Shown here: positions 1 to 64,000 of the stretch, piece by piece
Layout of the letters: every line of letters starts with the position of its first letter
How positions within the stretch are numbered: the first letter of the stretch is position 1
Program-made: the position numbers and the translations under genes
Source of the DNA: a virus
Direction: 5' to 3' (one strand)
IMG/VR virus record: IMGVR_UViG_3300000956_000011
Span: 1,212 to 65,211 of that record
DNA: 64,000 nucleotides
The notes under the pieces: generated by a model
Told to the model about the DNA's origin: nothing
The model's database searches: none
Seen by the model: the letters and a program-made list of their open reading frames with translations, nothing else

Positions 1-1893
1 GTCCTCATCCATGATGTGCATCTCGTCAGCAGAGTCCAGGTTTATGGAAACACCACCCGCTTTGACGTTGACCAGCATCACACGTCCCCGATTGCGTGTA
101 GTCGCCTGCCAAGCCTTTAGCATCGCATTGCGCTGGGCGTCGGAAGAACTTCCGTCTAGCCGAGCGTACTGCACCTTCTCTTCGGTAAGCATATCCCCGA
201 TGGCGTCCAGGAACTCGTTGTACCTACTGGCAATGACGAGCTTGTCTCCCGGTGCACTATCCAGAATTCCTCGAGCGTCCAGGTTATCCCACAACGCATC
301 TAGCTTGCCGCTTTCCTGTGTGAAGCGAACCTTGCCGCCTGCCATGGTGATCGCCCCGTTGGCCAGTTGCTGACTGCGAGTGCGCAGTGCCAATAGTCCG
401 TTCACAATGACCGGACCATTAGGCGTGCTGAGCTCGGCGTAATCGGCAAGTTCAGTGAACTGTCGCTGTTGTCGAGAACTCATCTCACAAACAACCTCGA
501 CGTACGTCTTGGGCGGTAGATCCTTGAGCATCTCCTGCTTGGTGCGACGGAGTACGCGCGGACCCAGCGAAGTCAAGAACCTCTCCCAAGCAGCTGCCTC
601 TTCCTCGGCAGTAGCGTCCGGACGAAGTCCTTTAGGTCCGCGAATTTCTATAACCGTCTTTCCGAATCGGTTGACGACCTTCTCTTCAGTTTCGAATACG
701 TCCTTGGCCCATTTCCAGAAGCTGGTGTACTCGTCCGACCAAAGCCAATGCAACGTCCCGAACATTCCTTGGATCTTGCCACCCTTGCCGAAGGGCGTGC
801 CGCTGAGGGCATATCGGCGTGGGTCTTCGTGGTGGTATGGCAACAGTTTCAGCGCGCGGCCCATAAGGTTCGCCTTGGTGACAGTCAAACTGCCGAGCAG
901 TTTGTGCGACTCATCCAACACGACCCAGCGCCATCCGCCGAACTGGTATCGGTCGAATAAGATCGGATACTCGAAGTCCACCGGAACTTTGTCTTCCGCG
1001 AGTTCCTTGGCGCGCAAGGCAATCAGCTCTTCACTGTCGTCCTCATCCGCCTGGGCGCGGGCAATGGTTTCGGGGTCGCTGACGTGCAGTCGGCAAACTC
1101 CGTCCAAGCTCGTGAGCCGTTGCTTACACATGCCGCTGATTTTGTTTCCGATGAACATGTCTCGGCGCAAGCCGTCTTCGCCTATCTCTTCCCTGAAGGT
1201 GTAGCAAGGGTTTCCGAGCTTGACGCGTAGCATCTCGGCCACCACAACCACTATCCGCAGCCGACGGGGCTCGCGCGCTACGTCGTTGGCGAACCGAGCG
1301 AGCATGCGCTCACGCTTGGCGCGCTTGCCAGTGCACAGGTACGTAGGCACGTTGCGCACGTGCCTGCGGGCCTCGTAGCCCCACACACTCTTGACGCTGG
1401 CTTTTGGGCACACCACAAGTACGGGGCCATCGACGCCAGCTTCGAGCAAGGCTGCCAGTAACTGCGGTGTCTTGCCGAGACCGGGCTTGTCAGCAATCAG
1501 ACCAGCGCCTCGGTAGCCCTCGGCAATCCATACCGCGCCTGCCCGCTGGTAGCCCCGTAGCCAGTTTACGAACTTGGCTGGCACCCATTCGGCCAGGGTG
1601 GCGTCCGTAGCCTCGCTGAGGCCTTTGTGGTCGACGGCTTGCGCCTGCTCATGCCGGTACCACGCGGCAAGGTCATCGCCCACTCGTAGCGCGCTGCCGA
1701 AGGCTTGTCGCAGTGCCACGCAGGTGTCGACGCTAAGCGGGTAATGCCAATGCTTGACCGGGCGCTCACGGAAGCGGCCACCATTCACCTTTTTGCTCGC
1801 AGCCAGCATGAATTCGAAATCATCCACACCAGGCGTCTGCGTAGTGCGCACCATGATGCGCCCCTGATGGATGGTGGCGTCCGCGTAACCCAT
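1..1893 (-). CDS. SNF2-family (SF2) helicase, 3' end truncated by the window edge
   Basis: Translated by hand (absent from the ORF track because there is no stop in the window). ATG at 1893 overlaps the upstream TGA. Motif I ADKPGLGKT, motif II VLDESH, motif III SGTP, motif V AGGVSINLDSAD, and LRRTKQEMLKDLPPK are typical of SNF2. Confidence 0.88.
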   Translation of the reverse strand, partial: MGYADATIHQGRIMVRTTQTPGVDDFEFMLAASKKVNGGRFRERPVKHWHYPLSVDTCVALRQAFGSALRVGDDLAAWYRHEQAQAVDHKGLSEATDATLAEWVPAKFVNWLRGYQRAGAVWIAEGYRGAGLIADKPGLGKTPQLLAALLEAGVDGPVLVVCPKASVKSVWGYEARRHVRNVPTYLCTGKRAKRERMLARFANDVAREPRRLRIVVVVAEMLRVKLGNPCYTFREEIGEDGLRRDMFIGNKISGMCKQRLTSLDGVCRLHVSDPETIARAQADEDDSEELIALRAKELAEDKVPVDFEYPILFDRYQFGGWRWVVLDESHKLLGSLTVTKANLMGRALKLLPYHHEDPRRYALSGTPFGKGGKIQGMFGTLHWLWSDEYTSFWKWAKDVFETEEKVVNRFGKTVIEIRGPKGLRPDATAEEEAAAWERFLTSLGPRVLRRTKQEMLKDLPPKTYVEVVCEMSSRQQRQFTELADYAELSTPNGPVIVNGLLALRTRSQQLANGAITMAGGKVRFTQESGKLDALWDNLDARGILDSAPGDKLVIASRYNEFLDAIGDMLTEEKVQYARLDGSSSDAQRNAMLKAWQATTRNRGRVMLVNVKAGGVSINLDSADEMHIMDED

Positions 1894-2102
1894 CAAACTT
1901 CTCCGTGGTCTTCGCCCGGGTCCAGGTGCATCATGGCCACAACATGGTCGTCCATGTCCGGGATGCTGGTAGCTACGTAGTCCCCACAGCGGCACGAGAA
2001 CTTGCCCCGGTGCTGACACGCGCATACGCGCTCCCCGGTGCATTCCCTATGACGATTGGGGTCGCTTTCGTCGGCTGCCTTGCGACAGGGCTTGCAGATC
2101 AT
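1893..2102 (-). CDS. hypothetical Cys/His-rich protein (69 aa)
   Basis: Overlaps both neighbours in an operon; CxxC...HxxC...CxCxH...CxC pattern. Confidence 0.6.
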   Translation of the reverse strand: MICKPCRKAADESDPNRHRECTGERVCACQHRGKFSCRCGDYVATSIPDMDDHVVAMMHLDPGEDHGEV

Positions 2103-2302
2103 CCGCGTTCTCTCCAGTCGTACGTGTCGCCGTTGTCATCCAGGGAGCAATGCCGTTTGTCTTCCAGAGTTCTTCCGATGATGGCGTGGCCTATTTGCAG
2201 CATGCACGGATCCCCGCTGCGGCTTACGGCAGGGCAGGTCGTCAGTTCCGGATGGACCAGGTCCAGCATTTTGTTCGTGCTCATTTTCCTGTCACTCATC
2301 AC
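2099..2302 (-). CDS. hypothetical protein (67 aa)
   Basis: 4-bp overlaps with both neighbours; C-x9-C-x4-H...H-C pattern. Confidence 0.6.
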   Translation of the reverse strand: MMSDRKMSTNKMLDLVHPELTTCPAVSRSGDPCMLQIGHAIIGRTLEDKRHCSLDDNGDTYDWRERG

Positions 2303-3318
2303 ACACCCACTCTCGTGATTCTGTCCACGTACACAGCACGGAGGGGACCGGACTTTGTGATTGCCCTACGCGGGTCGATTTTCAGCATAGCGGGGTCTAG
2401 CTGCTCGAAGAATTCGATGTATGGTCCCATTGGGCCTTGCTTGTACCTGACGAGCCTGGGGTCGTCGTGCACGTAGGCTTCCTGGGCGCTGGTGATGAGC
2501 CCGTGCTGCCCTTCGAGCCTGGCAACCCAGTGGATCATCTGCCCCGTGACCTTGCCGACCACTTCATCGCCAGTGGCTTCCGCGGAGAAGTACGGCCTAC
2601 CAAGGTTTTCCATGGCACGAGCCTCCCGAGTGATCTTCGACTCGCGTTGCCCGCGCTCGCCCAGGTAGGTCTTGCCCCAGGCAGCACGCCAGAGCCTACG
2701 GGCGAAGGCGCTGCCCTTGCGCCCTTGCTTGTTGCTGGCCCCACTGCCGGGCAGGTGCAGCTCGTAAGCCACGCGCCACCAACTGTCGCCGCGCTCGCGC
2801 AGCTTGCGCACTTCGACGGCCAGGTCGTACACGTAGTCATCGGTACAAGCAAACAACCGCTCCTCGGCCCAGCGGTCGCCCTCGCCAACATTGTCGACAC
2901 CGCGCTCAACGATGATCTTGTCAACGGCCTCCTCCACTTGGCGCAGCAACCTTTCGCGCGCTGCCGCTTGGCTGGCGCGAGCTGCGGCCGAGGTCGGGGG
3001 AGGGGAGGTCAGCGGGTCATCGTCCTCTTCATCGTCCATGTCGTCTTCGTCAACCGGCTCGGCCTGCGGCTCCGGTTCGGGATCATCCACGTAACCCGTG
3101 CAGGCGCACAGTTCCACGTCCTCCATGGTCCACTCAAGCGGTGCTCCGAGGGCCTCGAGCAACTCTTCGTCGCTGTTTTCAAGATCAACCTTAACGAGCT
3201 CTTTCGTTGCGCCTGCGGCCAACGAACGGATGGTCTCTTTACACCCTGGTTTGTGGATGACCCAATACTCATCGTCGCTCTGGGTCATCATTACCAGGGT
3301 GTAGCGCTTCGCTGCCAT
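2299..3318 (-). CDS. hypothetical early protein, possible central HTH (339 aa)
   Basis: GAGAGGCAGCACAATG leader; acidic linker; helical segment VRKLRERGDSWWRVAYELHL resembles an HTH. Confidence 0.72.
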   Translation of the reverse strand: MAAKRYTLVMMTQSDDEYWVIHKPGCKETIRSLAAGATKELVKVDLENSDEELLEALGAPLEWTMEDVELCACTGYVDDPEPEPQAEPVDEDDMDDEEDDDPLTSPPPTSAAARASQAAARERLLRQVEEAVDKIIVERGVDNVGEGDRWAEERLFACTDDYVYDLAVEVRKLRERGDSWWRVAYELHLPGSGASNKQGRKGSAFARRLWRAAWGKTYLGERGQRESKITREARAMENLGRPYFSAEATGDEVVGKVTGQMIHWVARLEGQHGLITSAQEAYVHDDPRLVRYKQGPMGPYIEFFEQLDPAMLKIDPRRAITKSGPLRAVYVDRITRVGV

Positions 3319-3356
3319 TGTGCTGCCTCTCTGCCTGGCCTACTACACGAATCTTA

Positions 3357-3674
3357 CTACGCGGTGCGCGTCTCCCAGCGCTCCATTGCTTCCTTTTTGA
3401 CCGCAGGCACATCGGCCGCGTAGGGGTTCGTCAGGATGGCGATGGCAAAGGCCAGCCCTTGCGCCTGCCCGCGCAGCTCACCCCATTCCTTCAGCACGCC
3501 ATACCACTGCTTCGCGCGTGGCCTGCCCGATTCCTGGATTTCTTCCGAGAAGGTGTCGATGTCCGGTGCGCCCTGCTCCATCAGCTGGTCCATGCAGTCG
3601 TCCAGGTCCTGCCAAAGGATGTCAAGAACGCTCATGCCTGCGTATGGGTGTTTGGCTTCGGCTTCGGCTGCCAT
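3357..3674 (-). CDS. hypothetical protein (105 aa)
   Basis: Start moved to ATG 3674, which follows SD GGAGAGG. Confidence 0.68.
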   Translation of the reverse strand: MAAEAEAKHPYAGMSVLDILWQDLDDCMDQLMEQGAPDIDTFSEEIQESGRPRAKQWYGVLKEWGELRGQAQGLAFAIAILTNPYAADVPAVKKEAMERWETRTA

Positions 3675-3757
3675 TGTGATCCTCTCCAATTCTCGCCACG
3701 TGCGGGCGTCTTGGGTGAGCGGCTGGTGGTACCGCTGCCAGGTAAAAGCGACGACGG

Positions 3758-4003
3758 TCACCGCTTCTGGCCCTTGGCCACGGGTGGCTTGCCGCGTAGG
3801 TCGGGGCGTGGCGCGTGCGGTGCGTTGTGCCACTGGACGATACGTCGGTGTTGTTCGGCAGTTCCCTCGACGACCATGGTGTGCGCGCAGTTGAACTGGA
3901 TGGGGCTGACGACCGCCACTACGCCAAAGCGCTCCTCGATCATGTCGCGTACCTGCTCGGGCGTCTCGTTGTCTTGCAGTAGCACGTCATACTTTCGTTG
4001 CAT
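3758..4003 (-). CDS. hypothetical protein (81 aa)
   Basis: Start moved to ATG 4003, which follows SD GAGAGGG. Confidence 0.6.
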   Translation of the reverse strand: MQRKYDVLLQDNETPEQVRDMIEERFGVVAVVSPIQFNCAHTMVVEGTAEQHRRIVQWHNAPHAPRPDLRGKPPVAKGQKR

Positions 4004-4163
4004 GATTTTCCCTCTCAGATCGATTGTGCGTCGATGTAGCTGGTTGGTTCGGGTTAGGGTACCCCGCGAGCCTTGCGTCGGCCCAGCGGGGCAGCCAGGG
4101 GCTAGCACGGTAGCTTCGTACCGACCCCGGGCGGCTTGGTGGCTACCCGGGGTCCGGCGAAGG

Positions 4164-5057
4164 CTAGTGCTTGGCCCAGCACTCCGGGCCGATGCCGCGT
4201 GCGCGGCTCTCATCGTTGGTAAGCGGACGGCCGCAGTCACTGCATTCGCCCAGCTCGTCCGCGTACCGCTTGGCCGCAGCCTGCGGGTCGACCAGCACTG
4301 CGCTCAGGTAGGTCGTCAGCGTCGCGGGTGCCTTGACTGGGTAGCCCGTGTCGCTACCCATGCTGTCCACGAACACACGACCAGCCCAGCGACCGCTCGT
4401 TACCTTCTTGATGCGCAGGAACTTGGTGACGCCATCGACCACAATGGCGAACCGACCCTCGACGCGCGGACTGCCACCCTGGCGCGTCTCGCGGTGCAAG
4501 TGCTCAGCCACGCGCTCACGCAGTCCGTCAACCTGCTTCCACGGGTCCTCGGGTGGGGCAGGAACGCGCACACCTGGCAGTCCGGGCACGTCGACCATAC
4601 CGTCATCGCGTGCTGCCTCGTGGCGCGCTGCGATGACCTTGCAATCCGCGCGGTGCCACTTCTCGCCCGCCCAGCCCTTGGCGCAGCCACGGCAGTAGTT
4701 CGGGTCACCGTGCAGCGTCTCGCTGATCCGCTCGCGGGTGGTCAGGTCGCCCTGGGCAATGCGGTATTCGGCTGCCGCGTTCAGGTCGGTGAAGACCAGC
4801 TCAACCTCGGTCAGGTCGGGGGTGCGGCTGGTCTCGCCGGTACGGGTGTCCGCACGCACCTGCGTGACGCCAATCCAGGTACCGGCCGTAGGCACGTGCT
4901 CTACCGTCCAGTAGCCGTCTTCGTCGGCCAGCGTCACCACGTTGCCGACTGCCAACAAGGGCAGCTCCGGGGTGAGCGTGGTCACGGTACCTTGCCCGCA
5001 GGTACGCACGTGCGCCACGGTCTGACCGGTCTTGTGGCAGTGTCCGCAGGTAGCCAT
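4164..5057 (-). CDS. DUF6011-type Zn-ribbon protein (297 aa)
   Basis: C-terminal CSDCGRPLTNDESRARGIGPECW matches the DUF6011 signature; N-terminal CGHC...HVRTC; ATG 5057 abuts the upstream gene. Confidence 0.75.
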   Translation of the reverse strand: MATCGHCHKTGQTVAHVRTCGQGTVTTLTPELPLLAVGNVVTLADEDGYWTVEHVPTAGTWIGVTQVRADTRTGETSRTPDLTEVELVFTDLNAAAEYRIAQGDLTTRERISETLHGDPNYCRGCAKGWAGEKWHRADCKVIAARHEAARDDGMVDVPGLPGVRVPAPPEDPWKQVDGLRERVAEHLHRETRQGGSPRVEGRFAIVVDGVTKFLRIKKVTSGRWAGRVFVDSMGSDTGYPVKAPATLTTYLSAVLVDPQAAAKRYADELGECSDCGRPLTNDESRARGIGPECWAKH

Positions 5058-5059
5058 GA

Positions 5060-5251
5060 TCAGAACTCCAGGACGCTGTCGGCGGAAACGGTGTACTCGC
5101 CACCACGGTAGATCACGCAGTACGCGGTCGTGGGGGACAGGTCGTTGGACGTGCGGCTGAACCCTTCGCGGACGACGCCCTCGCGGATGTTGCCGTTGTA
5201 CTCGAACATGACCTTGGTGCCCTTGGCGATGGACGGGTGCGTGGTGCTCAT
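5060..5251 (-). CDS. small beta-barrel (SH3/KOW-like) protein (63 aa)
   Basis: Strong SD CAGGAGG; KGTKVMF...EGVV...YCVIY...YTV all-beta pattern. Confidence 0.7.
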   Translation of the reverse strand: MSTTHPSIAKGTKVMFEYNGNIREGVVREGFSRTSNDLSPTTAYCVIYRGGEYTVSADSVLEF

Positions 5252-5283
5252 TGCTGCCTCCTGGTTGCTGCCTGCCTACACGT

Positions 5284-5313
5284 AGGGTATCGCACCCGAT
5301 AGAGAGATCGCTA
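5284..5313 (-). promoter_or_regulatory. putative early promoter TAGCGA-N18-TACCCT
   Basis: Same geometry and spacer elements (TCTC, GGGTGCGA) as the promoter at 6710-6739; A/T-rich upstream element. Confidence 0.6.
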
Positions 5314-5344
5314 CGGATTGGAGAGAATTTTCTCGTCTCGCCTG

Positions 5345-5725
5345 CTAGTTGCCGATCATCTCCGTGCCGACCAGCACCATCCCGTCCCAGTTCCACTTGC
5401 CGACCGGCTCGTCACGCCTGCACTCAGCCAGCGCGGCCCAGTAGTCGGCCAGCTCAGCGTCCGGGGTGTTGCCGTTCAGGTGCTGCCGCACGTAGGCAAG
5501 CTCGCCCTTGCTGGCGTCCACGCTGTACGCAGGGATGCCGCGCTTCGTGCGCTCACGGTAGTAGCAAGGCGTCTCGTAGTGCTGCACCTGCGTAGGGGCT
5601 GCGGTCTCAGCGCGGTGGGCGGGAGTCGTCTCTTCCTGGACGTGCAGGTACAGCGGCAAGGCAACGGTCAGCATGACCACGGCCAGCACATCACGCGCTG
5701 GCTGCCAGGGCTTACGTCGGAACAT
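5345..5725 (-). CDS. hypothetical membrane-anchored protein (126 aa)
   Basis: N-terminal hydrophobic segment VLAVVMLTVALPLYL; SD CAGGAG. Confidence 0.65.
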   Translation of the reverse strand: MFRRKPWQPARDVLAVVMLTVALPLYLHVQEETTPAHRAETAAPTQVQHYETPCYYRERTKRGIPAYSVDASKGELAYVRQHLNGNTPDAELADYWAALAECRRDEPVGKWNWDGMVLVGTEMIGN

Positions 5726-5752
5726 GATCTTTCTCCTGTCTAGGTTTGACGA

Positions 5753-5950
5753 TCAGACTGTGGTGGCGATACGTTCGTTGGTCAGGATGTTGATGGCCGA
5801 CTGCTTGGTGCGCAGCCCGGTCAGGTAGGCGTAGTTTCCCTTCTCAGTGGCCGCCAGGTACCAGCCTCGTTCGCCCTTAGCGACATAGCCCACCTCGTGC
5901 CCGTCGACGCTGACGTAAGTGCGACCCTGGCTGGTGATAGTGGTGATCAT
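5753..5950 (-). CDS. hypothetical protein (65 aa)
   Basis: ATG 5950 after SD AAGGAG and its own promoter. Confidence 0.7.
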   Translation of the reverse strand: MITTITSQGRTYVSVDGHEVGYVAKGERGWYLAATEKGNYAYLTGLRTKQSAINILTNERIATTV

Positions 5951-5987
5951 GGCTGGCTCCTTGATGCGTTGCTGCCTTACATGGAAG

Positions 5988-6017
5988 AGTCTAGCACGTC
6001 CTCTCGAGAACGCGCCA
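5988..6017 (-). promoter_or_regulatory. putative early promoter TGGCGC-N18-TAGACT (extended -10, TGn)
   Basis: TAnnnT -10 preceded by TG; TTCTCG in the spacer; A-rich upstream element. Confidence 0.6.
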
Positions 6018-6041
6018 GACTTTTCTTCCACGAGTCTTGTT

Positions 6042-6677
6042 TCAGCTGGTCAGGGCCTCGAACTTGACGTCGGACAGCGCGTGCAGGGTGCGCCGCGTCG
6101 GGTGCCCGTCGTGCTGGACGACCAGCAACACCCGGTTCAGGCCACTGGCGTCCGGGGTGCGCACGCTGGCGTCGATCACCTTGCCGCGCACCGTGCGGCC
6201 CATGCTGCGCACGATGGCCATCTGGTGCGACCACGCGGCCGTCGCCAGCTTTTGCGCTGCCGCGTTCGCGGCCAGTCCCGCCGTGTTCAGCGCGTCCGCC
6301 ACACCGTGCACGCTCTCGGCCAGCACGCGCAGCGTGTCACCAATGGCCTGCGGGGTGGTGGCCTCGTGCATGGCCCCCTGGAACACCTGCGCGTCTTCCG
6401 GGTCCACGTCGGCCCCCTGCTCGGCCCAGTGGCCGGTCATGTCCTCGGCCTCGTCCACGCGTGCGTCCTGCCGCGCCATGTCGGCCTCGCGGGCGTCACC
6501 CTCGACCCCGTCCAGGTCGTGCGCCTCGCTGGTCAGGTACCACGCGCCCCGGTCGTCCCAGATCAGCTCGCGGCTGACCAGCGCCTTGACCGTGGTGGCG
6601 CGCACGCCCTCCGTCAGGCCGGTCTTGGCGATGATGTTCAGCGCCGAGATCATGGTGGGGGTGATGTTGCTGGCCAT
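6042..6677 (-). CDS. hypothetical protein, N-terminal winged-helix-like and C-terminal SH3-like segments (211 aa)
   Basis: ATG 6677 after CAGGAGG; TTVKALVSRELIW...WYLT wing-like pattern. Confidence 0.72.
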   Translation of the reverse strand: MASNITPTMISALNIIAKTGLTEGVRATTVKALVSRELIWDDRGAWYLTSEAHDLDGVEGDAREADMARQDARVDEAEDMTGHWAEQGADVDPEDAQVFQGAMHEATTPQAIGDTLRVLAESVHGVADALNTAGLAANAAAQKLATAAWSHQMAIVRSMGRTVRGKVIDASVRTPDASGLNRVLLVVQHDGHPTRRTLHALSDVKFEALTS

Positions 6678-6709
6678 TTGGTCCTCCTGGTTGTTGCTGC
6701 CGTACGTGA

Positions 6710-6739
6710 AGGGTATCGCACCCGTAACGAGAAGCGTTA
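6710..6739 (-). promoter_or_regulatory. putative early promoter TAACGC-N18-TACCCT
   Basis: Shares GGGTGCGATACCCT (14 bp) with the 5284 promoter; inverted repeat GTAACG-N5-CGTTAC over the -35. Confidence 0.6.
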
Positions 6740-6758
6740 CAGGTTTCTCCAAGATCTT

Positions 6759-7070
6759 CTACTGGCTCGGTGCGATGGCGCGCAACCAGCACTCCAAGTC
6801 CCGCTTGCCACGTGCCTTCTTGCGGTCACCCGTGGCCCAGTAGATCTCGAACCGGTAGGTAGCGCTGCCCCACGCGCGGGTCCAGCAGATACGGGTGTCG
6901 TACCAGCGGTTTCCCGGGTGCGTGAAGGTCATCTGCGCGCAGTGCTGGTCGGACTTGTCCGTGGGCACCAGGCCAACCTTCTCGGCTAGGGCTGCCATGT
7001 GCCGCAGCTCGCGGCAGGTGCGCCGCGCCTGCGGGGTCTGTGCGTGGGTGCACTTGCTGTGCGCGCTCAC
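6759..7070 (-). CDS. H-x2-C-x-H...C Zn-finger-like early protein, paralog of 7539-7847
   Basis: HSKCTHAQTPQARRTCRE versus HTECTHAHTPQARRTCRE. Confidence 0.72.
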   Translation of the reverse strand: MSAHSKCTHAQTPQARRTCRELRHMAALAEKVGLVPTDKSDQHCAQMTFTHPGNRWYDTRICWTRAWGSATYRFEIYWATGDRKKARGKRDLECWLRAIAPSQ

Positions 7071-7073
7071 TGG

Positions 7074-7238
7074 TCACGCCACCCGGTACACGTGCGCCGT
7101 ACGCGCAGCCGCGTCCACCGCCACCACGCGGAAACGGTACGGCAACTCGGGGTAGATGTAGCCGACTACCACGTCCCCGATCTTGGGTTCCGACGCCCGC
7201 ACTGCCACCTTCAACGTACCGTTGATGATCGAGAACAC
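7074..7238 (-). CDS. small SH3-like protein (54 aa), absent from the ORF track
   Basis: GTG 7238 after CAGGAGG; MFSIINGTLKVAVRASEPKIGDVVVGYIYPELPYRFRVVAVDAAARTAHVYRVA; fills the gap between promoter and next gene. Confidence 0.65.
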   Translation of the reverse strand: MFSIINGTLKVAVRASEPKIGDVVVGYIYPELPYRFRVVAVDAAARTAHVYRVA

Positions 7239-7276
7239 CGCTGCCTCCTGGATTGCTGCCTGGCCGTACCCCGCTC

Positions 7277-7306
7277 AGCTTCTCATGGATGGACGAGAGA
7301 TCGCAA
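7277..7306 (-). promoter_or_regulatory. putative promoter TTGCGA-N18-GAAGCT
   Basis: Near-copy of 9358-9387 (CCTTGCG..TCTCGTCCA...TGAGAAGCTGA). Confidence 0.6.
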
Positions 7307-7511
7307 GGACTTTGTTCGACAAGGCTGGTTGCCCGCCTCGGCTGACATGCCCCTGTTCGGCCCTCAGATGGCCGTAGGCTCGAGAAGTGGCTTGGTGGGT
7401 ACTGGTACCCGACCGTTCGATTATGTCGATTTCCCCAGGTAGACAGCCGACTATGTCGATATCAAGATCTTCGACATATGTGTGCAAGTGCAAACTACCT
7501 CGACCTGGCAA

Positions 7512-7531
7512 AGCCCCGCCGTAGCGGGGCT
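7512..7531 (-). terminator. intrinsic terminator
   Basis: AGCCCCGC-TACG-GCGGGGCT followed by TT, directly after the stop at 7539. Confidence 0.75.
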
Positions 7532-7538
7532 GGCCTGC

Positions 7539-7847
7539 CTAAGCGCGCTTGGCCAACACGTTCAGCCAGGCGGTCAACATGTTGATGCCCTGGTACCGAC
7601 GCGGCGCACCTTCCGGGGTGATGATGAAGAACCGGTACCCACCTTGATCGTAAGTGCGGGTCCACACAAGCCGTAGGCCCAGCTGGTCCCTCGGGTTCCA
7701 TATGATCACTTGCGCGAAGTTGCCCTCACTGATTTCCTGTGCCTGCAAGCCCTTACTGCGGGCAAGGGCTGCGTACCTGCGGGTCTCCCGACAAGTGCGT
7801 CGCGCTTGTGGGGTATGTGCGTGTGTGCATTCGGTGTGAGATCTCAT
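7539..7847 (-). CDS. H-x2-C-x-H...C Zn-finger-like early protein, paralog of 6759-7070
   Basis: SD CAGGAGG; paralogous over its full length (WTR, YRF and WL motifs shared). Confidence 0.75.
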   Translation of the reverse strand: MRSHTECTHAHTPQARRTCRETRRYAALARSKGLQAQEISEGNFAQVIIWNPRDQLGLRLVWTRTYDQGGYRFFIITPEGAPRRYQGINMLTAWLNVLAKRA

Positions 7848-7979
7848 GCTGGCCTCCTGGCTTGCGGGCAGTGGTTCCGCCCTCGACCGAAACTACGGTC
7901 TGTAACCACTGGCGCTTAGCCGTACCCTCGAAAGTGTACTCGGGTAACCTAAAGGGGTTAGAGACCCAGCAACGTCAAA

Positions 7980-8001
7980 CAGCCCCGCCGGAGCGGGGCT
8001 G
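7980..8001 (-). terminator. intrinsic terminator
   Basis: CAGCCCCGC-TCCG-GCGGGGCTG followed by TTT; same stem as 7512-7531. Confidence 0.75.
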
Positions 8002-8009
8002 CCTGGTGC

Positions 8010-8201
8010 CTAGAGCTGGACGATGACCTTGCAGGTATCCTCGGTGAGCTCCGCCTGCTTGCCTCGGGTGATCATTTCATCGTAGAACCCCGCTGCCCTG
8101 GTGCTGATCGGGAACTCGACCCGAACCTGACCCCAGTCTGACCGCGCGGTAACCGTACCGCCGTGCTGGGCGACGATGCTGTCGAACTTGGCTTGCTGCA
8201 T
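8010..8201 (-). CDS. hypothetical protein (63 aa)
   Basis: ATG 8201 after GGAGG; sits in its own promoter-terminator cassette. Confidence 0.7.
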   Translation of the reverse strand: MQQAKFDSIVAQHGGTVTARSDWGQVRVEFPISTRAAGFYDEMITRGKQAELTEDTCKVIVQL

Positions 8202-8234
8202 TGCCTGGCCTCCACTGTGTAGTTTGCTATGACC

Positions 8235-8263
8235 ATAATGCGTGGAAAACCGTTGGGGCACAA
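8235..8263 (-). promoter_or_regulatory. putative promoter TTGTGC-N17-CATTAT
   Basis: Upstream AAAGTCCTTG is identical to that of the 7277 promoter. Confidence 0.5.
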
Positions 8264-8332
8264 GGACTTTCCCTGGACGGTCTTCGGCCCGTCCCACCTA
8301 CCAGGCGAGACGGGCCAGAAAATCTTGGACGG

Positions 8333-9307
8333 TTAGTGGCTGCGGGGCTTGCGTGCGACCGCAGGCGCAGCGTTGCCCGCGAACTTGCAGCTGGGCATAC
8401 CGCCTGGGCGGTGCGAGCCCAGGCCATTGCAGAAGCAGACCGCCAGGGTGGCACCCTTGGCTACGGCCGCCACGCTTGCCGCAAGGTCGGCCTCCAAGTC
8501 GTCCGCTGTGGTGCCAACGGGCTCGCACTGCGCGCCAGGTGCCTCGCCCACCTGCACGTCCCGGGCAGCCTTCTCAGCCTTGATCTCGGCAATGGTGGCG
8601 GCCACCTCGTCCTCCGTGGGCTGCGGGGTGCTGGTGAAGCGCGCCCGGTTGCGCGCAAGCAGGATGGTGTCCTTGCACTGCGGGCAGTCAGTGTTCGGCT
8701 CGTCCGCGTGGTGCCCGTCGGCGTGCTCGTTTTCCAGGCCAGCCTGGTCGTAACACGTGACGCACATGTCCTCGTAGCCCCGTGACCCGTACACCTTGGC
8801 CGCGCTGTTGCGGGCAGTCACGCCCTTGCCACACACGGTGCACTTGCGGCCAGCGCGGGTGCTGGTCACGGGCTGCGGGTCAACCACCGGGGCAGGTGTC
8901 TCGTCCTCGTCACCGGCCAGCTCAACGACTTCCGCCTCGGTCTCGGTCCAGGCGGTGTCCCACACCGGGTTGCCCGCGCTGTCGAAGCTGAGCCCGTCCC
9001 AGTCACCGGACTCGATCTCTTCGGTCAGCTCCAGCCCTTCCAGGTACCGACGGATGGTGGCCGTGCTCACCCACAGCTCCCGCGCCACCGCCTGCACGCT
9101 GGCCCCGTCCATGTCCACCCGATCGCTGACGTACTCGGCGGCCTCGCGCAGCGTGCCGTCCAGCGGGTACAGCTCCAGGTGGCGCATGGTGCCGTTGGCG
9201 CGGACGCGGTAGGCGGTGAGCAGACCCTGCTCCAGCATGACGCGCGGGGTGCGGTACGGGCTGTCGGCCGTGAACTTGGCGTTGGGGGCCAGTGCGTACT
9301 CGGTCAT
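8333..9307 (-). CDS. HTH plus Zn-finger DNA-binding protein (324 aa)
   Basis: SVQAVARELWVSTATIRRYL is an HTH; CTVC...CVTC...H..GHH...CPQC; C-terminal CFC..H..C. Confidence 0.78.
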   Translation of the reverse strand: MTEYALAPNAKFTADSPYRTPRVMLEQGLLTAYRVRANGTMRHLELYPLDGTLREAAEYVSDRVDMDGASVQAVARELWVSTATIRRYLEGLELTEEIESGDWDGLSFDSAGNPVWDTAWTETEAEVVELAGDEDETPAPVVDPQPVTSTRAGRKCTVCGKGVTARNSAAKVYGSRGYEDMCVTCYDQAGLENEHADGHHADEPNTDCPQCKDTILLARNRARFTSTPQPTEDEVAATIAEIKAEKAARDVQVGEAPGAQCEPVGTTADDLEADLAASVAAVAKGATLAVCFCNGLGSHRPGGMPSCKFAGNAAPAVARKPRSH

Positions 9308-9357
9308 TGTGCTGCCTTCCGGTGTGGGGCTGGCCTGCCTGCCTGCCCTGCCCCATC

Positions 9358-9387
9358 AGCTTCTCACGCCTGGACGAGATCACGCAA
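9358..9387 (-). promoter_or_regulatory. putative promoter TTGCGT-N18-GAAGCT
   Basis: Near-copy of 7277-7306. Confidence 0.6.
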
Positions 9388-9451
9388 GGAATTTCTCGTT
9401 TCTCCAGGTCAGGGGCCGACTGCCGTAGCAGCCAGCCCCCGCCCGCCTACG

Positions 9452-9691
9452 TCACGCCTGCTTGCAGCCTGGCCAGAAGGTACCCACCTGGCACTTCGGG
9501 TAAAGATCGCTGGGGTGGCGCTCCGTGTCAGTGCGCACAGTACCCTGCTCGTCCGTGCACTTCATGGTGATCGTTGTGGTGTCGCGCGCGGTGATGTTGC
9601 ACGACTCGTTCTTTGCCTTGCCACCGCATTCGCTTGCCCCGGTTAAGACCAGGGCTGCGATGAAGGCGAGGGCGGGGACCGTGGATTTCAT
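9452..9691 (-). CDS. putative lipoprotein (79 aa)
   Basis: Signal peptide MKSTVPALAFIAALVLTGASEC ending in Cys; four further Cys. Confidence 0.68.
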   Translation of the reverse strand: MKSTVPALAFIAALVLTGASECGGKAKNESCNITARDTTTITMKCTDEQGTVRTDTERHPSDLYPKCQVGTFWPGCKQA

Positions 9692-9693
9692 TT

Positions 9694-9843
9694 CTACTTG
9701 TCCTCCGGGCAGATGTATTCTGTTTTGTCCAGGTCGTACGTGCAGTCACTTACGTCCTTCGGTTGGCACGCAGGCACCCTCGCCATGATCACTCCGATGA
9801 CGACGCAGGCTGCGGCCAGCCAGAAGAACACGCGGAACCCCAT
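9694..9843 (-). CDS. small membrane protein (49 aa), absent from the ORF track
   Basis: MGFRVFFWLAAACVVIGVIMARVPACQPKDVSDCTYDLDKTEYICPEDK; SD GAAAGG; abuts the lipoprotein start. Confidence 0.62.
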   Translation of the reverse strand: MGFRVFFWLAAACVVIGVIMARVPACQPKDVSDCTYDLDKTEYICPEDK

Positions 9844-9874
9844 GAATTGCCTTTCGATTGGAAACTACTACACA

Positions 9875-10726
9875 TCAGCCGTTCAGCTGACGGGTCTGTG
9901 TGGCCTGAACTTTCTTCCCGCCCAGGTCCGCGCGCTCGGCCGCAGCCTGTCCGGCTCGCCGACCAGCTTCGCTGTTGTCATCCCTGCGGTAACCGGCTTT
10001 GCCGACCTTGCCGACCTGTGCGGCCACATGGTCGTTAACCAGCGCGGTACGATCCCGCAGCACCAACGCAGTACCAGGCGTACCGGTCTCGGCCGCAGCC
10101 TCGTTGCGCTGACCTGCCTCCTTCAGTCGCGTGTACACGCGCCGGACCCAACCGTAGGCGTAGCTCACGCGCCAAGCCTGGATGCCCTCGACGTAAGAGC
10201 AGTACTTGTCTTCGTCCGCAGCCATCATCGTCTGCATCTGGAGTATCAGGCTGGTGTAGAGCTGGTTGATGAACCGCAAGTCGCCCTCGTGCGCGAACAC
10301 CCGCACGTAGGCTCGTCGGTTCAGCTTGCTGCCCTTGCCATCCTTGCGCGGCTGCCACTCACCCATCAGGATAGCGCGACCTCGATACAAGTCAGCAAGC
10401 CCAGCGATCAGTTCGCGCTTGGCCTTGATCAACGGGGTGTTCGACTCCCGGCAGAAGTCCGCGGAGACGATTTCTTCCGCGCTTTCGTTGCCCGCCTTGG
10501 CAAGCATGGCGTCTTCGATAGCGTACTTGAGCTGAAGAGCTGCGGCTTTGGCAAGGGCCTCGTCACGGGCTGCTTCGTCACCACGCTTAGCCGCTTGCTC
10601 GGCACCATCTAGTAGACCCTGGATGATACTGGCCATGCGCTCCAGCTTGGACCTCTCTGTCTTGGCCTTGGCCGCGCCAGACTCGTACTGGTCGTTGATG
10701 AACTGCGCGTGGTCGTCGTTGCTCAT
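9875..10726 (-). CDS. DUF2786-domain protein (283 aa)
   Basis: IIQGLLDGAE...EALAKAAALQLKYAI matches DUF2786; C-terminal G..AG..A..RADL. Confidence 0.75.
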   Translation of the reverse strand: MSNDDHAQFINDQYESGAAKAKTERSKLERMASIIQGLLDGAEQAAKRGDEAARDEALAKAAALQLKYAIEDAMLAKAGNESAEEIVSADFCRESNTPLIKAKRELIAGLADLYRGRAILMGEWQPRKDGKGSKLNRRAYVRVFAHEGDLRFINQLYTSLILQMQTMMAADEDKYCSYVEGIQAWRVSYAYGWVRRVYTRLKEAGQRNEAAAETGTPGTALVLRDRTALVNDHVAAQVGKVGKAGYRRDDNSEAGRRAGQAAAERADLGGKKVQATQTRQLNG

Positions 10727-10836
10727 GGGTTGCTGCCCTTCGTGTTGCTGCCTGGTCTTCGACCGCAGTCTACCGCATGGGACCCCTGTCGAACCTTCCA
10801 CGTTCTTGAAATGGAGGACTTACCAGTACATGCGAA

Positions 10837-10950
10837 GACCCCGGCACTGGGCGAGGCAGCAACAGAATCGCTCCAGTACCGGGGTCAACCGGCGACGCCT
10901 CCCGAGGGGCGCTGCGGCAGGTGGGCCAGGCAGGGCACCAGATGCCAGTA
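10837..10950 (-). ncRNA. candidate small regulatory RNA complementary to early-gene leader motifs (strand uncertain)
   Basis: Non-coding gap with an 18-bp hairpin (one G-U pair, one bulge) whose loop is UUCUGUUGCUGCC; upstream TGGCAT-N17-CATACT at 10982-10954. Confidence 0.5.
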
Positions 10951-10990
10951 ACCAGTATGCCTACTGACCGGCCGTCATGCCACTAGTCGG

Positions 10991-11374
10991 TCACAGTGGA
11001 GGCGCTTCTCCTCGGGTAACTTGCCCCACGGACACCTGTCGGGCGAATGGGTAACCCTTCTCCCCTTTGCCCACAACGAATCCGATGGCAGCCAGTCCGG
11101 CCAGAACCACCTCGATGGTCTCGGCCTGGGTCAGGCCGCCGGGAATCAAGACGTACAGAACGGGTAAACCGGCCGTCATGAAGGAGACGAAACCCTTGGC
11201 GTAATGGGAAACTCCTCCTTCCAGGTTGGGCACCAACCACACACCGAACGCCCCGACCGCCGTACCCGCGACGACGATCCATTCCTGGACGTCGATGGAT
11301 CCATCAGTGAGCGCTGCGTACACAGCTGTCAGAATGGCGACAGCCAACTGACCCCATGCCTTGATATTCTTCAT
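10991..11374 (-). CDS. holin (127 aa)
   Basis: Several TM helices; directly downstream of the endolysin. Confidence 0.75.
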   Translation of the reverse strand: MKNIKAWGQLAVAILTAVYAALTDGSIDVQEWIVVAGTAVGAFGVWLVPNLEGGVSHYAKGFVSFMTAGLPVLYVLIPGGLTQAETIEVVLAGLAAIGFVVGKGEKGYPFARQVSVGQVTRGEAPPL

Positions 11375-11389
11375 GAAGAAACCTTTCTG

Positions 11390-12298
11390 CTACGACGGAT
11401 CGCCCGGAATGGGTCCGCCGCCCGCATTCTCCCACGGCCAGAGCCCACCCACGAGGGGGATCTTGTCCACCCACGCTTGCGGGTGCTGCGTGACCTTCGC
11501 TCCGGTGGCCTCGGCCGCCTTCCACTCTTCCGCGTGAATGTGCCTGCGCTTCATGCCGTCGACAGTGGCCTCCACGAGGAACACTGCGTCGCCCCACGAA
11601 GTCGTTTGATGCGGAGCTGGCATCTTGGCCGTGTTGTCGCCCTTGATGTAGTACGTCTTCACTTCGTCTTCCTCCTGGATTGCTGGGGCTGTTGGTGAGG
11701 GCGTCGTGATCTGCATGAAGGAGAAGGCAGTGTCCATGAGGAATCCGCCCGGGTCCCAATGCTCATCACCGTAGGTCATGGCCCTGCCGGAATCGTCAAC
11801 ACCGGGTGCGTGTTGGTGACCCATCCATCCGCTGTAACTGCGCAGGGCTGCGGGTCGGAGGCGGATCGGGGAGGTTTTCTTCGCCAGCACAATTCCTTCG
11901 TCAGCGCGATAGAATCGCAAGTGCTGGCGCGGAACACCAACCAACTGCTCCAGTGGCTTGACCACGTCCTCGGCGAAGTTCGCGTAAGCCGTCATCGGCC
12001 AGTTGTGCGTCTGACTGGCGAAGCCCACGACCTCTATCTGAATGATGAACTCGTCATCCGTCTCACCATTCCGGAACGCGTAGCTGTATCGGTTGAGCGC
12101 CACGTACTGATGCCGGATGCGGCGGATGGGGTCGTAGCCCAGGTGCGGCGGATATGCCTTGTAAGCAGCTTCTGCGCCAGCGAGGCTCGTGCCCTCGGTT
12201 GTGTGCACGCAAGCCTTCGGATGACCCTGCTCGTCGTAGGAACCGCCGTCCGGGCCAAGATCGACGATGTCCCAATTCGGAATCCAAATGTCTTTCAT
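11390..12298 (-). CDS. endolysin, N-acetylmuramoyl-L-alanine amidase (Amidase_2-like)
   Basis: Zn-amidase motifs VHTTEG, PHLGY, QIEVVG, GHQHAP...HWDPG. Confidence 0.85.
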   Translation of the reverse strand: MKDIWIPNWDIVDLGPDGGSYDEQGHPKACVHTTEGTSLAGAEAAYKAYPPHLGYDPIRRIRHQYVALNRYSYAFRNGETDDEFIIQIEVVGFASQTHNWPMTAYANFAEDVVKPLEQLVGVPRQHLRFYRADEGIVLAKKTSPIRLRPAALRSYSGWMGHQHAPGVDDSGRAMTYGDEHWDPGGFLMDTAFSFMQITTPSPTAPAIQEEDEVKTYYIKGDNTAKMPAPHQTTSWGDAVFLVEATVDGMKRRHIHAEEWKAAEATGAKVTQHPQAWVDKIPLVGGLWPWENAGGGPIPGDPS

Positions 12299-12299
12299 C

Positions 12300-12947
12300 T
12301 CAATCCCTAACGCAGATGAGCCAGTATTGGTCGTCCCCGCCTGGGTCTCCAGGCTCGTCTACTCCATTCGGTCCGTAGTACTGGAAGACCTTCTGGCTGT
12401 AACCGGTCGGGCAAGCCGGTGAATTCTGTTGCTCCGGTTCCTGAACTTCTGGTTCTTGAATCTCTCCTTCCTGAACCTCGCTTTCCTGCTCCTCAGGGTC
12501 GTCCGGGTCCGGGTCGTCTATTTCGCTCTCCTGGATCTCCCCTTCCTGAAGTTCTGTTTCCTGAACCTCTGGGTCTTGAGACTCTGATTCCTGGGTCTCC
12601 CTATCTTGCTTTTCCGGGTCCTGGAGTTCCGGGTCGTTTGGGTCAGGATTGTCCACAACGCTCTGCAGAACTTCTGGAAGCTCGTTGCGCTTGGCAGCCT
12701 CGCAGTTCTGCCGAACGTCATTCGGAAGACGAGTGTTGCCCGCAGCTTCGCAGGCAGCCTTCATGGTCTGCTGAGCCTCTTGGACGTACACGTTGATGGC
12801 TCGCTGATCCCTGGCCAGAAATGCCCAGAGAACAAGTGCCATCAACACAGTCGCGGTAGACGTGAATATCAGTAGAGAATTTCTCCATACCTCACCCCGC
12901 TTCCTTTTGTGCAGCCTTTCAATTGCCTGGCCTGTTTCTTCACTCAT
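12300..12947 (-). CDS. lysis-cassette membrane protein with acidic pentapeptide repeats (215 aa)
   Basis: One TM helix (LLIFTSTATVLMALVLWAFLA), about 14 E-x-Q-[DE]-x repeats, C-terminal CP.GY...C domain. Confidence 0.75.
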   Translation of the reverse strand: MSEETGQAIERLHKRKRGEVWRNSLLIFTSTATVLMALVLWAFLARDQRAINVYVQEAQQTMKAACEAAGNTRLPNDVRQNCEAAKRNELPEVLQSVVDNPDPNDPELQDPEKQDRETQESESQDPEVQETELQEGEIQESEIDDPDPDDPEEQESEVQEGEIQEPEVQEPEQQNSPACPTGYSQKVFQYYGPNGVDEPGDPGGDDQYWLICVRD

Positions 12948-13266
12948 TGCCATCTCCGAGCCTAGGCAGGTCGATTCCTTTCTGGAGAACGAACCACCGT
13001 GTCCGAGCGAGCTCTTCCCGGGCTTTGTTGCGCTGCCTACGGTACTCCTCGGCCTCCTTCTCGGCCTCTTCAGCGCGCATCTCAGCGTTTCTAGTTCTTT
13101 CCTGCTGAGCTCTGTTATCGGCATCTAGCCGCTTTATCAATGTCTCTTCGGTTTCTATCTTTCCGCTTCGGACCGTTTTTATGACATTGATTATTCCTGC
13201 AATAGCGCCACCCGCACCAGCTCCGAAGAGCAGGGTGACCAGAACATTGATGTCAAGACCGCCCAC
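12940..13266 (-). CDS. membrane protein with coiled coil (holin-like accessory, 108 aa)
   Basis: N-terminal TM helix followed by a charged coiled coil; lysis cassette position. Confidence 0.7.
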   Translation of the reverse strand: MGGLDINVLVTLLFGAGAGGAIAGIINVIKTVRSGKIETEETLIKRLDADNRAQQERTRNAEMRAEEAEKEAEEYRRQRNKAREELARTRWFVLQKGIDLPRLGDGNE

Positions 13267-13654
13267 TGTTCACCCCTTGGTTGTCTATGGCTAGCCTTCT
13301 CAGCTCTGTCCATCTACCGAAGAAAGCTGTTCCGACCCCGCAGAAAATGCCCCCGATGGCAATTGCCGCCGAACTAGTACCGGCCACAAACAGAAGGATC
13401 CCGAAGATGTAACTCGACACGGACAACAGCGGGAGGCCGACAAGTTCGCCCGGCCATGTTCCCCGTACCTTTCCGAATAGACAAAGCCCACCGCCAAGTG
13501 TGAGAAATGAAGCCCAGGCGTACACGAGAATCTCTAGCAAGGTTCTTTGCAGTACCTGAGAGGGAGTGAAGAAAGCCACTATCCCAGCTAGGAAAAAGAA
13601 CAAATACGCTACAGACCAAGATATTCGTGCCGCTCTGCTACTTCGAGATATCAT
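13253..13654 (-). CDS. 4-TM membrane protein (133 aa)
   Basis: Four hydrophobic helices; lysis cassette position. Confidence 0.7.
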   Translation of the reverse strand: MISRSSRAARISWSVAYLFFFLAGIVAFFTPSQVLQRTLLEILVYAWASFLTLGGGLCLFGKVRGTWPGELVGLPLLSVSSYIFGILLFVAGTSSAAIAIGGIFCGVGTAFFGRWTELRRLAIDNQGVNSGRS

Positions 13655-13664
13655 CGTCCCCCCT

Positions 13665-15599
13665 CTACCCCTTCACTGAGAACCTACGACATTTGTGAGT
13701 CGTCGTGCTCTGCGCGTTCAACTTCACTCCGGCGAATTTACCGCCTGAGAAAGTGCTGTAATCAGCTGCACTCATCATGGCGCTGGGGAAAACTTGCCCG
13801 GCTCCCGAACTAGCCACAATCCACTGATCGTTCAGGTAGACCCAGATATACCGCTCTCGGCATATGATTCGGTACTTGACGTACTGGTTGAAAGGCAACG
13901 TGCGGATCCCGACGTTGTAATCGAAGGGAGCTCCGGGGCTATCTCCGTTACGCTCCAGTACGGTCGCGACGCCACTGACCACTTTGTACAAGCGATAGTT
14001 GACGCCTTGCCCCTCAATAGTGAAAATGAGATAAGTGCTAGCACTGACCATTCGGAAAATGATTCCGGCTCCCGACTGAATGGTGCCCGTGCCCCCACAA
14101 TTGATCTCTGCTTCCACTTCCATGTCATTCGTGTTCGTGTGCATGGCGATGAGATCTACGACGTTGTCTGCGCTTGCAGACTGCACTTCCCCGTCCGTGA
14201 CTGTAACTGCCCCAGCCAGCACATACCAGGGGTAGCCGAGAGACCCGTTATTCTGCTCGAAGTTCGTGGCGAAGATCTGAGTGTCCTCATTGCCCCACAA
14301 CGCACCTTGCTGATCCGGTAGCGCGCCGAAAGGTGTTACCGCACCAGCCTCCCCCACGTACGAAATAAATACCCGAGACTGAGTGCTGGCAGCTTCATTG
14401 CCCATGACCATGACCGCCGCGTCAGGGCTTACCTTGGCCATAGATGCGTATGTCATCCAACCGCCCGTATTCCACGCTGGCTCAACAAGACGAGGCGGAG
14501 ACCAGTTTGCCCCGTTGTCTCGGGAGGCTCGGATGAGCGCGTCGCCATTGGCGATGCTGCGGTACACGCAGGCGAGGGTGCCATCGTTCACCCAACACGT
14601 CGCAGGACGGCCACTGCCCGCGAACTTGGCTACGCCACCACTCCAGTTGGTGGTGTTGTCGCTCGTGGTACTGACGCCTATCTGACTGGCATTACCGTGC
14701 CTATAGGTCATGACCCCCGTCTGACCTTTCATGGTGATGTACGGCTCTTGCCGATGATCGCCAGCCGCCACACCATCCAGGATCTTCACCGGAGAGGCCC
14801 AGGTGGTTCCGCCATTGGTGGATTTCACTGTGTAGCAAGATTCCCAGGTCTCGCCAGAGTTTTGCTTGCCGTAGAAAGGAACAACTAAAGTTCCGTTGTC
14901 TAGCTCCACGCACGGCGCAGAACACGCAGCAAGGAAATAAAGCTCCACACGAACTTCAGCGCTCCAAGTGACGCCCTCGTCAGTGCTGTACCGAAAGAAC
15001 ACGCCTGCGCCTGCGTTGCCGGAGACAGCCTTGAAGTACGTGATGTAGATCTTGGTGCCGTCCCGACTGACGGAGATCTGTGGGTCTCGAAAGTCAACCC
15101 CTGAGATACCGTTCCACAAAAGGAAGGAGGTCGACCACGTCTTGCCCATGTCCGTACTTGTGGCCGCCCGGAAAGCCCCATCAATGCTCGTGTGGCTTGT
15201 CCCTACCCGCCACACCATCAGCATCTTGTTGTTTGTCAGCACTACTACACCCGGGAACGCAGAGTGGTTAGTGTCGCCACTGTACGGCCTAATAGGACGA
15301 TACGACCGAACCGTGCCAGCCCCAGCCGCGCCAGTGTTCTCATAGCGCCAGGCGGTGGCTGCGTTAACCCCGGAGGGGTTGATGATGTTCTGCTTGGTGT
15401 CCGTTTCGTAGGCCTGAATACCTGGAAACAAATTTGTGGTCGGACGAGTCGCAGAAGTGCAGATGATCCGACCGACGGCACTGTCGAACGCGTTTAGCGC
15501 TGCGTTCATTTTTCCTTGCAGTGCAGTAGTTGGGGACGAACCGGCCAGTGTGTCCGTCCCCTCCACGTGAGTGAGACCGAGGCGGGAAGTGGTGGTCAT
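13665..15599 (-). CDS. tail fibre/receptor-binding protein with BNR (Asp-box) sialidase-like propeller
   Basis: Asp-boxes STDMGKTW, STDEGVTW, STNGGTTW, SRDNGANW; N-terminal TSATRP...GIQAYETDT fibre adaptor; C-terminal lectin-like beta sandwich. Confidence 0.8.
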   Translation of the reverse strand: MTTTSRLGLTHVEGTDTLAGSSPTTALQGKMNAALNAFDSAVGRIICTSATRPTTNLFPGIQAYETDTKQNIINPSGVNAATAWRYENTGAAGAGTVRSYRPIRPYSGDTNHSAFPGVVVLTNNKMLMVWRVGTSHTSIDGAFRAATSTDMGKTWSTSFLLWNGISGVDFRDPQISVSRDGTKIYITYFKAVSGNAGAGVFFRYSTDEGVTWSAEVRVELYFLAACSAPCVELDNGTLVVPFYGKQNSGETWESCYTVKSTNGGTTWASPVKILDGVAAGDHRQEPYITMKGQTGVMTYRHGNASQIGVSTTSDNTTNWSGGVAKFAGSGRPATCWVNDGTLACVYRSIANGDALIRASRDNGANWSPPRLVEPAWNTGGWMTYASMAKVSPDAAVMVMGNEAASTQSRVFISYVGEAGAVTPFGALPDQQGALWGNEDTQIFATNFEQNNGSLGYPWYVLAGAVTVTDGEVQSASADNVVDLIAMHTNTNDMEVEAEINCGGTGTIQSGAGIIFRMVSASTYLIFTIEGQGVNYRLYKVVSGVATVLERNGDSPGAPFDYNVGIRTLPFNQYVKYRIICRERYIWVYLNDQWIVASSGAGQVFPSAMMSAADYSTFSGGKFAGVKLNAQSTTTHKCRRFSVKG

Positions 15600-15832
15600 T
15601 TGCTCTTCTCCTTCTGCTGGCCAGGTGCAGCCGCCGACCGGCCTCGTAGCTCGCGTGGTAATCCGGTATCGAAAATGAACGGGTCAAGTCTGGTGAACGT
15701 CATGAGCTCTTCGCCGACTTCATAGCCGTCATTGAGCAAGTGCGCATAGGTCTCGTCGTCCACGGCAATGCGAAATTCCTGACCCTGCTTGAAAAATTGA
15801 ACGAGAGTCTCTGTCCCATCAGGAATGTACAT
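15596..15832 (-). CDS. hypothetical tail-associated protein (78 aa)
   Basis: SD GAGGAGGG; overlaps the next gene by 4 bp. Confidence 0.65.
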   Translation of the reverse strand: MYIPDGTETLVQFFKQGQEFRIAVDDETYAHLLNDGYEVGEELMTFTRLDPFIFDTGLPRELRGRSAAAPGQQKEKSK

Positions 15833-15841
15833 TGTCCCTCC

Positions 15842-18616
15842 TCAGAAAGGAATAACGACGAGGTGGCGGTCGGAAAACTGAGCGGTGTCAGTGGCGTCCA
15901 GGGAAGTGTACTTCATGGTCACAAAGTACGTGCCCACAGCGGTTAGCCCGTCAATAAGAAAGAACTTGCTGGCTCCGGAAGCTGTGGCGCTTCCGCCCGG
16001 ACCATGCACACCCACCGAGCGAAAGAAGCTGGCCGGAAGGAAATACCCCGAAGGACCGGCAATATCGAAGCTTGCGTAAGCGGCATTGTTTCCGGCGTTG
16101 TTGCACCAAGCTCCCACCCCAACGATCATCCGCAGCGTGTTGCCCACTTCAACGCTCAAGGTGGGGCCAACCGTGGCCAGATCCCCGTACGTGGTACCGA
16201 CCCTGTTCTGCACTGCGGTCACACTGCTTGCCGCTGTACCAAAGGCCAGCGTGCTTACACGGACAAGCTTGCCTAGATCGTTGACAACCTCAATGCCTTC
16301 GCTACCGGACTCGAGCTCGCCGATGCGCGTTACGCGTGCGCCGTTGTCCTTGTACACCTGAACACCATGGCGGCCGTCTAGACATTCTCCGATTTCCAGA
16401 ATGACATTGCCATTAGAGTTCTTGACGGTGAGCGCGCCGTCGTTGATCTCAATTCCTCCTCGACCGTTCACTGTGAGCTTGCCGTCGAGGTTGCTCCAGC
16501 GCAACAGGTTCTGATTCAGGGCGCTGTACCCTTTGATGCCATCGCTTGTGATGTCCACCCGCGCGCCAGTACCGCCAGTTGTGATTTTGCCACCGATCAA
16601 CCACTCCGCAGAAATGGTTCCAGCCGTCACTTTGTCAACGGTCAAATTGCGAATGTAGGCATCGTCCCACAGTTCTGCGGTAGCCACCGCACCCACGCTC
16701 GCATTACTGCGGTTGCCGCTCTGATCAACAGCCACAACCTTGAAGTGCATGGGCTGTTGCTGGAGAACTTGGAAGCTTGCTACAGCTGGGATCATGCCTG
16801 TGATGTGACCCCAGTCCGCAGTCATCTTGCCGATGAGCGTACTTTCTTCTGGCGTGAAAAGAGGGTCCACAGAACCGTGAACTTCCAGATGGCTGAGATC
16901 CCTGTCCATATTGAATTGACCACCATCAGCCCTACCAAGACGATGCGTGATCAAAACAGCTGCCGGATTGGCTGCGACCTCCGGGGCTGCGGGAGTAGCT
17001 GGAGGGAAGATGTCTCGGCTAGCCTGCCATTGATGAACGTCAGACCATTCGCCGAAGTTTGGCGGCTTGCCATTGTCCACCGCTCGGATTTGCGCTTCGT
17101 ACGTCATTCCCGGCGTTAGCTCTTGCAGGCGGAAGCGCAGTACTTCGGCCGGAGCTACCGCGTATTGCCACTGCGCCTCAATGCTCAGGACGATGGGATC
17201 GTCTACGGTATTCAGATCGGATAGTTGGTCCGAAAGCCCATCCAGTTCTTCCAGTGTGTAATCCGTCAGCGGAGACGCGGATTGCCGATAACGAATGTCA
17301 TAGTAAGCCAGATCTGTCATCGTGGAGGTGTCGGTATTGTTCGGCTTCGTCCACCGCATTTCAACTTCTGACTTAGTCTCCCCTGTGATCGGGGACTGAT
17401 ATTGGGACTGCACCCAGGGCAGCACCCACACGGTCTTGCCAGGAATTGTGCTGTTAATGTCTGGGAGGGTGATTGGGAAAGTGCCACTACCGCCCTCGGT
17501 CAAGCTGCGGTTGTACCCGCCCACAACGAGAGTCGTATCCCCAGTCTCCGGAATTACAAATCTACTGAGGTCCAGCCACTCCCCGTTTCCTGCGCGGTAC
17601 AACACGCTCATACGATTGGTTACCGGCCAAGTGGTCTCTGTCAGGCGCAGTTTGAACGGGTTAATGCGCTGCCCTCGAAAGATCACTTCGTTATTGATGT
17701 CAACCAGATCCATCGTGGGGTCGTACGCCCAGATGTAGTCGCCTACCTGCGCCTTGCCCTTGATGTCGTAGTCCCCGGTGCTGAGCGTCAAGGCGTCGCG
17801 CGTGCCCTTGAATCGGTTAAGCTGCAGGAGGGCACGGGCGGGGGCGTTGGTCGCATCCGTGTCGCTCTCCTGAATGATGCGCGTGCGCTTCACTTTGTTC
17901 CCGTGCATGTCCACGAACGGGATTTCTCCGGCTGTCAGCTGCTGTTCTGCCGTGACGAACTGACCGTTGATGCCTTGCGCCAGCAACGCTACGTGTGTTG
18001 TGTAGTCTTCTACATCTCGGTCCGTTTCGGCTAGGCCAGCCAGACCCCGCAGGAACATGTCATCCAGGCCCTTGCGTGCAATGACGCATTTCGGGTTGAC
18101 CACGAACAAGTCCGATTCAAGACCGGCGTCCAGGGTAGCGTCGCCATTCACACGCCAGGCGTGGTCCCCGAGCGTCTGGCAAATGTAGTCGATTATGTCC
18201 CGAGACGTCTGATACTGGAAAGTGCTCGGACCGAAGGTTTCTCCCGTAACGAACAATGTGCCCTCAGTGACAGCGCCTGAAGGTGGCAGTACCGCACGGA
18301 TCACATCATCAAAATCACCGCTCAGAGTTGTCGCGGTGAGAAATACGTCGCCCTTGCCCTCGGCGTCGCCAAGCCACAAGGCCATTCCCGCGCCACCGAT
18401 GCTACGTTGGTCGGCTGAGCTATCCGATATTCGGGTAACTGGCCCTACGTAGCGCGCAGTCCGCAGCAAAGAGTCGTCGAGCGGTCCAGGTCGTTTACCC
18501 GGCACAATAGCGATGTGCCCGAAGTAATCAATGGTCTTCCACAGGGCGTCAGAGATGCTGTCTTTGAAGTTCAGCCCCCACGAACCGAGCGCTCGGAGTG
18601 TCTCTGTAATGGCCAT
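15842..18616 (-). CDS. minor tail protein / central fibre with FN3 domains (924 aa)
   Basis: FN3 signatures LQELTPGMTYEAQIRAVDN..GEWS and HFKVVAVDQSGNRS; second gene after the tape measure. Confidence 0.8.
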   Translation of the reverse strand: MAITETLRALGSWGLNFKDSISDALWKTIDYFGHIAIVPGKRPGPLDDSLLRTARYVGPVTRISDSSADQRSIGGAGMALWLGDAEGKGDVFLTATTLSGDFDDVIRAVLPPSGAVTEGTLFVTGETFGPSTFQYQTSRDIIDYICQTLGDHAWRVNGDATLDAGLESDLFVVNPKCVIARKGLDDMFLRGLAGLAETDRDVEDYTTHVALLAQGINGQFVTAEQQLTAGEIPFVDMHGNKVKRTRIIQESDTDATNAPARALLQLNRFKGTRDALTLSTGDYDIKGKAQVGDYIWAYDPTMDLVDINNEVIFRGQRINPFKLRLTETTWPVTNRMSVLYRAGNGEWLDLSRFVIPETGDTTLVVGGYNRSLTEGGSGTFPITLPDINSTIPGKTVWVLPWVQSQYQSPITGETKSEVEMRWTKPNNTDTSTMTDLAYYDIRYRQSASPLTDYTLEELDGLSDQLSDLNTVDDPIVLSIEAQWQYAVAPAEVLRFRLQELTPGMTYEAQIRAVDNGKPPNFGEWSDVHQWQASRDIFPPATPAAPEVAANPAAVLITHRLGRADGGQFNMDRDLSHLEVHGSVDPLFTPEESTLIGKMTADWGHITGMIPAVASFQVLQQQPMHFKVVAVDQSGNRSNASVGAVATAELWDDAYIRNLTVDKVTAGTISAEWLIGGKITTGGTGARVDITSDGIKGYSALNQNLLRWSNLDGKLTVNGRGGIEINDGALTVKNSNGNVILEIGECLDGRHGVQVYKDNGARVTRIGELESGSEGIEVVNDLGKLVRVSTLAFGTAASSVTAVQNRVGTTYGDLATVGPTLSVEVGNTLRMIVGVGAWCNNAGNNAAYASFDIAGPSGYFLPASFFRSVGVHGPGGSATASGASKFFLIDGLTAVGTYFVTMKYTSLDATDTAQFSDRHLVVIPF

Positions 18617-19854
18617 CAGCGATGCACCCCTTGAACGAGCTCCGAGGGCAATCCCATGTATTGCTTCTGGAGGTCTACTGCCTGGTCCCCTGTCACCGCA
18701 CCAGTTCCCCCGGCGACAACCCCGATGAAGGCGTCCAGGGTAGATGCTGCCGATTTGAAGAAACCACCATTGATAACGTCGGCGTTAGCCGTACGCGCTG
18801 TACCGATGATGTACTTGTTTCCATCAGCGTCATTCGCAGTAGCCACCACAGTTCCAGCAGGACTGTTCGTACCGGCTTCTGCCGGATTGCGAAGAAACTG
18901 AAGAGTGCCACCGAATTCGCTTTGGTAATAGAACTCTGCGAAACGGTGTCCGCGTCGCAAGGTGACGTCCAAGTACAATCGGCCATTCGTCATACTCTTC
19001 GCCAACCGAACTGTGACGATACCTGGCTCGTTGATGAGAATTGTGCAGTAGTCGAAACTACCCAAGGTGACCGTGTTGTATCGGACGTCCCAGCGCTTCG
19101 CTCGCCAGGCTCCCCCGGTGTAAGCACTGATTTCCAAAACGCCCAGGCTGGTCAGCGGCCGTATACGCACTAGGCCGTTGGAGAGGGTCCAACCCAAAGG
19201 ACTCAGCCGAGCGCTGTCTCCCGCGCGCTCAAGACCCAGCTCGTCGGTGAACCGCACCCGACCAGTCAGGTAGCCGACGGGGGTAGTGGCCCAGCGAGGG
19301 CTCATGGTGGCACTGAATCCCCGGTACAGTTTCAGTACGCCATCCTCGCCCGTGCGACTAACCGCCGTCGTTACCGTGGCGTCTGTCCAGTAGGCACCGT
19401 GAGTAATAGCAGGAGAATGAGTACGCTCCCCGACCACAGAGAAATCGTTGACCCTAGTCAACGCCCCGCCCAGTCGAGACTCAATATCGATGTCACTTTC
19501 AGTGCCGAGCCGCTTCAACGTTATCTGCCAGCTGAAAACGACCAGCCCGTCCTCCCAGTCCCGAACAGTGCCCTGGGCATCCTCAAGAATGTAGAACCCG
19601 TCCAAATAGGTCTTCTTGGTGAAAATGACCGGCACAAGCTGGCCGACCATTGTCAGCAAGTCTTCTCGCTGACGCGCAACGGCTGCGGCAGAAAGCCGGG
19701 GGATGGATTCCTGGCCCGACAGCGTCATGTCCCGATCACCATTGCTAGAAGAGCGTTCTGGAGCCGTGTCGTCCTCTCTCAAAAACATACGGCCGATCTG
19801 AAACGTTTTCGTGTTACCGGAGCTGGGTAGCCCAGCCGGAATGACAACAGGCAT
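18616..19854 (-). CDS. minor tail protein (distal-tail position, 412 aa)
   Basis: Immediately follows the tape measure. Confidence 0.72.
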   Translation of the reverse strand: MPVVIPAGLPSSGNTKTFQIGRMFLREDDTAPERSSSNGDRDMTLSGQESIPRLSAAAVARQREDLLTMVGQLVPVIFTKKTYLDGFYILEDAQGTVRDWEDGLVVFSWQITLKRLGTESDIDIESRLGGALTRVNDFSVVGERTHSPAITHGAYWTDATVTTAVSRTGEDGVLKLYRGFSATMSPRWATTPVGYLTGRVRFTDELGLERAGDSARLSPLGWTLSNGLVRIRPLTSLGVLEISAYTGGAWRAKRWDVRYNTVTLGSFDYCTILINEPGIVTVRLAKSMTNGRLYLDVTLRRGHRFAEFYYQSEFGGTLQFLRNPAEAGTNSPAGTVVATANDADGNKYIIGTARTANADVINGGFFKSAASTLDAFIGVVAGGTGAVTGDQAVDLQKQYMGLPSELVQGVHR

Positions 19855-22800
19855 CAGGCATACTCCTTATCCAGGTTACGCAAGCCATCCTTCAAACGAA
19901 CCATGGTCTGCCGGAAGGCAACCGGGTTTGTCGGGTCCAGATTACCTTGGACATTGACGGTAACGTTTTCAATGATCACGGTACGACTGCTCGCGGTGCT
20001 TGCGCCATCTCCGCCACGTGTAGTGGCGCCGTTCACCAACGCGTTCACCGCACCACTAGCCGCGAACTGCGTGGGGATGCCGGACGTGTCCGCGCCCATG
20101 CTGACCGTGGCGGCCAAGGTACCAGTAGCTCCAGTAAGTTCATCACCCACTGCCTGCGCCATATTGGCCGCTGCCCGCACTGCGGAATCAGCCGTACTGT
20201 CCAGTCCGCGCACTAGACCGGCCACGATGTTTTCTCCGGCTTCGGCGGCCAGACGAGAGGGCGAGTGAATACCGAAGAAGCTCAGCACATTGTCCCAGGC
20301 GTCACTGACGATCTGCTTGAGCTTCTGCCAGATCTTGTACGCCTGATTCCCAAGACCGCGAACGATACCGCCGATGAGATCTCCCGCCCAGTCAGCCAAC
20401 CTACCGGGCAGGCTCTTCAGGAAGTCAATTACTTTGCCCGGAATGTCCTTGACAGTATCTAGAACTTTCCTGGACATACCGCCGACACCGTTCTTGATGT
20501 CGTCCCATATGCCGCTGAAGAAGTTCGCAATACCATTCCACAATGCGGAGGCCGTGGACTTAATCTCATTCCACTTCTGAGACAGGAATCCGGTAATGCC
20601 ATTCCAGGCCGCTGACACTTGCGAGGTAATATCGTTCCAAATACCGGCGAAGAAGTCCCTAATGCCCGTCCACAACGCTTCGGCAGTTTGCTTGATGTCT
20701 TCCCAGATACCGCTAAGATAAGCGGAGATGCTATCCCAGTTCTGAATAATCAGAATGACCAACGTAATGATGGCGGCCGCTATCACCAAGAATGGGTTCG
20801 CGCTCATCACGACATTGAGACCCTTCCAAATGATAATGGCGGCGTCAATGGCTTTGTTGGCTGCGTAGATACCAGCGATAACCGGGCCGAGTGCGGGGCC
20901 GAGGAATCCGATTAGGTCGGCTATAGGCTGCAGGATCGCACCCAAGACCTGAAGTGCCCCGGCGAGGTAAGTGCCCGCAGCATCGGCGAAAGCTGTAATG
21001 AACGGCTCAAGCGCCACAAGAAGGTCCGCCGCTATCTTCAGGAAACTGATGAACACCTTTCCATAGGCCCCACCAATGCTCGCCAGTATCTTTCCTAGCG
21101 ACTCCAGCGCCTCTTGCCCTTCCGCGCTGTGCAAGAATTCCGCAACCTGATCCGTCAACTTCGTGAGGGTGTTCAACGCTCCGCCACCTTGCTGATCCAG
21201 CGCGCTGAATACAGTCACGACAATGTCGGCAAGGTTCTTCAGCAGTTCCCAGAGCTTGCTAGCCGTGTCCATGGCCTCTTGCATCCAACGACGCAAGTCA
21301 CCGGACTCCTTGGCGGCATTCACAAACTCTCGGAACCGAGACGCGGCATTGGCTGCACCGGTCGCCATGTCAGGGAGGAAGTCACTGCCAACGCTGGCGA
21401 TATCCAGGAATGCCGCAAGCAGGTCACGCACAATACCGCGAAGGTTGGTAAGCGCCTGACCCGTGTTGTTGAAAATGTTCTGAACGTTTTCCTGAGCCTC
21501 GGCAGTGTGCAGGTATGCCACGGTTTCTTTGACAATGCCGTTGAGCGCAGTAGCAACCTTGCCCATCCCGTCTTCTAGCAACGGGAACCATTCCTTGGCC
21601 AGTGGCTCTACTTCGGCGGCCAAGCCTTCGAATAGTTTGTCCTGCACGCTCCGCCGAACATTGTCCCAGGCGTCCCGCATGCGCAGAACTTCCTCTACGA
21701 AGGCGCGTGCGTTGGGGGAAAGGTTGGCGAGAGCGTCGTTGAGCTTCGCCCCTGCCGCACCGCCAGCATCCGCCGCATCTTCGTAGGCCTCAGAGAGGTT
21801 TCTCTGGGCGTCAACAACGGACTGCACCGCGTCCGCAATTTGCCGAGCCGAATCTACCTGCACCTGCCGTACGTTGTCCTGCGCTTCAGATAGGGATTCC
21901 TGCGCGTCCGCAACTGACTGCGTCGCACTGCGGACACCTTCCTGGGCATTGACGACCTCCGCGCTACCCTGCACCCCCGCAGCCGCAGCCGCAGCCTGGT
22001 CCGTCTTGAGTCTTTCGTTTTCTTTTCTGGTCTGCTCCAGCGCTAGCTTTTGCTTTTCCAGATTGATGGTGGCTTGCTCAATGTCGTCCGAAGTAGCTGT
22101 CGGATCCCGAAGTACGGCATTGAGTTCTTCTTGTGCTTTTTTGACGTCCAGAATGGCCTGGCGCTCATCCAAGCTTCCGCCGGTCAGCGCGAACTTCATA
22201 TCCTCTAAATCGCGCACAGCTTGTTGGCGCGCACGGTTGAGCGCTTCCTGGGCGCGGATGGCGTCTCGCTGCGCTTCGTCAAGGTCTCGCTGAGCGCTCA
22301 CAACCTGCTTGAGCGCCTGCGCTACCGAACGTGCCGCGCCTTCTTGCGTGCGCCGCAGATTCTCCTCCGCGTCCGCCAGACTGCGCTTGGCGTCCTCAAT
22401 GGACCTTGCCGCTGCCCGCTGGGCCTTGGCGCTGGCACCCGCAGCACCGCCTACCGCCTTGGATTGTTGCGCCGCAGCTTTGAACGCCCCAGCTACACCA
22501 CTTACGCCTGTTGCCACGGTCGCACCCGCAGCGCCAAGGCTAGCCAGCGCTCCGGCGGCAACTCCAGCCAGCCCCGCCAGACTGGCCAAGCTAACGGCCA
22601 GTCCAGCAACTGCCGGAGTGGCAACAGCTACGCCACCGATCATCAGTCGCATACGGCCGCTGAAAGTGTTGAGCAGGCTGGAGCTACGAGCGGTGTTCTG
22701 CTGAATATCTCTCAGACTGTTTGCGAACTGCCGGAGCTGATTGTTGTCAATATCCGGCGTCATGTCTGGCGTCGGAATGCGGTTCAGCTGCTCTCGCGCA

Positions 22801-23261
22801 CTAGCCAATGCGCGCGTGTTCTGCTGGAGCCGGGCGGTGCTCGTGATGGTAGCTTGCTGCGCGCGTCGCAAAGCGCTTTCTGCGTCGGATACTTTCTTGG
22901 CACTGGCAGAGCTGTCATTACGAACAGCGTTCAGATTTTCCTCGGCCGCACGTAGCCTCTCTCTCGCTGCAAAGGCAGCGGCCGAAGCATCCGTGACATC
23001 CTTCTCAAGCTTCTTTACAGCACCCGCCATGTGCTCGGCGGAAGTGCTGTCGAAGGTTAATGAATCAGCTGCCCTCCTGGCGGAAGCGGCAAGGCCCTCG
23101 TAGTCCCTGGAAGACTCTTTGGTTGATTTGTCGATCTTCTCGCTGGACCGTGTGGCCTCGTCGCCGACTTCCCGAATGTCTTCTCTAGCGTCTTCAGCAC
23201 CCGATTTGTCGTAGTCAATGCGAATTGTGCCGTGAGCACGCCCAAGATTGTAGTCAGGCAT
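19854..23261 (-). CDS. tape measure protein (1135 aa)
   Basis: LGRAHGTI N-terminus, Ala-rich coiled coils, W/F 11-residue repeats, FGIHSPSR motif; follows the chaperones. Confidence 0.92.
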   Translation of the reverse strand: MPDYNLGRAHGTIRIDYDKSGAEDAREDIREVGDEATRSSEKIDKSTKESSRDYEGLAASARRAADSLTFDSTSAEHMAGAVKKLEKDVTDASAAAFAARERLRAAEENLNAVRNDSSASAKKVSDAESALRRAQQATITSTARLQQNTRALASAREQLNRIPTPDMTPDIDNNQLRQFANSLRDIQQNTARSSSLLNTFSGRMRLMIGGVAVATPAVAGLAVSLASLAGLAGVAAGALASLGAAGATVATGVSGVAGAFKAAAQQSKAVGGAAGASAKAQRAAARSIEDAKRSLADAEENLRRTQEGAARSVAQALKQVVSAQRDLDEAQRDAIRAQEALNRARQQAVRDLEDMKFALTGGSLDERQAILDVKKAQEELNAVLRDPTATSDDIEQATINLEKQKLALEQTRKENERLKTDQAAAAAAGVQGSAEVVNAQEGVRSATQSVADAQESLSEAQDNVRQVQVDSARQIADAVQSVVDAQRNLSEAYEDAADAGGAAGAKLNDALANLSPNARAFVEEVLRMRDAWDNVRRSVQDKLFEGLAAEVEPLAKEWFPLLEDGMGKVATALNGIVKETVAYLHTAEAQENVQNIFNNTGQALTNLRGIVRDLLAAFLDIASVGSDFLPDMATGAANAASRFREFVNAAKESGDLRRWMQEAMDTASKLWELLKNLADIVVTVFSALDQQGGGALNTLTKLTDQVAEFLHSAEGQEALESLGKILASIGGAYGKVFISFLKIAADLLVALEPFITAFADAAGTYLAGALQVLGAILQPIADLIGFLGPALGPVIAGIYAANKAIDAAIIIWKGLNVVMSANPFLVIAAAIITLVILIIQNWDSISAYLSGIWEDIKQTAEALWTGIRDFFAGIWNDITSQVSAAWNGITGFLSQKWNEIKSTASALWNGIANFFSGIWDDIKNGVGGMSRKVLDTVKDIPGKVIDFLKSLPGRLADWAGDLIGGIVRGLGNQAYKIWQKLKQIVSDAWDNVLSFFGIHSPSRLAAEAGENIVAGLVRGLDSTADSAVRAAANMAQAVGDELTGATGTLAATVSMGADTSGIPTQFAASGAVNALVNGATTRGGDGASTASSRTVIIENVTVNVQGNLDPTNPVAFRQTMVRLKDGLRNLDKEYA

Positions 23262-23269
23262 TTCGCACC

Positions 23270-23563
23270 CTAGCCCTTCATCGGGTCCCGGAATTTCTGT
23301 TCTGGCTTCTCATCGAACCAACGCTCGAACACCTGCGCTCTACGCCGATTCTTTTCTGTCTCTGTGAGCGGCTTCTTTCGCTTACCGGGGTCCATACTCT
23401 TCTCTAGATCGTTTTCCAAACCCCGGCCGAAATGCATGACCGCTCTGTCAAGGTAGAAACTAGCTAGCCGATCGCTTTCGCGGAGCGCGAGCAGTTCGCT
23501 TGGCCGCTGGTTGTACGCCTGGCTCAGGTGCCACAACTCCCACAGCCTCTTCGGATCCTTCAC
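23270..23563 (-). CDS. tail assembly chaperone, downstream (frameshift) ORF
   Basis: Overlaps the 3' end of the chaperone gene in the +1 frame; precedes the tape measure. Confidence 0.75.
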   Translation of the reverse strand: MKDPKRLWELWHLSQAYNQRPSELLALRESDRLASFYLDRAVMHFGRGLENDLEKSMDPGKRKKPLTETEKNRRRAQVFERWFDEKPEQKFRDPMKG

Positions 23564-24074
23564 GAAACTGCTCGGTCGCCCTCACTCCCTTCATCAGCTC
23601 GTTGAACACGGCCATCTTGTCCGAGAACGGAACGGCGTCCGTGTAGAATCGTCCAGGGACGCGCGGGTATCCCTTCTCGGGTGGCAGATGCATTTCCGGC
23701 TTGGCCACACCGACGACCATCATTTGGTTCATCACCTCGCGGAAGGCCGCAGAGTTCTCGGCGTTCTTCGCAATGTCTGCGATGGTACGCGTTTCCTCCT
23801 CGACGATTTCCGCCGGGTCTTTGCCCTGGGCTTGGGCCTCCCGCTTGGCGCGGTCCCGCTTCACGCGCTCCACGGGCGTCAGGTTGGCATTCTTGGCGTG
23901 GGTGTTCATCACCACACTGGTCGCGAAATCCAGTTTGTCCAACAACCCGTGCTCGGCAAGCACGAACGGATCGATCTTGCGCAGGAGGCAGACGTCGCCG
24001 GAAGGGAGGGTGAAGTCGTATTCAGCCTCGGCCCAGGATTTCGGGGCGTACTTGTCTTCGTTTGTGGAAGGCAT
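23460..24074 (-). CDS. tail assembly chaperone (204 aa)
   Basis: ATG 24074 after TAGGAG; lies between major tail and tape measure. Confidence 0.8.
   Translation of the reverse strand: MPSTNEDKYAPKSWAEAEYDFTLPSGDVCLLRKIDPFVLAEHGLLDKLDFATSVVMNTHAKNANLTPVERVKRDRAKREAQAQGKDPAEIVEEETRTIADIAKNAENSAAFREVMNQMMVVGVAKPEMHLPPEKGYPRVPGRFYTDAVPFSDKMAVFNELMKGVRATEQFREGSEEAVGVVAPEPGVQPAAKRTARAPRKRSAS
23562..23570 (-). promoter_or_regulatory. putative +1 ribosomal frameshift site CAG-UUU-CGU
   Basis: The +1 frame is closed by TGA six codons upstream, so the shift window is narrow and contains UUU-C. Confidence 0.55.
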
Positions 24075-24110
24075 CTTCGTGCTCCTAAATTCCACTTTGT
24101 CGCAGAGGGA

Positions 24111-24977
24111 CTATGCAGTTGTGGCGTCGACCGGACCGACCCAGTTGGATCCGCCGTTGGCGGCCGTCATGGCGCGGACTCGGAACTGGTAGTTGGTTGC
24201 CGTGGTGAGACCAGTAACTGTCGCACCCGTGCTGGTCTCGCCCGTCGTGTTTGCCGGGTCCACCACTGCCCACTCACCGAATTCGGTGCGCATGCTGACC
24301 TGGTAGTTGTCGGCCGCGCTCGCGCCTGCCGCAGCGGTCCACGTGAGCGGAACCGTGGTGGTGGTCTCGGTACCAACGGTGAGGTTGGTCGGCGGAGCTT
24401 GCAGGGTAGGCAACGTACGCGCGGTGCTCGAGATGGCCGATGCCGTCTCGTTGATCTCGATGCTGTACAACAGGTCGTTGATGTCATCGAGAATCGGCAG
24501 ACCCTGGCCGGAAGCGCTCGTGATGAAGAACTCGCCGTCAGCGAATTCACCCTCGATAGCTTCGTTGCACCGGCACCGGTACACGACCGCGTGCAGGTCG
24601 CCACCGCTATCCGAAATGACCTGTCCCTCAATCAGGAAGTAGCCGCGAGCGTCGCTGGAACGCTTGTCCAGACGCCACTTCCTGTTGGGAGCGATGCCGG
24701 TCTGCGTGACCGTACCGCCGGTCATGACCTCCCACACACGAAGCTTGTAACCACCAGCTTCGAGTTCCCAGCTGACCGTCGCGCCGGAGCCGCGAATGGC
24801 GACGACACGATCGTCACCGCGCAACTCCTGGAACTCCTCCTCCTCGGAGAAGCTGAAGGTCTGCATGTTGGGCAGGTCGATGACTTCGCTGCTGAGAACA
24901 CTTCCTGCCGCATCCGCGTATGGCGTGATCTTGAGGTCACGCATACCGTACGGAAGAGCCGTTGGTGCCGTCATCAT
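24111..24977 (-). CDS. major tail protein with C-terminal FN3 domain
   Basis: LPYGMRDLKI...ELRGDD tail-tube pattern; C-terminal VTGLTTATNYQFRVRA FN3; SD AAAGGAGG. Confidence 0.85.
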   Translation of the reverse strand: MMTAPTALPYGMRDLKITPYADAAGSVLSSEVIDLPNMQTFSFSEEEEFQELRGDDRVVAIRGSGATVSWELEAGGYKLRVWEVMTGGTVTQTGIAPNRKWRLDKRSSDARGYFLIEGQVISDSGGDLHAVVYRCRCNEAIEGEFADGEFFITSASGQGLPILDDINDLLYSIEINETASAISSTARTLPTLQAPPTNLTVGTETTTTVPLTWTAAAGASAADNYQVSMRTEFGEWAVVDPANTTGETSTGATVTGLTTATNYQFRVRAMTAANGGSNWVGPVDATTA

Positions 24978-25176
24978 CCCTCCTTTGTTGCATTTCGATT
25001 GTCTTGTATTCTCTTGTGCTGAGCAGTTTTCCTGTACTGACTTCGAACCGGTGAAGAATAACCACCCCGGCCCGTTTTCCGCAGTACCGTGAATGGCAGC
25101 GAACTTCGAGGACGTCCGGAGCCACAATCACACCGTGAACCCTAGACGCGCACCGAAGCTCGTGTGCCTGCTCCAT
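24937..25176 (-). CDS. small Zn-finger protein, Mu Com-like (79 aa)
   Basis: ATG overlaps the upstream TGA; ELRC...HG...EVRC..RYCG gives C/H/C/C ligands. Confidence 0.62.
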   Translation of the reverse strand: MEQAHELRCASRVHGVIVAPDVLEVRCHSRYCGKRAGVVILHRFEVSTGKLLSTREYKTIEMQQRRDDDGTNGSSVRYA

Positions 25177-25595
25177 CACGGCACCCGGAAGCCCTGATCT
25201 TGACGCAGCACCTGTAGTGCCTGCGGGGTGAAGGCGCTGGCTGGCACCTTGAATCCGCTGGACCGCTCCCAGACCACGGTCGGCATGCCCTGAACCCCCG
25301 CCTGTTGCCATTGCTCAGCGGTGATTTCACGCTTTCCGAATTCACCTTGGTACACCACCATCGGCTCACCAGCTTCCTCGGCCAGCACTGCATCGTCCTC
25401 AGTGTCCGCGAGCTCCGGCGGCTCGTTGCTCCCCGTGTCCGAGATCTGCTCGCCTGCCACACCAGCCTTGAGCGTCTCGCCTAGGGTAGGCTCTGTTGTG
25501 GCGGTCCCGGGGACTGCCCCGCTGCCGGAAGGCTGCACAGAAGGCAGGGGAGGGGCGTCTGCGACGGGAGGCTGTTGCTTCCTCTTGATGGTCAT
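25176..25595 (-). CDS. hypothetical structural-region protein (139 aa)
   Basis: ATG 25595 after AAGGAG. Confidence 0.7.
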   Translation of the reverse strand: MTIKRKQQPPVADAPPLPSVQPSGSGAVPGTATTEPTLGETLKAGVAGEQISDTGSNEPPELADTEDDAVLAEEAGEPMVVYQGEFGKREITAEQWQQAGVQGMPTVVWERSSGFKVPASAFTPQALQVLRQDQGFRVP

Positions 25596-25603
25596 GATTC
25601 TCC

Positions 25604-26026
25604 TTACGGTGCAACGAAACTGCGTGCGGCAGTGTTGAAGGTCACGTACTTCACAATGGTGTTGAAGGCGTCGTCGGTCAGGTCCCGGCTGGTGTCCACC
25701 CACGTTCCCGCTGTGAGCGACCAGCCGTCGCTACCGGCCAAGTGCGTCACGTTCTCCATCAATGCTTTGATCTGCTCGATAGCCAGGTCAATCAGATTGT
25801 AGTCCCGACTGATCTCCTTCGGGATGTGAATCCAATAGCTGATGGTGTCGCGACCCGTGACGCCGAAAACCTTCTCTTGAAGATCCACGTTGATCACAAT
25901 GAACGGACCGTTTCGGTCGGGAGTATCCAGGGCATTGCTGGCCCACACTCGTGCCTGCGTGAAGCCGAGACCTTGCATGGCCGCGTCTTCGTAAACCAAG
26001 CGCGCGTATGCCTCCCGAGCCGTCAT
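25604..26026 (-). CDS. tail terminator-like protein (140 aa)
   Basis: Position before the major tail gene; GPFIVI...ISYWIH...D...L pattern. Confidence 0.68.
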   Translation of the reverse strand: MTAREAYARLVYEDAAMQGLGFTQARVWASNALDTPDRNGPFIVINVDLQEKVFGVTGRDTISYWIHIPKEISRDYNLIDLAIEQIKALMENVTHLAGSDGWSLTAGTWVDTSRDLTDDAFNTIVKYVTFNTAARSFVAP

Positions 26027-26391
26027 GCTGCTTTCTCCATTCGTGCAAACAACTTGCTAAGCAGTTGCATGACCTCTCGGTTGGCGCGCAACAGAGCGGG
26101 ACGAACTATCGCGTACTTGCCGCTGTTAGCCACCTCAAGCCAGATGCCGTAGGAAACGCTGTGACTCAACACGAGCGTCCAAGTGTCAACGACGCTGTCG
26201 TCTACGGTGGCGAACAATCCATTGCGCGCGTTGGTGGTGCGGTCTGTCCATCGGGCATTGGTACGCATCCAAGTTTCGGAGCGAGCTGCCTGATACAGCA
26301 TGGTTGCCCCGATGGCCTTGCGCGCCCTAGTGTCGAAATTCTTCAAATTGTGATCCAGGGCGTCGAGGCGTATCTCAAACTTGCTAGACAA
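26023..26391 (-). CDS. HK97 gp10-like neck/tail completion protein (122 aa)
   Basis: WTDRTTNARNGL...YGIWLE...GKYAIVRPAL motif. Confidence 0.75.
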   Translation of the reverse strand: MSSKFEIRLDALDHNLKNFDTRARKAIGATMLYQAARSETWMRTNARWTDRTTNARNGLFATVDDSVVDTWTLVLSHSVSYGIWLEVANSGKYAIVRPALLRANREVMQLLSKLFARMEKAA

Positions 26392-27664
26392 TGGAACCCC
26401 TCCGCCCGTAGCTCATAATGAGACCCTTGACCTCGTAGCCGTTGTAAGGGATGACCGCATCAACAATGTACTTTTGGCCGTTGGCGTCTACCCAGTAATC
26501 ATTAGGCGCAATGAGCGCGTCCCAGTTCCCCAGCAGGGTCAGGTCGTACTTGCGTTGCGAACCGCCCGAACCGATGCCTGCCCCGGAAGTAGAGGATTGT
26601 GGACGCTCCGTATGGCTCATCGGGATCAATCGGAAGCGCTGCACTGGCCTTTGTGAACCGTCGACCATGCTGACCGCGCCGGAAGCAGTTCGTTGCTCTG
26701 TCTGTGGTGTCAGCGCAATGGCGACGGGGCTGGCCTCAATGAAAGCCAGAGTGTTCCGTCGCTGCATACGCAATTCCATGCTCGTGGTGATCCCAGTTCC
26801 CGCAACGATCTTTGGCAGCGTCCCGTTCAGTACGGCATTCACTGCTTCTTGATCGCTCACCGTGAACTGCGCGATTGCTCGGGGCAAAGCCCCACCAAGG
26901 GTTGCGGTAGCCAGTGCGGTAGCAGTGGCATCCAGTACGGCACGCGGCATAGCGCCCAGTAGGTCGGCCACGGCCGAGACCGTGGCATCAGCCGCCATGG
27001 TGGCCTTAGGCAGGGTCCCGGCCAAGGTAGCCGTTTCTGTGCCGGGTAGATCAGGCCCCGCGACCCAGTCCACCGCAGTGCTGCCCGCGTTCAGATGGCG
27101 CGCGTTGCCGCTGATGTCCAGTAGGTCGCTGATCAGAGGCCAGTCAGCCCACGCGGCAAGGACAGCGGTCGGGCTGGCCCATTCTGCTTCCATCTGCGCT
27201 TGCGTGAGCTCGCTCGGGAGCACCCGCCAATACGCCAACGTGCCAACGAGATTTTCACTGGCGTCGGAATTATCTCTACCACCTAATGTGATGCCGCCCG
27301 GAGTGTTCGTGGATACCGTGCCAGAATCAACTTCAACCGTGCCTTCGGGAGTAGCCGCATACACCTTGCCGGTAGTGCCACTACAGGTGAATCCAACCCG
27401 ACGCCATTCCGTAGCAACGAAGTTCGTAGAACTGCTGACAGAACCGCCACCGGTGAAATAGTTCGGCCCGGTCAGACCATCGTTGCCAGTGGCGAAGGTG
27501 GCTACCGTCCCGAGGGCTGCGGTCCAGACACGGGCGAGAGTGGCTGAAGCGTTGGTGTCGGTGTCAACGCGCGCCCATCCGAGAATCGTGAGACCAGTCG
27601 CGGGGTCTGGGACAGAATCAGAACGACTGACCCTGTCCGATGCTTGCCCGAACTGCGCTGCCAC
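26384..27664 (-). CDS. LamG/ConA-like lectin domain plus repeat stalk fused to a head-closure (stopper) domain (426 aa)
   Basis: GTG 27664 after TAGGAGG. N-terminal EWRRVGFT...GKVY...ITLGG...LAYWRV is LamG-like; four LxGxLP repeats; C-terminal RRNTLAFIEASP...NDYW..NGQKYIVDAV is stopper-like. Confidence 0.7.
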   Translation of the reverse strand: MAAQFGQASDRVSRSDSVPDPATGLTILGWARVDTDTNASATLARVWTAALGTVATFATGNDGLTGPNYFTGGGSVSSSTNFVATEWRRVGFTCSGTTGKVYAATPEGTVEVDSGTVSTNTPGGITLGGRDNSDASENLVGTLAYWRVLPSELTQAQMEAEWASPTAVLAAWADWPLISDLLDISGNARHLNAGSTAVDWVAGPDLPGTETATLAGTLPKATMAADATVSAVADLLGAMPRAVLDATATALATATLGGALPRAIAQFTVSDQEAVNAVLNGTLPKIVAGTGITTSMELRMQRRNTLAFIEASPVAIALTPQTEQRTASGAVSMVDGSQRPVQRFRLIPMSHTERPQSSTSGAGIGSGGSQRKYDLTLLGNWDALIAPNDYWVDANGQKYIVDAVIPYNGYEVKGLIMSYGRRGSIV

Positions 27665-27672
27665 GACCCCTC

Positions 27673-28089
27673 CTATGCAGGCTGCGTGAACGTACCGGCC
27701 GTCAGATTGACGTCCAGGCCGACGCTGACTGTAGTGGTGGACATTTCGATGTCTTCGCCGCTGCCTTCTGCGCCACACGAACCGTCGGTGACCGTGTTGC
27801 CGTCGCTGTCGGCACCGCGCCACCACGTAGCCGTTCCGGCGGCCACGCCTTCCGCTGCCAGGGGCAAACCGGCCAGACTGGCTACACCTGCCGTCGGGGA
27901 CCCCAGCGCGGTAGTGGCCAATGTGAACGTGAGAAGGAGGGTGTTGCCTCCGCCTGGTGCGGTGTTCGCGTTTGCTGGCCGTGTACCGCTGTACACCTTG
28001 ATCGTGCCTCCAGCGGCTCCAGCGTCCAATCGCGCGCCCAGATTCGTTACCTGTGCGTTCTGGGTGGCTGTGGAATACCCGAGCGTCAT
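27673..28089 (-). CDS. virion structural protein (138 aa)
   Basis: G/A/T-rich beta protein (IKVYSGTRPA...GTATWWR) of a type common in head/neck regions. Confidence 0.7.
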   Translation of the reverse strand: MTLGYSTATQNAQVTNLGARLDAGAAGGTIKVYSGTRPANANTAPGGGNTLLLTFTLATTALGSPTAGVASLAGLPLAAEGVAAGTATWWRGADSDGNTVTDGSCGAEGSGEDIEMSTTTVSVGLDVNLTAGTFTQPA

Positions 28090-28099
28090 TTCATTTCTC

Positions 28100-30703
28100 C
28101 TAGGCTGCGCGAAGCGCGACGACGGGGCTGGTTACTTGGTAATTGCTGACCGTTGGGAAGGTAGAGGGCAACGCACCGGAAACCCCAGTACCTATCAGGC
28201 CTGTGTACGCGTTTGAGACCGCGCCACTGAGCGCTCCCCCACCGCACGGCTCTAGCTGCCCGTTACCGCCTTGCAGGCTTGGCGCTCCGCCCTGCGCCAC
28301 CGCCACGAGCCAGTACAACCCAGCCGAGAGCGCTTGGGATACGGTCAGTTCCTTGGCACCTGTGGTTGTAGAGTCAATCGTGCTACCAGGTGCAAGCAGC
28401 AACGCGCCGGGGCTGCCCTTCCCATTGTCGCGATAAATACCCAGCCGGACCGCTGTCGCAGCCACTGCGGTGAGCACGGTCACGCCCATGCGATCAATCG
28501 CACCATCCACCCCCATCCAGAAGGGATGGGCGAAGGCTGTTCCGTCCACCATGGCCAACGTAGCCCGACTCGCGAACGGAGCTGTGTAGTAACGCGTGGC
28601 CGTGAACAATTTCGCGGCTGCCGGGAATCCGACGCTCCAGGCTGCGCCCGTGGCTGCGGAGAAGGGGGAGATAAGGGTTCCGTCGGCGACCCGGATGTTG
28701 TTGTCCTTCTGTTCCCCATTGACCACCGAGGTCGCTAGTGAAGTGTCTAGTCCACCGCCGATGAAGTGCGTTACTCGGTCATCGACAATTTGGTTTCGGG
28801 AAACCTTGACGTCCTCATAGGATCCGACCAAGAGCATAGCGGACTTGAAGTTAGCCCCGAAGTTCGGAGAGTTACCTTCGCCGGGGTTGATGATCCAGTT
28901 ACGCGTGAAAGAAAAACGCTTGGACGGCCCCGAGTTCGGATTGATGTAAAAACCCGCTGCCGGAGGGCGCTCGATGATGTTGTCAGAAAAGTCTACGTTG
29001 ACGTCCGAACCAGAGACCAACTGGTAAACACTGGTGTTGTCCGGGTTTACCGACCACGCGCTCGTCACGGTGATGACGGAGTTCGTCCCGATAGTATTGG
29101 ATGCGATGGTGCGCTCCTGGCCCGATCCAGTGCCAGAAGTAATCTTGACAATTCCACCGACCATAGATCCGATGAGGTTGGTGGTCGTCGTGATGGTTGT
29201 ACTCGTCCCCGCCGAGGCCGTTCCCGTCGCACCGGTAACTCGATACCACTGAATACCGGCCGACACATTGTCCGAAGCTGTCGGAACAGTGGTGAAGGCT
29301 TTGTAACGAATGATGTTTCCCCGAATGAAAACATTGTGAACAGGCAACGACGAGCCCACGTCCAGCGAAATGCCGCATCGGTACGAAGGCACCGCAGCCC
29401 ATTGGTCAATGTCGATCTCGAGGGTGTTGCCTTGAATTACGAAGTCCTCCATGCCGTAGCCGGAGGTGTTGTTGGTGTAGACCCGCGACCAAATGACGAT
29501 GCCGGTACCAAGACCACGCCCGACATTACCGACAACTGAGCCACCGATGCTGGATGCCGAAACTCCGGTTACGTTGAGGAAGCAGAAGAAGTTCTCAATG
29601 CGGTTTCCGCGAACGGTTTGAATACCACCGTGCGTCTCAATTGCGGTCGTTGCGGAGATACCGCCACCAACGAAAGTGTTCCCGGTGATATCCACCTTGC
29701 TGCCGTGTGTGTACACCGCCGAGTGGTCATGCTTGGGAGAGTTGGCTCCGACATTATCGAAAACGCAATGGCGAACGGAAACGTGCTGAACGGCCGAGCC
29801 ATTCGCGTAGATGGTGTTGATGTTGTCGGTGTTCGTGAATCGGCAGTTTTCTACGACCAGTCGCTGGCCCACCTGCCAACGCAGAACGAACCGAGGCTGC
29901 CCCGTGAACTGGTTGATGTTCGAAACAACATTGTTCGTGGAGTTCTGGTCGAATGTCAGGTCGCGAATGGTCAAACCGCTCAGGTCCGTCGTACCAAGCG
30001 CTGTATTGTCGGAGACCATAGCCGTGTAATCCCCGACGCTGTTGGCCAGTTTGATCGTGGTGGACCCTCGCCCCGCTCCGCGCAGTGTGACACCGGTCTT
30101 CGTCAGGCGCAGGGCAAGCTTGTTGACGTTGTCCCCATTCGCAATACTGACGAGATAAGTCCCGGTTGGGAAGTAGACCGTTCCGCCTCCGGCCGGTACT
30201 GCGTCCAGCGCTGCCTGAATGGCGACCGTGTCATCAGTGCCGCCATTACCAACCGCGCCATAGTCTTTGACGTTGAGAAATAGATCACCTTCCGCGACCT
30301 TCGCGTCTAGCGTGGTCTGCAGGCTGGTGACGTTGGCGATCGTGTGCGTGTGCCCCGTGTCGGACTTACCCGACAGCGCAGTGGTCAATCCCGTGACGTC
30401 TGCCTGCGCGTGATTGTGTGGTGCGTCTGGATCCAGTGGATGCCCGGAGACCACAATGGTCAGCGGGTCCTGCCCGCCAGACACTTCCAGGATGTACGTT
30501 CCTGGATCGGCGTAAAAGGCCAGGTTTCCTCGGCTGTCGGTATTGATGGGATTCGGAACGGTCGTGGCTTTGGTCTGATCTGTGTACAAAGTGGCCAGAG
30601 TCCCGCCTGGCGACACCTTCACAGACACAGGGGTGTTCCGAGCTGGCGCATTGCTCGTAGACCAGAAGATGGCTTCCGGACCCCAGTACCCTGCGTACGT
30701 CAT
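28100..30703 (-). CDS. right-handed beta-helix (Pectate_lyase_3-like) spike / neck appendage (867 aa)
   Basis: NVKDYGAVGNGGTDDTVAIQAAL...GGTVYFPTGTY...LRGAG; N-terminal HNHAQADVTGL and HTHTIANVTSL fibre repeats. Confidence 0.85.
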   Translation of the reverse strand: MTYAGYWGPEAIFWSTSNAPARNTPVSVKVSPGGTLATLYTDQTKATTVPNPINTDSRGNLAFYADPGTYILEVSGGQDPLTIVVSGHPLDPDAPHNHAQADVTGLTTALSGKSDTGHTHTIANVTSLQTTLDAKVAEGDLFLNVKDYGAVGNGGTDDTVAIQAALDAVPAGGGTVYFPTGTYLVSIANGDNVNKLALRLTKTGVTLRGAGRGSTTIKLANSVGDYTAMVSDNTALGTTDLSGLTIRDLTFDQNSTNNVVSNINQFTGQPRFVLRWQVGQRLVVENCRFTNTDNINTIYANGSAVQHVSVRHCVFDNVGANSPKHDHSAVYTHGSKVDITGNTFVGGGISATTAIETHGGIQTVRGNRIENFFCFLNVTGVSASSIGGSVVGNVGRGLGTGIVIWSRVYTNNTSGYGMEDFVIQGNTLEIDIDQWAAVPSYRCGISLDVGSSLPVHNVFIRGNIIRYKAFTTVPTASDNVSAGIQWYRVTGATGTASAGTSTTITTTTNLIGSMVGGIVKITSGTGSGQERTIASNTIGTNSVITVTSAWSVNPDNTSVYQLVSGSDVNVDFSDNIIERPPAAGFYINPNSGPSKRFSFTRNWIINPGEGNSPNFGANFKSAMLLVGSYEDVKVSRNQIVDDRVTHFIGGGLDTSLATSVVNGEQKDNNIRVADGTLISPFSAATGAAWSVGFPAAAKLFTATRYYTAPFASRATLAMVDGTAFAHPFWMGVDGAIDRMGVTVLTAVAATAVRLGIYRDNGKGSPGALLLAPGSTIDSTTTGAKELTVSQALSAGLYWLVAVAQGGAPSLQGGNGQLEPCGGGALSGAVSNAYTGLIGTGVSGALPSTFPTVSNYQVTSPVVALRAA

Positions 30704-30704
30704 C

Positions 30705-31049
30705 TCAGGCTTCCCTCACTGGCCGAACAATGCGGGTGCTGCGGGGGTAGCTGGAGGTGGTTTCAATTCCAGCGCTGACTTCTTTGAAAAGCTTCGCCAT
30801 TGTGACAGCGTGATCGAAGGCTTGCTGCATGGCGCGCGAGCTACCCGACTCACTGGTCTGAACCAGTTCCCAGGTTGCCGCTGCCTTCTGTTCCCACAGT
30901 TCCCCAGCCAATCCGCGAAGATTGTACGAGCCGTCGGTGAGAAAAGCTTCGGCCGCCGCGAGCAGAATAAGATCCGTGTATCCGTTCGAATCATTTGGCT
31001 CAGAAATCATGCGCCGAACCTGCGCCAGTTGATCCGCCGTCAGTGCCAC
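30705..31049 (-). CDS. head-to-tail adaptor (114 aa)
   Basis: GTG 31049 after GAAAGGG; VRRMISE...A..LWEQKAA...SESGSSR pattern; position after the capsid genes. Confidence 0.7.
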   Translation of the reverse strand: MALTADQLAQVRRMISEPNDSNGYTDLILLAAAEAFLTDGSYNLRGLAGELWEQKAAATWELVQTSESGSSRAMQQAFDHAVTMAKLFKEVSAGIETTSSYPRSTRIVRPVREA

Positions 31050-31121
31050 GATGCTTCCCTTTCTAGGAACCGAGGAGAGGATCAGCCCCGCACGCCAAGC
31101 CAACCCTCCCCTCGGAAATTG

Positions 31122-31580
31122 CTACTCGTCAGCCGCTTCGTCGTCGTCCTGAAGCATCTTGACGAGATCGTCCTTACGGGCGTCGTTGGCATAACTGACG
31201 TCCGCGACCGCCACACTGTCACCGGCGGCCTCGTAGTCCGCGCGTCGCTTGTCCAGCTCTTCCTTGAGCTGCGGCACGGTGAGCTTGGTGTAGTCCACCG
31301 CCTTCGGCTCGTCCGGCGTCACCGCTTCCTGTTGCGGCTCCGAGGTTTCCTCGGTCACCCCGACGCCCAACTGGCTCGCGATCTTGTCGAAGGCGTCCGA
31401 GTTGCGCAACTGCTTGCGCGGAACCTGCGCGCGGATGCCCCGGGCCGACGGCAAGTTCGGCTCCGGGAGTTTGAGATTGCGCGCGTTTTCCCGTAGGGCG
31501 TCCCACATGTCGCGGTCCACGAGGTAACGCAGCTCGTCCTCGTCGAGCCTCTTCGTGAGGTCGATTTCTCGGCTCATCAC
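31122..31580 (-). CDS. head-associated protein with C-terminal HeH/SAP/Rho-N-like motif
   Basis: YTKLTVPQLKEELDKR...RKDDLVKML. Confidence 0.7.
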   Translation of the reverse strand: MMSREIDLTKRLDEDELRYLVDRDMWDALRENARNLKLPEPNLPSARGIRAQVPRKQLRNSDAFDKIASQLGVGVTEETSEPQQEAVTPDEPKAVDYTKLTVPQLKEELDKRRADYEAAGDSVAVADVSYANDARKDDLVKMLQDDDEAADE

Positions 31581-32863
31581 GGCTCCTCGTCGTACTCGGT
31601 GGGCTGCGTGTACGTGCCCGACGCGGTCAGCTGGAGCACCGCTCCCGCACCGCGCTTGCGAACACCCGTGCCGACGCCGCGCTGGTAATAGGCCTCGGTG
31701 AGCGGGTAGTCGCTGTCCCGACCCTTGACCAGCCGCAGACCGCGCAGTGCGGGATTCGCGTGCTGCCGGATGCCGACGGGGTTGTTGACGGACTCCTCAC
31801 CGCCCGTGGCGAAGGCCACGAGGTACTTCGGCGGGATGTAGTCTTCCTGGATGATGGTGAACTCGCCGTACCGGCCGATGACCTCCATGCCCGCCATGTT
31901 CGAGGGCGGTGCCTGCTGACCGGCTGGGAGAACGTAGTCACGCGGGATCAGGAATGCCGGAGTGCCCTGCGCGGGAATGAAGTCCCACTTGGCCGTTCCG
32001 CCGTTCTGCGTGGACTTGAACGTCCGGATGATGTCGCCCTGCTCCTTGTTGACCATCAGGATCAGGTTGTACCCGTTGGAACCCTTGTAACCGTGCTCGG
32101 TGAGCTTGAGCTCCAGCCCATCCAGGTCGCCGCTGTCCACCGTTGTCGCGCCGGACGTGTAGTAGTGCGTGTGCGTACCGGCGAACGTGTTCGTGCGGTA
32201 CGTCGGCGGGACCTGCCCGTCCGCGTTCCAGAACGCGTAGACGTTGTACGGCTTCTTGCGGATGACGGCCTCGCGGTTGGCCGGATTGAACAGCGTCCAC
32301 ATGACCAGCTGGAACATGAGGATGCTGTCGGCCTCGAGTGCCTGCGTTGCGATGGCGTCGATCTGGGCCGCCGGAGCGTCGGCGAGGAATTCCCACGTGA
32401 ATCGCGCACCGAGGTCGTACCAGTTGAAGTCGTAACCGAAGAACTCGATCTCTCCGGCCGGACGGTACGAACGCGGCACACCGTATTCCGACGCTCGCTC
32501 GAACCGCGCGTCGCTGTCCGCAGTGGCGATTCCCTCGACCGGGTCCGTGACGAACCAGCTGAGGAAGTTGATGAGCGGCTCCCGCTCCCGGTTCCGCAGC
32601 GCGACCGCCTGCTGATAGGCGGACCACAGTTCGTTGGTGTCCACCCCATCGATGGTCTGCTCGATGACGTCGGCGGCCTCGTTGAAGCCCTGGTCGCCAC
32701 CACCAAGAGCCAGCGCCAGCCCCAGCTTCTTGTAGAAGCTGCGCGCCAGCACATTCCGGGTGATGGTGCCGTCCGGAGAAATGGTCGGCGCAGTGGACCA
32801 GGTACCCCACGGCAGAACGATTCGCTGGTCGCGAACGATCAGAGGACTCTTCATGTTGGTCAC
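31577..32863 (-). CDS. major capsid protein (428 aa)
   Basis: Strongly biased C/G-ending codons; position after scaffold and decoration genes; FERASEYGVP, YDLGARFTW and C-terminal GVGTGVR resemble actinophage HK97-fold capsids. Confidence 0.85.
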   Translation of the reverse strand: MTNMKSPLIVRDQRIVLPWGTWSTAPTISPDGTITRNVLARSFYKKLGLALALGGGDQGFNEAADVIEQTIDGVDTNELWSAYQQAVALRNREREPLINFLSWFVTDPVEGIATADSDARFERASEYGVPRSYRPAGEIEFFGYDFNWYDLGARFTWEFLADAPAAQIDAIATQALEADSILMFQLVMWTLFNPANREAVIRKKPYNVYAFWNADGQVPPTYRTNTFAGTHTHYYTSGATTVDSGDLDGLELKLTEHGYKGSNGYNLILMVNKEQGDIIRTFKSTQNGGTAKWDFIPAQGTPAFLIPRDYVLPAGQQAPPSNMAGMEVIGRYGEFTIIQEDYIPPKYLVAFATGGEESVNNPVGIRQHANPALRGLRLVKGRDSDYPLTEAYYQRGVGTGVRKRGAGAVLQLTASGTYTQPTEYDEEP

Positions 32864-33261
32864 GCTCCCGCCGTGGTCGACTGAGCCATGCGCACGACCA
32901 GGCGGTCGATTTCGACCATGTGCCCGACGTACACGTTGTTCGTGGCGGTCAGTGTGAGCGTGCCTGCGTTGGTGGTACCGAGCGCATAGACGTTGCTGCC
33001 CGCTGCGAGCGTACCCGCCACGTCGTCGTCCACGACGTCCAGGATTTCACCCTGCGTCATGATGTCCACGGGGTGCCCCGCCTTGCGCGCCATGCCGAGA
33101 GCCACGACGCCCTTCAGGCCGATGCCTCCTGCCGGGTTGCCCTTGATGACGCGGCCGTTCGCGTTCAGCGTCACCGCGATGATCTTTCCCACATCGGCGT
33201 CGAGCCAATCGGCGTTGAGCCGGGCTCGGAACCCAATGTGCACCTGGTCGAAACGTGCCAC
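32860..33261 (-). CDS. capsid decoration protein (133 aa)
   Basis: Small beta-rich gene between scaffold and capsid; high codon bias. Confidence 0.72.
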   Translation of the reverse strand: MARFDQVHIGFRARLNADWLDADVGKIIAVTLNANGRVIKGNPAGGIGLKGVVALGMARKAGHPVDIMTQGEILDVVDDDVAGTLAAGSNVYALGTTNAGTLTLTATNNVYVGHMVEIDRLVVRMAQSTTAGA

Positions 33262-33274
33262 GGTTCAGTCCTTT

Positions 33275-34078
33275 CTACCTTCTCTTCGCCAGAGCTGGGA
33301 ACCTCTTGCGCAGTTCGTCCTCGCTGATCTGGCCGCTGTTCTTCTTGGCTTTGCCGGTCTTGGTGCTCCCGACGCCGGAACCACTGGCACCACGACGAAC
33401 TGGGGGCTTTTCGTCTTCATCCCCATCGTCTTCTCCGGACCCCGAATTCACGAGGTACTTGTGTTTCTTGGCCAGTGCCTTCACGGCTTCGCGAATACCC
33501 TCGACGTTACCGTCGTCGTCGATTTCCAGATCGTCTAGATCAGCGGAGCGCTGGGCCACACTCGGGTCATGCCACGAAACCTTCTCCTGCGCGCTGGCAG
33601 TGAGAAAGGCGTTAACCAGAGCCAACTTCCTGAACTTGCCCTGAAGACTTTCGTGAGCCTTCGTGAGCTCGCCGTGGTCCTTCTGCAGGTTCTGAATTTC
33701 GGTGTTGCCCTTGCGTTCCTGCTCGTCCTTGAACTTCTGAAGATCCGCCGCTTTCTTCTCCGCCTCTGCACGACGCCGATCGGCCGCCGCGAGACGCTTT
33801 GTTTGGGCGTCGAAATCCTCCCTGGAAACCGGACCGGACTTCTTCTTGGTTTTGCTGGTGTCGACGTCGCCCTCGCCAGCGTCGTCCTCCTCAGCGTCAC
33901 CATCTTCCTCGTCCGAATCTCCGTCGTCTTCGCTGCCGTCTTCTTCGCCGTCTGCGCCAAGGAGCGGCCACACCAAACTTCCATCCGCGCGCACGGCAAC
34001 GGCTCGGAGCGGCTGACTGGTCCCGGGGTAACAGAGAAGCGGGTGCAGCGGCATCGGGTCGACGAGATTCACCTTCAC
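33275..34078 (-). CDS. scaffolding protein (267 aa)
   Basis: GTG 34078 after CAGGAGG; acidic N-terminus, coiled coil, basic C-terminal ELRKRFPAL. Confidence 0.78.
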   Translation of the reverse strand: MKVNLVDPMPLHPLLCYPGTSQPLRAVAVRADGSLVWPLLGADGEEDGSEDDGDSDEEDGDAEEDDAGEGDVDTSKTKKKSGPVSREDFDAQTKRLAAADRRRAEAEKKAADLQKFKDEQERKGNTEIQNLQKDHGELTKAHESLQGKFRKLALVNAFLTASAQEKVSWHDPSVAQRSADLDDLEIDDDGNVEGIREAVKALAKKHKYLVNSGSGEDDGDEDEKPPVRRGASGSGVGSTKTGKAKKNSGQISEDELRKRFPALAKRR

Positions 34079-34179
34079 AATTCCTCCTGGTTTTCGGTGT
34101 GCACTGTCACCGTGGACACGTGCGCGCAGGCACGTGGGGCTCACTGTAGCTGGCGAACCACACCAGGGGAAAGAAGGCG

Positions 34180-35091
34180 CTAGGCAGTACGTCTGGCCTG
34201 CCCGTACTCGTCAATCAATCCGTCAAGATAGTCTGGATTCGAAACCACATCCAAGAAATCGTCTTCGCTCATCATTTCGTTCGTAGTGAAGCAAAGACAT
34301 TGCGGATGAGGCTTACTAGGAAGATCACCAGGTAGGTACAGTCCAGAGGTCTTTCCACGACTGTGTCCGCGCGCCAGCTCGTCGCAGCGGTCCGGCTTGG
34401 TGTGGCTGCGGGAGAGGTTCCAGCGGAGGGAAACAACGAACGGATTGATCTCAGCGCTGGCCTTCTGCGTGGTGTGGAACGCGTTGTTGAGCTCGGTACG
34501 GGCAAGCCGCTTGGCCGCATAACTGACCCCGCCTTTTGTGGAGGGATCAATCATGGGCTTCACTTCCTTGGCAATGTCCTGCCAACTACCACCCTGGAGA
34601 ATGACACGGTTAACGGCTCTGTCGACGTATCCATCCGCGAGCTGGCGAGTTCGGTACACCCGTTGCGAAAGTCCGATGCCATTCTGGCCTCGGGCGAGGT
34701 ATGTGGCAACAGTTCGTCGAGCGTAGGCTCGTTGGGCTGCGACCAGATCTGCGCTTTCGCTTGTTCCAGTTGCCCGAAATAGGATGCGCTGAAGAACGGC
34801 TTCAGCTTCGGCCGCTGCGTCAGCAACGGCATTTCCAGCTGAACGAATGCGCTTCCCGATATTGCGCCATAGCTCATTGGAGACACCGCGCAATTCCTTT
34901 CGGATAATGGCCAGTTGAGCCCGGCGCACTACCGCTCCGATGCCGTGTTTGGACTCCAGCCTGTTGATGCGCCGTTGGGCGTCCGCCATGGCATCGCGCA
35001 AGTCGTCAACAATACCCACTTCTGCAATACGCTCGCCGCGAAGGTACAGCGTGAGTGGGTTGGCTCCCGGACCCGTGAATGGCCTAGTCAT
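34180..35091 (-). CDS. MuF-like minor capsid/head morphogenesis protein (303 aa)
   Basis: AKRLARTELNNA...W..S..H...D.CD..A...P.KPHPQCLC is the MuF C-terminal motif. Confidence 0.8.
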   Translation of the reverse strand: MTRPFTGPGANPLTLYLRGERIAEVGIVDDLRDAMADAQRRINRLESKHGIGAVVRRAQLAIIRKELRGVSNELWRNIGKRIRSAGNAVADAAAEAEAVLQRILFRATGTSESADLVAAQRAYARRTVATYLARGQNGIGLSQRVYRTRQLADGYVDRAVNRVILQGGSWQDIAKEVKPMIDPSTKGGVSYAAKRLARTELNNAFHTTQKASAEINPFVVSLRWNLSRSHTKPDRCDELARGHSRGKTSGLYLPGDLPSKPHPQCLCFTTNEMMSEDDFLDVVSNPDYLDGLIDEYGQARRTA

Positions 35092-35330
35092 CAGTCGATG
35101 TTCTTTCGCATGGACCTAATGCTGTTCTGGTACTCGTCGACCATGTCGTGAGCCATGCCCAGCATTTCCATATCTCCCAGACCGTTGTCTCGCGTCGCCC
35201 AGTACTCCTCTCCATCTTTGTCCAGCAACTTCAGGTGAGCGACGTAGCCAACGACGACATGCCCCGGAGGAATGTGATGAACCTCGATGTTTATCGAGTT
35301 GCATTCCCTCATTTCGTCTGGGTCAATCAT
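35091..35330 (-). CDS. hypothetical protein (79 aa)
   Basis: Overlaps both neighbours. Confidence 0.65.
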   Translation of the reverse strand: MIDPDEMRECNSINIEVHHIPPGHVVVGYVAHLKLLDKDGEEYWATRDNGLGDMEMLGMAHDMVDEYQNSIRSMRKNID

Positions 35331-36886
35331 GCCGTCACCTCTTCGTCTTCATTCTCCGCATCACGCCGAGCCTGCTCGCCCTCGTCGTCTTGCTCATTGT
35401 TTAGGTTACCCATGAACTGCTCGTTTTCCGCGAGCACCAACTCCAGCTCATTTTCCTCAAGGGGGAATCCAGCGTCGCGCAGAACCTTAATGGAAGTCTG
35501 CATGCTGATGAGCGCAGGTGTCGCCATTCTCATGGTGATCACCTCGTCGAGAATCTGCTTGCGATTGATCGGTATCTTGTTCCCGATGGTGGGCTGCACA
35601 GTGACGGCGGGGGTGAGGGTACCTTCTTCTCCGCTCATCAACAAAGGCAGCTCTTCGTACACCGTCAACCAGAAGCACAGATCATGGAACATCTGCGCAT
35701 GCACGTCAACGATGTGCTGGTCCTTGGATTTGGTGTGCGCGATCATCGGGGCGAGCTGCAAGGCCAGCGCGATACCAGACTCCGCTGTCGCACTATCAAC
35801 CTTGCCCACAGCGGCATCGCTGGCCCCCAGGGCTGCCCGTACCGAGTCAACAAGGCGCGTGTAGTGCTCTCCGTAGGCCGTCAGGTTCGTAGCGCCTGTG
35901 ACGCGCCTGAGGTTTCCTGCCTGAATGAGAACACGTCCAGGCCCCATGATCCAGTCAACAGCGTTACCCTGCTCATCGCGCGGTGCGCCGCCATCCGTGG
36001 CGTAGACGCCAATGCCCTCGAGAGCCAGAGTAAGGTCCTCGTCGCTGATGGTCTGGTTGACGCCCAGCAACACCGACTCCAGCCCGCGCAGTTCACTTGA
36101 GCCGAAAGGCGCGGTCGGATCAATGTTCTTCAGGTGATACACCGGAATGGCGGGGATCTCCGGCGGCAATGGCTCCGGAGCGAGAACGGTGGCGTACGGT
36201 CCCGCTGCGGTACCTGACCACTCGTCCGGCTTGTAAATGGCGTGGCTACGAATGATCTCCGTCTGGTTACCGGCATCGTCGAAAATGCGCTCGTACGTCA
36301 TGCGACTGACGTACTCCTGTTTGTTCATTGTGATGGGTTCGGCCAGGTGCACCTTGACGATCTTCTCGTCATCACCACCCTCGACCAGCATCGCTTCTGT
36401 GACGGGAAAGTACGCGCTGGGGTCCACTGCCATGATCTTGATTCGTCGACCAAGAGGCTTCGCGTCGTTGGCGATGATGTGCCACAACCAGTCACCCCGG
36501 TAAAGCCCCTTCAGTTTGTTGCTGGCGAACTTGCTGAGGAACTGCTCCCGCGTAAACAGGGTATCGAAGGCCAGTTGAGCGATCTGCACGGGACCACTGG
36601 CAGCCGTATCCGTAGCCTCCGCACCAGGCGCGGTAATGGTCCAACCGAAGTCCGGTGCGGTGTAGCGATCCACAGTGTTGATGAGCGTCCGCGCAGTCGG
36701 CATGAAGATGGGGTTGTCGTTATCACCCCGCATGACCTCCAGATAGCCCTCTTCGGACGACCAGTAAATCTCCTCGTATTTGCCGTACGCGCCAATACGA
36801 AGCTTGTCCGCCTCTGGCACCCATCCCGGTGCCTGACCGAGCCACGGTTCAATGGTGGACCACTGGGTGAAAATGCTCGCGGTCAT
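35327..36886 (-). CDS. portal protein (519 aa)
   Basis: Position after terminase; RIGAYGKYEEIY, PFGSSELRGLE and ESGIALALQLAP are SPP1-like portal features. Confidence 0.85.
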   Translation of the reverse strand: MTASIFTQWSTIEPWLGQAPGWVPEADKLRIGAYGKYEEIYWSSEEGYLEVMRGDNDNPIFMPTARTLINTVDRYTAPDFGWTITAPGAEATDTAASGPVQIAQLAFDTLFTREQFLSKFASNKLKGLYRGDWLWHIIANDAKPLGRRIKIMAVDPSAYFPVTEAMLVEGGDDEKIVKVHLAEPITMNKQEYVSRMTYERIFDDAGNQTEIIRSHAIYKPDEWSGTAAGPYATVLAPEPLPPEIPAIPVYHLKNIDPTAPFGSSELRGLESVLLGVNQTISDEDLTLALEGIGVYATDGGAPRDEQGNAVDWIMGPGRVLIQAGNLRRVTGATNLTAYGEHYTRLVDSVRAALGASDAAVGKVDSATAESGIALALQLAPMIAHTKSKDQHIVDVHAQMFHDLCFWLTVYEELPLLMSGEEGTLTPAVTVQPTIGNKIPINRKQILDEVITMRMATPALISMQTSIKVLRDAGFPLEENELELVLAENEQFMGNLNNEQDDEGEQARRDAENEDEEVTA

Positions 36887-37242
36887 GAACTCCTCATTTC
36901 ATATTCGAAAACACCATTGATGGTGACCACGAAGAACCGTTGCCCCGGGATCATGTACTTGAAATCAGTTTCGGATGGTCCGTCCGGGCCGCTGGGATGG
37001 CTGTGCCAAATCCCGAAGATGTTTTCCTCATCCCGAAAGGCCATGGCCTGGTAATCCGGGTCCATTTGCCAGCTGTGCCTTCTGTTCTTGGCCACATTAG
37101 GAACAGCGAACACGAACTGCTCAGAATCCGGGTCCGCACTGTTCATAATGAATCCACATGCCTCGAACGGGAAGGCATATCTGGCTCGTTTCACCAATGC
37201 GTGCTTAACGCATTCCGCAAGAGGAGCTCGGGTGGTGGTCAT
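36883..37242 (-). CDS. JAB/MPN+ (Mov34) metalloprotease (119 aa)
   Basis: EACGF...WHSHP...PSETD is the full E-xn-HxH-x7-S-x2-D JAMM motif. Confidence 0.85.
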   Translation of the reverse strand: MTTTRAPLAECVKHALVKRARYAFPFEACGFIMNSADPDSEQFVFAVPNVAKNRRHSWQMDPDYQAMAFRDEENIFGIWHSHPSGPDGPSETDFKYMIPGQRFFVVTINGVFEYEMRSS

Positions 37243-38675
37243 CGCTTGTCCCTTCGCCTACGCGACACCGCACGTGGCCCCCGAGTGGACCGTACTCGCC
37301 GAACAACCGGAGGAGCGTTTACTGCCTCGTCTCCGAAATGTCCTTTGAAGAAACGACCCAACGCTTCCGGTGCGTGATCGTCCTTCTTGAGTGGTTTCTC
37401 TGCCTCGTTGATTGCTTCGTCTTTTGTTTGCGGGTATCGATACGCATCCATCTCATGGATGAGCATCTTGCATCGCGGATTCACCAGTAGTCGCGGGCGG
37501 CGGTCCGGATGATTGTAATCTAGATGTTCGTTCTCGTCCTTGAGCCATTTACGAATAAGCTCGAGGCGCGTCTTGATTTCCCCGCCCGTGCTACCACGCA
37601 CCTGCACCCGCAGGCGCTCGCTGAGTGTGTGGCTGGCTGCGGGATCCTCCGGGTCGGGGAACAACTGTGTGGCCACCCGTACGAGCCCCGGATGTGCCGC
37701 GCTCTGCGTGCCTTGCTGCAGGTCGTCAGCTACTTCCTCGGGACTGCGGTGCGACTGGTAATACTCGTCAATCACATGCACGTGGTCCCAGGGATCCACC
37801 TGAATGAATAGAACCACGTTCGGATTGGTCCAGCCGTAGTCCGTAGCGAGGAATACCGGCCATGCGGGATTGTATTCAGCGACCCTGGGATTGACGTGCC
37901 ACTCTTCGTCCCAGTCCTTGAACACCTGGCCGACATAGTTCGTGAACTGCGCTAGGACTTCCTGCTTGCCCATCTCTTCGGACATGCCCTTGAGCATAGA
38001 CAAGATCTCAGGGTCATCAGCGCCCAGTGGGAATAGTCTCTCATTAGCGTAAGACGGAAAGCGAAAGCTTTCCCATTCCGGGTCAGTGCCGTGTAGGCCC
38101 AGTTGAAAGAACTCATAAAACCAATTCTTCCCCTCTGGAGTGGAATTGAACTTCCCCCAGCCCCGGTAGTCCGCCAATGTCGGGCGGATGTACTGATCCC
38201 AAATCCTCTTCTTCATCTTGGCAGCTTCCGCCATGATCACACCAGAGAGACCCTCACCAACCAGGTTCTCTGGATACTTGGCAGACTGCGCCTTCAGTAG
38301 AAAGCGGCCACCCCATAGGGAAACCTGCATATCGCCGCCACGCGCGTCGTAATACGTGCCAGGCTTGTCGAAAGGCATCTTGAGGGCTTTGGCCTTGTTG
38401 TAGAAGGCACGGAACTCTTTCTCCGAGTCAGTGTACTGCGGTCCGGTAATCCAGTACTCGTGACGGATTCCCATCTCCGTCAGCATGTCCTTCGCCATGT
38501 AGGCGCGGTATGCCTCGGGTAGGAGTTCCATGCCTCCTGCGGTGGACTTGCCCGTACGACGACCAGCGGCGACTACTTGGAACCGTGCTGCAGACGCGTG
38601 AATACGACGCTGCGCCTTGTTCGGCACATAGCCGACCTTCGCAAACAGCTTGTTCTTCGCAATCACCAAGGCCAC
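37239..38675 (-). CDS. terL: terminase large subunit
   Basis: Walker A AGRRTGKS, Walker B VIMAEAA, motif III STPEG, nuclease ATDYGW and DDHAPEA. Confidence 0.92.
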   Translation of the reverse strand: MALVIAKNKLFAKVGYVPNKAQRRIHASAARFQVVAAGRRTGKSTAGGMELLPEAYRAYMAKDMLTEMGIRHEYWITGPQYTDSEKEFRAFYNKAKALKMPFDKPGTYYDARGGDMQVSLWGGRFLLKAQSAKYPENLVGEGLSGVIMAEAAKMKKRIWDQYIRPTLADYRGWGKFNSTPEGKNWFYEFFQLGLHGTDPEWESFRFPSYANERLFPLGADDPEILSMLKGMSEEMGKQEVLAQFTNYVGQVFKDWDEEWHVNPRVAEYNPAWPVFLATDYGWTNPNVVLFIQVDPWDHVHVIDEYYQSHRSPEEVADDLQQGTQSAAHPGLVRVATQLFPDPEDPAASHTLSERLRVQVRGSTGGEIKTRLELIRKWLKDENEHLDYNHPDRRPRLLVNPRCKMLIHEMDAYRYPQTKDEAINEAEKPLKKDDHAPEALGRFFKGHFGDEAVNAPPVVRRVRSTRGPRAVSRRRRDKR

Positions 38676-38687
38676 GGAATTACCTTC

Positions 38688-38858
38688 CTACGGAAGCTCG
38701 TCCCACACATCCGTCGGGACGTAGTCGCGGTCCCCGCGCTTGCGTGCGGCTGCCTTGAACCACGGGAGCTTCTGGCCCCGCGCGGGGTTCCTGGTCTGCG
38801 TGCCCTTGGTACTGGGCACCAAGTTCACCTTCACGGCGACCTCGGGGCTGATGGGCAT
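38688..38858 (-). CDS. small basic protein (56 aa), absent from the ORF track
   Basis: ATG 38858 after AAAGGAGG; MPISPEVAVKVNLV...VWDELP. Confidence 0.65.
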   Translation of the reverse strand: MPISPEVAVKVNLVPSTKGTQTRNPARGQKLPWFKAAARKRGDRDYVPTDVWDELP

Positions 38859-38939
38859 TGCTACCTCCTTTGCTTGCCTGAATTGGCTAGTACCGGGCAG
38901 GATACCCGCGTACGCGCGAGCGGGGCTACCTGCGCTCGG

Positions 38940-39128
38940 TCAGTCGGTGATCGGCTCCCAATACCTGATGTTGGCCATCACGAAGGTCCGAAGGATTCCC
39001 TTGCCATGTTGGCTCGGGTCTTTCTCGAATACATAATTGTTGTCGATTGATGTCTGTAGATGGCACCAACTAGTTTCCACCTCAGTGCCGTCGACGAAGT
39101 GAATGAGGTACTTGCGCGGAAGTGGCAT
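38940..39128 (-). CDS. hypothetical protein (62 aa)
   Basis: YLIHFVDGTEV...F.MANIRYW small beta protein; overlaps the upstream stop. Confidence 0.65.
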   Translation of the reverse strand: MPLPRKYLIHFVDGTEVETSWCHLQTSIDNNYVFEKDPSQHGKGILRTFVMANIRYWEPITD

Positions 39129-39208
39129 CACCGATCACCGAACACAAAAAGTAGGAACACAGCGACAGCTACGATCACCCATATCAGACTCCTCCTAAGG
39201 AAGTTCAT
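39128..39208 (-). CDS. 26-aa single-TM peptide, absent from the ORF track
   Basis: MNFLRRSLIWVIVAVAVFLLFVFGDR; TAATG and TGATG overlaps couple it to both neighbours. Confidence 0.55.
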   Translation of the reverse strand: MNFLRRSLIWVIVAVAVFLLFVFGDR

Positions 39209-40002
39209 TACGACCGCCTCCGGCGTCGGCTGCGGACAGGCTGAGGTTCGGGCTCTTCGTCCTCGAATTCAACGTCCAGCACTTCGCCCTCTACCGCGCC
39301 TGCCTGCGCTGCGGCGAGCGCGGTACGACCCTTGACAATGGCCTCGTCGTTCACGTCGGCCACGATGCCGTCTAGCGCCACCTGCCAGGGTTGTTCCTGG
39401 GTCACCACAAGCCGCTCAGGCACCTTGCCCTCAATACGTTCTACGACGAACTGGGCCGCTTTGATGCGCTCTCCTGGCGTGGCCACACTGCCTACCGGAC
39501 CGCGCCCTGCCGCGATGTCTGTCATGGCCTGAATGGCTTCGGTGTAGTTGCCGAGCCACAACTCTTGACCGCGTGTCATCAGTTCCCGGAGGCACGCCTG
39601 CTGGAACTCACGGGGTACCCACTTCGGTGGACGACCTCTGAATCCACCAGCCGAGTCCCGGAGCCGCCCGCGCACCAATTCTTCAACGCTCAGTCCGGCC
39701 ACGAACTCTTGAATCGTCATTCCCGTGTCTTTCATAATGCGCTCCATTCGCACCCACGCGCGGCTCATGCGCACCTTGCCCTTGAGGACCGTGCGTTGCC
39801 TTTCCGTGAGCAAGTGGTGGGTCTGGGTAGGTACGCGAAAGCGCTGACGCAGCACGCCAGCGCGATCAACCGTCATTCCGCCTTCGTCGTTAGTCCCCCG
39901 GAAGTGATCTGCCATTTCCTGGGATCGCCTCTTGTTCCTGCGATACCGTTGCGTTGGGCCGATCTCCGAGTCCGGTTTCGGAACCGTGTACTGATTGGCC
40001 AT
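39208..40002 (-). CDS. terS: terminase small subunit (264 aa)
   Basis: LSVEELVRGRLRDSAGGFRGRPP...ERIKAAQFVVERIEGK resembles actinophage TerS; upstream of terL; SD AAGGAGG. Confidence 0.72.
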   Translation of the reverse strand: MANQYTVPKPDSEIGPTQRYRRNKRRSQEMADHFRGTNDEGGMTVDRAGVLRQRFRVPTQTHHLLTERQRTVLKGKVRMSRAWVRMERIMKDTGMTIQEFVAGLSVEELVRGRLRDSAGGFRGRPPKWVPREFQQACLRELMTRGQELWLGNYTEAIQAMTDIAAGRGPVGSVATPGERIKAAQFVVERIEGKVPERLVVTQEQPWQVALDGIVADVNDEAIVKGRTALAAAQAGAVEGEVLDVEFEDEEPEPQPVRSRRRRRS

Positions 40003-40261
40003 CGTTCACCTCCTTCTTGATCTCGTTCAGGCGGTTGCGATACCACGTCACATCGGAATCCGGAGTGATGTCCCGCTCCAGCAGTTCCTCGAGAAGGCGA
40101 ATGAGCCTGCCGATGATTGACGGGTCATTGTCATGAAAGGAAGGCATGCCGCGCTTTCGGTCGTCGGTGATCCCGCATTCCTCACCAATGGTCCTCATTG
40201 GCCGTACTACCGCGCCCACGCCCAAGGGTTCCTCGGGCCATTGGTACCCGTTGATGTTCAT
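39890..40261 (-). CDS. hypothetical protein (123 aa; overlaps the terS start by about 113 nt)
   Basis: ATG 40261 after GAAGGG. Confidence 0.5.
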   Translation of the reverse strand: MNINGYQWPEEPLGVGAVVRPMRTIGEECGITDDRKRGMPSFHDNDPSIIGRLIRLLEELLERDITPDSDVTWYRNRLNEIKKEVNDGQSVHGSETGLGDRPNATVSQEQEAIPGNGRSLPGD

Positions 40262-40323
40262 TAGCCCTTCACTGACCCTTCTGAACAGTTCACTGTGGTC
40301 TGCGCCCCCTCCGACCCCGCGCG

Positions 40324-40740
40324 CTATAGCAAGCCCCGGTGTCTGTCGCACCGCGCAATACCTACGCGTGCGCCCGTCACGTCCAGCGTCTTCGTTTCGG
40401 TGTGCTGCGCCTGCCCGTTGCACACGACGATCAGGGGCGTCTTGCCCATGCGCGGTTGTTTCATGCGGTAGGTGCACTTCGGCCACGTGAGGCTAAGTGC
40501 GTGCGTGGGGAAAAGAGCATTCAATAGCTCCAACGACTTCTGCGCGTCATACGTGAGCCTTTCGGAATCCCAGCATTCTTGAGCTCGCGCCCCGTATTTC
40601 TCCCACTGCGTTTCCGTCAAGCGTGGGGTGATGCGAATTGACCAGCCAACGTCCTGCCAGCGCCCCAGCCAGGAATGCATCAGCTCGCCCTTGTCCTGTG
40701 CGGGAACGGCTTCGCCCTTGCGGTACATCAGAACAACCAA
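40324..40740 (-). CDS. hypothetical protein
   Basis: Fills the operon; C-terminal C...C..H...C..H. Confidence 0.5.
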   Translation of the reverse strand: MVVLMYRKGEAVPAQDKGELMHSWLGRWQDVGWSIRITPRLTETQWEKYGARAQECWDSERLTYDAQKSLELLNALFPTHALSLTWPKCTYRMKQPRMGKTPLIVVCNGQAQHTETKTLDVTGARVGIARCDRHRGLL

Positions 40741-41174
40741 TCATTGTCGTAGGAACGCGGACGACGCGCCTTACGCGGATTCAGTTTCGTTTCGTTCTCG
40801 AATGTCCGGTCACCCACCGAGACAGGTTCCTCTATTCGATACCTTTTGCCGAAGTTCGGAAATGGCTTGTCCATCTGAGTGACTGCCTGTCCGTCTCCGA
40901 AGTACTGAAAGAACTTGCAGTGCGCCCAGTGCTTATACCCGACCAGTGATTCGCAACACCATCGATAAGGCGTCAATCTCATGTTTATAGCCGAAACGAT
41001 GCCCGTCGGTCCGTTCACTGCACACGGACGAGCGTGCCAGCAATTGAACTGCGAATTACAGCACGGCCGGTCTTCTTCCCACGCATGGACGACCTCGTCG
41101 TTGTCACCCATTCTGCTTCGGCCTATCCACTCGTGCCTGACGACGAATACGGTCAGCTGCCTGCTCGATGCCAT
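40728..41174 (-). CDS. Cys/His-rich hypothetical protein (start uncertain)
   Basis: CC...CWH...C...WCC...KHWAHC. Confidence 0.55.
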   Translation of the reverse strand: MASSRQLTVFVVRHEWIGRSRMGDNDEVVHAWEEDRPCCNSQFNCWHARPCAVNGPTGIVSAINMRLTPYRWCCESLVGYKHWAHCKFFQYFGDGQAVTQMDKPFPNFGKRYRIEEPVSVGDRTFENETKLNPRKARRPRSYDNDWLF

Positions 41175-41307
41175 CCGACGGGTCAGCTGATTCCGTCAAC
41201 TGCGCGAGCATCAACTGCTCCTTCGCCGACGTCCGCACATCATGAGGCTCCGGTTGCACGAGACCCGGATAACCACCGTATTCGCTACCACCTCGAGGAT
41301 ATGTCAT
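41104..41307 (-). CDS. hypothetical protein, first gene after the AT-rich gap
   Basis: ATG 41307 after TAGGTGG. Confidence 0.55.
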   Translation of the reverse strand: MTYPRGGSEYGGYPGLVQPEPHDVRTSAKEQLMLAQLTESADPSDGIEQAADRIRRQARVDRPKQNG

Positions 41308-41443
41308 GCTAACCACCTAACCCGTTTTGAAGGTTTTCGAGGGCATTCGGTTCTGACGATTGAATCCTACCAGAGAGAAGCCTCCGTCTTATTCGACGAA
41401 CATTCAAACATTTGAACTAGGGGTCCCCTTAAGTAAGAACTAT

Positions 41444-41466
41444 TGAGATGAGATGAGATGAGATGA
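41444..41466. repeat. (TGAGA)4 short tandem repeat in an AT-rich intergenic region
   Basis: tgagatgagatgagatgagatga. Confidence 0.9.
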
Positions 41467-41488
41467 ATAGATACTTATGACCTAGTAA

Positions 41489-42160
41489 TTAACCAAGATC
41501 GTCTTTGCCTTGATCGTCTTCGGCCAGCCACGGCATGAGCCTCTCCACTTCCCTGATCCCCGACTCTGAAGCCAGCGACCGCATCACCAGTGCGCCATAA
41601 CGGGTGGCGTCCCGTTGGTGTTCACCGTGAGCCCCATCAGGCCCGGACCACAGATTGAACATCCGCAACCGGTGATCCGTGAACACCTTCATGGCGTCCA
41701 CAATGTTCGCCCGCACAAACGGAAAAGGCGCTCGCCAACTGAGCGCCCGAAACATTGACTGAATTCTGACCGGGGAGAGAATGGTGGCATCGTCCCCCAT
41801 CTCCCGTTGTTTCCACGCCTCCCCCACCACAATGAACAGGTCGGAATCCCTCCCGAGGCTGAACTCCCCGTCGCCGTACATCCAGGCACCGCGCACGAGC
41901 GCCATCATCAGTTCCGCCTGCCACGGCTCGGGTCCGCGGAAGCGCCCCGCCTTCCAGGCCCAGACGGACGGGTCCGCGCCCTTCCCCGTCGTCACTCCCC
42001 GCAGCCCTCCGGCCAGCAACGCGTCAACCGCGACCCTGCCCACAAACCAACCAGTGGTGACGCCCTCATCGAACGCCACCACGAACAACCGCTGCACATC
42101 AGTAAGCGGGGCAGGGAGCTCCGGTTTGATGGTCCGGATCTGTTCTGGGATCATGGCCAT
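41489..42160 (-). CDS. RuvC-like Holliday junction resolvase
   Basis: VVAFDEGVTTGW, IVVGE and HQRDATRY acidic RNase H-fold motifs. Confidence 0.72.
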   Translation of the reverse strand: MAMIPEQIRTIKPELPAPLTDVQRLFVVAFDEGVTTGWFVGRVAVDALLAGGLRGVTTGKGADPSVWAWKAGRFRGPEPWQAELMMALVRGAWMYGDGEFSLGRDSDLFIVVGEAWKQREMGDDATILSPVRIQSMFRALSWRAPFPFVRANIVDAMKVFTDHRLRMFNLWSGPDGAHGEHQRDATRYGALVMRSLASESGIREVERLMPWLAEDDQGKDDLG

Positions 42161-42342
42161 ACCGAAGTAATGAAGTCAATCAACCACGCGGAGACCACAA
42201 AGCACAGCACCATCCACACCGGTATCAGCAAAGCGAGAATAGACAAAAGAACCCACATGGGGCGCTCCGAAATCCAGTCCTCTATTCTGTCCCGGGTTCG
42301 CCAGGTCCAGCCAGGCCAGAACCAGCGACGAGGCATTCTCAT
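42151..42342 (-). CDS. small membrane protein (63 aa)
   Basis: Trp-rich with a C-terminal TM helix. Confidence 0.55.
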   Translation of the reverse strand: MRMPRRWFWPGWTWRTRDRIEDWISERPMWVLLSILALLIPVWMVLCFVVSAWLIDFITSVWP

Positions 42343-42554
42343 TCCTCACCCCCGGGGAAGAACACCGGAGCGACTCCGGTGCAGGCAAGCTCCCAGTGGT
42401 ACTGAACGGTCAGGTTGGCGCACGTCCAGGCAACAGCCGTCGCCATGGCTGCCCCACTTTGACGATAGGCCACCGTGACGGTAGCCCAGTAGACCCAGAC
42501 TACTTGCAGGCTAAGCACGCCCGACCACCACCCATCCCCCGTCGTCGAGATCAC
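42339..42554 (-). CDS. small membrane protein (start uncertain)
   Basis: Hydrophobic; fills the operon. Confidence 0.4.
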   Translation of the reverse strand: MISTTGDGWWSGVLSLQVVWVYWATVTVAYRQSGAAMATAVAWTCANLTVQYHWELACTGVAPVFFPGGEE

Positions 42555-43014
42555 CGCGCGCCTGGTCGTACATAGCAGGTAGGTCGATGCTGCGCCACCA
42601 ACCTAGATCGTTCATGTGGCGCACCTTGACCGCGCGCTCCCGAACACCCCCGTCCATGCGTTCGATGATGACGCCCGGTTCGTAGTCGCGGTCTGGATGG
42701 AAACCGTGCTGCGGACAGGGATTCGGGGAGGCCAGCATCCCAGGCGCGCAACACCAGTCGGCGGCTTTCGGGTCCACGATGGTCCCCGCCACCTCCCTCA
42801 TCACCCGCAGCCAAGCCGAAAGAGCCATCTCCGCGCCCTTACCGGCCAACATCCCCCAGGATTCACGGGCCTCCTTTTTTGCCTGGGGCGCATAGCCTTC
42901 AAGAGCGGTGATGAGCACGCGATGCCAGTGCGCCACCAGCTCGCGACCCTCGGGAGTCATGGCCTGCACCAGTCGGCTGATCTGCGGGTATTTGTCGAAC
43001 CTCTTCTCAGCCAT
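42511..43014 (-). CDS. hypothetical protein (167 aa)
   Basis: Overlaps neighbours; WCC...PCPQHG. Confidence 0.62.
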   Translation of the reverse strand: MAEKRFDKYPQISRLVQAMTPEGRELVAHWHRVLITALEGYAPQAKKEARESWGMLAGKGAEMALSAWLRVMREVAGTIVDPKAADWCCAPGMLASPNPCPQHGFHPDRDYEPGVIIERMDGGVRERAVKVRHMNDLGWWRSIDLPAMYDQARGDLDDGGWVVVGRA

Positions 43015-43216
43015 CGATCAATCTCCTGATCTGTTCGACGGCCGGATTGGTCCCGTCCGAATTGCAAATGTTGCGAATGCGGAGGAGCAGAGCCTCCGCG
43101 TGCCGGTAGTACGTGACGAGACCGTGCACCTCAGCCAAGATCTCCTCCGTGAGGTACGGACCAGCCCCGAACCGACAAGCCGTCCGGACCTTCTGCACAA
43201 TTTCTTCACTGGCCAT
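43007..43216 (-). CDS. hypothetical protein (69 aa)
   Basis: Overlaps neighbours. Confidence 0.6.
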   Translation of the reverse strand: MASEEIVQKVRTACRFGAGPYLTEEILAEVHGLVTYYRHAEALLLRIRNICNSDGTNPAVEQIRRLIDG

Positions 43217-43679
43217 TGAAAGCCTCCGATAGCTTTTTGAGGATTTCGTGGAGCTCGCCGCCCGGTTGTGGCCAGCCCCGGTTCGTAGCCCAGTCGTGGA
43301 GCCCCGAAAGAATCTGCTGAAGCCGATCCACCTCCACGGCCAGCAAGTAGTTCTTCTGGTCGCTTTTGGCCTGCTCTACTCCAAGCTGACGAGCGGTCGA
43401 AGCCCACTCCGCCAAACGATCGCCGTTGCTGCGCAACCATTTCTCTGTCCCGGGGTCAGTGGTTGCATTGGCCAGTCGATGAGTTTCCCGCGCTTGCGCC
43501 ATCAACGCGATCGCTAGACGCTCCGCGGAAAGTCCCTGGGTTGCCTCCACGAGGACAGTGGCGGACACAGCCTCCAGAGTGATCTTCCTTATCTCTTGGA
43601 CAGCCTGGGTCGCGCTCGTCGCGCCAGCTACCCAACGCTCGACCCAGTAGGAAATCCTGGTCAGGTGTTCAGTAGTCAC
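43206..43679 (-). CDS. hypothetical helical protein (157 aa)
   Basis: Overlaps neighbours. Confidence 0.62.
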   Translation of the reverse strand: MTTEHLTRISYWVERWVAGATSATQAVQEIRKITLEAVSATVLVEATQGLSAERLAIALMAQARETHRLANATTDPGTEKWLRSNGDRLAEWASTARQLGVEQAKSDQKNYLLAVEVDRLQQILSGLHDWATNRGWPQPGGELHEILKKLSEAFNGQ

Positions 43680-44001
43680 TAGCGTCTCCGTTCGTGTAGC
43701 GCTTGGCCAGTACTTCGGCTTCTCGCCTCAGATGGTCTGTACGGGCTTGAACTACGTCGGGGGTGCCCAACACCCGAACAACGTCGGCCAGTTGCGCAGG
43801 CGCTGCGCCAGCCTCGTACGCGGCCACGACCAGCCGACGCACGCGGGCGTCTCGCGCGATTACCTGTCGTGCCATCACGACGACGATGGTTGCCCCTGCC
43901 GCTGCACAGTTCACCGCAGGGAGGAAACCCCACAGGACAATGGACACTGTGATCGTAGAGAGGGCCAGCGCCACGGCCAGGCAAATCGCGATCTGCTTCA
44001 C
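43669..44001 (-). CDS. 2-TM membrane protein (110 aa)
   Basis: GTG 44001 after CAGGAGG; two hydrophobic helices. Confidence 0.62.
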   Translation of the reverse strand: MKQIAICLAVALALSTITVSIVLWGFLPAVNCAAAGATIVVVMARQVIARDARVRRLVVAAYEAGAAPAQLADVVRVLGTPDVVQARTDHLRREAEVLAKRYTNGDASDY

Positions 44002-44225
44002 CACGGCACCTCCTGGTATCGGAGCGGCAAAACCGTCAGCCGCGAGCAGAAGTGCCGTAGCTGCAACCACAACTCCTCCGGGGGCCAGATGACCGCTTCC
44101 AACGCAATGCGTGCCTTGGCCGCGACCCCTCGGGTGAGCGTGCGCTTGCAGGCCAGGTTCTCCGCCAACGCGAATGACGCGGCCAACAGGTATGTAAGTG
44201 CGAACGCGCAAAGTATCCCCAGCAT
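43998..44225 (-). CDS. membrane protein (75 aa)
   Basis: ATG 44225 after GGAGGA; N-terminal TM helix. Confidence 0.62.
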   Translation of the reverse strand: MLGILCAFALTYLLAASFALAENLACKRTLTRGVAAKARIALEAVIWPPEELWLQLRHFCSRLTVLPLRYQEVPW

Positions 44226-44227
44226 GA

Positions 44228-45085
44228 TCAGTCCTCCTGCTTGCCAATGAACTTGAGCAGACCGAGGTCGTCTGCAGTTACCGGGAAACGCCCCGGTTTC
44301 AGCTCTCCGTCGTAAACACGGTCGGTTGTCTGAATGAATTTGGAGAAGGCCGTATCCACCGGACAGCTCTTCTCGCAGTCCGGAGAGGGATGCGTCAAGA
44401 AGTACATCCCGCCTTCCTCGACGACGAACATGTGCGCTTCCGTCGTGTGGTACTGCCGCATTATCTCGCCGCAAAGTTCGTCGTACACCTGGAGCAGAAT
44501 GGGCTCTGGGCACCAGTCCTCGATCTGCCTGCGCTGACGCTGGTACAGCGCCACGAACGCATCCTGGCTCATACCAACACGAAGCAAGTCTTCGGAAGCG
44601 TTGAGAACGTGCACGATCTTCGGCATGATCTTGTCTACCGACCGCACGAACTTCGCCACGTGATCCAGTTGGCGCTCGTACTTCTTGACAGTGCGAGCGA
44701 ACCAAGGGAGGCGACCCGTGAACTGTACGTAGATGCGCATCGTTGCCAGCTCTTCGCGCTTTTCCTTGGCCGCGTATTCCTCTGGCGTGATGTCGTGCGT
44801 CGGAGTATCCCCGGCATACACCTCCGCAGCGTCGTGCACGAGGGCGTACTGCGCCACCTGTCCCAGCGGGTAGCGTTCATAACCGGCGCGCAGGTTGACG
44901 AGCTCAGCCAGTGCTGGCGCTATCCAGCCGATCATGACCGTGTGGTCACTATCCGATTCGGGGGTGCCGTCGGGGTGCGCCACGCACGTTCTGTCGATAC
45001 GCCCGAAGCGCATCGCAAGTTCTCCGAGCTCAATAACTGCCTTGGTAGTACTGACGATCTCTACTTCGCCGAATGTCGGTCCCAT
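44228..45085 (-). CDS. HD-domain 5'-deoxynucleotidase/dNTPase (YfbR-like) with C-terminal extension
   Basis: RFGRIDR...ESDSDHT...LVHDAAEVYAGDTPT...VRSVDKI. Confidence 0.85.
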   Translation of the reverse strand: MGPTFGEVEIVSTTKAVIELGELAMRFGRIDRTCVAHPDGTPESDSDHTVMIGWIAPALAELVNLRAGYERYPLGQVAQYALVHDAAEVYAGDTPTHDITPEEYAAKEKREELATMRIYVQFTGRLPWFARTVKKYERQLDHVAKFVRSVDKIMPKIVHVLNASEDLLRVGMSQDAFVALYQRQRRQIEDWCPEPILLQVYDELCGEIMRQYHTTEAHMFVVEEGGMYFLTHPSPDCEKSCPVDTAFSKFIQTTDRVYDGELKPGRFPVTADDLGLLKFIGKQED

Positions 45086-45162
45086 GGTGCTGCCTTTCAG
45101 CATGAGGTGCCCTGCCTGATCCTTCATACGCCAGCCAACCAGGCCAGCGATAGTTGACCCGC

Positions 45163-45486
45163 CTAGCTAGCCGTATCCGATTCTTCGGCAGGATGCAAGC
45201 TCCACCTCAATTCGGTTACACAGACGGCGAGAGCCGCCAGTACCCTTTCCAGGGCCTTGCGGTCTCCACGAGCGAACTTGGCCGCCATGGCTGGCGCGAT
45301 GCCTGCCTCCGTCAGTGCGCCCATGCGCTGAACCACTTTGGCCTCGCTCATCGACCAGTCGTATTGCATGCCACCGAAGCCTCGTCCCGGTGCAGGCACG
45401 GGCTTGATGTAGCCCTTGACGATCCAGTTGTCCAACTGGCGTCGGGTGATCTTGGCCCAGCTGATCACCTGGTCGCTGTTCGGCAT
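45163..45486 (-). CDS. MerR-type HTH protein (107 aa)
   Basis: ITRRQLDNWIVKGYIKP...G....W...V..M..L..AGI. Confidence 0.8.
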   Translation of the reverse strand: MPNSDQVISWAKITRRQLDNWIVKGYIKPVPAPGRGFGGMQYDWSMSEAKVVQRMGALTEAGIAPAMAAKFARGDRKALERVLAALAVCVTELRWSLHPAEESDTAS

Positions 45487-45498
45487 CCTTATTCCCCT

Positions 45499-46134
45499 TC
45501 AGTACAACCGATGCAGACCGGCCATGTCTCCGGCTTGGAAGACCCGCTTGCCGGTACTGCATGGCAACGTCTTCGCCGCCATTACCTGAGACGGGTCACT
45601 GGCATGACCCAGTCCCAATATGTGACCGGTCTCGTGAACTAGGACGCCCCACACGTCGAACTTGTCCGTACAACCTGTCGGAACGTTACCCACGAAGTAC
45701 TTCCGACCAGTACTCAGGAGTACGTCCGATTCGACCATACGAGAACGCCTTGTCCACGTGCAGGTGCGCGCCACCGCCGAGAGGCTTCCCCAGCCGATCA
45801 CGCTCACCTTGTCGCTACGGCCACACTGGGTCGCACTGGGCACGCCAGGGCGCGCGGTCGTCGTACCCCGGTACACCTGCCGCACCTGGACTCCAGACAG
45901 CCCGCAAGCGTTCTGACCGCTGAAGGCGTTGGCCACCGCTCGGCGTGCCGCAGCCAGCCCGTCCACGGGCTGCCCCGTCGGATTGTAGTACCAGTTGAAG
46001 GTGTCCGTCACGCGCCAACCGGTCAACGAGTAGGCTGCGGAATCACAGCCAGGGGAGGCCATTGCCGGACTCATCGGTGTGATCACGATCATTCCCACGA
46101 TCAACGTGAGGGCGAGCACCAATGGTTTGTTCAT
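45499..46134 (-). CDS. secreted matrixin-like metzincin protease (211 aa)
   Basis: Signal peptide; HETGHILGLGH is HExxHxxGxxH; Met-turn SQVMA. Confidence 0.85.
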   Translation of the reverse strand: MNKPLVLALTLIVGMIVITPMSPAMASPGCDSAAYSLTGWRVTDTFNWYYNPTGQPVDGLAAARRAVANAFSGQNACGLSGVQVRQVYRGTTTARPGVPSATQCGRSDKVSVIGWGSLSAVARTCTWTRRSRMVESDVLLSTGRKYFVGNVPTGCTDKFDVWGVLVHETGHILGLGHASDPSQVMAAKTLPCSTGKRVFQAGDMAGLHRLY

Positions 46135-46171
46135 TGTGTTCCCTTTCATTCGTCGCCCCCGACGTTTTCGG

Positions 46172-47416
46172 TTAACGGGCAGCGCCCGGGTCCAGCAGCC
46201 ACTCGGCGGGGCGAATGGCAGGGATAATGTCGTGCCTGGTTTCCTTGTCGGCCCACATGAACAGCTCTGGGTGCGGCTGGTCCCACTTGCGTTTTCCAAG
46301 ATCGGCCTGAACCGACCACTGTGAACTGTCCCGGCCGATGGCTGCGTTCGCGTCCACCCGATCGCGAATGCTGCACTTACGGTCGAAATTGGCCTTGAAC
46401 TCGCACTTGCCCGTCAGGTAGCACACCGGTCGAAACAAGTCCGCGATGGCCTCGTACTGCCAGCGATCGCTATCCCATGCCAGGTCGAGGAAACTCTCAA
46501 CGTGCTCGTCGCCGAGATTGCGCGCTGCCGTCTTGAGACCAGCATACGGGCTGTACTCGCGAATGGCCTGTGCGATCTGCGCGAACACCAGCCGCCACTC
46601 GAACTGAGCCTGCGTGCACAACCGGTTCCCTGCGTGGTCCAGCAGGGCACGCAGGTCCGTGCAGTAGTGCAGGCGCGTGAGAGTGTTGTGCGGCAACAGA
46701 CCCCGCGCGTCCTCGGCGGGCATCCCCATGTCCACCAGCTTCTTGTATTCGCGGCCGATGACCTTGACCGCATTGTCCCAGTGCTCGCGCTGCCGCTCGG
46801 CGTCGCTGGCCAAGTCTTCCTCCTCCCAGCTCACCCGACTGCCCTCCGTGCCCGCCAGGGACGGAGGCAGCCCAACGGGCATGTCCTCCTTCACCGCGAA
46901 GCGAAGGCTTTCCTGCGCGTACACCGCCGTGCGCTGCCGGACCATCTGGTGCGTGAAGGCACGCGTGACACCCTCGATCATGAAGTGGAACTTGACGAAC
47001 TCGTACGGGGCCTTGAGCTTCGTGGCTTTCAACTGCTCCACGTATTCCTGACGCTCCGCGTGCGTCACATCCCGCAAGCTACGCGCCACCTCGCCCTTGT
47101 ACATCTTGGAAGGAGCTGCGATCACGGCCAGGGGGTCGGTCGTCATCCACAGGAGATGTACCTTGGGACCCTGCGTAGCGTCGATGGGCTCCGCCGTGAA
47201 CATGGCGCTGTCCGCCCACTTCTGCACGGTCTTTCCGGGCACCACACGGTCTGCTTCGTTCTCCAGATTCGCGTAATACTGGCGCTCCGCGAAGGACTGC
47301 TCCCGACCAGGTCTCTCGTTTTCCACCACTTCTCCGTTCAGTTCAGCCATGATCTGCGTCACGGCCTCGTCCATGTACTTGCGAGCCAACCGAAGCCCGT
47401 CTGACCCCGGTCTCAC
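46172..47416 (-). CDS. thyX: flavin-dependent thymidylate synthase-like protein (variant motif; start may be internal)
   Basis: EGVTRAFTHQMVRQRTAVYAQESLRF; EDARGLLP; RLCTQAQFEWR. Confidence 0.85.
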   Translation of the reverse strand: MRPGSDGLRLARKYMDEAVTQIMAELNGEVVENERPGREQSFAERQYYANLENEADRVVPGKTVQKWADSAMFTAEPIDATQGPKVHLLWMTTDPLAVIAAPSKMYKGEVARSLRDVTHAERQEYVEQLKATKLKAPYEFVKFHFMIEGVTRAFTHQMVRQRTAVYAQESLRFAVKEDMPVGLPPSLAGTEGSRVSWEEEDLASDAERQREHWDNAVKVIGREYKKLVDMGMPAEDARGLLPHNTLTRLHYCTDLRALLDHAGNRLCTQAQFEWRLVFAQIAQAIREYSPYAGLKTAARNLGDEHVESFLDLAWDSDRWQYEAIADLFRPVCYLTGKCEFKANFDRKCSIRDRVDANAAIGRDSSQWSVQADLGKRKWDQPHPELFMWADKETRHDIIPAIRPAEWLLDPGAAR

Positions 47417-47673
47417 TTGGCACCAACGCGAGGGCGTCTGCCACTACCCGCACAATGCCGACAGGTCGCGCGGCCACCTAGCGCTCCGACGCGCCACCCC
47501 TGGCCCTTGCAGTGCCAGCACTTCTTCTCTGGCCCGAAAATCAGGCTCAGCTTCCACACAGCGGCGGCTATCCCCAGGAGCAAGACGATGGACCACGGCG
47601 CAGGAGTGGGTGCCCCCAGCACCACGAACAACGCGATGATGCCGCCGACGACGAGAACAGGTCCGACGATCAT
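47413..47673 (-). CDS. 2-TM protein with DnaJ-type Zn-finger repeats (86 aa)
   Basis: CWHCKGQG and CRHCAGSG after two TM helices. Confidence 0.72.
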   Translation of the reverse strand: MIVGPVLVVGGIIALFVVLGAPTPAPWSIVLLLGIAAAVWKLSLIFGPEKKCWHCKGQGWRVGALGGRATCRHCAGSGRRPRVGAK

Positions 47674-47933
47674 TTGGCCACCTTCATTTCTGGGAGCGTA
47701 ACGCCCCACTCGTCCGCGATGGCGTTCACAATGTCCAGCAGGCAGGTCTCGTATCCCTCGCGGAACAACCCGTCGTCCTCGGTGTGGTCATCCCACGGCA
47801 GGTCGATTAGTTCGAACGTTGCTTCGTAGCCCCGCTCCAACTCCTCGTCACCCGGTTCATCATTCTTCAACCACGCGGCCAACTGCTTCACACACGCATG
47901 GACGTGTTTGGTCACTGGTGTATTTTCACTCAT
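47670..47933 (-). CDS. hypothetical acidic protein (87 aa)
   Basis: Overlaps neighbours; SD GGGAGG. Confidence 0.65.
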   Translation of the reverse strand: MSENTPVTKHVHACVKQLAAWLKNDEPGDEELERGYEATFELIDLPWDDHTEDDGLFREGYETCLLDIVNAIADEWGVTLPEMKVAK

Positions 47934-48162
47934 CGTTCATGGCCTCCCGACTATTGCAATTCACTTCCCGCGCTACGACGGCCGCCACGTGCAGAGCGCG
48001 GGGAACGGGGCGACCATGCGCGACGAGCAGTTCGGCAAGCCCTGCGGCCAAACTGGGCCAGGTGAGAGCCAGCCTGCGGCATTGCTCTTCGCGGTAAATG
48101 CCTGACCGCTCGGTGAGGTCCAGCAGTTTGCCCAGCGCTGCGAACTGCTCGTCGCCGTCCAT
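47926..48162 (-). CDS. hypothetical protein (78 aa)
   Basis: Overlaps neighbours. Confidence 0.6.
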   Translation of the reverse strand: MDGDEQFAALGKLLDLTERSGIYREEQCRRLALTWPSLAAGLAELLVAHGRPVPRALHVAAVVAREVNCNSREAMNDE

Positions 48163-48623
48163 CAGACCGGCACCACCTTGAACACGTTGCCCGTGTCCTC
48201 GTCCTTGCCGATGGCGTAACCCTCTGTCGACGTGCCGACGACCGTCAGCGTGATAACCGAGGACTGCTCCGCGCGCTCCGCTGCGGTCCAGTCGTTCTCA
48301 CCGAGCTTGGCAGCCAACTTGCGCAGGCGGTCGGCTGCCTGCTCGTCGCTCTCCAGGGGCTTGCTCTCTGGTAGGAGCTCGTTCGGGAAGTCGTGAGGCT
48401 GGCTCTCTGGGCGGTAAATCCAGAGTTGGCCACGGGTCAGGGTGTCTACGTAGATGCCACCCTGGCCGGAACGCGCCTTCTTGCGCAAGTACGAAATAGC
48501 CGACGAGACCTGCGCCGCGCTGGTCTTGGCCTCTCTCATGATATTGCTAATGTGGACGGCTTTGTTCGGATTATCCCGGAAGTACTTCTCGATGGTCTTC
48601 GAGTGGGTGCCGTTTCTTGCCAT
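48162..48623 (-). CDS. winged-HTH protein (153 aa)
   Basis: ISNIMREAKTSAAQVSSAISYLRKK...wing LWIYRP. Confidence 0.68.
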   Translation of the reverse strand: MARNGTHSKTIEKYFRDNPNKAVHISNIMREAKTSAAQVSSAISYLRKKARSGQGGIYVDTLTRGQLWIYRPESQPHDFPNELLPESKPLESDEQAADRLRKLAAKLGENDWTAAERAEQSSVITLTVVGTSTEGYAIGKDEDTGNVFKVVPV

Positions 48624-48712
48624 GATGCTGCCTTTCACTGCCTGGTGAGCCGGTACGTGATGCACAGTACCGGCTCAGCTACAGGCTTGCGGTAGAACGA
48701 AAGAAGTGGAAC

Positions 48713-49420
48713 TTACTGCTCGCCAGCGTCGAACGGGATGATGAGTCCGTTGTGCGCGTAGCTGAACGTGGCGAGATCCTGGACGATCCGTCGGGCAAGG
48801 TCTGCAGGTGGGAGGCCTTCGGGCGGGACACCTGGCATGCGGTGCAGTTCTCCACTGAACTGCCTGCGCGTCTCCTCGGTCATTGGCGTGCCATCCAGCA
48901 GACCAGGTTCGTAGCCCCATACCGCGACCCTGCCGTCCCCGGCCAGTTCCCGTGCAGCCACTCTCAAGGCCATGCTGAGGGCTGCCTTGCTGGCGCAGTA
49001 GGCAACGCTGTTGCGCCGGGCGATGCGAGCGCTGTTGCTGCTGATGGCCACGAACTTCTTGGTATTGCCCTCGCGTTCAGGCCGAACCGGACTGGCGAGG
49101 AAGTGCCGCAACAGTTCCATGGGGCCAGTGACGTTGACGCCGAACGAAGTAGACATCTTGGCGGCGAGATACGCGTCCATTATCTCAGTGGTCATGTTCA
49201 TGCCAACTGTGCACACGACAATATCCGGCTTGACTTCGGTCAACACCTCGCCGATCCTGGCGCTGTGCAACAGATCCAGCTTGATGAACTCCTCGTTGAT
49301 ACCTGCGGTGTGAATGGTTCCGAACTCCCAGTCGCACGCAAACATCTCGTCCACGATAGCGCTCCCGAGACTGTCGGTTGCAGCCCCGACGACGAGCACG
49401 TCTGGTTCGACCTCAGGCAT
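48713..49420 (-). CDS. short-chain dehydrogenase/reductase (235 aa)
   Basis: VLVVGAA..SLG, VNVTG, ISS (catalytic Ser), YCASK (YxxxK), PG...TPM. Confidence 0.88.
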   Translation of the reverse strand: MPEVEPDVLVVGAATDSLGSAIVDEMFACDWEFGTIHTAGINEEFIKLDLLHSARIGEVLTEVKPDIVVCTVGMNMTTEIMDAYLAAKMSTSFGVNVTGPMELLRHFLASPVRPEREGNTKKFVAISSNSARIARRNSVAYCASKAALSMALRVAARELAGDGRVAVWGYEPGLLDGTPMTEETRRQFSGELHRMPGVPPEGLPPADLARRIVQDLATFSYAHNGLIIPFDAGEQ

Positions 49421-50042
49421 TGTTCTTCGCATCCCGAATGTTGATTCGCGGCTTGATGGCTGGCATGCCTTCTTTGTCGTTGTTGTTGTAGTAGCTGAAC
49501 CGGCCGTACGAGGAAGAGCAGTGCTGCATGACCTCGAACCCGTTTTTGCGCAAGGCAACACCGACCGACGCGTAGGTCTGCTCGTCCGGCACCTTGAAAG
49601 ACGCGTGCGCCATCACAGCGGCTTGGCGTCCGTGCGCGCAGGCATCGGCGAGGCTGCCGTGGTACGGGCTGAAGCCACTGTGGACACGCATGAGCTCGAG
49701 CCGGTAGTCGAGCTTCTCGTTGCCCAGGAACCAGTACGACACCGAGTAGGCCGACTCGATGGGCAAGGTGGTCACCTCGTCCTCGGCCTGATTGAAGGCC
49801 ACCCACCCGCGTCGCAGCGCACGCGCCATGAAGCCGAACAACGCTTCATCACTGGCGAAGTACAACGCCATCTCATCGATGAAGTACGTGGGGCCGAACA
49901 ACCCACGCACGCGCTCGTTGGCCATATGCCACCTGTCGTCAACCTTCTCCAGAATGTGGTCGACATTTCGGATAGTCACCTTGTCGGGCGTCATCGCCTC
50001 CCGACCCATCATCTGTTGAATGGAGTCCAGAAAATTCGACAT
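49413..50042 (-). CDS. VOC/glyoxalase-fold protein (209 aa)
   Basis: Two beta-alpha-beta-beta-beta units with IDEMAL, RLELM and AHASFKV, matching VOC metal-ligand positions. Confidence 0.55.
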   Translation of the reverse strand: MSNFLDSIQQMMGREAMTPDKVTIRNVDHILEKVDDRWHMANERVRGLFGPTYFIDEMALYFASDEALFGFMARALRRGWVAFNQAEDEVTTLPIESAYSVSYWFLGNEKLDYRLELMRVHSGFSPYHGSLADACAHGRQAAVMAHASFKVPDEQTYASVGVALRKNGFEVMQHCSSSYGRFSYYNNNDKEGMPAIKPRINIRDAKNNA

Positions 50043-50056
50043 GTTGTCCACTTTGC

Positions 50057-53000
50057 CTAACCCTTCAACTTGTCCGGATCTAGGACCCAGAGCTCCGTCG
50101 CGTAAATCGCCCGCCTGTATTCTCGCCGCTTGAACCCACGCACCAACAAGAGATGACGCTTCGGGTCTAGTTCCCATATCAGGTTCTTGTACTTCTCATA
50201 CAGACCCCCGTACCTGTGTACCGTAATGGTCAGGGGTCCGGTTTCGTCTTCACCGAGAATTACCGTCCAGTTCACATACTGCGGCTCTTTCACCGTGGAC
50301 GGATCAAGCTCGTCGCCAGTGCGAGAGCGGTGCAGCTCGTATAGGTCCTTCAGGTTGCGCTCGCGCACCGCCACCAAAGCCACGTGTTCACCCGTCAGCG
50401 GCTCGTACGGCACGTCTTCGGCCCTACTGGTGGGCCTGCGCATGCCTTCCGGCTCGGCGTTGCGGTTGAGCCAACCACGCGCCTTGCTGAGCTTGCGCGC
50501 CAACAGCTTGATCTCGAAAGGATCATCGAGGTCACAGAAGTCCCGCACCTTCTCCATGGTGGCCGGTCCGATGCCTTTCACAGCAACGAAGTCATCCCAG
50601 CCGAGCCCGGTCAGACGCGTAGCTTCGTTGCCCACGAGCGTGCGCCACTCCACCATAGCTAATGCTGTCTTGTCGCCAATGCCAGGGATCTGAACCAGAC
50701 CGGCCAAGAGCCCGTCCCCGACCACCGACCACGATACCTGGCTGCGGGCAGGATCCGGAGGGAGGATAGCAATGCCTTTCGCAGCCGCTTCCTTAAGCAT
50801 GTCGAAACCACGCTCGCCAGGCTTGCAATCGAACTTCTGCAGAGACGCGCAGTAGAACTCCAGCGGGTATTTCACCTTCAGCCACATTGTCCAGTACGCG
50901 ATCATGGCGTACGAAATGGAGTGCGCTGAGTTGAACGCGTACGCGCCAGCGGTTACGAGCTGCTTCCATATCTTGCCTGCGAACAATTCCTTGACGCCGT
51001 TGGCCTTGCAGCCGTCCATGAACAGTTCGCGCATGCGGTTGAACGCCTGCTCGCCTTGCTTCTTGGAAATGAGCTTGCGGATCTTAGCCGCGTTCTCCCA
51101 GCTGAAGTTCGCGAGCTTGCGCACCACCTGTAGGATCTGCTCCTGGTACACGATCTGATAGTTGGTCCACTGGGTAATCTCGTCAACCACCGGATGAAGT
51201 CGCTCCGCCTTCTTACGGCCGTGTTTGACCTGAATGTACTCGGCCGCTGCACCGCTGTGCAACGGACCCGGCCTACTCAGCGCGTTGATGTCGCCCAATT
51301 CCATGAAGTTGTCTGGCTTCACCTCTCGATTTACGGAGCGCATGGCGCGGCCGTCAAACTGAAAGACACCAACTACTTCGTTGCGCTTGAAGGCTTCGTA
51401 CACTTCCTCCTCGTCGAGCGGAACCGTATACAATTCCTCGAGGGTCATGTCGATCATCTTCAGGCACCGAGCGATGACGTTCATTGTGGTCAGACCCAGG
51501 GCATCAATCTTCAGCGCGTTGATGTGCTCAGCGTCATACTTGTCGAAACTGACCACATTGCGCACCAGCCCGGTCTTGGCGTCCTCGCGAGTGTACACGG
51601 CCGCGCCCTCGGTCAGGGGCTGGTTGGCCACCACGAGCCCAGCCGCGTGCACGCTGAACGTCTTCAGGCTGCCCTCCAACAGTTCCGCCTTACGCAGGTC
51701 CGGGAACTGCCTCATGATGGCAGCCACTTTCGGGAACATGGCGATGCTGTCCTCAATGGTTGCGTTACCGCGCAGGTCACCCGAGGACCGTTCAATGATC
51801 ATTTCTTTCACGGTCTTGACCGCGTACTCCGGGATGCGGTGCACGCGCGCAATGTCATCGAGGCTATTCTTGCCCTTGTAGTTCGTGAAGGTACCAATGT
51901 TGCCCACGCGCTCTTCGCCATACAGCTCAACGAGATGCTGGCGGATCTCCCACCTGCGCTCGTCGTCGAAGTCCAGGTCGATATCAGGCAGGTCATGGCG
52001 GTTGGCGTCGATGAATCTCTCGAACAGCAAAGTGGGGAACAGCATGGGGTTGACCTCGGTGATGCGCAGTAGGTAGCACACGAGGCTGGCTGCACCAGAA
52101 CCACGGGCGGGGCCAACGGCAATGTCGTTGTTCTTAGCCCAGCGAACCAATTCCGCGATGACCAGGAAGTAGTCCTCGAACTTCTTGGACAGAATGAGGT
52201 CCATCTCGTACTTGACGCGCTCGCCGTAAATGCGCCGTTCTTTTTCGGTCAGCGAACTGAAACCCCGATACCCCCATCCTTCCCGACACCACTCCCACAG
52301 CAACTCGTCCGACGGGCGCTCGCCCGGGAACTTGAGCTCCTGGAACTTAGGGATGGTGACGTTGCACCGCTCGGCTATTTCCAGGGTGTTGTCCATGGCC
52401 TCATCGGCAAAGGAGCGGTCCAGCCCCGTCCGCATCAGATCCCGATGAATTTCCCCAACTGGGCGCGGAGCTAGCACAATGTCATACTCCCAGCTTTGCG
52501 ACTGGGCCTCCACGGTGTTGCCTTTGCCGCCACGGCCGATTGCGTGCAACACCGGATACATCGACTTAAGCTTCGGATCGGGGTAGTGGCAATCCAGCGT
52601 GGCCACTAGCGGCAGGTCCATGCGCGCGCCCAACTCCGCTAGAACTCCGTTGTACAACCGCTGACGCTTGAGCTGCGGGTGCGGCATGACTTCCAGGTAG
52701 TAACGGTCGGGAAAGGTGTCCGCGAACCACCCTGCTACCCGTTGGGCCGCAGCCATGTCTGCTCGGTCACGCTCGGGGTTCAGCTTGCCACCAATAGCCT
52801 TGTCCGCCAGCAAGCCACCCATGCACCCGCTCAGTACGATCAAGCCCTCGTTGTACTGCTGGAGCATCTCACTGGTAACCGTTGGCTTGTACTTGAAGTT
52901 GCGCCAAGTAGCGGAGACAAGGCGATTCAGGTTTCGATAACCCTCTTCACTTTCTGCAATCACGGTCAGGTGGTGCTTGAGCTGCCCCCGTTCGTCGCCC

Positions 53001-53215
53001 GTCTCGCAGTAGGCCTCCACGCCGAATATCATCTTGATACCCGCCTGTTGGCAGGCTTTCTCTCCTTTGACGTGTCCGCTGACGTTACCATGATCTGTTA
53101 GAGAGAAAGCGGGATATCCAAGCGCGGCCACCGCATTCACATGCTCCTCCACCGGACGGAACCCGTCTAGATAGCTATTGGTGGCATGGTGGTGAAGGTT
53201 GACGAACTGTCTCAA
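50057..53215 (-). CDS. dnaE: DNA polymerase III alpha subunit (phage DnaE)
   Basis: PHP LHHHATNSYLDG and LTDHG; RGSGAASLV; catalytic PDIDLDF; KIDALGL; YAFNSAHS. TTG 53215 after GGAGG. Confidence 0.95.
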   Translation of the reverse strand: MRQFVNLHHHATNSYLDGFRPVEEHVNAVAALGYPAFSLTDHGNVSGHVKGEKACQQAGIKMIFGVEAYCETGDERGQLKHHLTVIAESEEGYRNLNRLVSATWRNFKYKPTVTSEMLQQYNEGLIVLSGCMGGLLADKAIGGKLNPERDRADMAAAQRVAGWFADTFPDRYYLEVMPHPQLKRQRLYNGVLAELGARMDLPLVATLDCHYPDPKLKSMYPVLHAIGRGGKGNTVEAQSQSWEYDIVLAPRPVGEIHRDLMRTGLDRSFADEAMDNTLEIAERCNVTIPKFQELKFPGERPSDELLWEWCREGWGYRGFSSLTEKERRIYGERVKYEMDLILSKKFEDYFLVIAELVRWAKNNDIAVGPARGSGAASLVCYLLRITEVNPMLFPTLLFERFIDANRHDLPDIDLDFDDERRWEIRQHLVELYGEERVGNIGTFTNYKGKNSLDDIARVHRIPEYAVKTVKEMIIERSSGDLRGNATIEDSIAMFPKVAAIMRQFPDLRKAELLEGSLKTFSVHAAGLVVANQPLTEGAAVYTREDAKTGLVRNVVSFDKYDAEHINALKIDALGLTTMNVIARCLKMIDMTLEELYTVPLDEEEVYEAFKRNEVVGVFQFDGRAMRSVNREVKPDNFMELGDINALSRPGPLHSGAAAEYIQVKHGRKKAERLHPVVDEITQWTNYQIVYQEQILQVVRKLANFSWENAAKIRKLISKKQGEQAFNRMRELFMDGCKANGVKELFAGKIWKQLVTAGAYAFNSAHSISYAMIAYWTMWLKVKYPLEFYCASLQKFDCKPGERGFDMLKEAAAKGIAILPPDPARSQVSWSVVGDGLLAGLVQIPGIGDKTALAMVEWRTLVGNEATRLTGLGWDDFVAVKGIGPATMEKVRDFCDLDDPFEIKLLARKLSKARGWLNRNAEPEGMRRPTSRAEDVPYEPLTGEHVALVAVRERNLKDLYELHRSRTGDELDPSTVKEPQYVNWTVILGEDETGPLTITVHRYGGLYEKYKNLIWELDPKRHLLLVRGFKRREYRRAIYATELWVLDPDKLKG

Positions 53216-53297
53216 GTGAACCTCCGTTGGGGGAGGGCGAGGGCTCGCACACATGCAGCTGGGGGAATACATGGTGCGGTAGCCCTCGCCCGGATCT

Positions 53298-53849
53298 TTA
53301 CGGCTTCGGGTGCTCGATCACGGGCCGTGGTCCGCTGCCCTGCCCGCGCTTGCGCGGAGTGGGCTTGGACCTCTCCTCACCAGGTACCGGCACCTCGCCG
53401 ACGACGGGTAGGTTCGTCGCTGTCTGCTCCTCCTGGGGTAGGGGGTCGCCGTAGTGCATTTCGGCCAACCTCCGAGCCTGCTCTGGGTTGAGCGGACCCA
53501 GCTCGAGGCTGTTGACCTGCCCCACGTACGCCAGCCCAGGAGCCTGCACCGTAGATGCCTGGGGTTCGTCGCCCCACTCGACGCCGTCGTCCATGTTGAT
53601 GATCGCGAAGGCCAGCGTATTGATCATATCGAGCATGGTCTCGCGCGGGTGTTCTTTGGTGCCGTTCAACAGGATGTTCCCCCCGCGCCACACCATGTTC
53701 CGAACGCGCTTGGCCTTCTCCAGCACCCGACTGACGTTACCGCGCCAGCCCTGGTCTCTCCAGGAATCGCCGTAATGCAGGTTCTTACTTGCGAAGAGCC
53801 GGGCGGCCTCCGCGAAAACTTCCTCTACACGTGCCTGGCTGTTGCTCAC
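53298..53849 (-). CDS. DUF1599 / nucleotide-modification-associated domain 1 (all-alpha NTP pyrophosphatase-like)
   Basis: LFASKNLHYGDSW...K..R...ETMLDMINT. Confidence 0.72.
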   Translation of the reverse strand: MSNSQARVEEVFAEAARLFASKNLHYGDSWRDQGWRGNVSRVLEKAKRVRNMVWRGGNILLNGTKEHPRETMLDMINTLAFAIINMDDGVEWGDEPQASTVQAPGLAYVGQVNSLELGPLNPEQARRLAEMHYGDPLPQEEQTATNLPVVGEVPVPGEERSKPTPRKRGQGSGPRPVIEHPKP

Positions 53850-54082
53850 TTCTCGGTCTCCTCTTCCTCGTCTAGCTTCAGGGCTGTCAAGGGTGGGTTG
53901 AATTCGACCTGCTCCCAGCTGTCCCGGTTGAATTCCGTGAGGACGTATTCGGGGTCCACGACCCCGTGCTCGTTGACCTGCGCCACGTATAGCTGGAGCA
54001 CCCGCTCGTCCGTCACGTACCAATCCCGCGCTTGCGGGTAGTCACGCTCGCCATAGTGCGTACGAACCCGAACACCCATCAC
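53846..54082 (-). CDS. hypothetical protein (78 aa)
   Basis: 4-bp overlaps with both neighbours. Confidence 0.65.
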   Translation of the reverse strand: MMGVRVRTHYGERDYPQARDWYVTDERVLQLYVAQVNEHGVVDPEYVLTEFNRDSWEQVEFNPPLTALKLDEEEETEK

Positions 54083-54735
54083 ACATTCCTCTCTTCTCTC
54101 CAGGAGAGAATCCTGTCAGCGAAGTATTCCCGAGCCTGCTCTAGGTCGGAGATACGAAGGCTCTCGCCATCTTTGTTGTACGGCCTATCGATGATGTGCG
54201 CAGGCAAGCCCACACGATCCGCCAGCGCACATTGCTCCGGCTCGTCATCAAGCACACCGACCACACGCTCTATGCCTACCAGACTGGCCAGGTTGCGGTA
54301 CTTCTGAGACCCGAATAGGACACCGTCGTACTGAATGCCGTTGTTGCGCAACCAAAAGCGCGTGTCTGGGTCGATGTTGTCAAGCCGCAGCCACGGCCGC
54401 GTCGTACACACCCACACTTCGGCCCCAGCTTGCCGCAAGACCCACGTAAGCCCCTTGGCCCCATGACGTACCGGCATCCCCCTCTTGAAGCGCCCTTGGC
54501 GGTAACCAAGCTTCATCTGGCGGTACGTGATCTTACTGACGCCAAAGCACTTCCAGTACGGCATGCTGCCGTCCCAATGGCGAATGACGGGGCGCTGCAA
54601 GTACATCTCCGCATACTCCGCGAAGTGCTCATGGTACTCCCCGAGTGTGCCGTCAATGTCCAGCCCGACCACTGGCCGCAGCACCTGCCCCGGTGCGGCA
54701 TACATCGTCTTGCGCGGGGCTAGTTTGAGCTTCAT
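54079..54735 (-). CDS. HAD-family 5'(3')-deoxyribonucleotidase-like phosphatase (218 aa)
   Basis: Motifs GLDIDGT, CTTRP, QKY, VLDDEP. Confidence 0.85.
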   Translation of the reverse strand: MKLKLAPRKTMYAAPGQVLRPVVGLDIDGTLGEYHEHFAEYAEMYLQRPVIRHWDGSMPYWKCFGVSKITYRQMKLGYRQGRFKRGMPVRHGAKGLTWVLRQAGAEVWVCTTRPWLRLDNIDPDTRFWLRNNGIQYDGVLFGSQKYRNLASLVGIERVVGVLDDEPEQCALADRVGLPAHIIDRPYNKDGESLRISDLEQAREYFADRILSWREERNV

Positions 54736-55004
54736 TCCCCCTCCGGCGCGCAACACATGGCAACCCAGTTCGGACTTTCCTCCGGGCAGTGGTCCAGCGC
54801 GATCTTCTTGCGAATGGGAGTATCCGGGACGTACCGCGTGCGGCAACGAGCGCATCGACCGCCGAACATAGCCTTGCGCCAACCAGGGGTCGCCAAAAGC
54901 TCTTCAACCGCTTGTTGATACTCCTCCCGTGTGCGATCTACAGTGCCGTTGCATATCCCACAAAAGGCACGTGTTAGCTCGTGGATGCATTGCTCATCAC
55001 TCAC
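54732..55004 (-). CDS. Cys-rich Zn-binding protein (90 aa)
   Basis: CIHE...CGIC; CARC...CC. Confidence 0.68.
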   Translation of the reverse strand: MSDEQCIHELTRAFCGICNGTVDRTREEYQQAVEELLATPGWRKAMFGGRCARCRTRYVPDTPIRKKIALDHCPEESPNWVAMCCAPEGE

Positions 55005-55387
55005 GGCAACACAACCCCCTCCACCGTTGCGGGTGGTTGGTAGTTGGGACCTTTCAGGACCTTACCGTCCTCGCGCATTATTGGTTTGCCGTCGACGAGT
55101 TTGGACATATTGGAGGCGTGAACACGGCGCAATGCCTCGTCAATGTCAAGACCCAAGGCCACTCCCGTTCCGTATAAGACGTAGACGGCATCTGCGATCT
55201 CCTTGGCCACACGACCCAGGCAACTCACGTTTTCTGGGTCGAGCATCAGCTCTGCCAATTCGTCACCGAGCTCGGCGTATTCCTCGGCCATCAACCTCCA
55301 GCGTAGCTGAACAACATCGAGGGATCTTTCATTGATGTGGCTACCGAAGATTTCGTGGAACTCACGAACCATCTCCTGTGGCGTCAT
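55001..55387 (-). CDS. MazG-like (DR2231/PRA-PH type) dNTP pyrophosphohydrolase
   Basis: VREFH..F; LMAEEYAEL; KEIADAVYV; VHASNMSK...REDGKVLKGPNY. Confidence 0.88.
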   Translation of the reverse strand: MTPQEMVREFHEIFGSHINERSLDVVQLRWRLMAEEYAELGDELAELMLDPENVSCLGRVAKEIADAVYVLYGTGVALGLDIDEALRRVHASNMSKLVDGKPIMREDGKVLKGPNYQPPATVEGVVLP

Positions 55388-56181
55388 GAAAACTCCTTCA
55401 CTTTGCGCGCAGTGGCTTCGTAGGCCTCATGGCTCAGTACACCCTTTTGCCAGCGCCCGTAGCGGCCGACTCGCAGAATGGAGGGTAGGCAGTCACAGTC
55501 CGCGCTGAGCGGCTTATGAAATTCAGCCACGTCTTTCAGCGGTGGCTTGCGCCTATGCCCAGGCCATTCAACTGTTGTGTAACCGAAGACATTGCACGCG
55601 CGGTACCAACTGACGTCGTTACCACCCTGGCACCACACAGTGAAAGGTGGAACGCGGTACCCGTAGTCTTGTTCGACACTTTGCCGCCCAGGCGCGTCCC
55701 CGATGGCCCAGCACTTAACAGACGAGAAAGTGTGCTGGTCGCCTGCCTGGCACAACACTGGAGCGGGCAGGCTGCTGATGCACGCGTCGGGCATGAAGTC
55801 ACTCAGCATCGGCACAATGTCGCCTGGCGACAACCGCACGTCTACGATCCGGTCAGTAAACCGATGCCAGAGACGATCGTAGGTTGCTCGCAAATCCCAG
55901 GCGAGATGGTTGCCCGCGTATTGCTGCGGACTCACCGGGAGGGAGAGGCTTCCGTATACCTTACGCCGATATTCTTCAACTTCACCGTACAGCCGGTACT
56001 GAACCTCCTCGCCATTTCCCTCTGTGACACCGGGAATAGGCGCGTGCAGGTACTGGCATCCGTACAAATGAGACGGACGTGAAACGCTCAGGATCTTCAC
56101 CTCCGCCCCGGTGTTCTCCGCAGCTTGTGCGCTGATGAGCCCAGCTGGACCGCAGCCCAGCACCAATACCCGCGCGGTCAT
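55384..56181 (-). CDS. FAD-dependent oxidoreductase, UDP-galactopyranose mutase-like (265 aa)
   Basis: VLVLGCGPAGL (GxGxxG); HLYGCQYLH resembles UGM HxYGxHxFH; GRYGRW resembles GRLAEY. Confidence 0.72.
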   Translation of the reverse strand: MTARVLVLGCGPAGLISAQAAENTGAEVKILSVSRPSHLYGCQYLHAPIPGVTEGNGEEVQYRLYGEVEEYRRKVYGSLSLPVSPQQYAGNHLAWDLRATYDRLWHRFTDRIVDVRLSPGDIVPMLSDFMPDACISSLPAPVLCQAGDQHTFSSVKCWAIGDAPGRQSVEQDYGYRVPPFTVWCQGGNDVSWYRACNVFGYTTVEWPGHRRKPPLKDVAEFHKPLSADCDCLPSILRVGRYGRWQKGVLSHEAYEATARKVKEFS

Positions 56182-56447
56182 GCGGACTGCCCGTATTCTC
56201 GAGCTTGATTGGCGGTCATGTGAACCATGACGCCCATTCCCCCTCGGACTTGTTCTGGCAGAAAGGCGAGGAGGGCTTTTCGCGTGTCCGCGTAGGTCTT
56301 GTCTAGTGCGTCGATGGCGTTCTGGATGCGACGCCAGTCTGTTTCGAACAGTTCGTCGTCTACGAGTACTTCGTGGGCCTCCCTCTCTCTGGATACGCTG
56401 ACCTCCTCGTAGCCGTCTCGCCACTGAACGTTGATCTCGCACTTCAC
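56178..56447 (-). CDS. hypothetical protein (89 aa)
   Basis: 4-bp overlaps with both neighbours. Confidence 0.65.
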   Translation of the reverse strand: MKCEINVQWRDGYEEVSVSREREAHEVLVDDELFETDWRRIQNAIDALDKTYADTRKALLAFLPEQVRGGMGVMVHMTANQAREYGQSA

Positions 56448-56875
56448 GTCAATCCCCTTTCAGTAGGCCACATCAACGGAATCTCCAGCGGAGTCGTTGG
56501 TGGCATTCGTCGTGCGTAGTATTCCGGGTTTACCCGAATGAGATTGCTTCTCTGAGACAAATGGAACCGGGGGTTGCCGCACCACCGTGGCGGGACCGGC
56601 GCGAGCGGCCAGCCCGCGCGGCTCAGGGCAACATGAGCACGAATTACCCGTTGTTCGGGATTGTACCCTCGTCGCACCATCTCTCTCTCGGCAGAAGCTA
56701 CGTAGTGCAGCAGAGCGGCGGGGTGTTCTCCCCATGCCCGCGCGTCCCGCCAGCTCAGGTCCCCGACGTAGATGTTGCGCAGGCATTGCAATCCTTCGAA
56801 GACAATTTCGAAAATATGCTCGTTGGCAAGCACTTCCAGGTTCTTGTGCGTGCTGGAAAATGGTAGCCAGATCAT
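56444..56875 (-). CDS. DenV/pyrimidine-dimer-glycosylase-like protein (MSMEG_6728 family), divergent (143 aa)
   Basis: WLPF...W..HPAALLHY...EMVRRG...P.W.GNPRFHLSQRSNLIRVNPEYY. Confidence 0.68.
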   Translation of the reverse strand: MIWLPFSSTHKNLEVLANEHIFEIVFEGLQCLRNIYVGDLSWRDARAWGEHPAALLHYVASAEREMVRRGYNPEQRVIRAHVALSRAGWPLAPVPPRWCGNPRFHLSQRSNLIRVNPEYYARRMPPTTPLEIPLMWPTERGLT

Positions 56876-59691
56876 TGTCGGTCCAGTTCTTTGACCACTT
56901 TGGTCAGCGTCGGCTCCGCGCGCAGGTAGCCCTTGCTCAGTCGACGAACCACCCGCCACCCCAACAAGTTCTTCACGACCTCCTGGGCTTCTACTTGGTG
57001 CAGGCCACCGAACTCCTGGAAGTCTCGCATCTTGAACGGTCCGCTGATGCATTGCTTGAGCACGCCCAGCACGTCATCGTTAGCCGCCAAGTATTGCCGC
57101 ACGGACTTTTCGTTCTTCTCAGCTACCTTACGTTCATGAATTACTGTGGCGCTGTGTTCGAGATAACCGAAGGAGTCCATGCCATAGAAAGCATTCAGAA
57201 GTCGCTCGGCGGCCTCAACGTGCTCGTAGTCCACCACCAGAAGCTCACCCGTTTGATCGGTGCTGAACAGTCGACCCGCAACCGCCACCGCCAGTCTCGC
57301 CAGCTTAATTCGTACATTCTCAGCTTGGACGAGCGGTGGATCCGGTACGTAACGCCTGCCCATTTCCTGGGCTCTCTCCAGGACATAGTTTTCAACCCCT
57401 GATTCCCAAACTATCTGATCCGATTTACGAGACCATACCCAGTTGATGAGCTGGCTGCACAAGTGCGCCGTGTACCGGTGACGCACGCGCGGAGGCCTGC
57501 GACTGTTGATCTCATCTGCGCGCACGTCCTGGCTAGCCACGGCTAGCGCAAAGTCAAATCGGGCTATGTCCTCCGGGTTGTTGGCCAAGCCCTTCACCGC
57601 GTCCATGGCCCCGTTGGTATAGCTGTTGATCGTGACGCCTTCCACCGGATTGGCGACGTAGATCAATCTGGTACGTGCCTGCGTTTCACTGCTCACAATC
57701 TTGTTCACTTGGGCCACCCCGGAGGAGCGCACGCTCGACATCTGTTCTAGAATTCCTTTACCGGCCAAACCACCGAATTCATCTAGAACAACCAACCTGC
57801 GGTCATTGAGCGGTATGACACCCCAACTGATGATCCAGTTGCCACTCATCTGTTGCACACCACCAACAAGACCGGCGAAGGTCGCACCCTCACATGTGGT
57901 CAGCACGCCAGCGCGGTAGTGCTGGCACAAGCGTTTGGCGGCCTCGCTCTTGCCGGTACGAGTGTCGCCGATCACCAAAAGTTCCAGCCAGCCCTTACCG
58001 ACGTCCTGACCCTTCAATTGAAAGTCAAGGACGCTGTGCCACACCAGGTCATAGGCGATATGCAGCGCGGGACGGTGATAGATCTTGGTGACGTTCGCCT
58101 CCAGGTCGGCTGCTATCTCCTTCATCTTGTCGATGCAGGATTGTTCCTCCCCCGGCCAGAAAGCAGTGAGGTTCTTATATATCCCATCTGTCATTGTGAA
58201 CTGGTCGATGTTCGCCGAGGTCTCTTCACTTTGCCAGGCCTGCAATACCGAGCGACCCGTCTCGGTATCGAGAGTGTTCATACCCGTGAACTGGACCTTG
58301 ATGTTCGTCGGCGTGCGGTACTTGCCCACATTGAACAGACGCCTGCTTAGGTTCGTCACCTGACCGAAGGCCTCGTCCGCAGGCGGTATGAGGATCATCT
58401 CCTCGATAGAGTACCGCTGTGTTTCGTCAACCTCAACGTCCGGGCAGCTCGTCGGTATCTTTACGTGACCTAGCAACACCTTCTTACGCGCAGCACTGTT
58501 CTTGTTCAGCGCCTCCAGCACGACCGGATCGTGCTCCGGTATGTCAATCTCAATATGGTTACGACCACTGATAGGGCACCGCGCACACCGCGCGCCACCA
58601 CCTTCATTGCAGTTGAACTCCACCCGCTTAGGTCCGACGTAAGCAGGTTGAACTTTGCCCGCAACCGTGGCATTGAAAGTGAGTGGCCGTTCCATGATTT
58701 CGGCGTCCATGGTGGCCTCTAGACCAACCACTTGCGCCTGTTGGCTGCGGAGACCGGACAGGTGGGAGGTCCGATTGGCGTTCTCGCTGGACGTCTTCAT
58801 CAGGGTGTAGAAGTCGCTTGCGGTGTAACCCTGATCCACGAAGTAGTTCGTCAGGTCATCGCCGTTGCCCTTGAGCGGCAAGGCGATGATATGTACCTGC
58901 TTGGCGAACAGCTCGAGGCTGCGAGCTACGCGTCTGGCCCCGCGTCTACCTGCGTCGTCGCAGTCGTAACAGACGTACACGATCTTGCCTTCGAAGCGTT
59001 CGTTCCAACGCTCGTCCCATGCGCCAGCCCCTGCGGTATGACTCACGGTCGGCAATCCGTGTTGCCTGCCGATGATGCAGTCCATCTCACCTTCGGTGAT
59101 GATGACGGTATCGCTTTCGGCGAGAATGTCTACCCCGAAAAGCTGGCGACTACCGGTACCGACCGCCCAGCTTTTCATCTTGTCTTTCGCTTGGCGCGCT
59201 GCCGGATTGTACCGGCGCACGTTCAGCAATTCACCGTCCGCGTCCCGTACCGGAATAGTGAAGCGCTCGCCGTCCCAGCCTATCTGGAACTGCTCGATGG
59301 TTTCCCTTGTCAGGCCGCGCTTTTCACGCATGACGCGCAAGTGCTGACGACTGGCCAACAGTGCGTCAACGTAACCCTCTAGCAGTGCCTCTCGGGGCAG
59401 TTTGCCCGCAGCAACAGGCTTTTCCGGACTCGCTTGCTTGGCAGGCTTTTCTTTCTTGAAGTCCCCAGACTGCCGCATGACGCTGACAAGACTGCGAATG
59501 CTCATTCCGCCACATTGGCTGAAACACGTGAAGACACTGTCCTGGAAGTTATAGCTGGCACTCGGGGACTTTGAAGTGTCTACGTCTTCGCAAATGGGGC
59601 AGTAGCCACGCTGTTCGTCGTCGTCGTTGACGCGACCGACCAACCAAGGCTTCAGCTGGTCTCGCACCGATTGTGGTGTCGGCTTGCCCAT
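56872..59691 (-). CDS. DnaG-type primase (Zn finger + Toprim) fused to an MCM-like AAA+ helicase (939 aa)
   Basis: CPIC...CFSQC; Toprim ITEGEMD and YDCDDAG; MCM-like LLVIGDTRTGKS, LDEF, VANP, IARFD. Confidence 0.85.
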   Translation of the reverse strand: MGKPTPQSVRDQLKPWLVGRVNDDDEQRGYCPICEDVDTSKSPSASYNFQDSVFTCFSQCGGMSIRSLVSVMRQSGDFKKEKPAKQASPEKPVAAGKLPREALLEGYVDALLASRQHLRVMREKRGLTRETIEQFQIGWDGERFTIPVRDADGELLNVRRYNPAARQAKDKMKSWAVGTGSRQLFGVDILAESDTVIITEGEMDCIIGRQHGLPTVSHTAGAGAWDERWNERFEGKIVYVCYDCDDAGRRGARRVARSLELFAKQVHIIALPLKGNGDDLTNYFVDQGYTASDFYTLMKTSSENANRTSHLSGLRSQQAQVVGLEATMDAEIMERPLTFNATVAGKVQPAYVGPKRVEFNCNEGGGARCARCPISGRNHIEIDIPEHDPVVLEALNKNSAARKKVLLGHVKIPTSCPDVEVDETQRYSIEEMILIPPADEAFGQVTNLSRRLFNVGKYRTPTNIKVQFTGMNTLDTETGRSVLQAWQSEETSANIDQFTMTDGIYKNLTAFWPGEEQSCIDKMKEIAADLEANVTKIYHRPALHIAYDLVWHSVLDFQLKGQDVGKGWLELLVIGDTRTGKSEAAKRLCQHYRAGVLTTCEGATFAGLVGGVQQMSGNWIISWGVIPLNDRRLVVLDEFGGLAGKGILEQMSSVRSSGVAQVNKIVSSETQARTRLIYVANPVEGVTINSYTNGAMDAVKGLANNPEDIARFDFALAVASQDVRADEINSRRPPRVRHRYTAHLCSQLINWVWSRKSDQIVWESGVENYVLERAQEMGRRYVPDPPLVQAENVRIKLARLAVAVAGRLFSTDQTGELLVVDYEHVEAAERLLNAFYGMDSFGYLEHSATVIHERKVAEKNEKSVRQYLAANDDVLGVLKQCISGPFKMRDFQEFGGLHQVEAQEVVKNLLGWRVVRRLSKGYLRAEPTLTKVVKELDRQ

Positions 59692-59943
59692 TCACGCATC
59701 CCCTTCTCCTTCTTGGAACAACCGCAGGGCAGCCTCTTCGTCGCATTCCCCAGCCGGATATTCACCATGGACATGCCCCAGTTTTTCGCCTGCCTGCGCA
59801 GCCTCCCAATGAAGATTTTCGTGATGGTCTAACTTTTCCGCCAAAGTACCCGCTCCCATTTGCCCGTCGTGGCAGCGGAACAGGTGCTGGTTGATTTGCT
59901 GGCGCGCTGCGAAGTATGAGCGTGGCCGCTTAGGGCCAGGCAT
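59692..59943 (-). CDS. hypothetical His-rich protein (83 aa)
   Basis: Abuts both neighbours. Confidence 0.55.
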   Translation of the reverse strand: MPGPKRPRSYFAARQQINQHLFRCHDGQMGAGTLAEKLDHHENLHWEAAQAGEKLGHVHGEYPAGECDEEAALRLFQEGEGDA

Positions 59944-60209
59944 CAGCGCTTGAGAAGTAGCTGCGTCAACCGCTTCGCGCTAGGGGCTGCGGTACCACGG
60001 GGGAGGGAGGTCACTGGAGTAGCGTCTATCTCCTCTGGGGTGACGCCCAGGTGCGCCGCAATACCGGCTCGCCATATCTCGTGGTGAAGGTCCTTCTTGG
60101 TGCAACCCGAATGCCGCGCCACCTGGCTAAGCAGGAACTGCATCTCCGCGGACACACGCACAACAACGCGTGGTCCTGGTCCATCTGGTTTTTGGGCGTC
60201 GTCTGCCAT
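59943..60209 (-). CDS. ribbon-helix-helix DNA-binding protein (88 aa)
   Basis: RVVVRVS beta strand, then helix EMQFLLSQVARHSG, then helix KKDLHHEIW; SD GAGGAGG. Confidence 0.68.
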   Translation of the reverse strand: MADDAQKPDGPGPRVVVRVSAEMQFLLSQVARHSGCTKKDLHHEIWRAGIAAHLGVTPEEIDATPVTSLPRGTAAPSAKRLTQLLLKR

Positions 60210-60237
60210 ACCAATTTCCTCCTCGGTAATTAGTAAT

Positions 60238-60260
60238 TGAGAGTGAGAGTGAGAGTGAGA
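60238..60260. repeat. (TGAGAG)4-like short tandem repeat in an AT-rich intergenic region
   Basis: tgagagtgagagtgagagtgaga. Confidence 0.9.
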
Positions 60261-60733
60261 TATCTATTAGAGATCTTCTCTACATGCATTCTCTATTTTA
60301 AGTTTTGGGTTTGGGCTTTTGCTGCCGTTACGCACACCTTGCCACACCACACCGATCACCGCCAAGTTCACCGGTTCACTCTGTACGCTCTAGTTGAAAT
60401 GTTCGCGCATCTCCGTCCTCCCCGGGGTGGGCGGTGCCCCGGCAGAATCTATCTGGGAGCCTGCGTGCCTTACGCGCGCGTATACGCGTAAGGCATGGGA
60501 CCGCAAAAATAAAAAATTGCCGGTATAGCCCCGGCAAGCCCGGGGGACGGACCCCTGTTTTCTGGGCTACGCCGGTCTAATCGGGACCAAGATCGTCTTC
60601 GGAAAGATCGTCTTTGTGGCCTCGGGGCTCAGACAGCCCCTACGACGCCGACCACCCGACCACTGCCCGACTCCGCAGCCAACCGGGTTTCGGGCTGCAG
60701 AGACGCAACCAGGCGGTAAAGACAGGCATGCAG

Positions 60734-60755
60734 AAGCCCCCACCGAGGTGGGGGC
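60734..60755 (-). terminator. intrinsic terminator
   Basis: AGCCCCCAC-CTCG-GTGGGGGCT followed by TCT, after the stop at 60781. Confidence 0.7.
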
Positions 60756-60780
60756 TGCCGCTATTCAGTTGGTGCGCCGG

Positions 60781-61809
60781 TCAGAACGGAGGCTCGTTGC
60801 TGCCGCGCTTGCGCCGCGTGCCGGTTGTCTTGGTGCCGCTGGTCTTGCGCGCTGCCCGCTTCGGCGGCTCCGGCTCCTCCTCCGGTTCGTCCTCGTCCTC
60901 GTCCTCGTCCTCGTCTTCGTCACCCTCGTCCCCGAGCGTTTCGAGTACCGCGTCGATGATGGCGTCGGCGTCCATGCCGCGTGCGATCTTGACCCCGAAC
61001 TCGTCACGAGCCCGCTTCTTCAGCGCTGCCAGCGAAAGCTCCTCGAGCTCGGCCGCGAGGGCGTCGGGGTCGTAGTCCTCTTCGTCGTCGTCCTCGTCGT
61101 CCTCTTCGTCCTCATCCTCCGGTTCGGGCTCGGGTTCGGCCTTCCGCCGGGAACGACTGGTGCTGCGACGAGACCGGGTCGGTGGGGCCTCCTCGTCTTC
61201 GTCATCATCGTTGTCGTCATCGGCGTCGTCCGAGTCCTCGAAGGCGTCTTCACCTTCGTCTTCGTCCTTGGGGCGCCGGGGCTTCGCAGCACTGGTCGCC
61301 TCGCGCAGCGGTAGGAAGGCCTGCATACGGCCACGCCACTCCGGGTCGCCCTCCTCAGGGATGTACCGCTCCAGACCGACCTTGACCGTGCACTGCTTGG
61401 CCTTCTTGACGATCTGGTCGTAGGTGAGATTCACCTTGCCGTTCGGCTTGATCACGCCGAGCGCGACGAGCATCTGCTGCTCGCGCCAAACAGTGTTGTC
61501 CGTGGTGTAGATGGAATCCGGCCACCCGCTGACGTCGTCGCCGTCCCGGTTGAAGCTGTCCTTGGCCAGACGGAACAGCCACTTGACGGAGCTGGGCTCG
61601 TCCTCGTCCTTCTTGGTGTGGTCGCTGATGCTGACCAACTCGCAGGTGTAGAGGCCCTTCGACGGCTGTTCGCCGTTGTAGCCTTCGCCTGGCTCGCGGT
61701 ACTCCTCGTCACCATAGTCCCGGTTCAGACGGCCGCCGCTGTCGGCCCCGCTGCGGGTGCTACGGCGGGAGCTACCGCTCGCCGACCGCCTGCGCGTGCG
61801 TTCTGCCAC
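60781..61809 (-). CDS. DUF669-like ssDNA-binding protein with long acidic IDR and HeH/Rho-N motif (342 aa)
   Basis: KGLYTCEL...VKWLF...CTVKV OB-like core; D/E runs; LEELSLAALKKRARD..G; follows the AAA recombinase. Confidence 0.68.
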   Translation of the reverse strand: MAERTRRRSASGSSRRSTRSGADSGGRLNRDYGDEEYREPGEGYNGEQPSKGLYTCELVSISDHTKKDEDEPSSVKWLFRLAKDSFNRDGDDVSGWPDSIYTTDNTVWREQQMLVALGVIKPNGKVNLTYDQIVKKAKQCTVKVGLERYIPEEGDPEWRGRMQAFLPLREATSAAKPRRPKDEDEGEDAFEDSDDADDDNDDDEDEEAPPTRSRRSTSRSRRKAEPEPEPEDEDEEDDEDDDEEDYDPDALAAELEELSLAALKKRARDEFGVKIARGMDADAIIDAVLETLGDEGDEDEDEDEDEDEPEEEPEPPKRAARKTSGTKTTGTRRKRGSNEPPF

Positions 61810-61822
61810 TTGCGTGTCTCCT

Positions 61823-62674
61823 TCACTTGCTGGCGCGAGTGCGCCGTGGTTTCTGTTGCCCTGCCAGTGCGCGATCCGCTGCCGCTACCATCTTCAGCAA
61901 TGACGGATTATCTGCGTGCGCAGGCCAACCGTACCGGTTTTTGGCCAAGAAACTTTTCCGCTTGACCATGTAAAGACGACGAAATTCTTCGATGTCGGAT
62001 TCATCGTCGTCTTCCTCCGCCTGGCGCAGGACGTCGTAGTATCCGACGAGACTGACCATGCCGCACAGTTTGCGTGCCAGGATGCCGTTCTTGGCGCTTC
62101 CGACCATCGGAACGAGCTGGTTGTACTCCTCCTCCGTCTCATCGTCGTACATCTCCAGCGGCATCACCTGCGCGGTGTAGAACGTGTTGATGGGCAACGC
62201 GTTCCAGTCATCAACGGCACCCTTGACTTGATTCCAGACCCAGGGGTAGTCGTCGAGAGCAGGTTTGTACAGATGACGCGTGCTGGGCTTCTCCAGCTTC
62301 ATGCGCCTGAGCTGACTGCGCCAGAAGCACTCCTCCATTTCACTGAGAGAGTCGATGGTGGCCCATTTGTAGTCGTCGCACCCGCTACCGTATGCGAAGT
62401 ACTCGTAAACCTCGAGATAGTCCTCTCGGGTACGGACCACGATTTCGTCGGCCTTGCTGCCCGCAACCTTCGCGGACTCGGTGCCCTCAACCTCGAATGT
62501 CACGAACAGATTGTCCGGCAACTCGGCGGCCATAGTGGTCTTGCCGACGCCAGTGTCGCCGTATATCAACCAGTTTTTGTGGGTAACGCGCTCGCTGAGA
62601 GCCGTGATGGCAGTTGGCCGCGTACCGCGCTTCGGTTGCGCTGCCTTGGTTGTACTGCGTGCCCGTGGCGGCAT
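61823..62674 (-). CDS. Sak4-like AAA_24 ATPase / ssDNA-annealing recombinase
   Basis: LIYGDTGVGKTT; ATIDSLS; VGYY...FLAKNR. Confidence 0.85.
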   Translation of the reverse strand: MPPRARSTTKAAQPKRGTRPTAITALSERVTHKNWLIYGDTGVGKTTMAAELPDNLFVTFEVEGTESAKVAGSKADEIVVRTREDYLEVYEYFAYGSGCDDYKWATIDSLSEMEECFWRSQLRRMKLEKPSTRHLYKPALDDYPWVWNQVKGAVDDWNALPINTFYTAQVMPLEMYDDETEEEYNQLVPMVGSAKNGILARKLCGMVSLVGYYDVLRQAEEDDDESDIEEFRRLYMVKRKSFLAKNRYGWPAHADNPSLLKMVAAADRALAGQQKPRRTRASK

Positions 62675-63847
62675 CTACCGCCTCCTTATCTCAATTCCGT
62701 TACGCTCCATGTCCGCACGGTGGTCGCGGTACGGATCGCGGAACTTGTACATTTCGTCTCGATAGAACTCCCAGTCGTCGCCTTGCTCCTCAAGGGTGCA
62801 CATATCAAAGAAAGCACACCGCTCGCATTCGTGGTTCGGAGTTTTGTAGATCGGAATTTCCCCGTCACGCATGAGCTGCATTGTGATGCCTTGGCTTTGC
62901 ACGCGGCGAGCCTGGCCGACGTTCTGCCTGGGGGTGCGCGGACTGTAGTAACGCTCGAATCGCTTGGCGGGTTGCGTCTGGCTCACCTCGCCTTCGACGA
63001 TCAAACCGCGCTTGTGCGCCATCTCGGCCAATTCCTCAACCTTGTACTTGCTCAAGGACAGCCGGTCCGTCTTGGTGAGCGCTGCGATGTAGTGCGCCTT
63101 CGTGGGCTTGTTGAGAGATTCTCCCTTGGCGTTCACCGGGCGCATGTCCGGCGGAGACTTCTTGGCGTAGCTGAACCATATGCCGCGAATGTGGTCCTTC
63201 TTCGTAAGAATTCCCTTGTTTACCAACACTTCCTTCGCCACCCACGGGTACGTACCTGCCTGGTTGTCCAGGTCAAGATACCCCGGGGAAGGGATCGTCT
63301 TCGCGGTTTTGTGGTCTACAAGTTCGTAAATACGTTTCTCCAGGTTCCAGACAAGCAGATCCCAGGTACCAGCCAGTACGAGCAAGACCTGATTCTTGAA
63401 CTCCGGGTCTGGCACGTCAATCTGGAATGTCTGCTCGGTATGAACAACCTGCCACTTGTGGTCGCCGCCGTAGTACTTCACGTACTCCGCTAGCATGATC
63501 GGTCCGAGCTCACGAGCGGGGATCAGCTTGACCGTCTTGCCCTTTGCCTCCTGCTTTTCCCGATCAGCTTCTTCAAGGTCGTTGATATCCACGCCTATCT
63601 TACGACCCTGCTCGTCCAGGCTGGCCAAGAACATATCCGTAGCGTCAAGGAGGCTTCCGCGCTTGCGCCCGATGGGATAGTACGCCTCCATGGCCCGATG
63701 CCAGGCAGTACCGAACACTGCCCATGTAGGCTCGCGCATGGGGCTGAGACCGTTCAGCCACCGCCACTCCCACATCTGCGGGCAACGTGCGTGGTCGTTG
63801 CGCTCAGAAGTGCGAACAAGCGGTGGCTCCGGCCGAACGTCCTTCAT
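62675..63847 (-). CDS. Cas4-like PD-(D/E)xK exonuclease (390 aa)
   Basis: RTSER...CPQMW; GTAWH; AGTWD, LVDHKT; C-terminal CERC...C completes a 1+3 Cys Fe-S staple. Confidence 0.85.
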   Translation of the reverse strand: MKDVRPEPPLVRTSERNDHARCPQMWEWRWLNGLSPMREPTWAVFGTAWHRAMEAYYPIGRKRGSLLDATDMFLASLDEQGRKIGVDINDLEEADREKQEAKGKTVKLIPARELGPIMLAEYVKYYGGDHKWQVVHTEQTFQIDVPDPEFKNQVLLVLAGTWDLLVWNLEKRIYELVDHKTAKTIPSPGYLDLDNQAGTYPWVAKEVLVNKGILTKKDHIRGIWFSYAKKSPPDMRPVNAKGESLNKPTKAHYIAALTKTDRLSLSKYKVEELAEMAHKRGLIVEGEVSQTQPAKRFERYYSPRTPRQNVGQARRVQSQGITMQLMRDGEIPIYKTPNHECERCAFFDMCTLEEQGDDWEFYRDEMYKFRDPYRDHRADMERNGIEIRRR

Positions 63848-63848
63848 G

Positions 63849-64000
63849 TCAGGTGGGCTGGCCGTTGGCGCGCTTGTAGGCGAGGATGCCGTTGGTGAGC
63901 TGGTGACTGCGCACGTCGATCACGAGCAGGTCACTGGCGCGCAGGAAGTCGTCGTCGTCCTTCTCCAGACCCTCGTTGAGCGTCTTGACGAGCTTGCTGA
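63849..64000 (-). CDS. 3' end of a gene truncated by the window edge
   Basis: ...SKLVKTLNEGLEKDDDFLRASDLLVIDVRSHQLTNGILAYKRANGQPT-stop, abutting the Cas4 start. Confidence 0.55.
   Translation of the reverse strand, partial: SKLVKTLNEGLEKDDDDFLRASDLLVIDVRSHQLTNGILAYKRANGQPT

What the first reader, a model, noticed from the sequence alone, without database searches (positions are those of the whole stretch)
10837..10982. Candidate phage small RNA whose loop and 5' arm match the ribosome-binding regions of many early genes
Seen in sequence: the holin-DUF2786 gap holds, on the minus strand, GACCCCGGUACUGG-A-GCGA-[UUCUGUUGCUGCC]-UCGC-CCAGUGCCGGGGUC (10837-10886). Its loop presents GUUGCUGCCUC, the exact complement of GAGGCAGCAAC. 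That motif (AGGCAGCA, often GGCAGCAAC) lies within about 35 nt of the start codon, often fused to the SD, at 3321-3327, 5251-5260 (GAGGCAGCAA, a 10-nt match from the SD to the ATG), 5264-5273, 5968-5977, 6693-6701, 7253-7260, 9310-9316, 10729-10737, 10744-10753, 45088 and 48626. A second segment (minus strand CCCUGCCUGGCC, 10924-10935) complements GGCCAGGCAG in the leaders at 3331-3340 and 7256-7265, with 9 nt matching the 8201 leader. A promoter-like TGGCAT-N17-CATACT (10982-10954) would give an RNA of about 115 nt ending at the big hairpin. The motif is not complementary to the 16S anti-SD, so it is not simply a strong SD. Inference: a trans-acting multi-target antisense RNA that shuts off early (host-takeover) translation. 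Alternative: two other hairpins here have G-U pairs favouring the plus strand, so a plus-strand RNA could act as a CsrB-like decoy for a protein that binds GGCAGCAAC.
Basis: partly seen in the sequence, partly recalled or inferred. Interest (0 to 1): 0.88.

Follow-up and report, generated by a model that had tools for sequence, protein, structure and literature searches.

The report
Phage small RNA complementary to early-gene leaders
A family of uncultured soil phages carries a conserved, structured RNA gene of about 118 nt whose two hairpin loops are complementary to a short motif repeated in front of 11-18 early genes, which makes it a concrete candidate partner for "start-associated" motifs whose function has been open since 2011.

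Summary
Between the holin gene and the DUF7168/DUF2786 gene, on the minus (gene) strand, lies a ~118-nt three-hairpin RNA gene (about 10947-10830). It has its own promoter-like pair (TGGCAT-N17-CATACT) and ends in the hairpin 10886-10837.

All 13 syntenic relatives recovered through the neighbouring protein (55-78% identity) keep it:
- The stems covary: 94.6% of cells are paired, 18 of 31 pairs show double changes, and 0 of 500 shuffles reach this.
- 30 G·U cells against 2 A·C cells fix the strand as minus.
- The terminator loop always reads UGCUGCC, and the first loop reads CUGCC in 11 of 13.
- The promoter boxes are invariant at fixed spacing over a free spacer.

In the same genomes GGCAGCA occurs 5-18 times (11-18 in eleven of the twelve long loci) on the gene strand in the 10 kb downstream. 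It occurs 0-3 times upstream and 0-2 on the other strand, and 148 of 157 copies lie within 35 nt of a start codon.

More distant relatives lack both the RNA and the motif bias.

A structured RNA gene on the minus strand is well supported. Pairing with the leaders, and shut-off of early genes, is inferred and untested; no RNA data were available. The plus-strand decoy alternative is not supported.

The parts
10977..10982 (-). -35-like box TGGCAT of the RNA gene
   Evidence: TGGC is invariant in 13 of 13 relatives. It always lies 19 nt (TGGCNN + 17) before CATACT, over a spacer with no sequence conservation. It lies after the holin stop codon (10991-10993).
10954..10959 (-). -10-like box CATACT, within the invariant GGCATACT(G/A)GT
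   Evidence: Identical in 13 of 13 relatives. More distant genomes that carry a different RNA at this position still keep GGCATACT or GCCATACT.
10830..10947 (-). Predicted small RNA of about 118 nt. The 5' end is inferred from the -10 box (+/-3 nt) and the 3' end from the terminator tail.
   Evidence: Fold -65 kcal/mol, z = -3.54. Covariance model R1, built on 8 copies, finds the 5 held-out copies at E 3e-7 to 2e-11 and nothing else in 755 kb. 94.6% of cells are paired and 18 of 31 pairs have double changes. No Rfam family matches.
10916..10946 (-). Hairpin 1 (SL1), with apical loop CUGCCU at 10928-10933
   Evidence: The outer and inner stems covary: GGCA/UGCC against GGUGAG/CUCACC, GGCGAAC/GUUCGCC and GGAGCAC/GUGCUCC. 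The loop keeps CUGCC in 11 of 13 (CCGCC in L002, AUGCC in L016).
10892..10915 (-). Hairpin 2 (SL2), GCGCC...GGCGU
   Evidence: Helix 4: 3 of 5 pairs have double changes and 83% of cells are paired. Loop length and sequence are free.
10837..10886 (-). Hairpin 3 (SL3), terminator-like, with a 13-nt loop UUCUGUUGCUGCC at 10855-10867
   Evidence: 14 consensus pairs, 100% of cells paired, 5 pairs with double changes and 16 G·U cells. The loop core UGCUGCC is present in 13 of 13 while the stems differ. A U-rich tail follows in L015, L017, L067 and L068.
10767..10795 (-). First early promoter-like pair (GGTTCGAC ... TAGACT) after the RNA gene
   Evidence: TTCGA(C/G) and TAGA(C/G)T are conserved at this position in most relatives.
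10729..10753 (-). Leader of the DUF7168 gene with two motif copies: AGGCAGCAACA (10743-10753) and GGCAGCAAC (10729-10737). The ATG is at 10726.
   Evidence: 11-nt and 9-nt perfect complements of loop 3. Duplex -26.2 kcal/mol, z = -2.9 against shuffled loops. Ten of the twelve long loci compared carry two GGCAGCA copies in the first early leader.
9310..9317 (-). Motif copy fused to the SD, 2 nt before ATG 9307. The leader also holds (GGCA)4.
7240..7265 (-). Leader of gene 7238: GGCCAGGCAGCAAT plus GAGGCAGC
   Evidence: Complementary to loop 1 (10 nt) and to loop 3 (9 and 8 nt). Duplexes -25.5 and -24.4 kcal/mol.
6692..6701 (-). Motif copy GGCAGCAACA at the predicted 5' end of the 6677 transcript
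   Evidence: It lies 7 nt after a TAnnnT box (TACCCT-tcacgta-GGCAGCA type).
5968..5977 (-). Motif copy AGGCAGCAAC, leader of gene 5950
5251..5273 (-). Leader of gene 5251 with two 10-nt copies: AGGCAGCAAC and GAGGCAGCAA, the latter abutting the ATG
   Evidence: Duplex -25.6 kcal/mol, z = -2.5.
3321..3340 (-). Leader of gene 3318: GGCCAGGCAG plus GAGGCAGCA
   Evidence: Loop-1 duplex -27.1 kcal/mol, z = -4.5.
45088..45095 (-). Outlying SD-fused copy (gaaAGGCAGCAccATG) in the nucleotide-metabolism block
48626..48633 (-). Outlying SD-fused copy (gaaAGGCAGCAtcATG)

Best explanation
Shown: the holin/DUF7168 gap encodes a structured RNA of about 118 nt on the gene (minus) strand. It has three hairpins, its own sigma-A-type promoter boxes, and a strong terminal hairpin that also closes the late (lysis) operon.

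Inferred: it is a trans-acting antisense regulator.
- The 13-nt loop of the terminal hairpin (core UGCUGCC, here GUUGCUGCCU) and the apical loop of the first hairpin (CUGCC, here CUGCCUGGCC with its 3' arm) pair with the start-associated motif GGCAG(CAAC).
- That motif sits either at the predicted 5' end of the early transcripts or is fused to the Shine-Dalgarno sequence 0-5 nt before the start codon.
- Pairing would cover the SD/start region (some leaders offer a site to each loop) and so lower translation and/or stability of the early mRNAs.
- The RNA is made from its own promoter and is also the 3' end of late transcripts, so it would accumulate with time and act as a timer for early-gene shut-off.

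The direction of the effect (repression rather than activation or protection) is the least secure step.
For: RNA gene:
- 13 of 13 syntenic relatives, found through the neighbouring protein and not through the RNA, carry it.
- Model R1 recovers the five held-out copies.
- Covariation is strong: 94.6% paired, 18 of 31 pairs with double changes, 0 of 500 shuffles, and slid controls reach at most 47% paired. The structure-blind MAFFT/RNAalifold alignment shows the same terminal helix with 5 compensatory pairs.
- The strand is fixed by 30 G·U cells against 2 A·C cells.
- Promoter: TGGC and GGCATACT are invariant at fixed spacing over an unconserved spacer.

Link to the leaders:
- Both loops stay constant while their stems change and are predicted unpaired.
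- GGCAGCA occurs 5-18 times (11-18 in eleven of the twelve long loci) on the gene strand downstream, against 0-3 upstream and 0-2 on the other strand, in every relative. 148 of 157 copies lie within 35 nt of a start, in two modes: 0-5 nt and 14-20 nt.
- In the window's genome, 9-mers complementary to loop 3 occur at 16 gene-strand sites against 2 on the other strand and 2.2 for shuffled loops.
- Duplexes of -20 to -27 kcal/mol form with the 10726, 7238, 5950, 5251 and 3318 leaders (6677: -19.4).
- Relatives without the RNA (L088, L089, L009/L012, L014, L001) have no motif excess or strand bias.

Precedent in high-GC Gram-positives: the 6C sRNA binds many mRNAs through C-rich loops without a chaperone (PMC6486639).
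Against: - There are no expression data of any kind.
- Loop and motif are both invariant in their core, so there is co-conservation but no co-variation. Loop positions 5' of UGCUGCC differ between lineages (GU, CU, UU, GC) without a matching change in the leaders.
- Presence and absence of the RNA and of the motif bias look like one clade against the rest, so they may reflect a single evolutionary event.
- In L002 loop 1 reads CCGCC although the leaders still read GGCAG.
- The motif could have a primary role of its own (initial transcribed sequence, SD context). In Cluster K mycobacteriophages the analogous SAS motif is kept in genomes whose anti-SAS loop is deleted or different (Yuna, Keshu).
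- The U-tract after the terminator is weak in the window itself.
Confidence: 0.55

Rival explanations
1. The RNA gene is real, but the complementarity is not used for RNA-RNA pairing with the phage's own leaders. GGCAG(CA) would be a promoter-proximal or translation-initiation element with its own function. The RNA loops would bind something else, such as host mRNAs with GGCAG-like ribosome-binding regions or a protein, or the early leaders would act as a sponge for the RNA.
For: Half of the motif copies are simply SD plus spacer, and the other half sit at the predicted +1 to +10 of sigma-A-like promoters. There is no loop/leader co-variation beyond the core. Cluster K phages keep 17-20 SAS copies without an anti-SAS loop.
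Against: Two separate loops of one RNA are complementary to the one motif that is enriched about 15-fold in the adjacent early region. The anti-motif is otherwise almost absent from the gene strand (0-3 per 20 kb). RNA and motif bias co-occur in all 18 genomes examined.
Confidence: 0.2
2. GGCAGCA is a DNA site for a phage or host DNA-binding regulator, a stoperator-like asymmetric operator just downstream of the early promoters. The copies in the gap are further operators that happen to lie in hairpin loops.
For: The sites are asymmetric, in one orientation, in short intergenic regions next to promoters. This resembles the 13-bp stoperators of Cluster A mycobacteriophages (contrast drawn in PMC3203893). 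ESAS-type promoter modules recur here.
Against: This does not explain why the two reverse copies sit exactly in the apical loops of hairpins whose stems covary with G·U pairs on one strand. It also does not explain why many copies abut the start codon rather than the promoter. No candidate regulator was identified.
Confidence: 0.12
3. The element is only the terminator and 3' UTR of the late lysis operon. The loop match is a coincidence frozen by descent.
For: It lies directly after the last late gene, and the big hairpin looks like a terminator.
Against: The loops are invariant across relatives whose neighbouring protein is only 55-78% identical, while the stems and the spacer turn over. Two further hairpins and promoter boxes at fixed spacing are conserved. 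The only plus-strand copy of a 9-mer in 64 kb falls in a 13-nt loop.
Confidence: 0.05
4. One reading: a plus-strand RNA presenting GGCAGCAAC as a CsrB-like decoy for a motif-binding protein.
For: The plus-strand fold of the whole gap has a slightly better z-score (-2.68 against -1.47). In the window alone, one short hairpin pairs better on the plus strand.
Against: Across the family there are 30 G·U cells, which would be A·C mismatches on the plus strand, against 2 of the reverse kind. The promoter boxes and U-rich tails are on the minus strand. All genes are on the minus strand.
Confidence: 0.03

Closest known systems
Start-associated sequences (SAS/ESAS) of Cluster K mycobacteriophages and Cluster EF Microbacterium phages (PMC3203893, PMC7302621, PMC11373665, PMC12699233)
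   Same: A short asymmetric motif is repeated 10-20 times in one orientation, confined to non-structural/early genes, a few nt before start codons and overlapping the SD. It is often preceded by a repeated module that holds a SigA-like promoter. Its function was still called unknown in 2024-2025, and the 2011 paper asked explicitly for an RNA or protein partner.
   Different: The motif sequence is unrelated (GGCAGCA(AC) against GGGATAGGAGCCC or GGGAAAGGACCCC). A second class of copies sits at the predicted transcript 5' end. Here a conserved structured RNA with two complementary loops is identified next to the early region. No such partner has been described for SAS in the papers read.
6C/B11 sRNA of Actinobacteria (PMC6486639)
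   Same: A small multi-hairpin RNA that, in a high-GC Gram-positive, binds several mRNAs through C-containing apical loops near their ribosome-binding regions, without a known chaperone.
   Different: There is no sequence or model similarity (Rfam scans). The loops here read CUGCC and UGCUGCC rather than runs of six C. This RNA is phage-encoded, and the presumed targets are the phage's own early leaders.
Phage immunity antisense RNAs: P1/P7 c4 and P4 CI (own knowledge, not checked here)
   Same: A phage-encoded small RNA acts in trans on repeated complementary sites in the phage's own early transcripts, blocking ribosome binding (c4) or causing premature termination (CI).
   Different: Those belong to temperate elements, are processed from the target operon and have 2-3 target sites. 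This genome has no integrase, the RNA has its own promoter-like boxes, and there are 11-18 candidate sites on separate transcripts.
T4 RegA and RegB (own knowledge)
   Same: The proposed task is the same: global post-transcriptional shut-off of many early mRNAs through a short element in or beside their SD regions.
   Different: Those are proteins (a translational repressor and an endoribonuclease). Here the proposed effector is an RNA.
Intrinsic terminators of late operons
   Same: The third hairpin is a long GC-rich stem at the end of the lysis cassette, with a U-rich tail in some relatives.
   Different: An ordinary terminator does not need an invariant 7-nt loop core, two further conserved hairpins, or promoter boxes upstream.

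Membership tests
Any Rfam 15 family (including 6C, RF01066) | Score at or above the family's gathering threshold | tested here: not met
   No gathering-level hit in the whole window. With permissive filters on 10700-11050, only two miRNA models appeared, at E 0.45 and 1.6, far below their thresholds.
SAS/ESAS system of Cluster K mycobacteriophages | 13-bp consensus GGGATAGGAGCCC (at most 2 mismatches) | tested here: not met
   The motif here is GGCAGCA(AC). It is a different sequence, so this is not a member; it is an analogue.
SAS/ESAS system of Cluster K mycobacteriophages | Asymmetric, one orientation, within a few nt of start codons, restricted to non-structural genes | tested here: met
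   5-18 copies (11-18 in eleven of the twelve long loci) on the gene strand downstream, against 0-3 upstream and 0-2 on the opposite strand. 148 of 157 lie within 35 nt of a start, with the main mode at 0-5 nt.
SAS/ESAS system of Cluster K mycobacteriophages | A subset preceded by a repeated upstream module containing a SigA-like promoter (ESAS) | tested here: met
   Recurrent modules such as GTAACG-N17-GATACCCTTCACGTA-GGCAGCA and TCCTTGCG...GTGAGAGACT precede the upstream class of copies. Promoter activity itself is inferred.
Trans-acting base-pairing sRNA | A discrete transcript with its own promoter and terminator | tested here: inconclusive
   The promoter boxes are invariant at fixed spacing over a free spacer, and a terminator-like hairpin is conserved with covariation. 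No RNA data were available.
Trans-acting base-pairing sRNA | Conserved, accessible seed complementary to conserved target sites | tested here: met
   Loops UGCUGCC (13 of 13) and CUGCC (11 of 13) have an unpaired probability of about 0.9. The target motif is conserved and enriched in every relative.
Trans-acting base-pairing sRNA | Seed/target co-variation, or experimental compensatory rescue | tested here: not met
   The core is invariant on both sides. The flanking loop positions vary without a matching change in the leaders. The experiment cannot be done with these tools.
Intrinsic terminator | GC-rich stem-loop followed by a U-tract on the transcribed strand | tested here: inconclusive
   The stem is very strong. 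The tail is UCUUCGCAU in the window, but AUUUUUAU, GAUUUAU, ACUUUAU and UUUCUUUAU in L015, L017, L067 and L068. The generic scan did not list it because the loop exceeds 8 nt.
P1 c4 / P4 CI type immunity RNA | Temperate element, with the RNA processed from the operon it controls | tested here: not met
   There is no tyrosine or serine recombinase in the complete 65.4-kb genome, and the RNA has its own promoter-like boxes.

The most novel reading that the evidence does not exclude
'Anti-SAS' RNAs would be a recurrent actinophage device: a phage-encoded structured RNA presents, in apical hairpin loops, the complement of the start-associated motif that marks its early or non-structural genes, and so sets the timing or level of their translation.

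Support beyond this family: in Cluster K mycobacteriophage Anaya, the single reverse-oriented SAS noted in 2011 lies in the apical loop (CCUCCUAUCC) of a hairpin. That hairpin sits in an unannotated, highly structured gap (z = -5.96) that is conserved in 142 Cluster K records behind an invariant TAGACT box.

Limits: Yuna and Keshu keep 17-20 SAS copies without that loop. Another soil phage with ten GACAGCCGGGAGGCA start motifs has no reverse copy.
Probability: 0.3. Interest if true: 0.9.

Novelty: new variant of a known kind. Interest (0 to 1): 0.8.

Why it matters
Start-associated motifs are one of the oldest unexplained regularities of actinobacteriophage genomes. They are conserved beyond what ribosome binding needs, and their discoverers asked whether an RNA or a protein reads them.

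This family supplies a specific, conserved RNA with the right complementarity, placed at the late/early boundary. If it works as proposed, it would be an RNA counterpart of T4 RegA/RegB: one small RNA that switches off a dozen separately transcribed early genes.

The parallel in Cluster K mycobacteriophages makes the idea testable in a cultured system (Mycobacterium smegmatis; BRED mutagenesis; RNA-seq reported for Adephagia and ZoeJ) rather than only in metagenomic sequence.

It also adds a well-supported new structured RNA family that is absent from Rfam.

Tried and rejected
- **Annotated phage collection.** megablast, blastn and tblastn with the locus and the DUF7168 protein gave no match. 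Only the terminase finds relatives, at 47-49% identity (Arthrobacter and Microbacterium phages). The host is therefore only inferred to be actinobacterial.
- **IMG/VR protein scans.** Scans with the lysin and the 324-aa early protein found nothing.
- **DNA pattern scans of IMG/VR.**
  - A loose pattern gave 47 stretches. The 46 searched with model R1 all failed it, so they are chance matches; the 47th, L048, is the contig already held as L005 and was not searched.
  - A stricter, loop-blind pattern returned only the contig already known.
- **RNA evidence.** No RNA run was listed for the region. The DNA holders are soil metagenomes.
- **Seed/target co-variation.** Lineages with loops CUUGCUGCC, UUUGCUGCC or AGCUGCUGCC do not show matching leader extensions. 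L005 leaders keep only GGCAG.
- **Own-promoter family.** A first search for similar promoters in the window used a wrong spacer length and is void. I did not repeat it, so whether other genes share the TGGC-N19-CATACT type remains open.
- **Generic promoter/terminator scan.** It does not see these high-GC promoters or the 13-nt-loop hairpin.
- **Plus-strand decoy.** Rejected.
- **Coding explanation for the gap.** Rejected: there are 1-2-nt indels and compensatory stem changes.
- **Generalisation to a third SAS-like system (L014/G001).** No reverse copy above chance.
- **A -35 box for the Cluster K element.** It could not be placed at a standard spacing, so only the TAGACT box is claimed.

Full report
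**What the window is**

The 64-kb window is nearly all of a complete 65.4-kb virus genome from a soil metagenome.
- It has 60% G+C and all genes are on the minus strand.
- It encodes DnaE, a primase fused to an MCM-like helicase, ThyX, and a terminase 47-49% identical to those of Arthrobacter and Microbacterium phages.
- It has no tyrosine or serine recombinase.
- Read along the gene strand, the order is replication genes, structural genes, lysis genes ending with a 127-aa holin-like gene (11374-10991), a 264-nt gap, then a DUF7168/DUF2786 gene (10726-9875), and then about 10 kb of short genes separated by promoter-like gaps.

The finding concerns that gap.

- The minus strand of 10886-10837 forms the stated hairpin with a 13-nt loop UUCUGUUGCUGCC.
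- GGCAGCAAC occurs 8 times against 0.98 expected. Seven copies are on the gene strand, and the single opposite copy is the hairpin loop. AGGCAGCA occurs 12 times against 2.8 expected.
- All the listed leader sites are real.
- GGCCAGGCAG is exact at 3331-3340 and 7256-7265, and its complement lies at 10924-10933.
- The predicted 118-nt RNA (10947-10830) folds into three hairpins at -65 kcal/mol, z = -3.54. Both complementary segments are in loops predicted about 90% unpaired.

**Relatives**

The annotated phage collection has nothing close. The DUF7168 protein, however, has 152 metagenomic homologues.

I fetched loci through that protein, so the sampling is blind to the RNA. Twelve of them (L002, L003, L005-L007, L015-L018, L066-L068; 55-78% protein identity) have the same holin / gap / DUF7168 synteny. 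Every one carries the element.

**Structure and strand**

- A covariance model built on eight copies finds the five held-out copies at E 3e-7 to 2e-11. It finds nothing else in 755 kb, including the 46 chance hits of a loose pattern scan that were searched.
- On the resulting alignment, 94.6% of cells form standard pairs and 18 of 31 pairs show changes on both sides. No shuffle of 500 reaches any of the five measures, and sliding the 3' partners drops pairing to 34-47%.
- That alignment is fitted to the model. The structure-blind MAFFT/RNAalifold run already shows the terminal helix with five compensatory pairs.
- The first hairpin changes its stem wholesale between lineages (GGCA/UGCC, GGUGAG/CUCACC, GGCGAAC/GUUCGCC, GGAGCAC/GUGCUCC) while keeping CUGCC at its tip.
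- There are 30 G·U cells and only 2 A·C cells, so the folded strand is the gene strand.
- U-richer tails follow the last hairpin on that strand in four relatives.

**Promoter**

In 13 of 13 copies, TGGC lies exactly 19 nt before CATACT, inside an invariant GGCATACT(G/A)GT. The 16-17 nt between the boxes share no sequence. The boxes lie after the holin stop codon, so coding constraint does not explain them.

This is the signature expected of a -35/-10 pair, but promoter activity is inferred. If it is not a promoter, the same RNA would still exist as the 3' end of the late transcript.

**The target motif is a family trait**

- In the eleven other long relatives (the 3.3-kb L007 aside), GGCAGCA occurs 5-18 times (11-18 in all but L005) on the gene strand in the roughly 10 kb after the RNA gene. 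It occurs 0-3 times in the 10 kb before it and 0-2 on the other strand. About 1 per 10 kb would be expected from base composition (my estimate).
- Of 157 copies, 148 lie within 35 nt of the start of an ORF of at least 40 codons. The distances fall into two modes.
  - Class A abuts the start codon: (GAAA/GAGA/GGAA/AGGA)GGCAGCA-N0-5-ATG. It overlaps the Shine-Dalgarno sequence.
  - Class B lies 14-20 nt upstream and is followed by a canonical CCAGGAGG. It sits 7-16 nt after TAnnnT-type -10 boxes of recurrent promoter modules, at or near the predicted 5' end of the transcripts.
- The more divergent L005/L007 lineage keeps only GGCAG in its leaders, and both of its RNA loops still contain CUGCC.
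- Loop 3 of the window RNA (GUUGCUGCCU) is the exact complement of the class B consensus AGGCAGCAAC.
- Nine-mers complementary to loop 3 hit 16 gene-strand sites in the genome, against 2 on the other strand and 2.2 for shuffled loops.
- Seed-only duplexes with the 10726, 7238, 5950, 5251 and 3318 leaders are -20 to -27 kcal/mol (6677: -19.4).

**Co-occurrence**

More distant relatives with a DUF7168 homologue (L088, L089, L009/L012, L014, L001/L011; 41-55% identity) give no R1 hit and show no GGCAG(CA) excess or strand bias.

RNA and motif therefore go together in all 18 genomes examined. The pattern is compatible with a single gain or loss, so it counts as one event, not eighteen.

**Mechanism**

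Steps shown:
- a conserved structured RNA on the gene strand;
- conserved accessible loops;
- a conserved complementary motif in early leaders.

Steps inferred:
- transcription from its own promoter;
- loop-leader pairing;
- occlusion of the SD/start region, with reduced translation or stability;
- accumulation over time, from its own promoter plus late read-through ending at the same terminator, giving delayed shut-off of early genes.

When the whole gap is folded as one RNA, the first leader pairs with the loop-1 region. Late read-through transcripts could therefore also be kept from translating the first early gene in cis.

Weak points:
- No RNA data exist.
- There is no seed/target co-variation beyond the invariant core.
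- Loop 1 is altered in L002.
- The sign of the effect is unknown.

**Comparison with what is known**

- No Rfam family matches.
- The leader motif behaves like the start-associated sequences of Cluster K mycobacteriophages and Cluster EF Microbacterium phages. These are asymmetric, in one orientation, next to start codons of non-structural genes, and often behind a repeated module that holds a SigA-like promoter. The 2011 description left open whether an RNA or a protein reads them (PMC3203893). Papers of 2020-2025 still call the role unknown and mention no antisense partner (PMC7302621, PMC11373665, PMC12699233).
- The proposed mode of action is that of multi-target sRNAs with C-containing loops in high-GC Gram-positives, such as 6C (PMC6486639). 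Among phages it recalls the P1 c4 and P4 CI antisense RNAs (own knowledge).
- In task it resembles T4 RegA/RegB (own knowledge).
- It is not a member of any of these families (see the membership table).

**A lead followed outside the window**

- In Anaya that copy lies in the 385-nt gp96-gp97 gap, and 16 forward copies lie in the right arm.
- The gap folds with z = -5.96, and the anti-SAS (CCUCCUAUCC) is the apical loop of a long hairpin.
- The region is conserved in 142 Cluster K records and is mostly unannotated.
- In nine diverse phages an invariant TAGACT box, a first hairpin and the anti-SAS hairpin align, with several G·U pairs on the gene strand and some compensatory changes.
- The loop is kept in Anaya, Adephagia, Validus, Peanam and Amelie, and is degenerate in Ekdilam and Amgine.
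- It is deleted in Yuna and different in Keshu, although those genomes keep 17-20 SAS copies.
- A third phage (L014) has ten GACAGCCGGGAGGCA start motifs but no reverse copy.

An anti-motif RNA is therefore not a universal companion of such motifs. The motifs probably have a primary role in initiation, which the RNA, where present, would modulate.

**Verdict**

The structured RNA gene is real (about 0.9). Its role as an antisense regulator of the early leaders is the best explanation but is unproven (about 0.55). It is a new variant of a known kind of regulator. Interest is high because it offers a testable partner for a long-unexplained class of phage motifs.

Noticed in passing
L069:39683-40067 (Mycobacterium phage Anaya JF704106, record 59682-60066); also L070-L077: The single reverse-oriented SAS of Cluster K1 mycobacteriophages sits in the apical loop of a hairpin. 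The hairpin lies in a conserved, unannotated, highly structured gap near the right genome end, behind an invariant TAGACT box. The loop is absent in Yuna and different in Keshu, although both keep 17-20 SAS copies.
   Followed up: partly
L014:3700-11110 (IMGVR_UViG_3300049002_000008): This is a different start-associated motif. GACAGCCGGGAGGCA occurs ten times, always 4-7 nt before a start codon and all on one strand. No reverse copy above chance exists in the complete 62.5-kb genome.
   Followed up: partly
L088:9300-9680 and L089:9293-9642: In more distant relatives the same late/early gap keeps the box GGCATACT or GCCATACT, but it is followed by a different GC-rich hairpin RNA that R1 does not detect. 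Their early genes are tightly packed and lack the GGCAGCA motif.
   Followed up: partly
window 3300-10800, minus strand: At least three recurrent promoter-like modules precede the early genes: GTAACG-N17-GATACCCTTCACGTA; TCCTTGCG(N)ATCTC...GTGAGA(A/G)(G/A)CT; and TTCGA(C/G)...TAGA(C/G)T. The second type also occurs in distant relatives that lack the RNA (L001, L009).
   Followed up: partly
window 47416-47460, minus strand (ThyX start region): The ThyX translation-initiation region gives one of the strongest predicted duplexes with loop 3 (-26.0 kcal/mol, z = -3.4), although it lies far from the early block. SD-fused motif copies also occur at 45088 and 48626 in the nucleotide-metabolism block.
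   Followed up: no
L089:9440-9540 and L001:5390-5480: A conserved non-coding stretch (CTCTGACCAGGGGAAATCGACAGAA ... GGTCGGGTGCCAGTGCC ... TTCTCGAGCCTACGTCG) is shared by two distant relatives in the gap before their early promoter. Its function is unknown.
   Followed up: no
genome position beyond the window's right end (window coordinate about 64129, minus strand): The longest match to loop 3 in the genome (12 nt, AGGCAGCAACAG) lies 2 nt before the ATG of an 88-codon ORF just outside the window.
   Followed up: no

Follow-up and report, generated by a model that had tools for sequence, protein, structure and literature searches.

A conserved nucleotide-enzyme set built on an atypical ThyX-like protein and a virus-only flavoprotein could tailor thymidine precursors in an actinobacterial siphovirus

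The source phage of the DNA considered here is an uncultured actinobacterial siphovirus with a complete genome of 65.4 kb, and the block of minus-strand genes that we describe is a replication operon with an embedded nucleotide-precursor module. Judged from its sequence, the conserved nucleotide-enzyme set in this module, built on an atypical ThyX-like protein and a virus-only flavoprotein, could tailor thymidine precursors. Our tentative preference is for an ordinary thymidylate/dNTP-pool operon in a phage whose virion DNA is canonical, a reading that we hold to be slightly likelier than a pathway to modified thymidine.

Gene content of the block

Within the window (the whole 64,000-nucleotide stretch that was analysed), the block genes share one orientation and mostly overlap or are separated by gaps of less than 30 bp; this holds for DnaE, the primase-MCM helicase, MazG, the SDR, the DenV-like protein, a Thy1-fold flavoenzyme and the phosphohydrolases of HAD and HD type:

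56872..59691, minus strand: DnaG-type primase fused to an MCM-type helicase (Pfam Toprim_2 and MCM), the upstream border of the block
56444..56875, minus strand: 143-aa DenV-like protein, pyrimidine-dimer glycosylase family (Pfam Pyr_excise at 24.5 bits, above the cut-off of 23)
56178..56447, minus strand: small ORF of 89 aa, lying between the genes for the DenV-like protein and the flavoprotein (GC3 0.69; 86-88 aa counterpart in the relatives L036, L038 and L039)
55384..56181, minus strand: compact virus-only FAD flavoprotein, 265 aa (SEA-PHAGES 'oxidoreductase', phrog_8720)
55001..55387, minus strand: MazG-like all-alpha NTP pyrophosphohydrolase (Pfam PRA-PH, PF01503, 35.8 bits, cut-off 21.3; phrog_671 6e-31)
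54079..54735, minus strand: HAD-superfamily phosphatase, 218 aa (DIDGTL motif, DxDxT motif I; phrog_415 6e-14; SEA-PHAGES 'phosphatase')
53846..54082, minus strand: small ORF, 78 aa (GC3 0.79; kept in L036, L038 and L039)
53298..53852, minus strand: DUF1599/Nmad1-like helical protein, a sub-threshold family call (Pfam DUF1599, PF07659, 18.6 bits, cut-off 25, E 0.0024; phrog_1485 8e-7)
50057..53272, minus strand: DnaE-type replicative polymerase (Pfam PHP, pol III alpha, fingers and HhH)
49413..50042, minus strand: VOC (glyoxalase)-fold-like protein, 209 aa, clade-specific (Atlas model TM 0.57-0.62, or 0.68-0.79 by hit, to Glyoxalase_4 clusters)
48713..49432, minus strand: short-chain dehydrogenase/reductase, SDR, FabG-like (Pfam adh_short; phrog_3142)
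47413..48665, minus strand: four small genes of high GC3, one of 153-167 aa (winged-helix-like by eye), then ORFs of 78, 87 and 98 aa
46172..47374, minus strand: long ThyX-like flavoenzyme, 400 aa (Pfam Thy1, PF02511, 111 bits, cut-off 24.8)
45499..46150, minus strand: putatively secreted M10-type metallopeptidase (Pfam Peptidase_M10 36 bits; N-terminal hydrophobic stretch, signal-peptide-like by eye)
45163..45486, minus strand: 107-aa protein (no family match; kept in L036, L038 and L039)
44228..45127, minus strand: HD-domain phosphohydrolase (YfbR-like 5'-deoxynucleotidase family), clade-specific (Pfam HD_3 56 bits, YfbR-like 31 bits)

The block consists of two layers. Its core comprises the flavoprotein, the HAD phosphatase, DnaE, the ThyX-like protein and often the SDR; the second layer, made up of the VOC-like, HD, DUF1599-like and M10 genes, is confined to the closest uncultured relatives. 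The first-pass annotation had listed most of these enzymes around DnaE, and the genes are indeed there, but its flavoprotein likened to UDP-galactopyranose mutase (UGM) has no GLF match, its Nmad1 call is sub-threshold and its VOC protein has no sequence-family match.

The VOC-like protein has no Pfam, PHROG, NCBIfam or PDB sequence match and no match among cultured phages. A small clade HMM of the DUF1599-like protein matches Lizz gp53, Sadboi gp73 and Krampus gp54; aligned by hhalign to the Wifcevirus and Pbunavirus HAD fusions, in their C-terminal halves, this protein reaches a probability of 45% over 31 columns. The HD protein has 3kh1, HDDC2, YfbR and DatZ as PDB relatives, and its gene is absent from distant relatives. 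Among relatives the M10 metallopeptidase is found in L036 only, and it probably lies outside the nucleotide module. The four small genes are kept only in L036, L038 and L039, with a DUF5351 match of 29 bits in the 98-aa ORF. The DenV-like protein also scores 49 bits with the NCBIfam MSMEG_6728 family, below the family cut-off, and its homologues adjoin the flavoprotein gene in Krampus and lie upstream of DnaE in Beyoncage.

The core module in cultured actinophages

Co-occurrence as a unit in related phages, which the annotation had predicted, holds for the core, common to about 126 cultured actinophages of clusters D, DV, DG, EF, AE and BN, but not for the VOC-like, HD and Nmad1-like genes, which are clade-specific additions. 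In these cultured phages the core genes are annotated as ordinary replication genes, the SEA-PHAGES set reading oxidoreductase, phosphatase, (methyltransferase), FabG-like reductase, DnaE, MazG and ThyX-like. To our knowledge, the published functions of this gene set are annotation labels only. Examples are PBI1, Sadboi/Xenia2, Krampus, Wollypog and Lizz (PMC11385102). The flanks, a Cas4-like exonuclease, a RecA-like ATPase and the primase/helicase, are shared as well. The clade of the window differs in adding the VOC-like, HD, DUF1599-like and M10 genes and several small genes, and in lacking the methyltransferase found in clusters D, DV and DG.

Identity to the SEA-PHAGES set amounts to 33-44% for the flavoprotein, 42-55% for the HAD protein (homologues in 87 cultured phage records, with no Pfam or PDB sequence match for the protein itself), 41-46% for DnaE, 35-48% for the ThyX-like protein and 32-40% for the SDR where present; SDR homologues occur in PBI1, Sadboi, Nocardia P3.1 and L005. 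The primase/helicase is 40% identical to that of Wollypog and Krampus, and DnaE is 45% identical to cultured actinophage DnaE, 36% to that of Pbunavirus E217 and 32% to that of ECML-117.

Such a grouping might reflect chance or pure descent, that is, unrelated genes travelling in a replication module inherited as a block. Among close relatives the whole region is collinear, and co-occurrence there is therefore functionally uninformative; the differing gene order among clusters also speaks for this reading. However, the core has withstood extensive rearrangement (the ThyX-like gene of Krampus directly follows and overlaps the flavoprotein gene, while in other phages it is found downstream of DnaE), and it persists at 23-48% identity across the six clusters while most neighbouring genes do not. 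We consider chance or descent as the whole explanation quite improbable.

Another possibility is that the flavoprotein, HAD, SDR and VOC-like proteins serve accessory metabolism, such as cofactor or one-carbon supply or host sugar or cell envelope chemistry, from within an early/replication operon. The flavoprotein family, however, occurs only in viruses and its distribution strictly follows that of the ThyX-like gene, without a tie to any host clade: genus counts of the two proteins agree at 46/46, 36/36 and 28/32, and flavoprotein, HAD and SDR share genera with the ThyX-like gene. The placement of the flavoprotein gene between primase and DnaE is likewise kept in six phage clusters, although their hosts differ in cell envelope. 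We consider such an accessory role improbable, if somewhat less so than chance.

The flavoprotein had been described as UGM-like (Glf), but its sequence does not place it among the UGMs. The protein does have an FAD-binding fold of GR2 type, its GxGxxG motif being N-terminal. The genome, however, has no PF03275 (GLF) match, the length of 265 aa compares with 365-470 in UGM (about 100-200 residues fewer than the solved UGMs), identity to UGM lies at 10-15%, and numerous other GR2 flavoenzymes have scores within 2 Z units.

The ThyX-like protein and ordinary thymidylate synthesis

The single Thy1-family gene of the genome, which has no PF00303 (ThyA) match, makes the ThyX-like protein the phage's only thymidylate-synthase-like enzyme. 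Compared with canonical ThyX (T. maritima TM0449), it has the same Thy1 fold (AF2 model pLDDT 81.5; Foldseek 1e-9, TM by target 0.73) and retains every residue that binds dUMP or its phosphate, but differs in five residue replacements, in a C-terminal extension of about 120 residues with three invariant Cys, and in a TIGR02170 score of 85.5 bits, just short of the equivalog cut-off of 87.9 (NCBIfam). Residues were mapped through a HMMER alignment to T. maritima ThyX (8rep/4gtf), with invariants taken over 44 homologues. The ThyX motif RHR-x7-S-x-R-Y reads RQR-x7-S-L-R-F here, with Ser88 and Arg90 kept and the Gln and Phe invariant in the 44 homologues. The replacements are His53 by Leu, His79 by Gln, Asn85 by Ala, Tyr91 by Phe and His178 by Gln; the Leu at His53 and the Phe at Tyr91 are invariant, and His79 and His178 are likewise invariantly replaced. 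The dUMP-binding Gln75, Arg78, Arg80, Ser88, Arg90, Arg147 and Arg174 are all kept and invariant. The claim of a ThyX variant is supported, and the mapping indicates an altered folate and carbon-activation side next to an intact dUMP side. In ThyX, His53 makes stacking contacts with folate and flavin, and activity depends critically on Tyr91; the two are described as strictly conserved, or as conserved and important for catalysis and folate stacking (PMC11940539).

The best solved relative of the MazG-like protein, whose gene shares 4 bp with the flavoprotein gene, is DR2231 (1e-11), reportedly specific for dUTP. The annotation had assigned to the accompanying enzymes the removal of canonical dNTPs; MazG, HAD and HD are present, but MazG is dUTPase-like and would as such feed ordinary dTMP synthesis.

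The ordinary pool operon, which we tentatively prefer, might then work as follows. The MazG-like enzyme would convert dUTP to dUMP, and the ThyX-like enzyme would methylate dUMP at C5 to thymidylate. Because the ThyX-like protein has lost His53 and Tyr91 of the folate/NADPH side, the virus-only flavoprotein might act as its redox or one-carbon helper, a role that is only conjectural. HAD and HD enzymes would trim the pools of dNMPs and DNA repair would fall to the DenV-like protein, with the SDR, VOC-like and Nmad1-like proteins standing outside these steps. Against this reading, the invariant replacement of the catalytic Tyr91 and His53 by Phe and Leu, as aligned, would be unexpected in an ordinary ThyX, and the TIGR02170 score is just too low for the equivalog; making plain dTMP requires no flavoprotein, HAD or SDR of its own, yet all three accompany the ThyX-like gene; and, by analogy, the Pbunavirus homologue of the ThyX-like protein belongs to phages with modified thymidine.

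Thymidine hypermodification

The competing pathway, which we consider possible but rather unlikely, is one in which the ThyX-like enzyme sets a hydroxymethyl or a sugar-derived polyhydroxyalkyl group, not methyl, on C5 of dUMP. This would proceed by a flavin-N5 iminium adduct, chemistry common to ThyX and UGM; HAD would remove phosphate from a sugar-phosphate-derived side chain, SDR and VOC-like proteins would adjust the stereochemistry or oxidation state of this chain, competing nucleotides would be depleted by MazG and HD, and the phage DnaE would incorporate the product. That mutase, epimerase and ketoreductase chemistry supplies the carbon unit, as the annotation proposed, is pure conjecture.

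Precedents lend the base-modification reading part of its appeal. Pbunavirus phages F8 and 14-1 carry a sugar-alcohol thymidine derivative at TG sites (Yee et al. 2025, PMC12191111). Although their hosts are Proteobacteria, unlike that of the window phage, Pbunavirus and Wifcevirus encode beside a homologous DnaE a homologous ThyX-like protein that lacks the RHR histidine and has the same RLC and PxCxxTGxC motifs, and their neighbourhood holds a HAD phosphatase, an SDR (in ECML-117) and a protein that combines an FAD motif with GRxxxW at its C-terminus. The Bacillus phage SP-15, whose 5-(4',5'-dihydroxypentyl)uracil is produced at the nucleotide level, has two Thy1 genes, one adjoining an SDR of acyl-carrier-protein-reductase type (PMC5977210); the likeness in Thy1-family and SDR genes is one of description, not of sequence, and SP-15 differs in its second Thy1 gene and a ten-gene sugar cluster with glycosyltransferases. 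Classical thymidine hypermodification uses a ThyA-type dUMP hydroxymethylase, a 5-hmdU DNA kinase and AADT/aGPT-Pplase (Lee et al. 2018 and 2021, PMC8989533), with Microbacterium phage Hasitha as an example of such a cluster in an actinophage. It resembles the present case in modifying dUMP at C5 before replication with nucleotide-pool enzymes alongside, but neither the ThyA family nor AADT was found in the genome of the window phage. If hypermodification were correct, the ThyX-like protein, flavoprotein and HAD, with the SDR and VOC-like proteins as helpers, would be the long-missing gene set for the Pbunavirus sugar-alcohol thymidines and the dihydroxypentyl-uracil type of base, and the window phage and more than 100 cultured actinophages (D, DV, DG, EF and others) would carry an unnoticed thymidine modification.

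Several observations weigh against it. The link from gene to modification is nowhere established. Pbunavirus marks only TG thymidines, which a pool enzyme alone cannot explain, and the actinophage flavoprotein and HAD match the Pbunavirus/Wifcevirus proteins only at the Rossmann-motif or family level, with no orthology beyond. The VOC-like, HD and Nmad1-like genes stand outside the conserved core. Profile searches of the genome gave no match for AADT (AADT/aGPT-Pplase2, PF18724), GT-A, GT-B, GLF, thymidylate kinase or dNK, and no P-loop kinase was found among the proteins scanned; the annotation was right that no glycosyltransferase is visible, but a kinase for a modified dNMP, a transferase and a ThyA-type hydroxymethylase are missing too.

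Palindrome counts point in the same direction. As a proxy for modification, calibrated on Pbunavirus E217, we used relief of palindrome avoidance at TG-containing sites. In E217, TG palindromes reach 1.03 of expectation and other T-containing palindromes 0.73, which recovers its TG signature. By the same proxy this signature is absent from the window, where the two ratios are 0.84 (z -4.0 for the TG palindromes) and 0.95; for TG palindromes the window and its two closest relatives give 0.84, 0.84 and 0.83. Observed against expected counts in the window are 5 vs 34 for CCGCGG, 0 vs 18.6 for GCCGGC, 2 vs 22.6 for GGCGCC and 11 vs 21.8 for CTGCAG. The genome avoids TG-containing and GC-only restriction palindromes, as unprotected DNA would.

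Separately, the TG signature was unexpectedly present in Microbacterium phage Krampus.

Organization of the gene block

The viral record (65.4 kb with direct terminal repeats) was judged complete, and the window covers nearly all of it, with a G+C content of ~60% and almost all genes on the minus strand. The order of the block genes was read from ORF lists together with GC3 and translations, and the proteins were assigned to families with Pfam, PHROGs and NCBIfam. In transcription order the genes are:

56872-59691, minus strand: primase fused to MCM-type helicase, first in order
56444-56875, minus strand: DenV-like protein
minus strand, between DenV-like and flavoprotein genes: 89-aa ORF
55384-56181, minus strand: 265-aa flavoprotein
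55001-55387, minus strand: MazG-like protein, 4-bp overlap with the flavoprotein gene
54079-54735, minus strand: HAD phosphatase
minus strand, between HAD and DUF1599-like genes: 78-aa ORF
53298-53852, minus strand: DUF1599-like protein, sub-threshold Pfam match
50057-53272, minus strand: DnaE
49413-50042, minus strand: VOC-like protein
48713-49432, minus strand: SDR
minus strand, between SDR and ThyX-like genes: four small genes
46172-47374, minus strand: ThyX-like protein, 400 aa
45499-46150, minus strand: matrixin-type M10 metallopeptidase, possibly secreted
minus strand, between M10 and HD genes: 107-aa protein
44228-45127, minus strand: HD phosphohydrolase, last in order

The genes of the enzyme block described in the first-pass annotation are thus present, but some of the family names need softening: the DUF1599 match scores 18.6 bits against a Pfam cut-off of 25 bits, the VOC fold was called from an ESM-Atlas model alone (TM ~0.6), and the flavoprotein is UGM-like at the fold level only. 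A predicted complex of ThyX-like residues 47-400 with the flavoprotein scored 0.00, which we count neither for nor against binding.

In this otherwise overlapping operon, a non-coding gap of ~265 nt (54736-55000) separates the MazG and HAD genes; it may be the site of a promoter or leader, and a gap of equal size lies at 2095-2364 of L036, an uncultured relative. The M10 peptidase gene, whose product has a hydrophobic N-terminus resembling a signal peptide by eye, sits within this replication operon and, among close relatives, is found in L036 only.

Conservation of the core module

Because an IMG/VR scan seeded with DnaE returned chiefly distant DnaE loci without the module, uncultured relatives were instead located by identical-protein look-up. 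In the three found, whose ThyX-like proteins are 63-74% identical to that of the window, the block genes apart from M10 are retained in unchanged order, a full collinearity to be expected of such close kin. Cultured actinophages retain a core alone, consisting of the flavoprotein, HAD phosphatase, DnaE and ThyX-like protein, with the SDR in some; we found it in PBI1 (cluster D), Sadboi (DV), Krampus (EF), Wollypog (AE), Lizz (BN), Beyoncage (DG), Leopard and Nocardia P3.1. The block is real and its module conserved, and the earlier expectation that the genes travel as a unit holds for this core but not for the VOC-like, HD and DUF1599-like genes, which are limited to the closest clade. The VOC-like gene had no match among cultured phages, the HD and DUF1599-like genes were confined to that clade at the tblastn level, and DUF1599 was not detected by Pfam in proteins of neighbour phages, where weak matches appeared only with a four-sequence HMM and hhalign. 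A megablast search with the block as query found nothing among cultured phages.

Across 50,697 phage records, the flavoprotein occurs in Gordonia (46), Microbacterium (36), Mycobacterium (32), Streptomyces (9), Arthrobacter (2) and Nocardia (1) phages and the long ThyX-like protein in Gordonia (46), Microbacterium (36) and Mycobacterium (28) phages, so that the genus counts of the two genes agree. HAD homologues (87 records) follow the same genera, and DnaE by itself occurs in 1432 records. The Krampus genes for the DenV-like protein, the flavoprotein and the ThyX-like protein are mutually overlapping. The module is already known to phage annotation; a genome announcement lists matching phamilies with a matching cluster distribution and gives no functional reading (PMC11385102). 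That the genes stay together through pure descent, we consider quite improbable.

A class-I SAM methyltransferase gene lies between the flavoprotein and DnaE genes in phages of clusters D, DV and DG (PBI1 gp60, L004 7064-7594; L040 16139-16867; L042 14879-15481) and is absent from the window's clade. DnaE is a single gene of 1071 aa in the window and is split into two genes in Wollypog, Krampus, Beyoncage and Leopard, with an HNH endonuclease gene separating the halves in Wollypog.

A ThyX-like protein altered on its carbon-donor side

The ThyX-like protein has the Thy1 fold and scores just below the NCBIfam TIGR02170 equivalog cut-off. When its residues were mapped by HMMER alignment to T. 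maritima ThyX and by invariants among 44 homologues, the dUMP side proved intact (Gln75, Arg78, Arg80, Ser88, Arg90, Arg147 and Arg174 kept), with substitutions of His53 to Leu, His79 to Gln, Asn85 to Ala, Tyr91 to Phe and His178 to Gln. According to a structural study from 2025, Tyr91 and Ser88 of ThyX are strictly conserved and critical, and the conserved His53 stacks on folate and reduced flavin while hydrogen-bonding Tyr91 and Asn85 (PMC11940539). Since His53, Tyr91 and Asn85 are all replaced, the entire carbon-donor-side trio is missing.

A conserved C-terminal extension of ~120 residues holds Cys318, Cys324 and Cys334, which covary with Cys253: all four are kept in five cultured homologues and all are missing in Krampus and Wollypog; this joint loss rules out a catalytic Fe-S site and makes one dispensable structural metal site the likelier assignment, with which the sequence pattern fits. 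The ThyX-like proteins of Pbunavirus and Wifcevirus keep at least three of the four.

For this phage we lean, tentatively, toward an ordinary thymidylate and dNTP-pool operon with canonical DNA. The best solved relative of the MazG-like protein is DR2231 (1e-11), a dUTP-specific MazG; with that specificity the MazG-like enzyme would provide the ThyX-like enzyme with dUMP. A single Thy1 gene is present in the genome, and no ThyA, AADT, GT-A/GT-B glycosyltransferase, thymidylate kinase, dNK or trimeric dUTPase was found in it. Strong palindrome avoidance extends over the whole window (observed versus expected: SacII CCGCGG 5 vs 34, NaeI GCCGGC 0 vs 18.6, NarI GGCGCC 2 vs 22.6, ApaI GGGCCC 0 vs 5, and CTGCAG 11 vs 21.8); the SacII, NaeI, NarI and ApaI depletion would be expected if C and G are unprotected and the actinobacterial host has restriction systems with GC-rich sites. 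Accessory metabolism unrelated to DNA would be another use for these enzymes, an improbable one in our estimation.

Comparison with phages carrying modified thymidine

A pathway to modified thymidine is the other reading that we need to weigh, and for this phage we regard it as rather unlikely. DNA of the Pseudomonas phage F8 resists enzymes with TG in their site, and F8 and 14-1 contain thymidine derivatives with masses of 362 and 390 Da in place of about a quarter of T, which were interpreted as a sugar alcohol of erythrose/threose and a cyclised pentose, with no genes assigned (Yee et al. 2025, PMC12191111). Pbunavirus, to which these TG-context derivatives belong, carries a homologous ThyX-like protein: that of its member E217, encoded near DnaE, scores 3e-31 against the actinophage profile and likewise has an RxR motif lacking the histidine, as well as RLC and PxCxxTGxC, and the protein of the Wifcevirus member ECML-117 shows a similar likeness. 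SP-15, whose DNA has dihydroxypentyl-uracil, encodes two Thy1-family genes, one listed directly after an acyl-carrier-protein reductase gene (Kropinski et al. 2018, PMC5977210), and this base is made as a nucleoside triphosphate, according to work cited in that paper. A pool enzyme alone, however, cannot account for a TG-only mark. Literature searches on clusters D, DV and EF yielded no restriction resistance or modified nucleosides; the sites of the enzymes customary in SEA-PHAGES work lack TG, and a Pbunavirus-type mark would have escaped them. Profile and pairwise comparison gave no demonstration of orthology across phyla for the flavoprotein and HAD, the E217 and ECML-117 proteins giving a Rossmann-motif or family-level match at most, or none.

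The polyhydroxyalkyl-U proposed in the first-pass annotation thus has real precedents, and its tie to these genes is conjecture. The accompanying, speculative scheme, in which a mutase, an epimerase and a ketoreductase would feed a carbon unit to ThyX, depends partly on the VOC-like, HD and Nmad1-like proteins, which lie outside the conserved core.

Avoidance of TG-containing palindromes

Protection of thymidines in TG context should spare TG-containing restriction palindromes from counter-selection. The ratios below are a proxy from a small sample, and restriction repertoires vary between hosts.

Observed/expected ratios of 6-mer palindromes: TG-containing, other T-containing, GC-only (Mann-Whitney p)
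E217, module-bearing positive control: 1.03, 0.73, 0.72 (p 0.007)
Krampus, module-bearing, whole genome MH271301.1: 1.05, 0.75, 0.54 (p 0.0007)
Leopard, module-bearing: 0.90, 0.68, 0.45 (p 0.05)
Quhwah, module-less, Krampus's host: 0.53, 0.47, 0.44
SBlackberry, module-less, Krampus's host: 0.86, 0.75, 0.61
Hasitha, module-less, Krampus's host: 0.71, 0.79, 0.65
Window: 0.84, 0.95, 0.68

One or two of the actinophage lineages that bear the module show the TG signature, but not that of the window, which, like its relatives L036 and L038, shows no TG relief, a point against modified thymidine in this phage. Relief was absent in all three module-less phages of Krampus's host and not clear in the partial genomes of PBI1, Sadboi, Wollypog, Lizz, Beyoncage and P3.1. 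In Krampus the TG-containing palindromes escape avoidance entirely, unlike the other two classes. This pattern agrees with that of E217, whose relatives have TG-context modified thymidine; by this analogy cluster EF may harbor an unnoticed modification of the same kind, and the signature makes it the most promising cluster in which to seek the mark.

If the operon is an ordinary one, it adds one more instance of a replication module that is on record for hundreds of actinophages, and all that is gained is better annotation, with a ThyX-like protein that should not bear the plain name ThyX, a flavoprotein family confined to viruses, and a MazG resembling a dUTPase. If instead modified thymidine is made, a member of the ThyX family would become the first example of a flavin-dependent enzyme that alkylates or hydroxymethylates a nucleotide at C5, genes would be supplied for the modification found in 2025 in therapeutic Pseudomonas phages, and many teaching-collection phages would have modified DNA. 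As cultured relatives exist, the question is directly testable.

Lastly, two of the module-less genomes have features of their own. Hasitha (MZ622182.1, 30400-36400) carries a cluster of the classical thymidine-hypermodification type in an actinophage, with a thymidylate synthase homologue, an aGPT-Pplase1-domain protein, two glycosyltransferases, a thymidylate kinase and MazG. In SBlackberry (MZ747515.1, 38054-39274), a PurA-like adenylosuccinate synthetase gene adjoins those for DNA polymerase I and dUTPase, and could be part of a PurZ-type 2-aminoadenine pathway.
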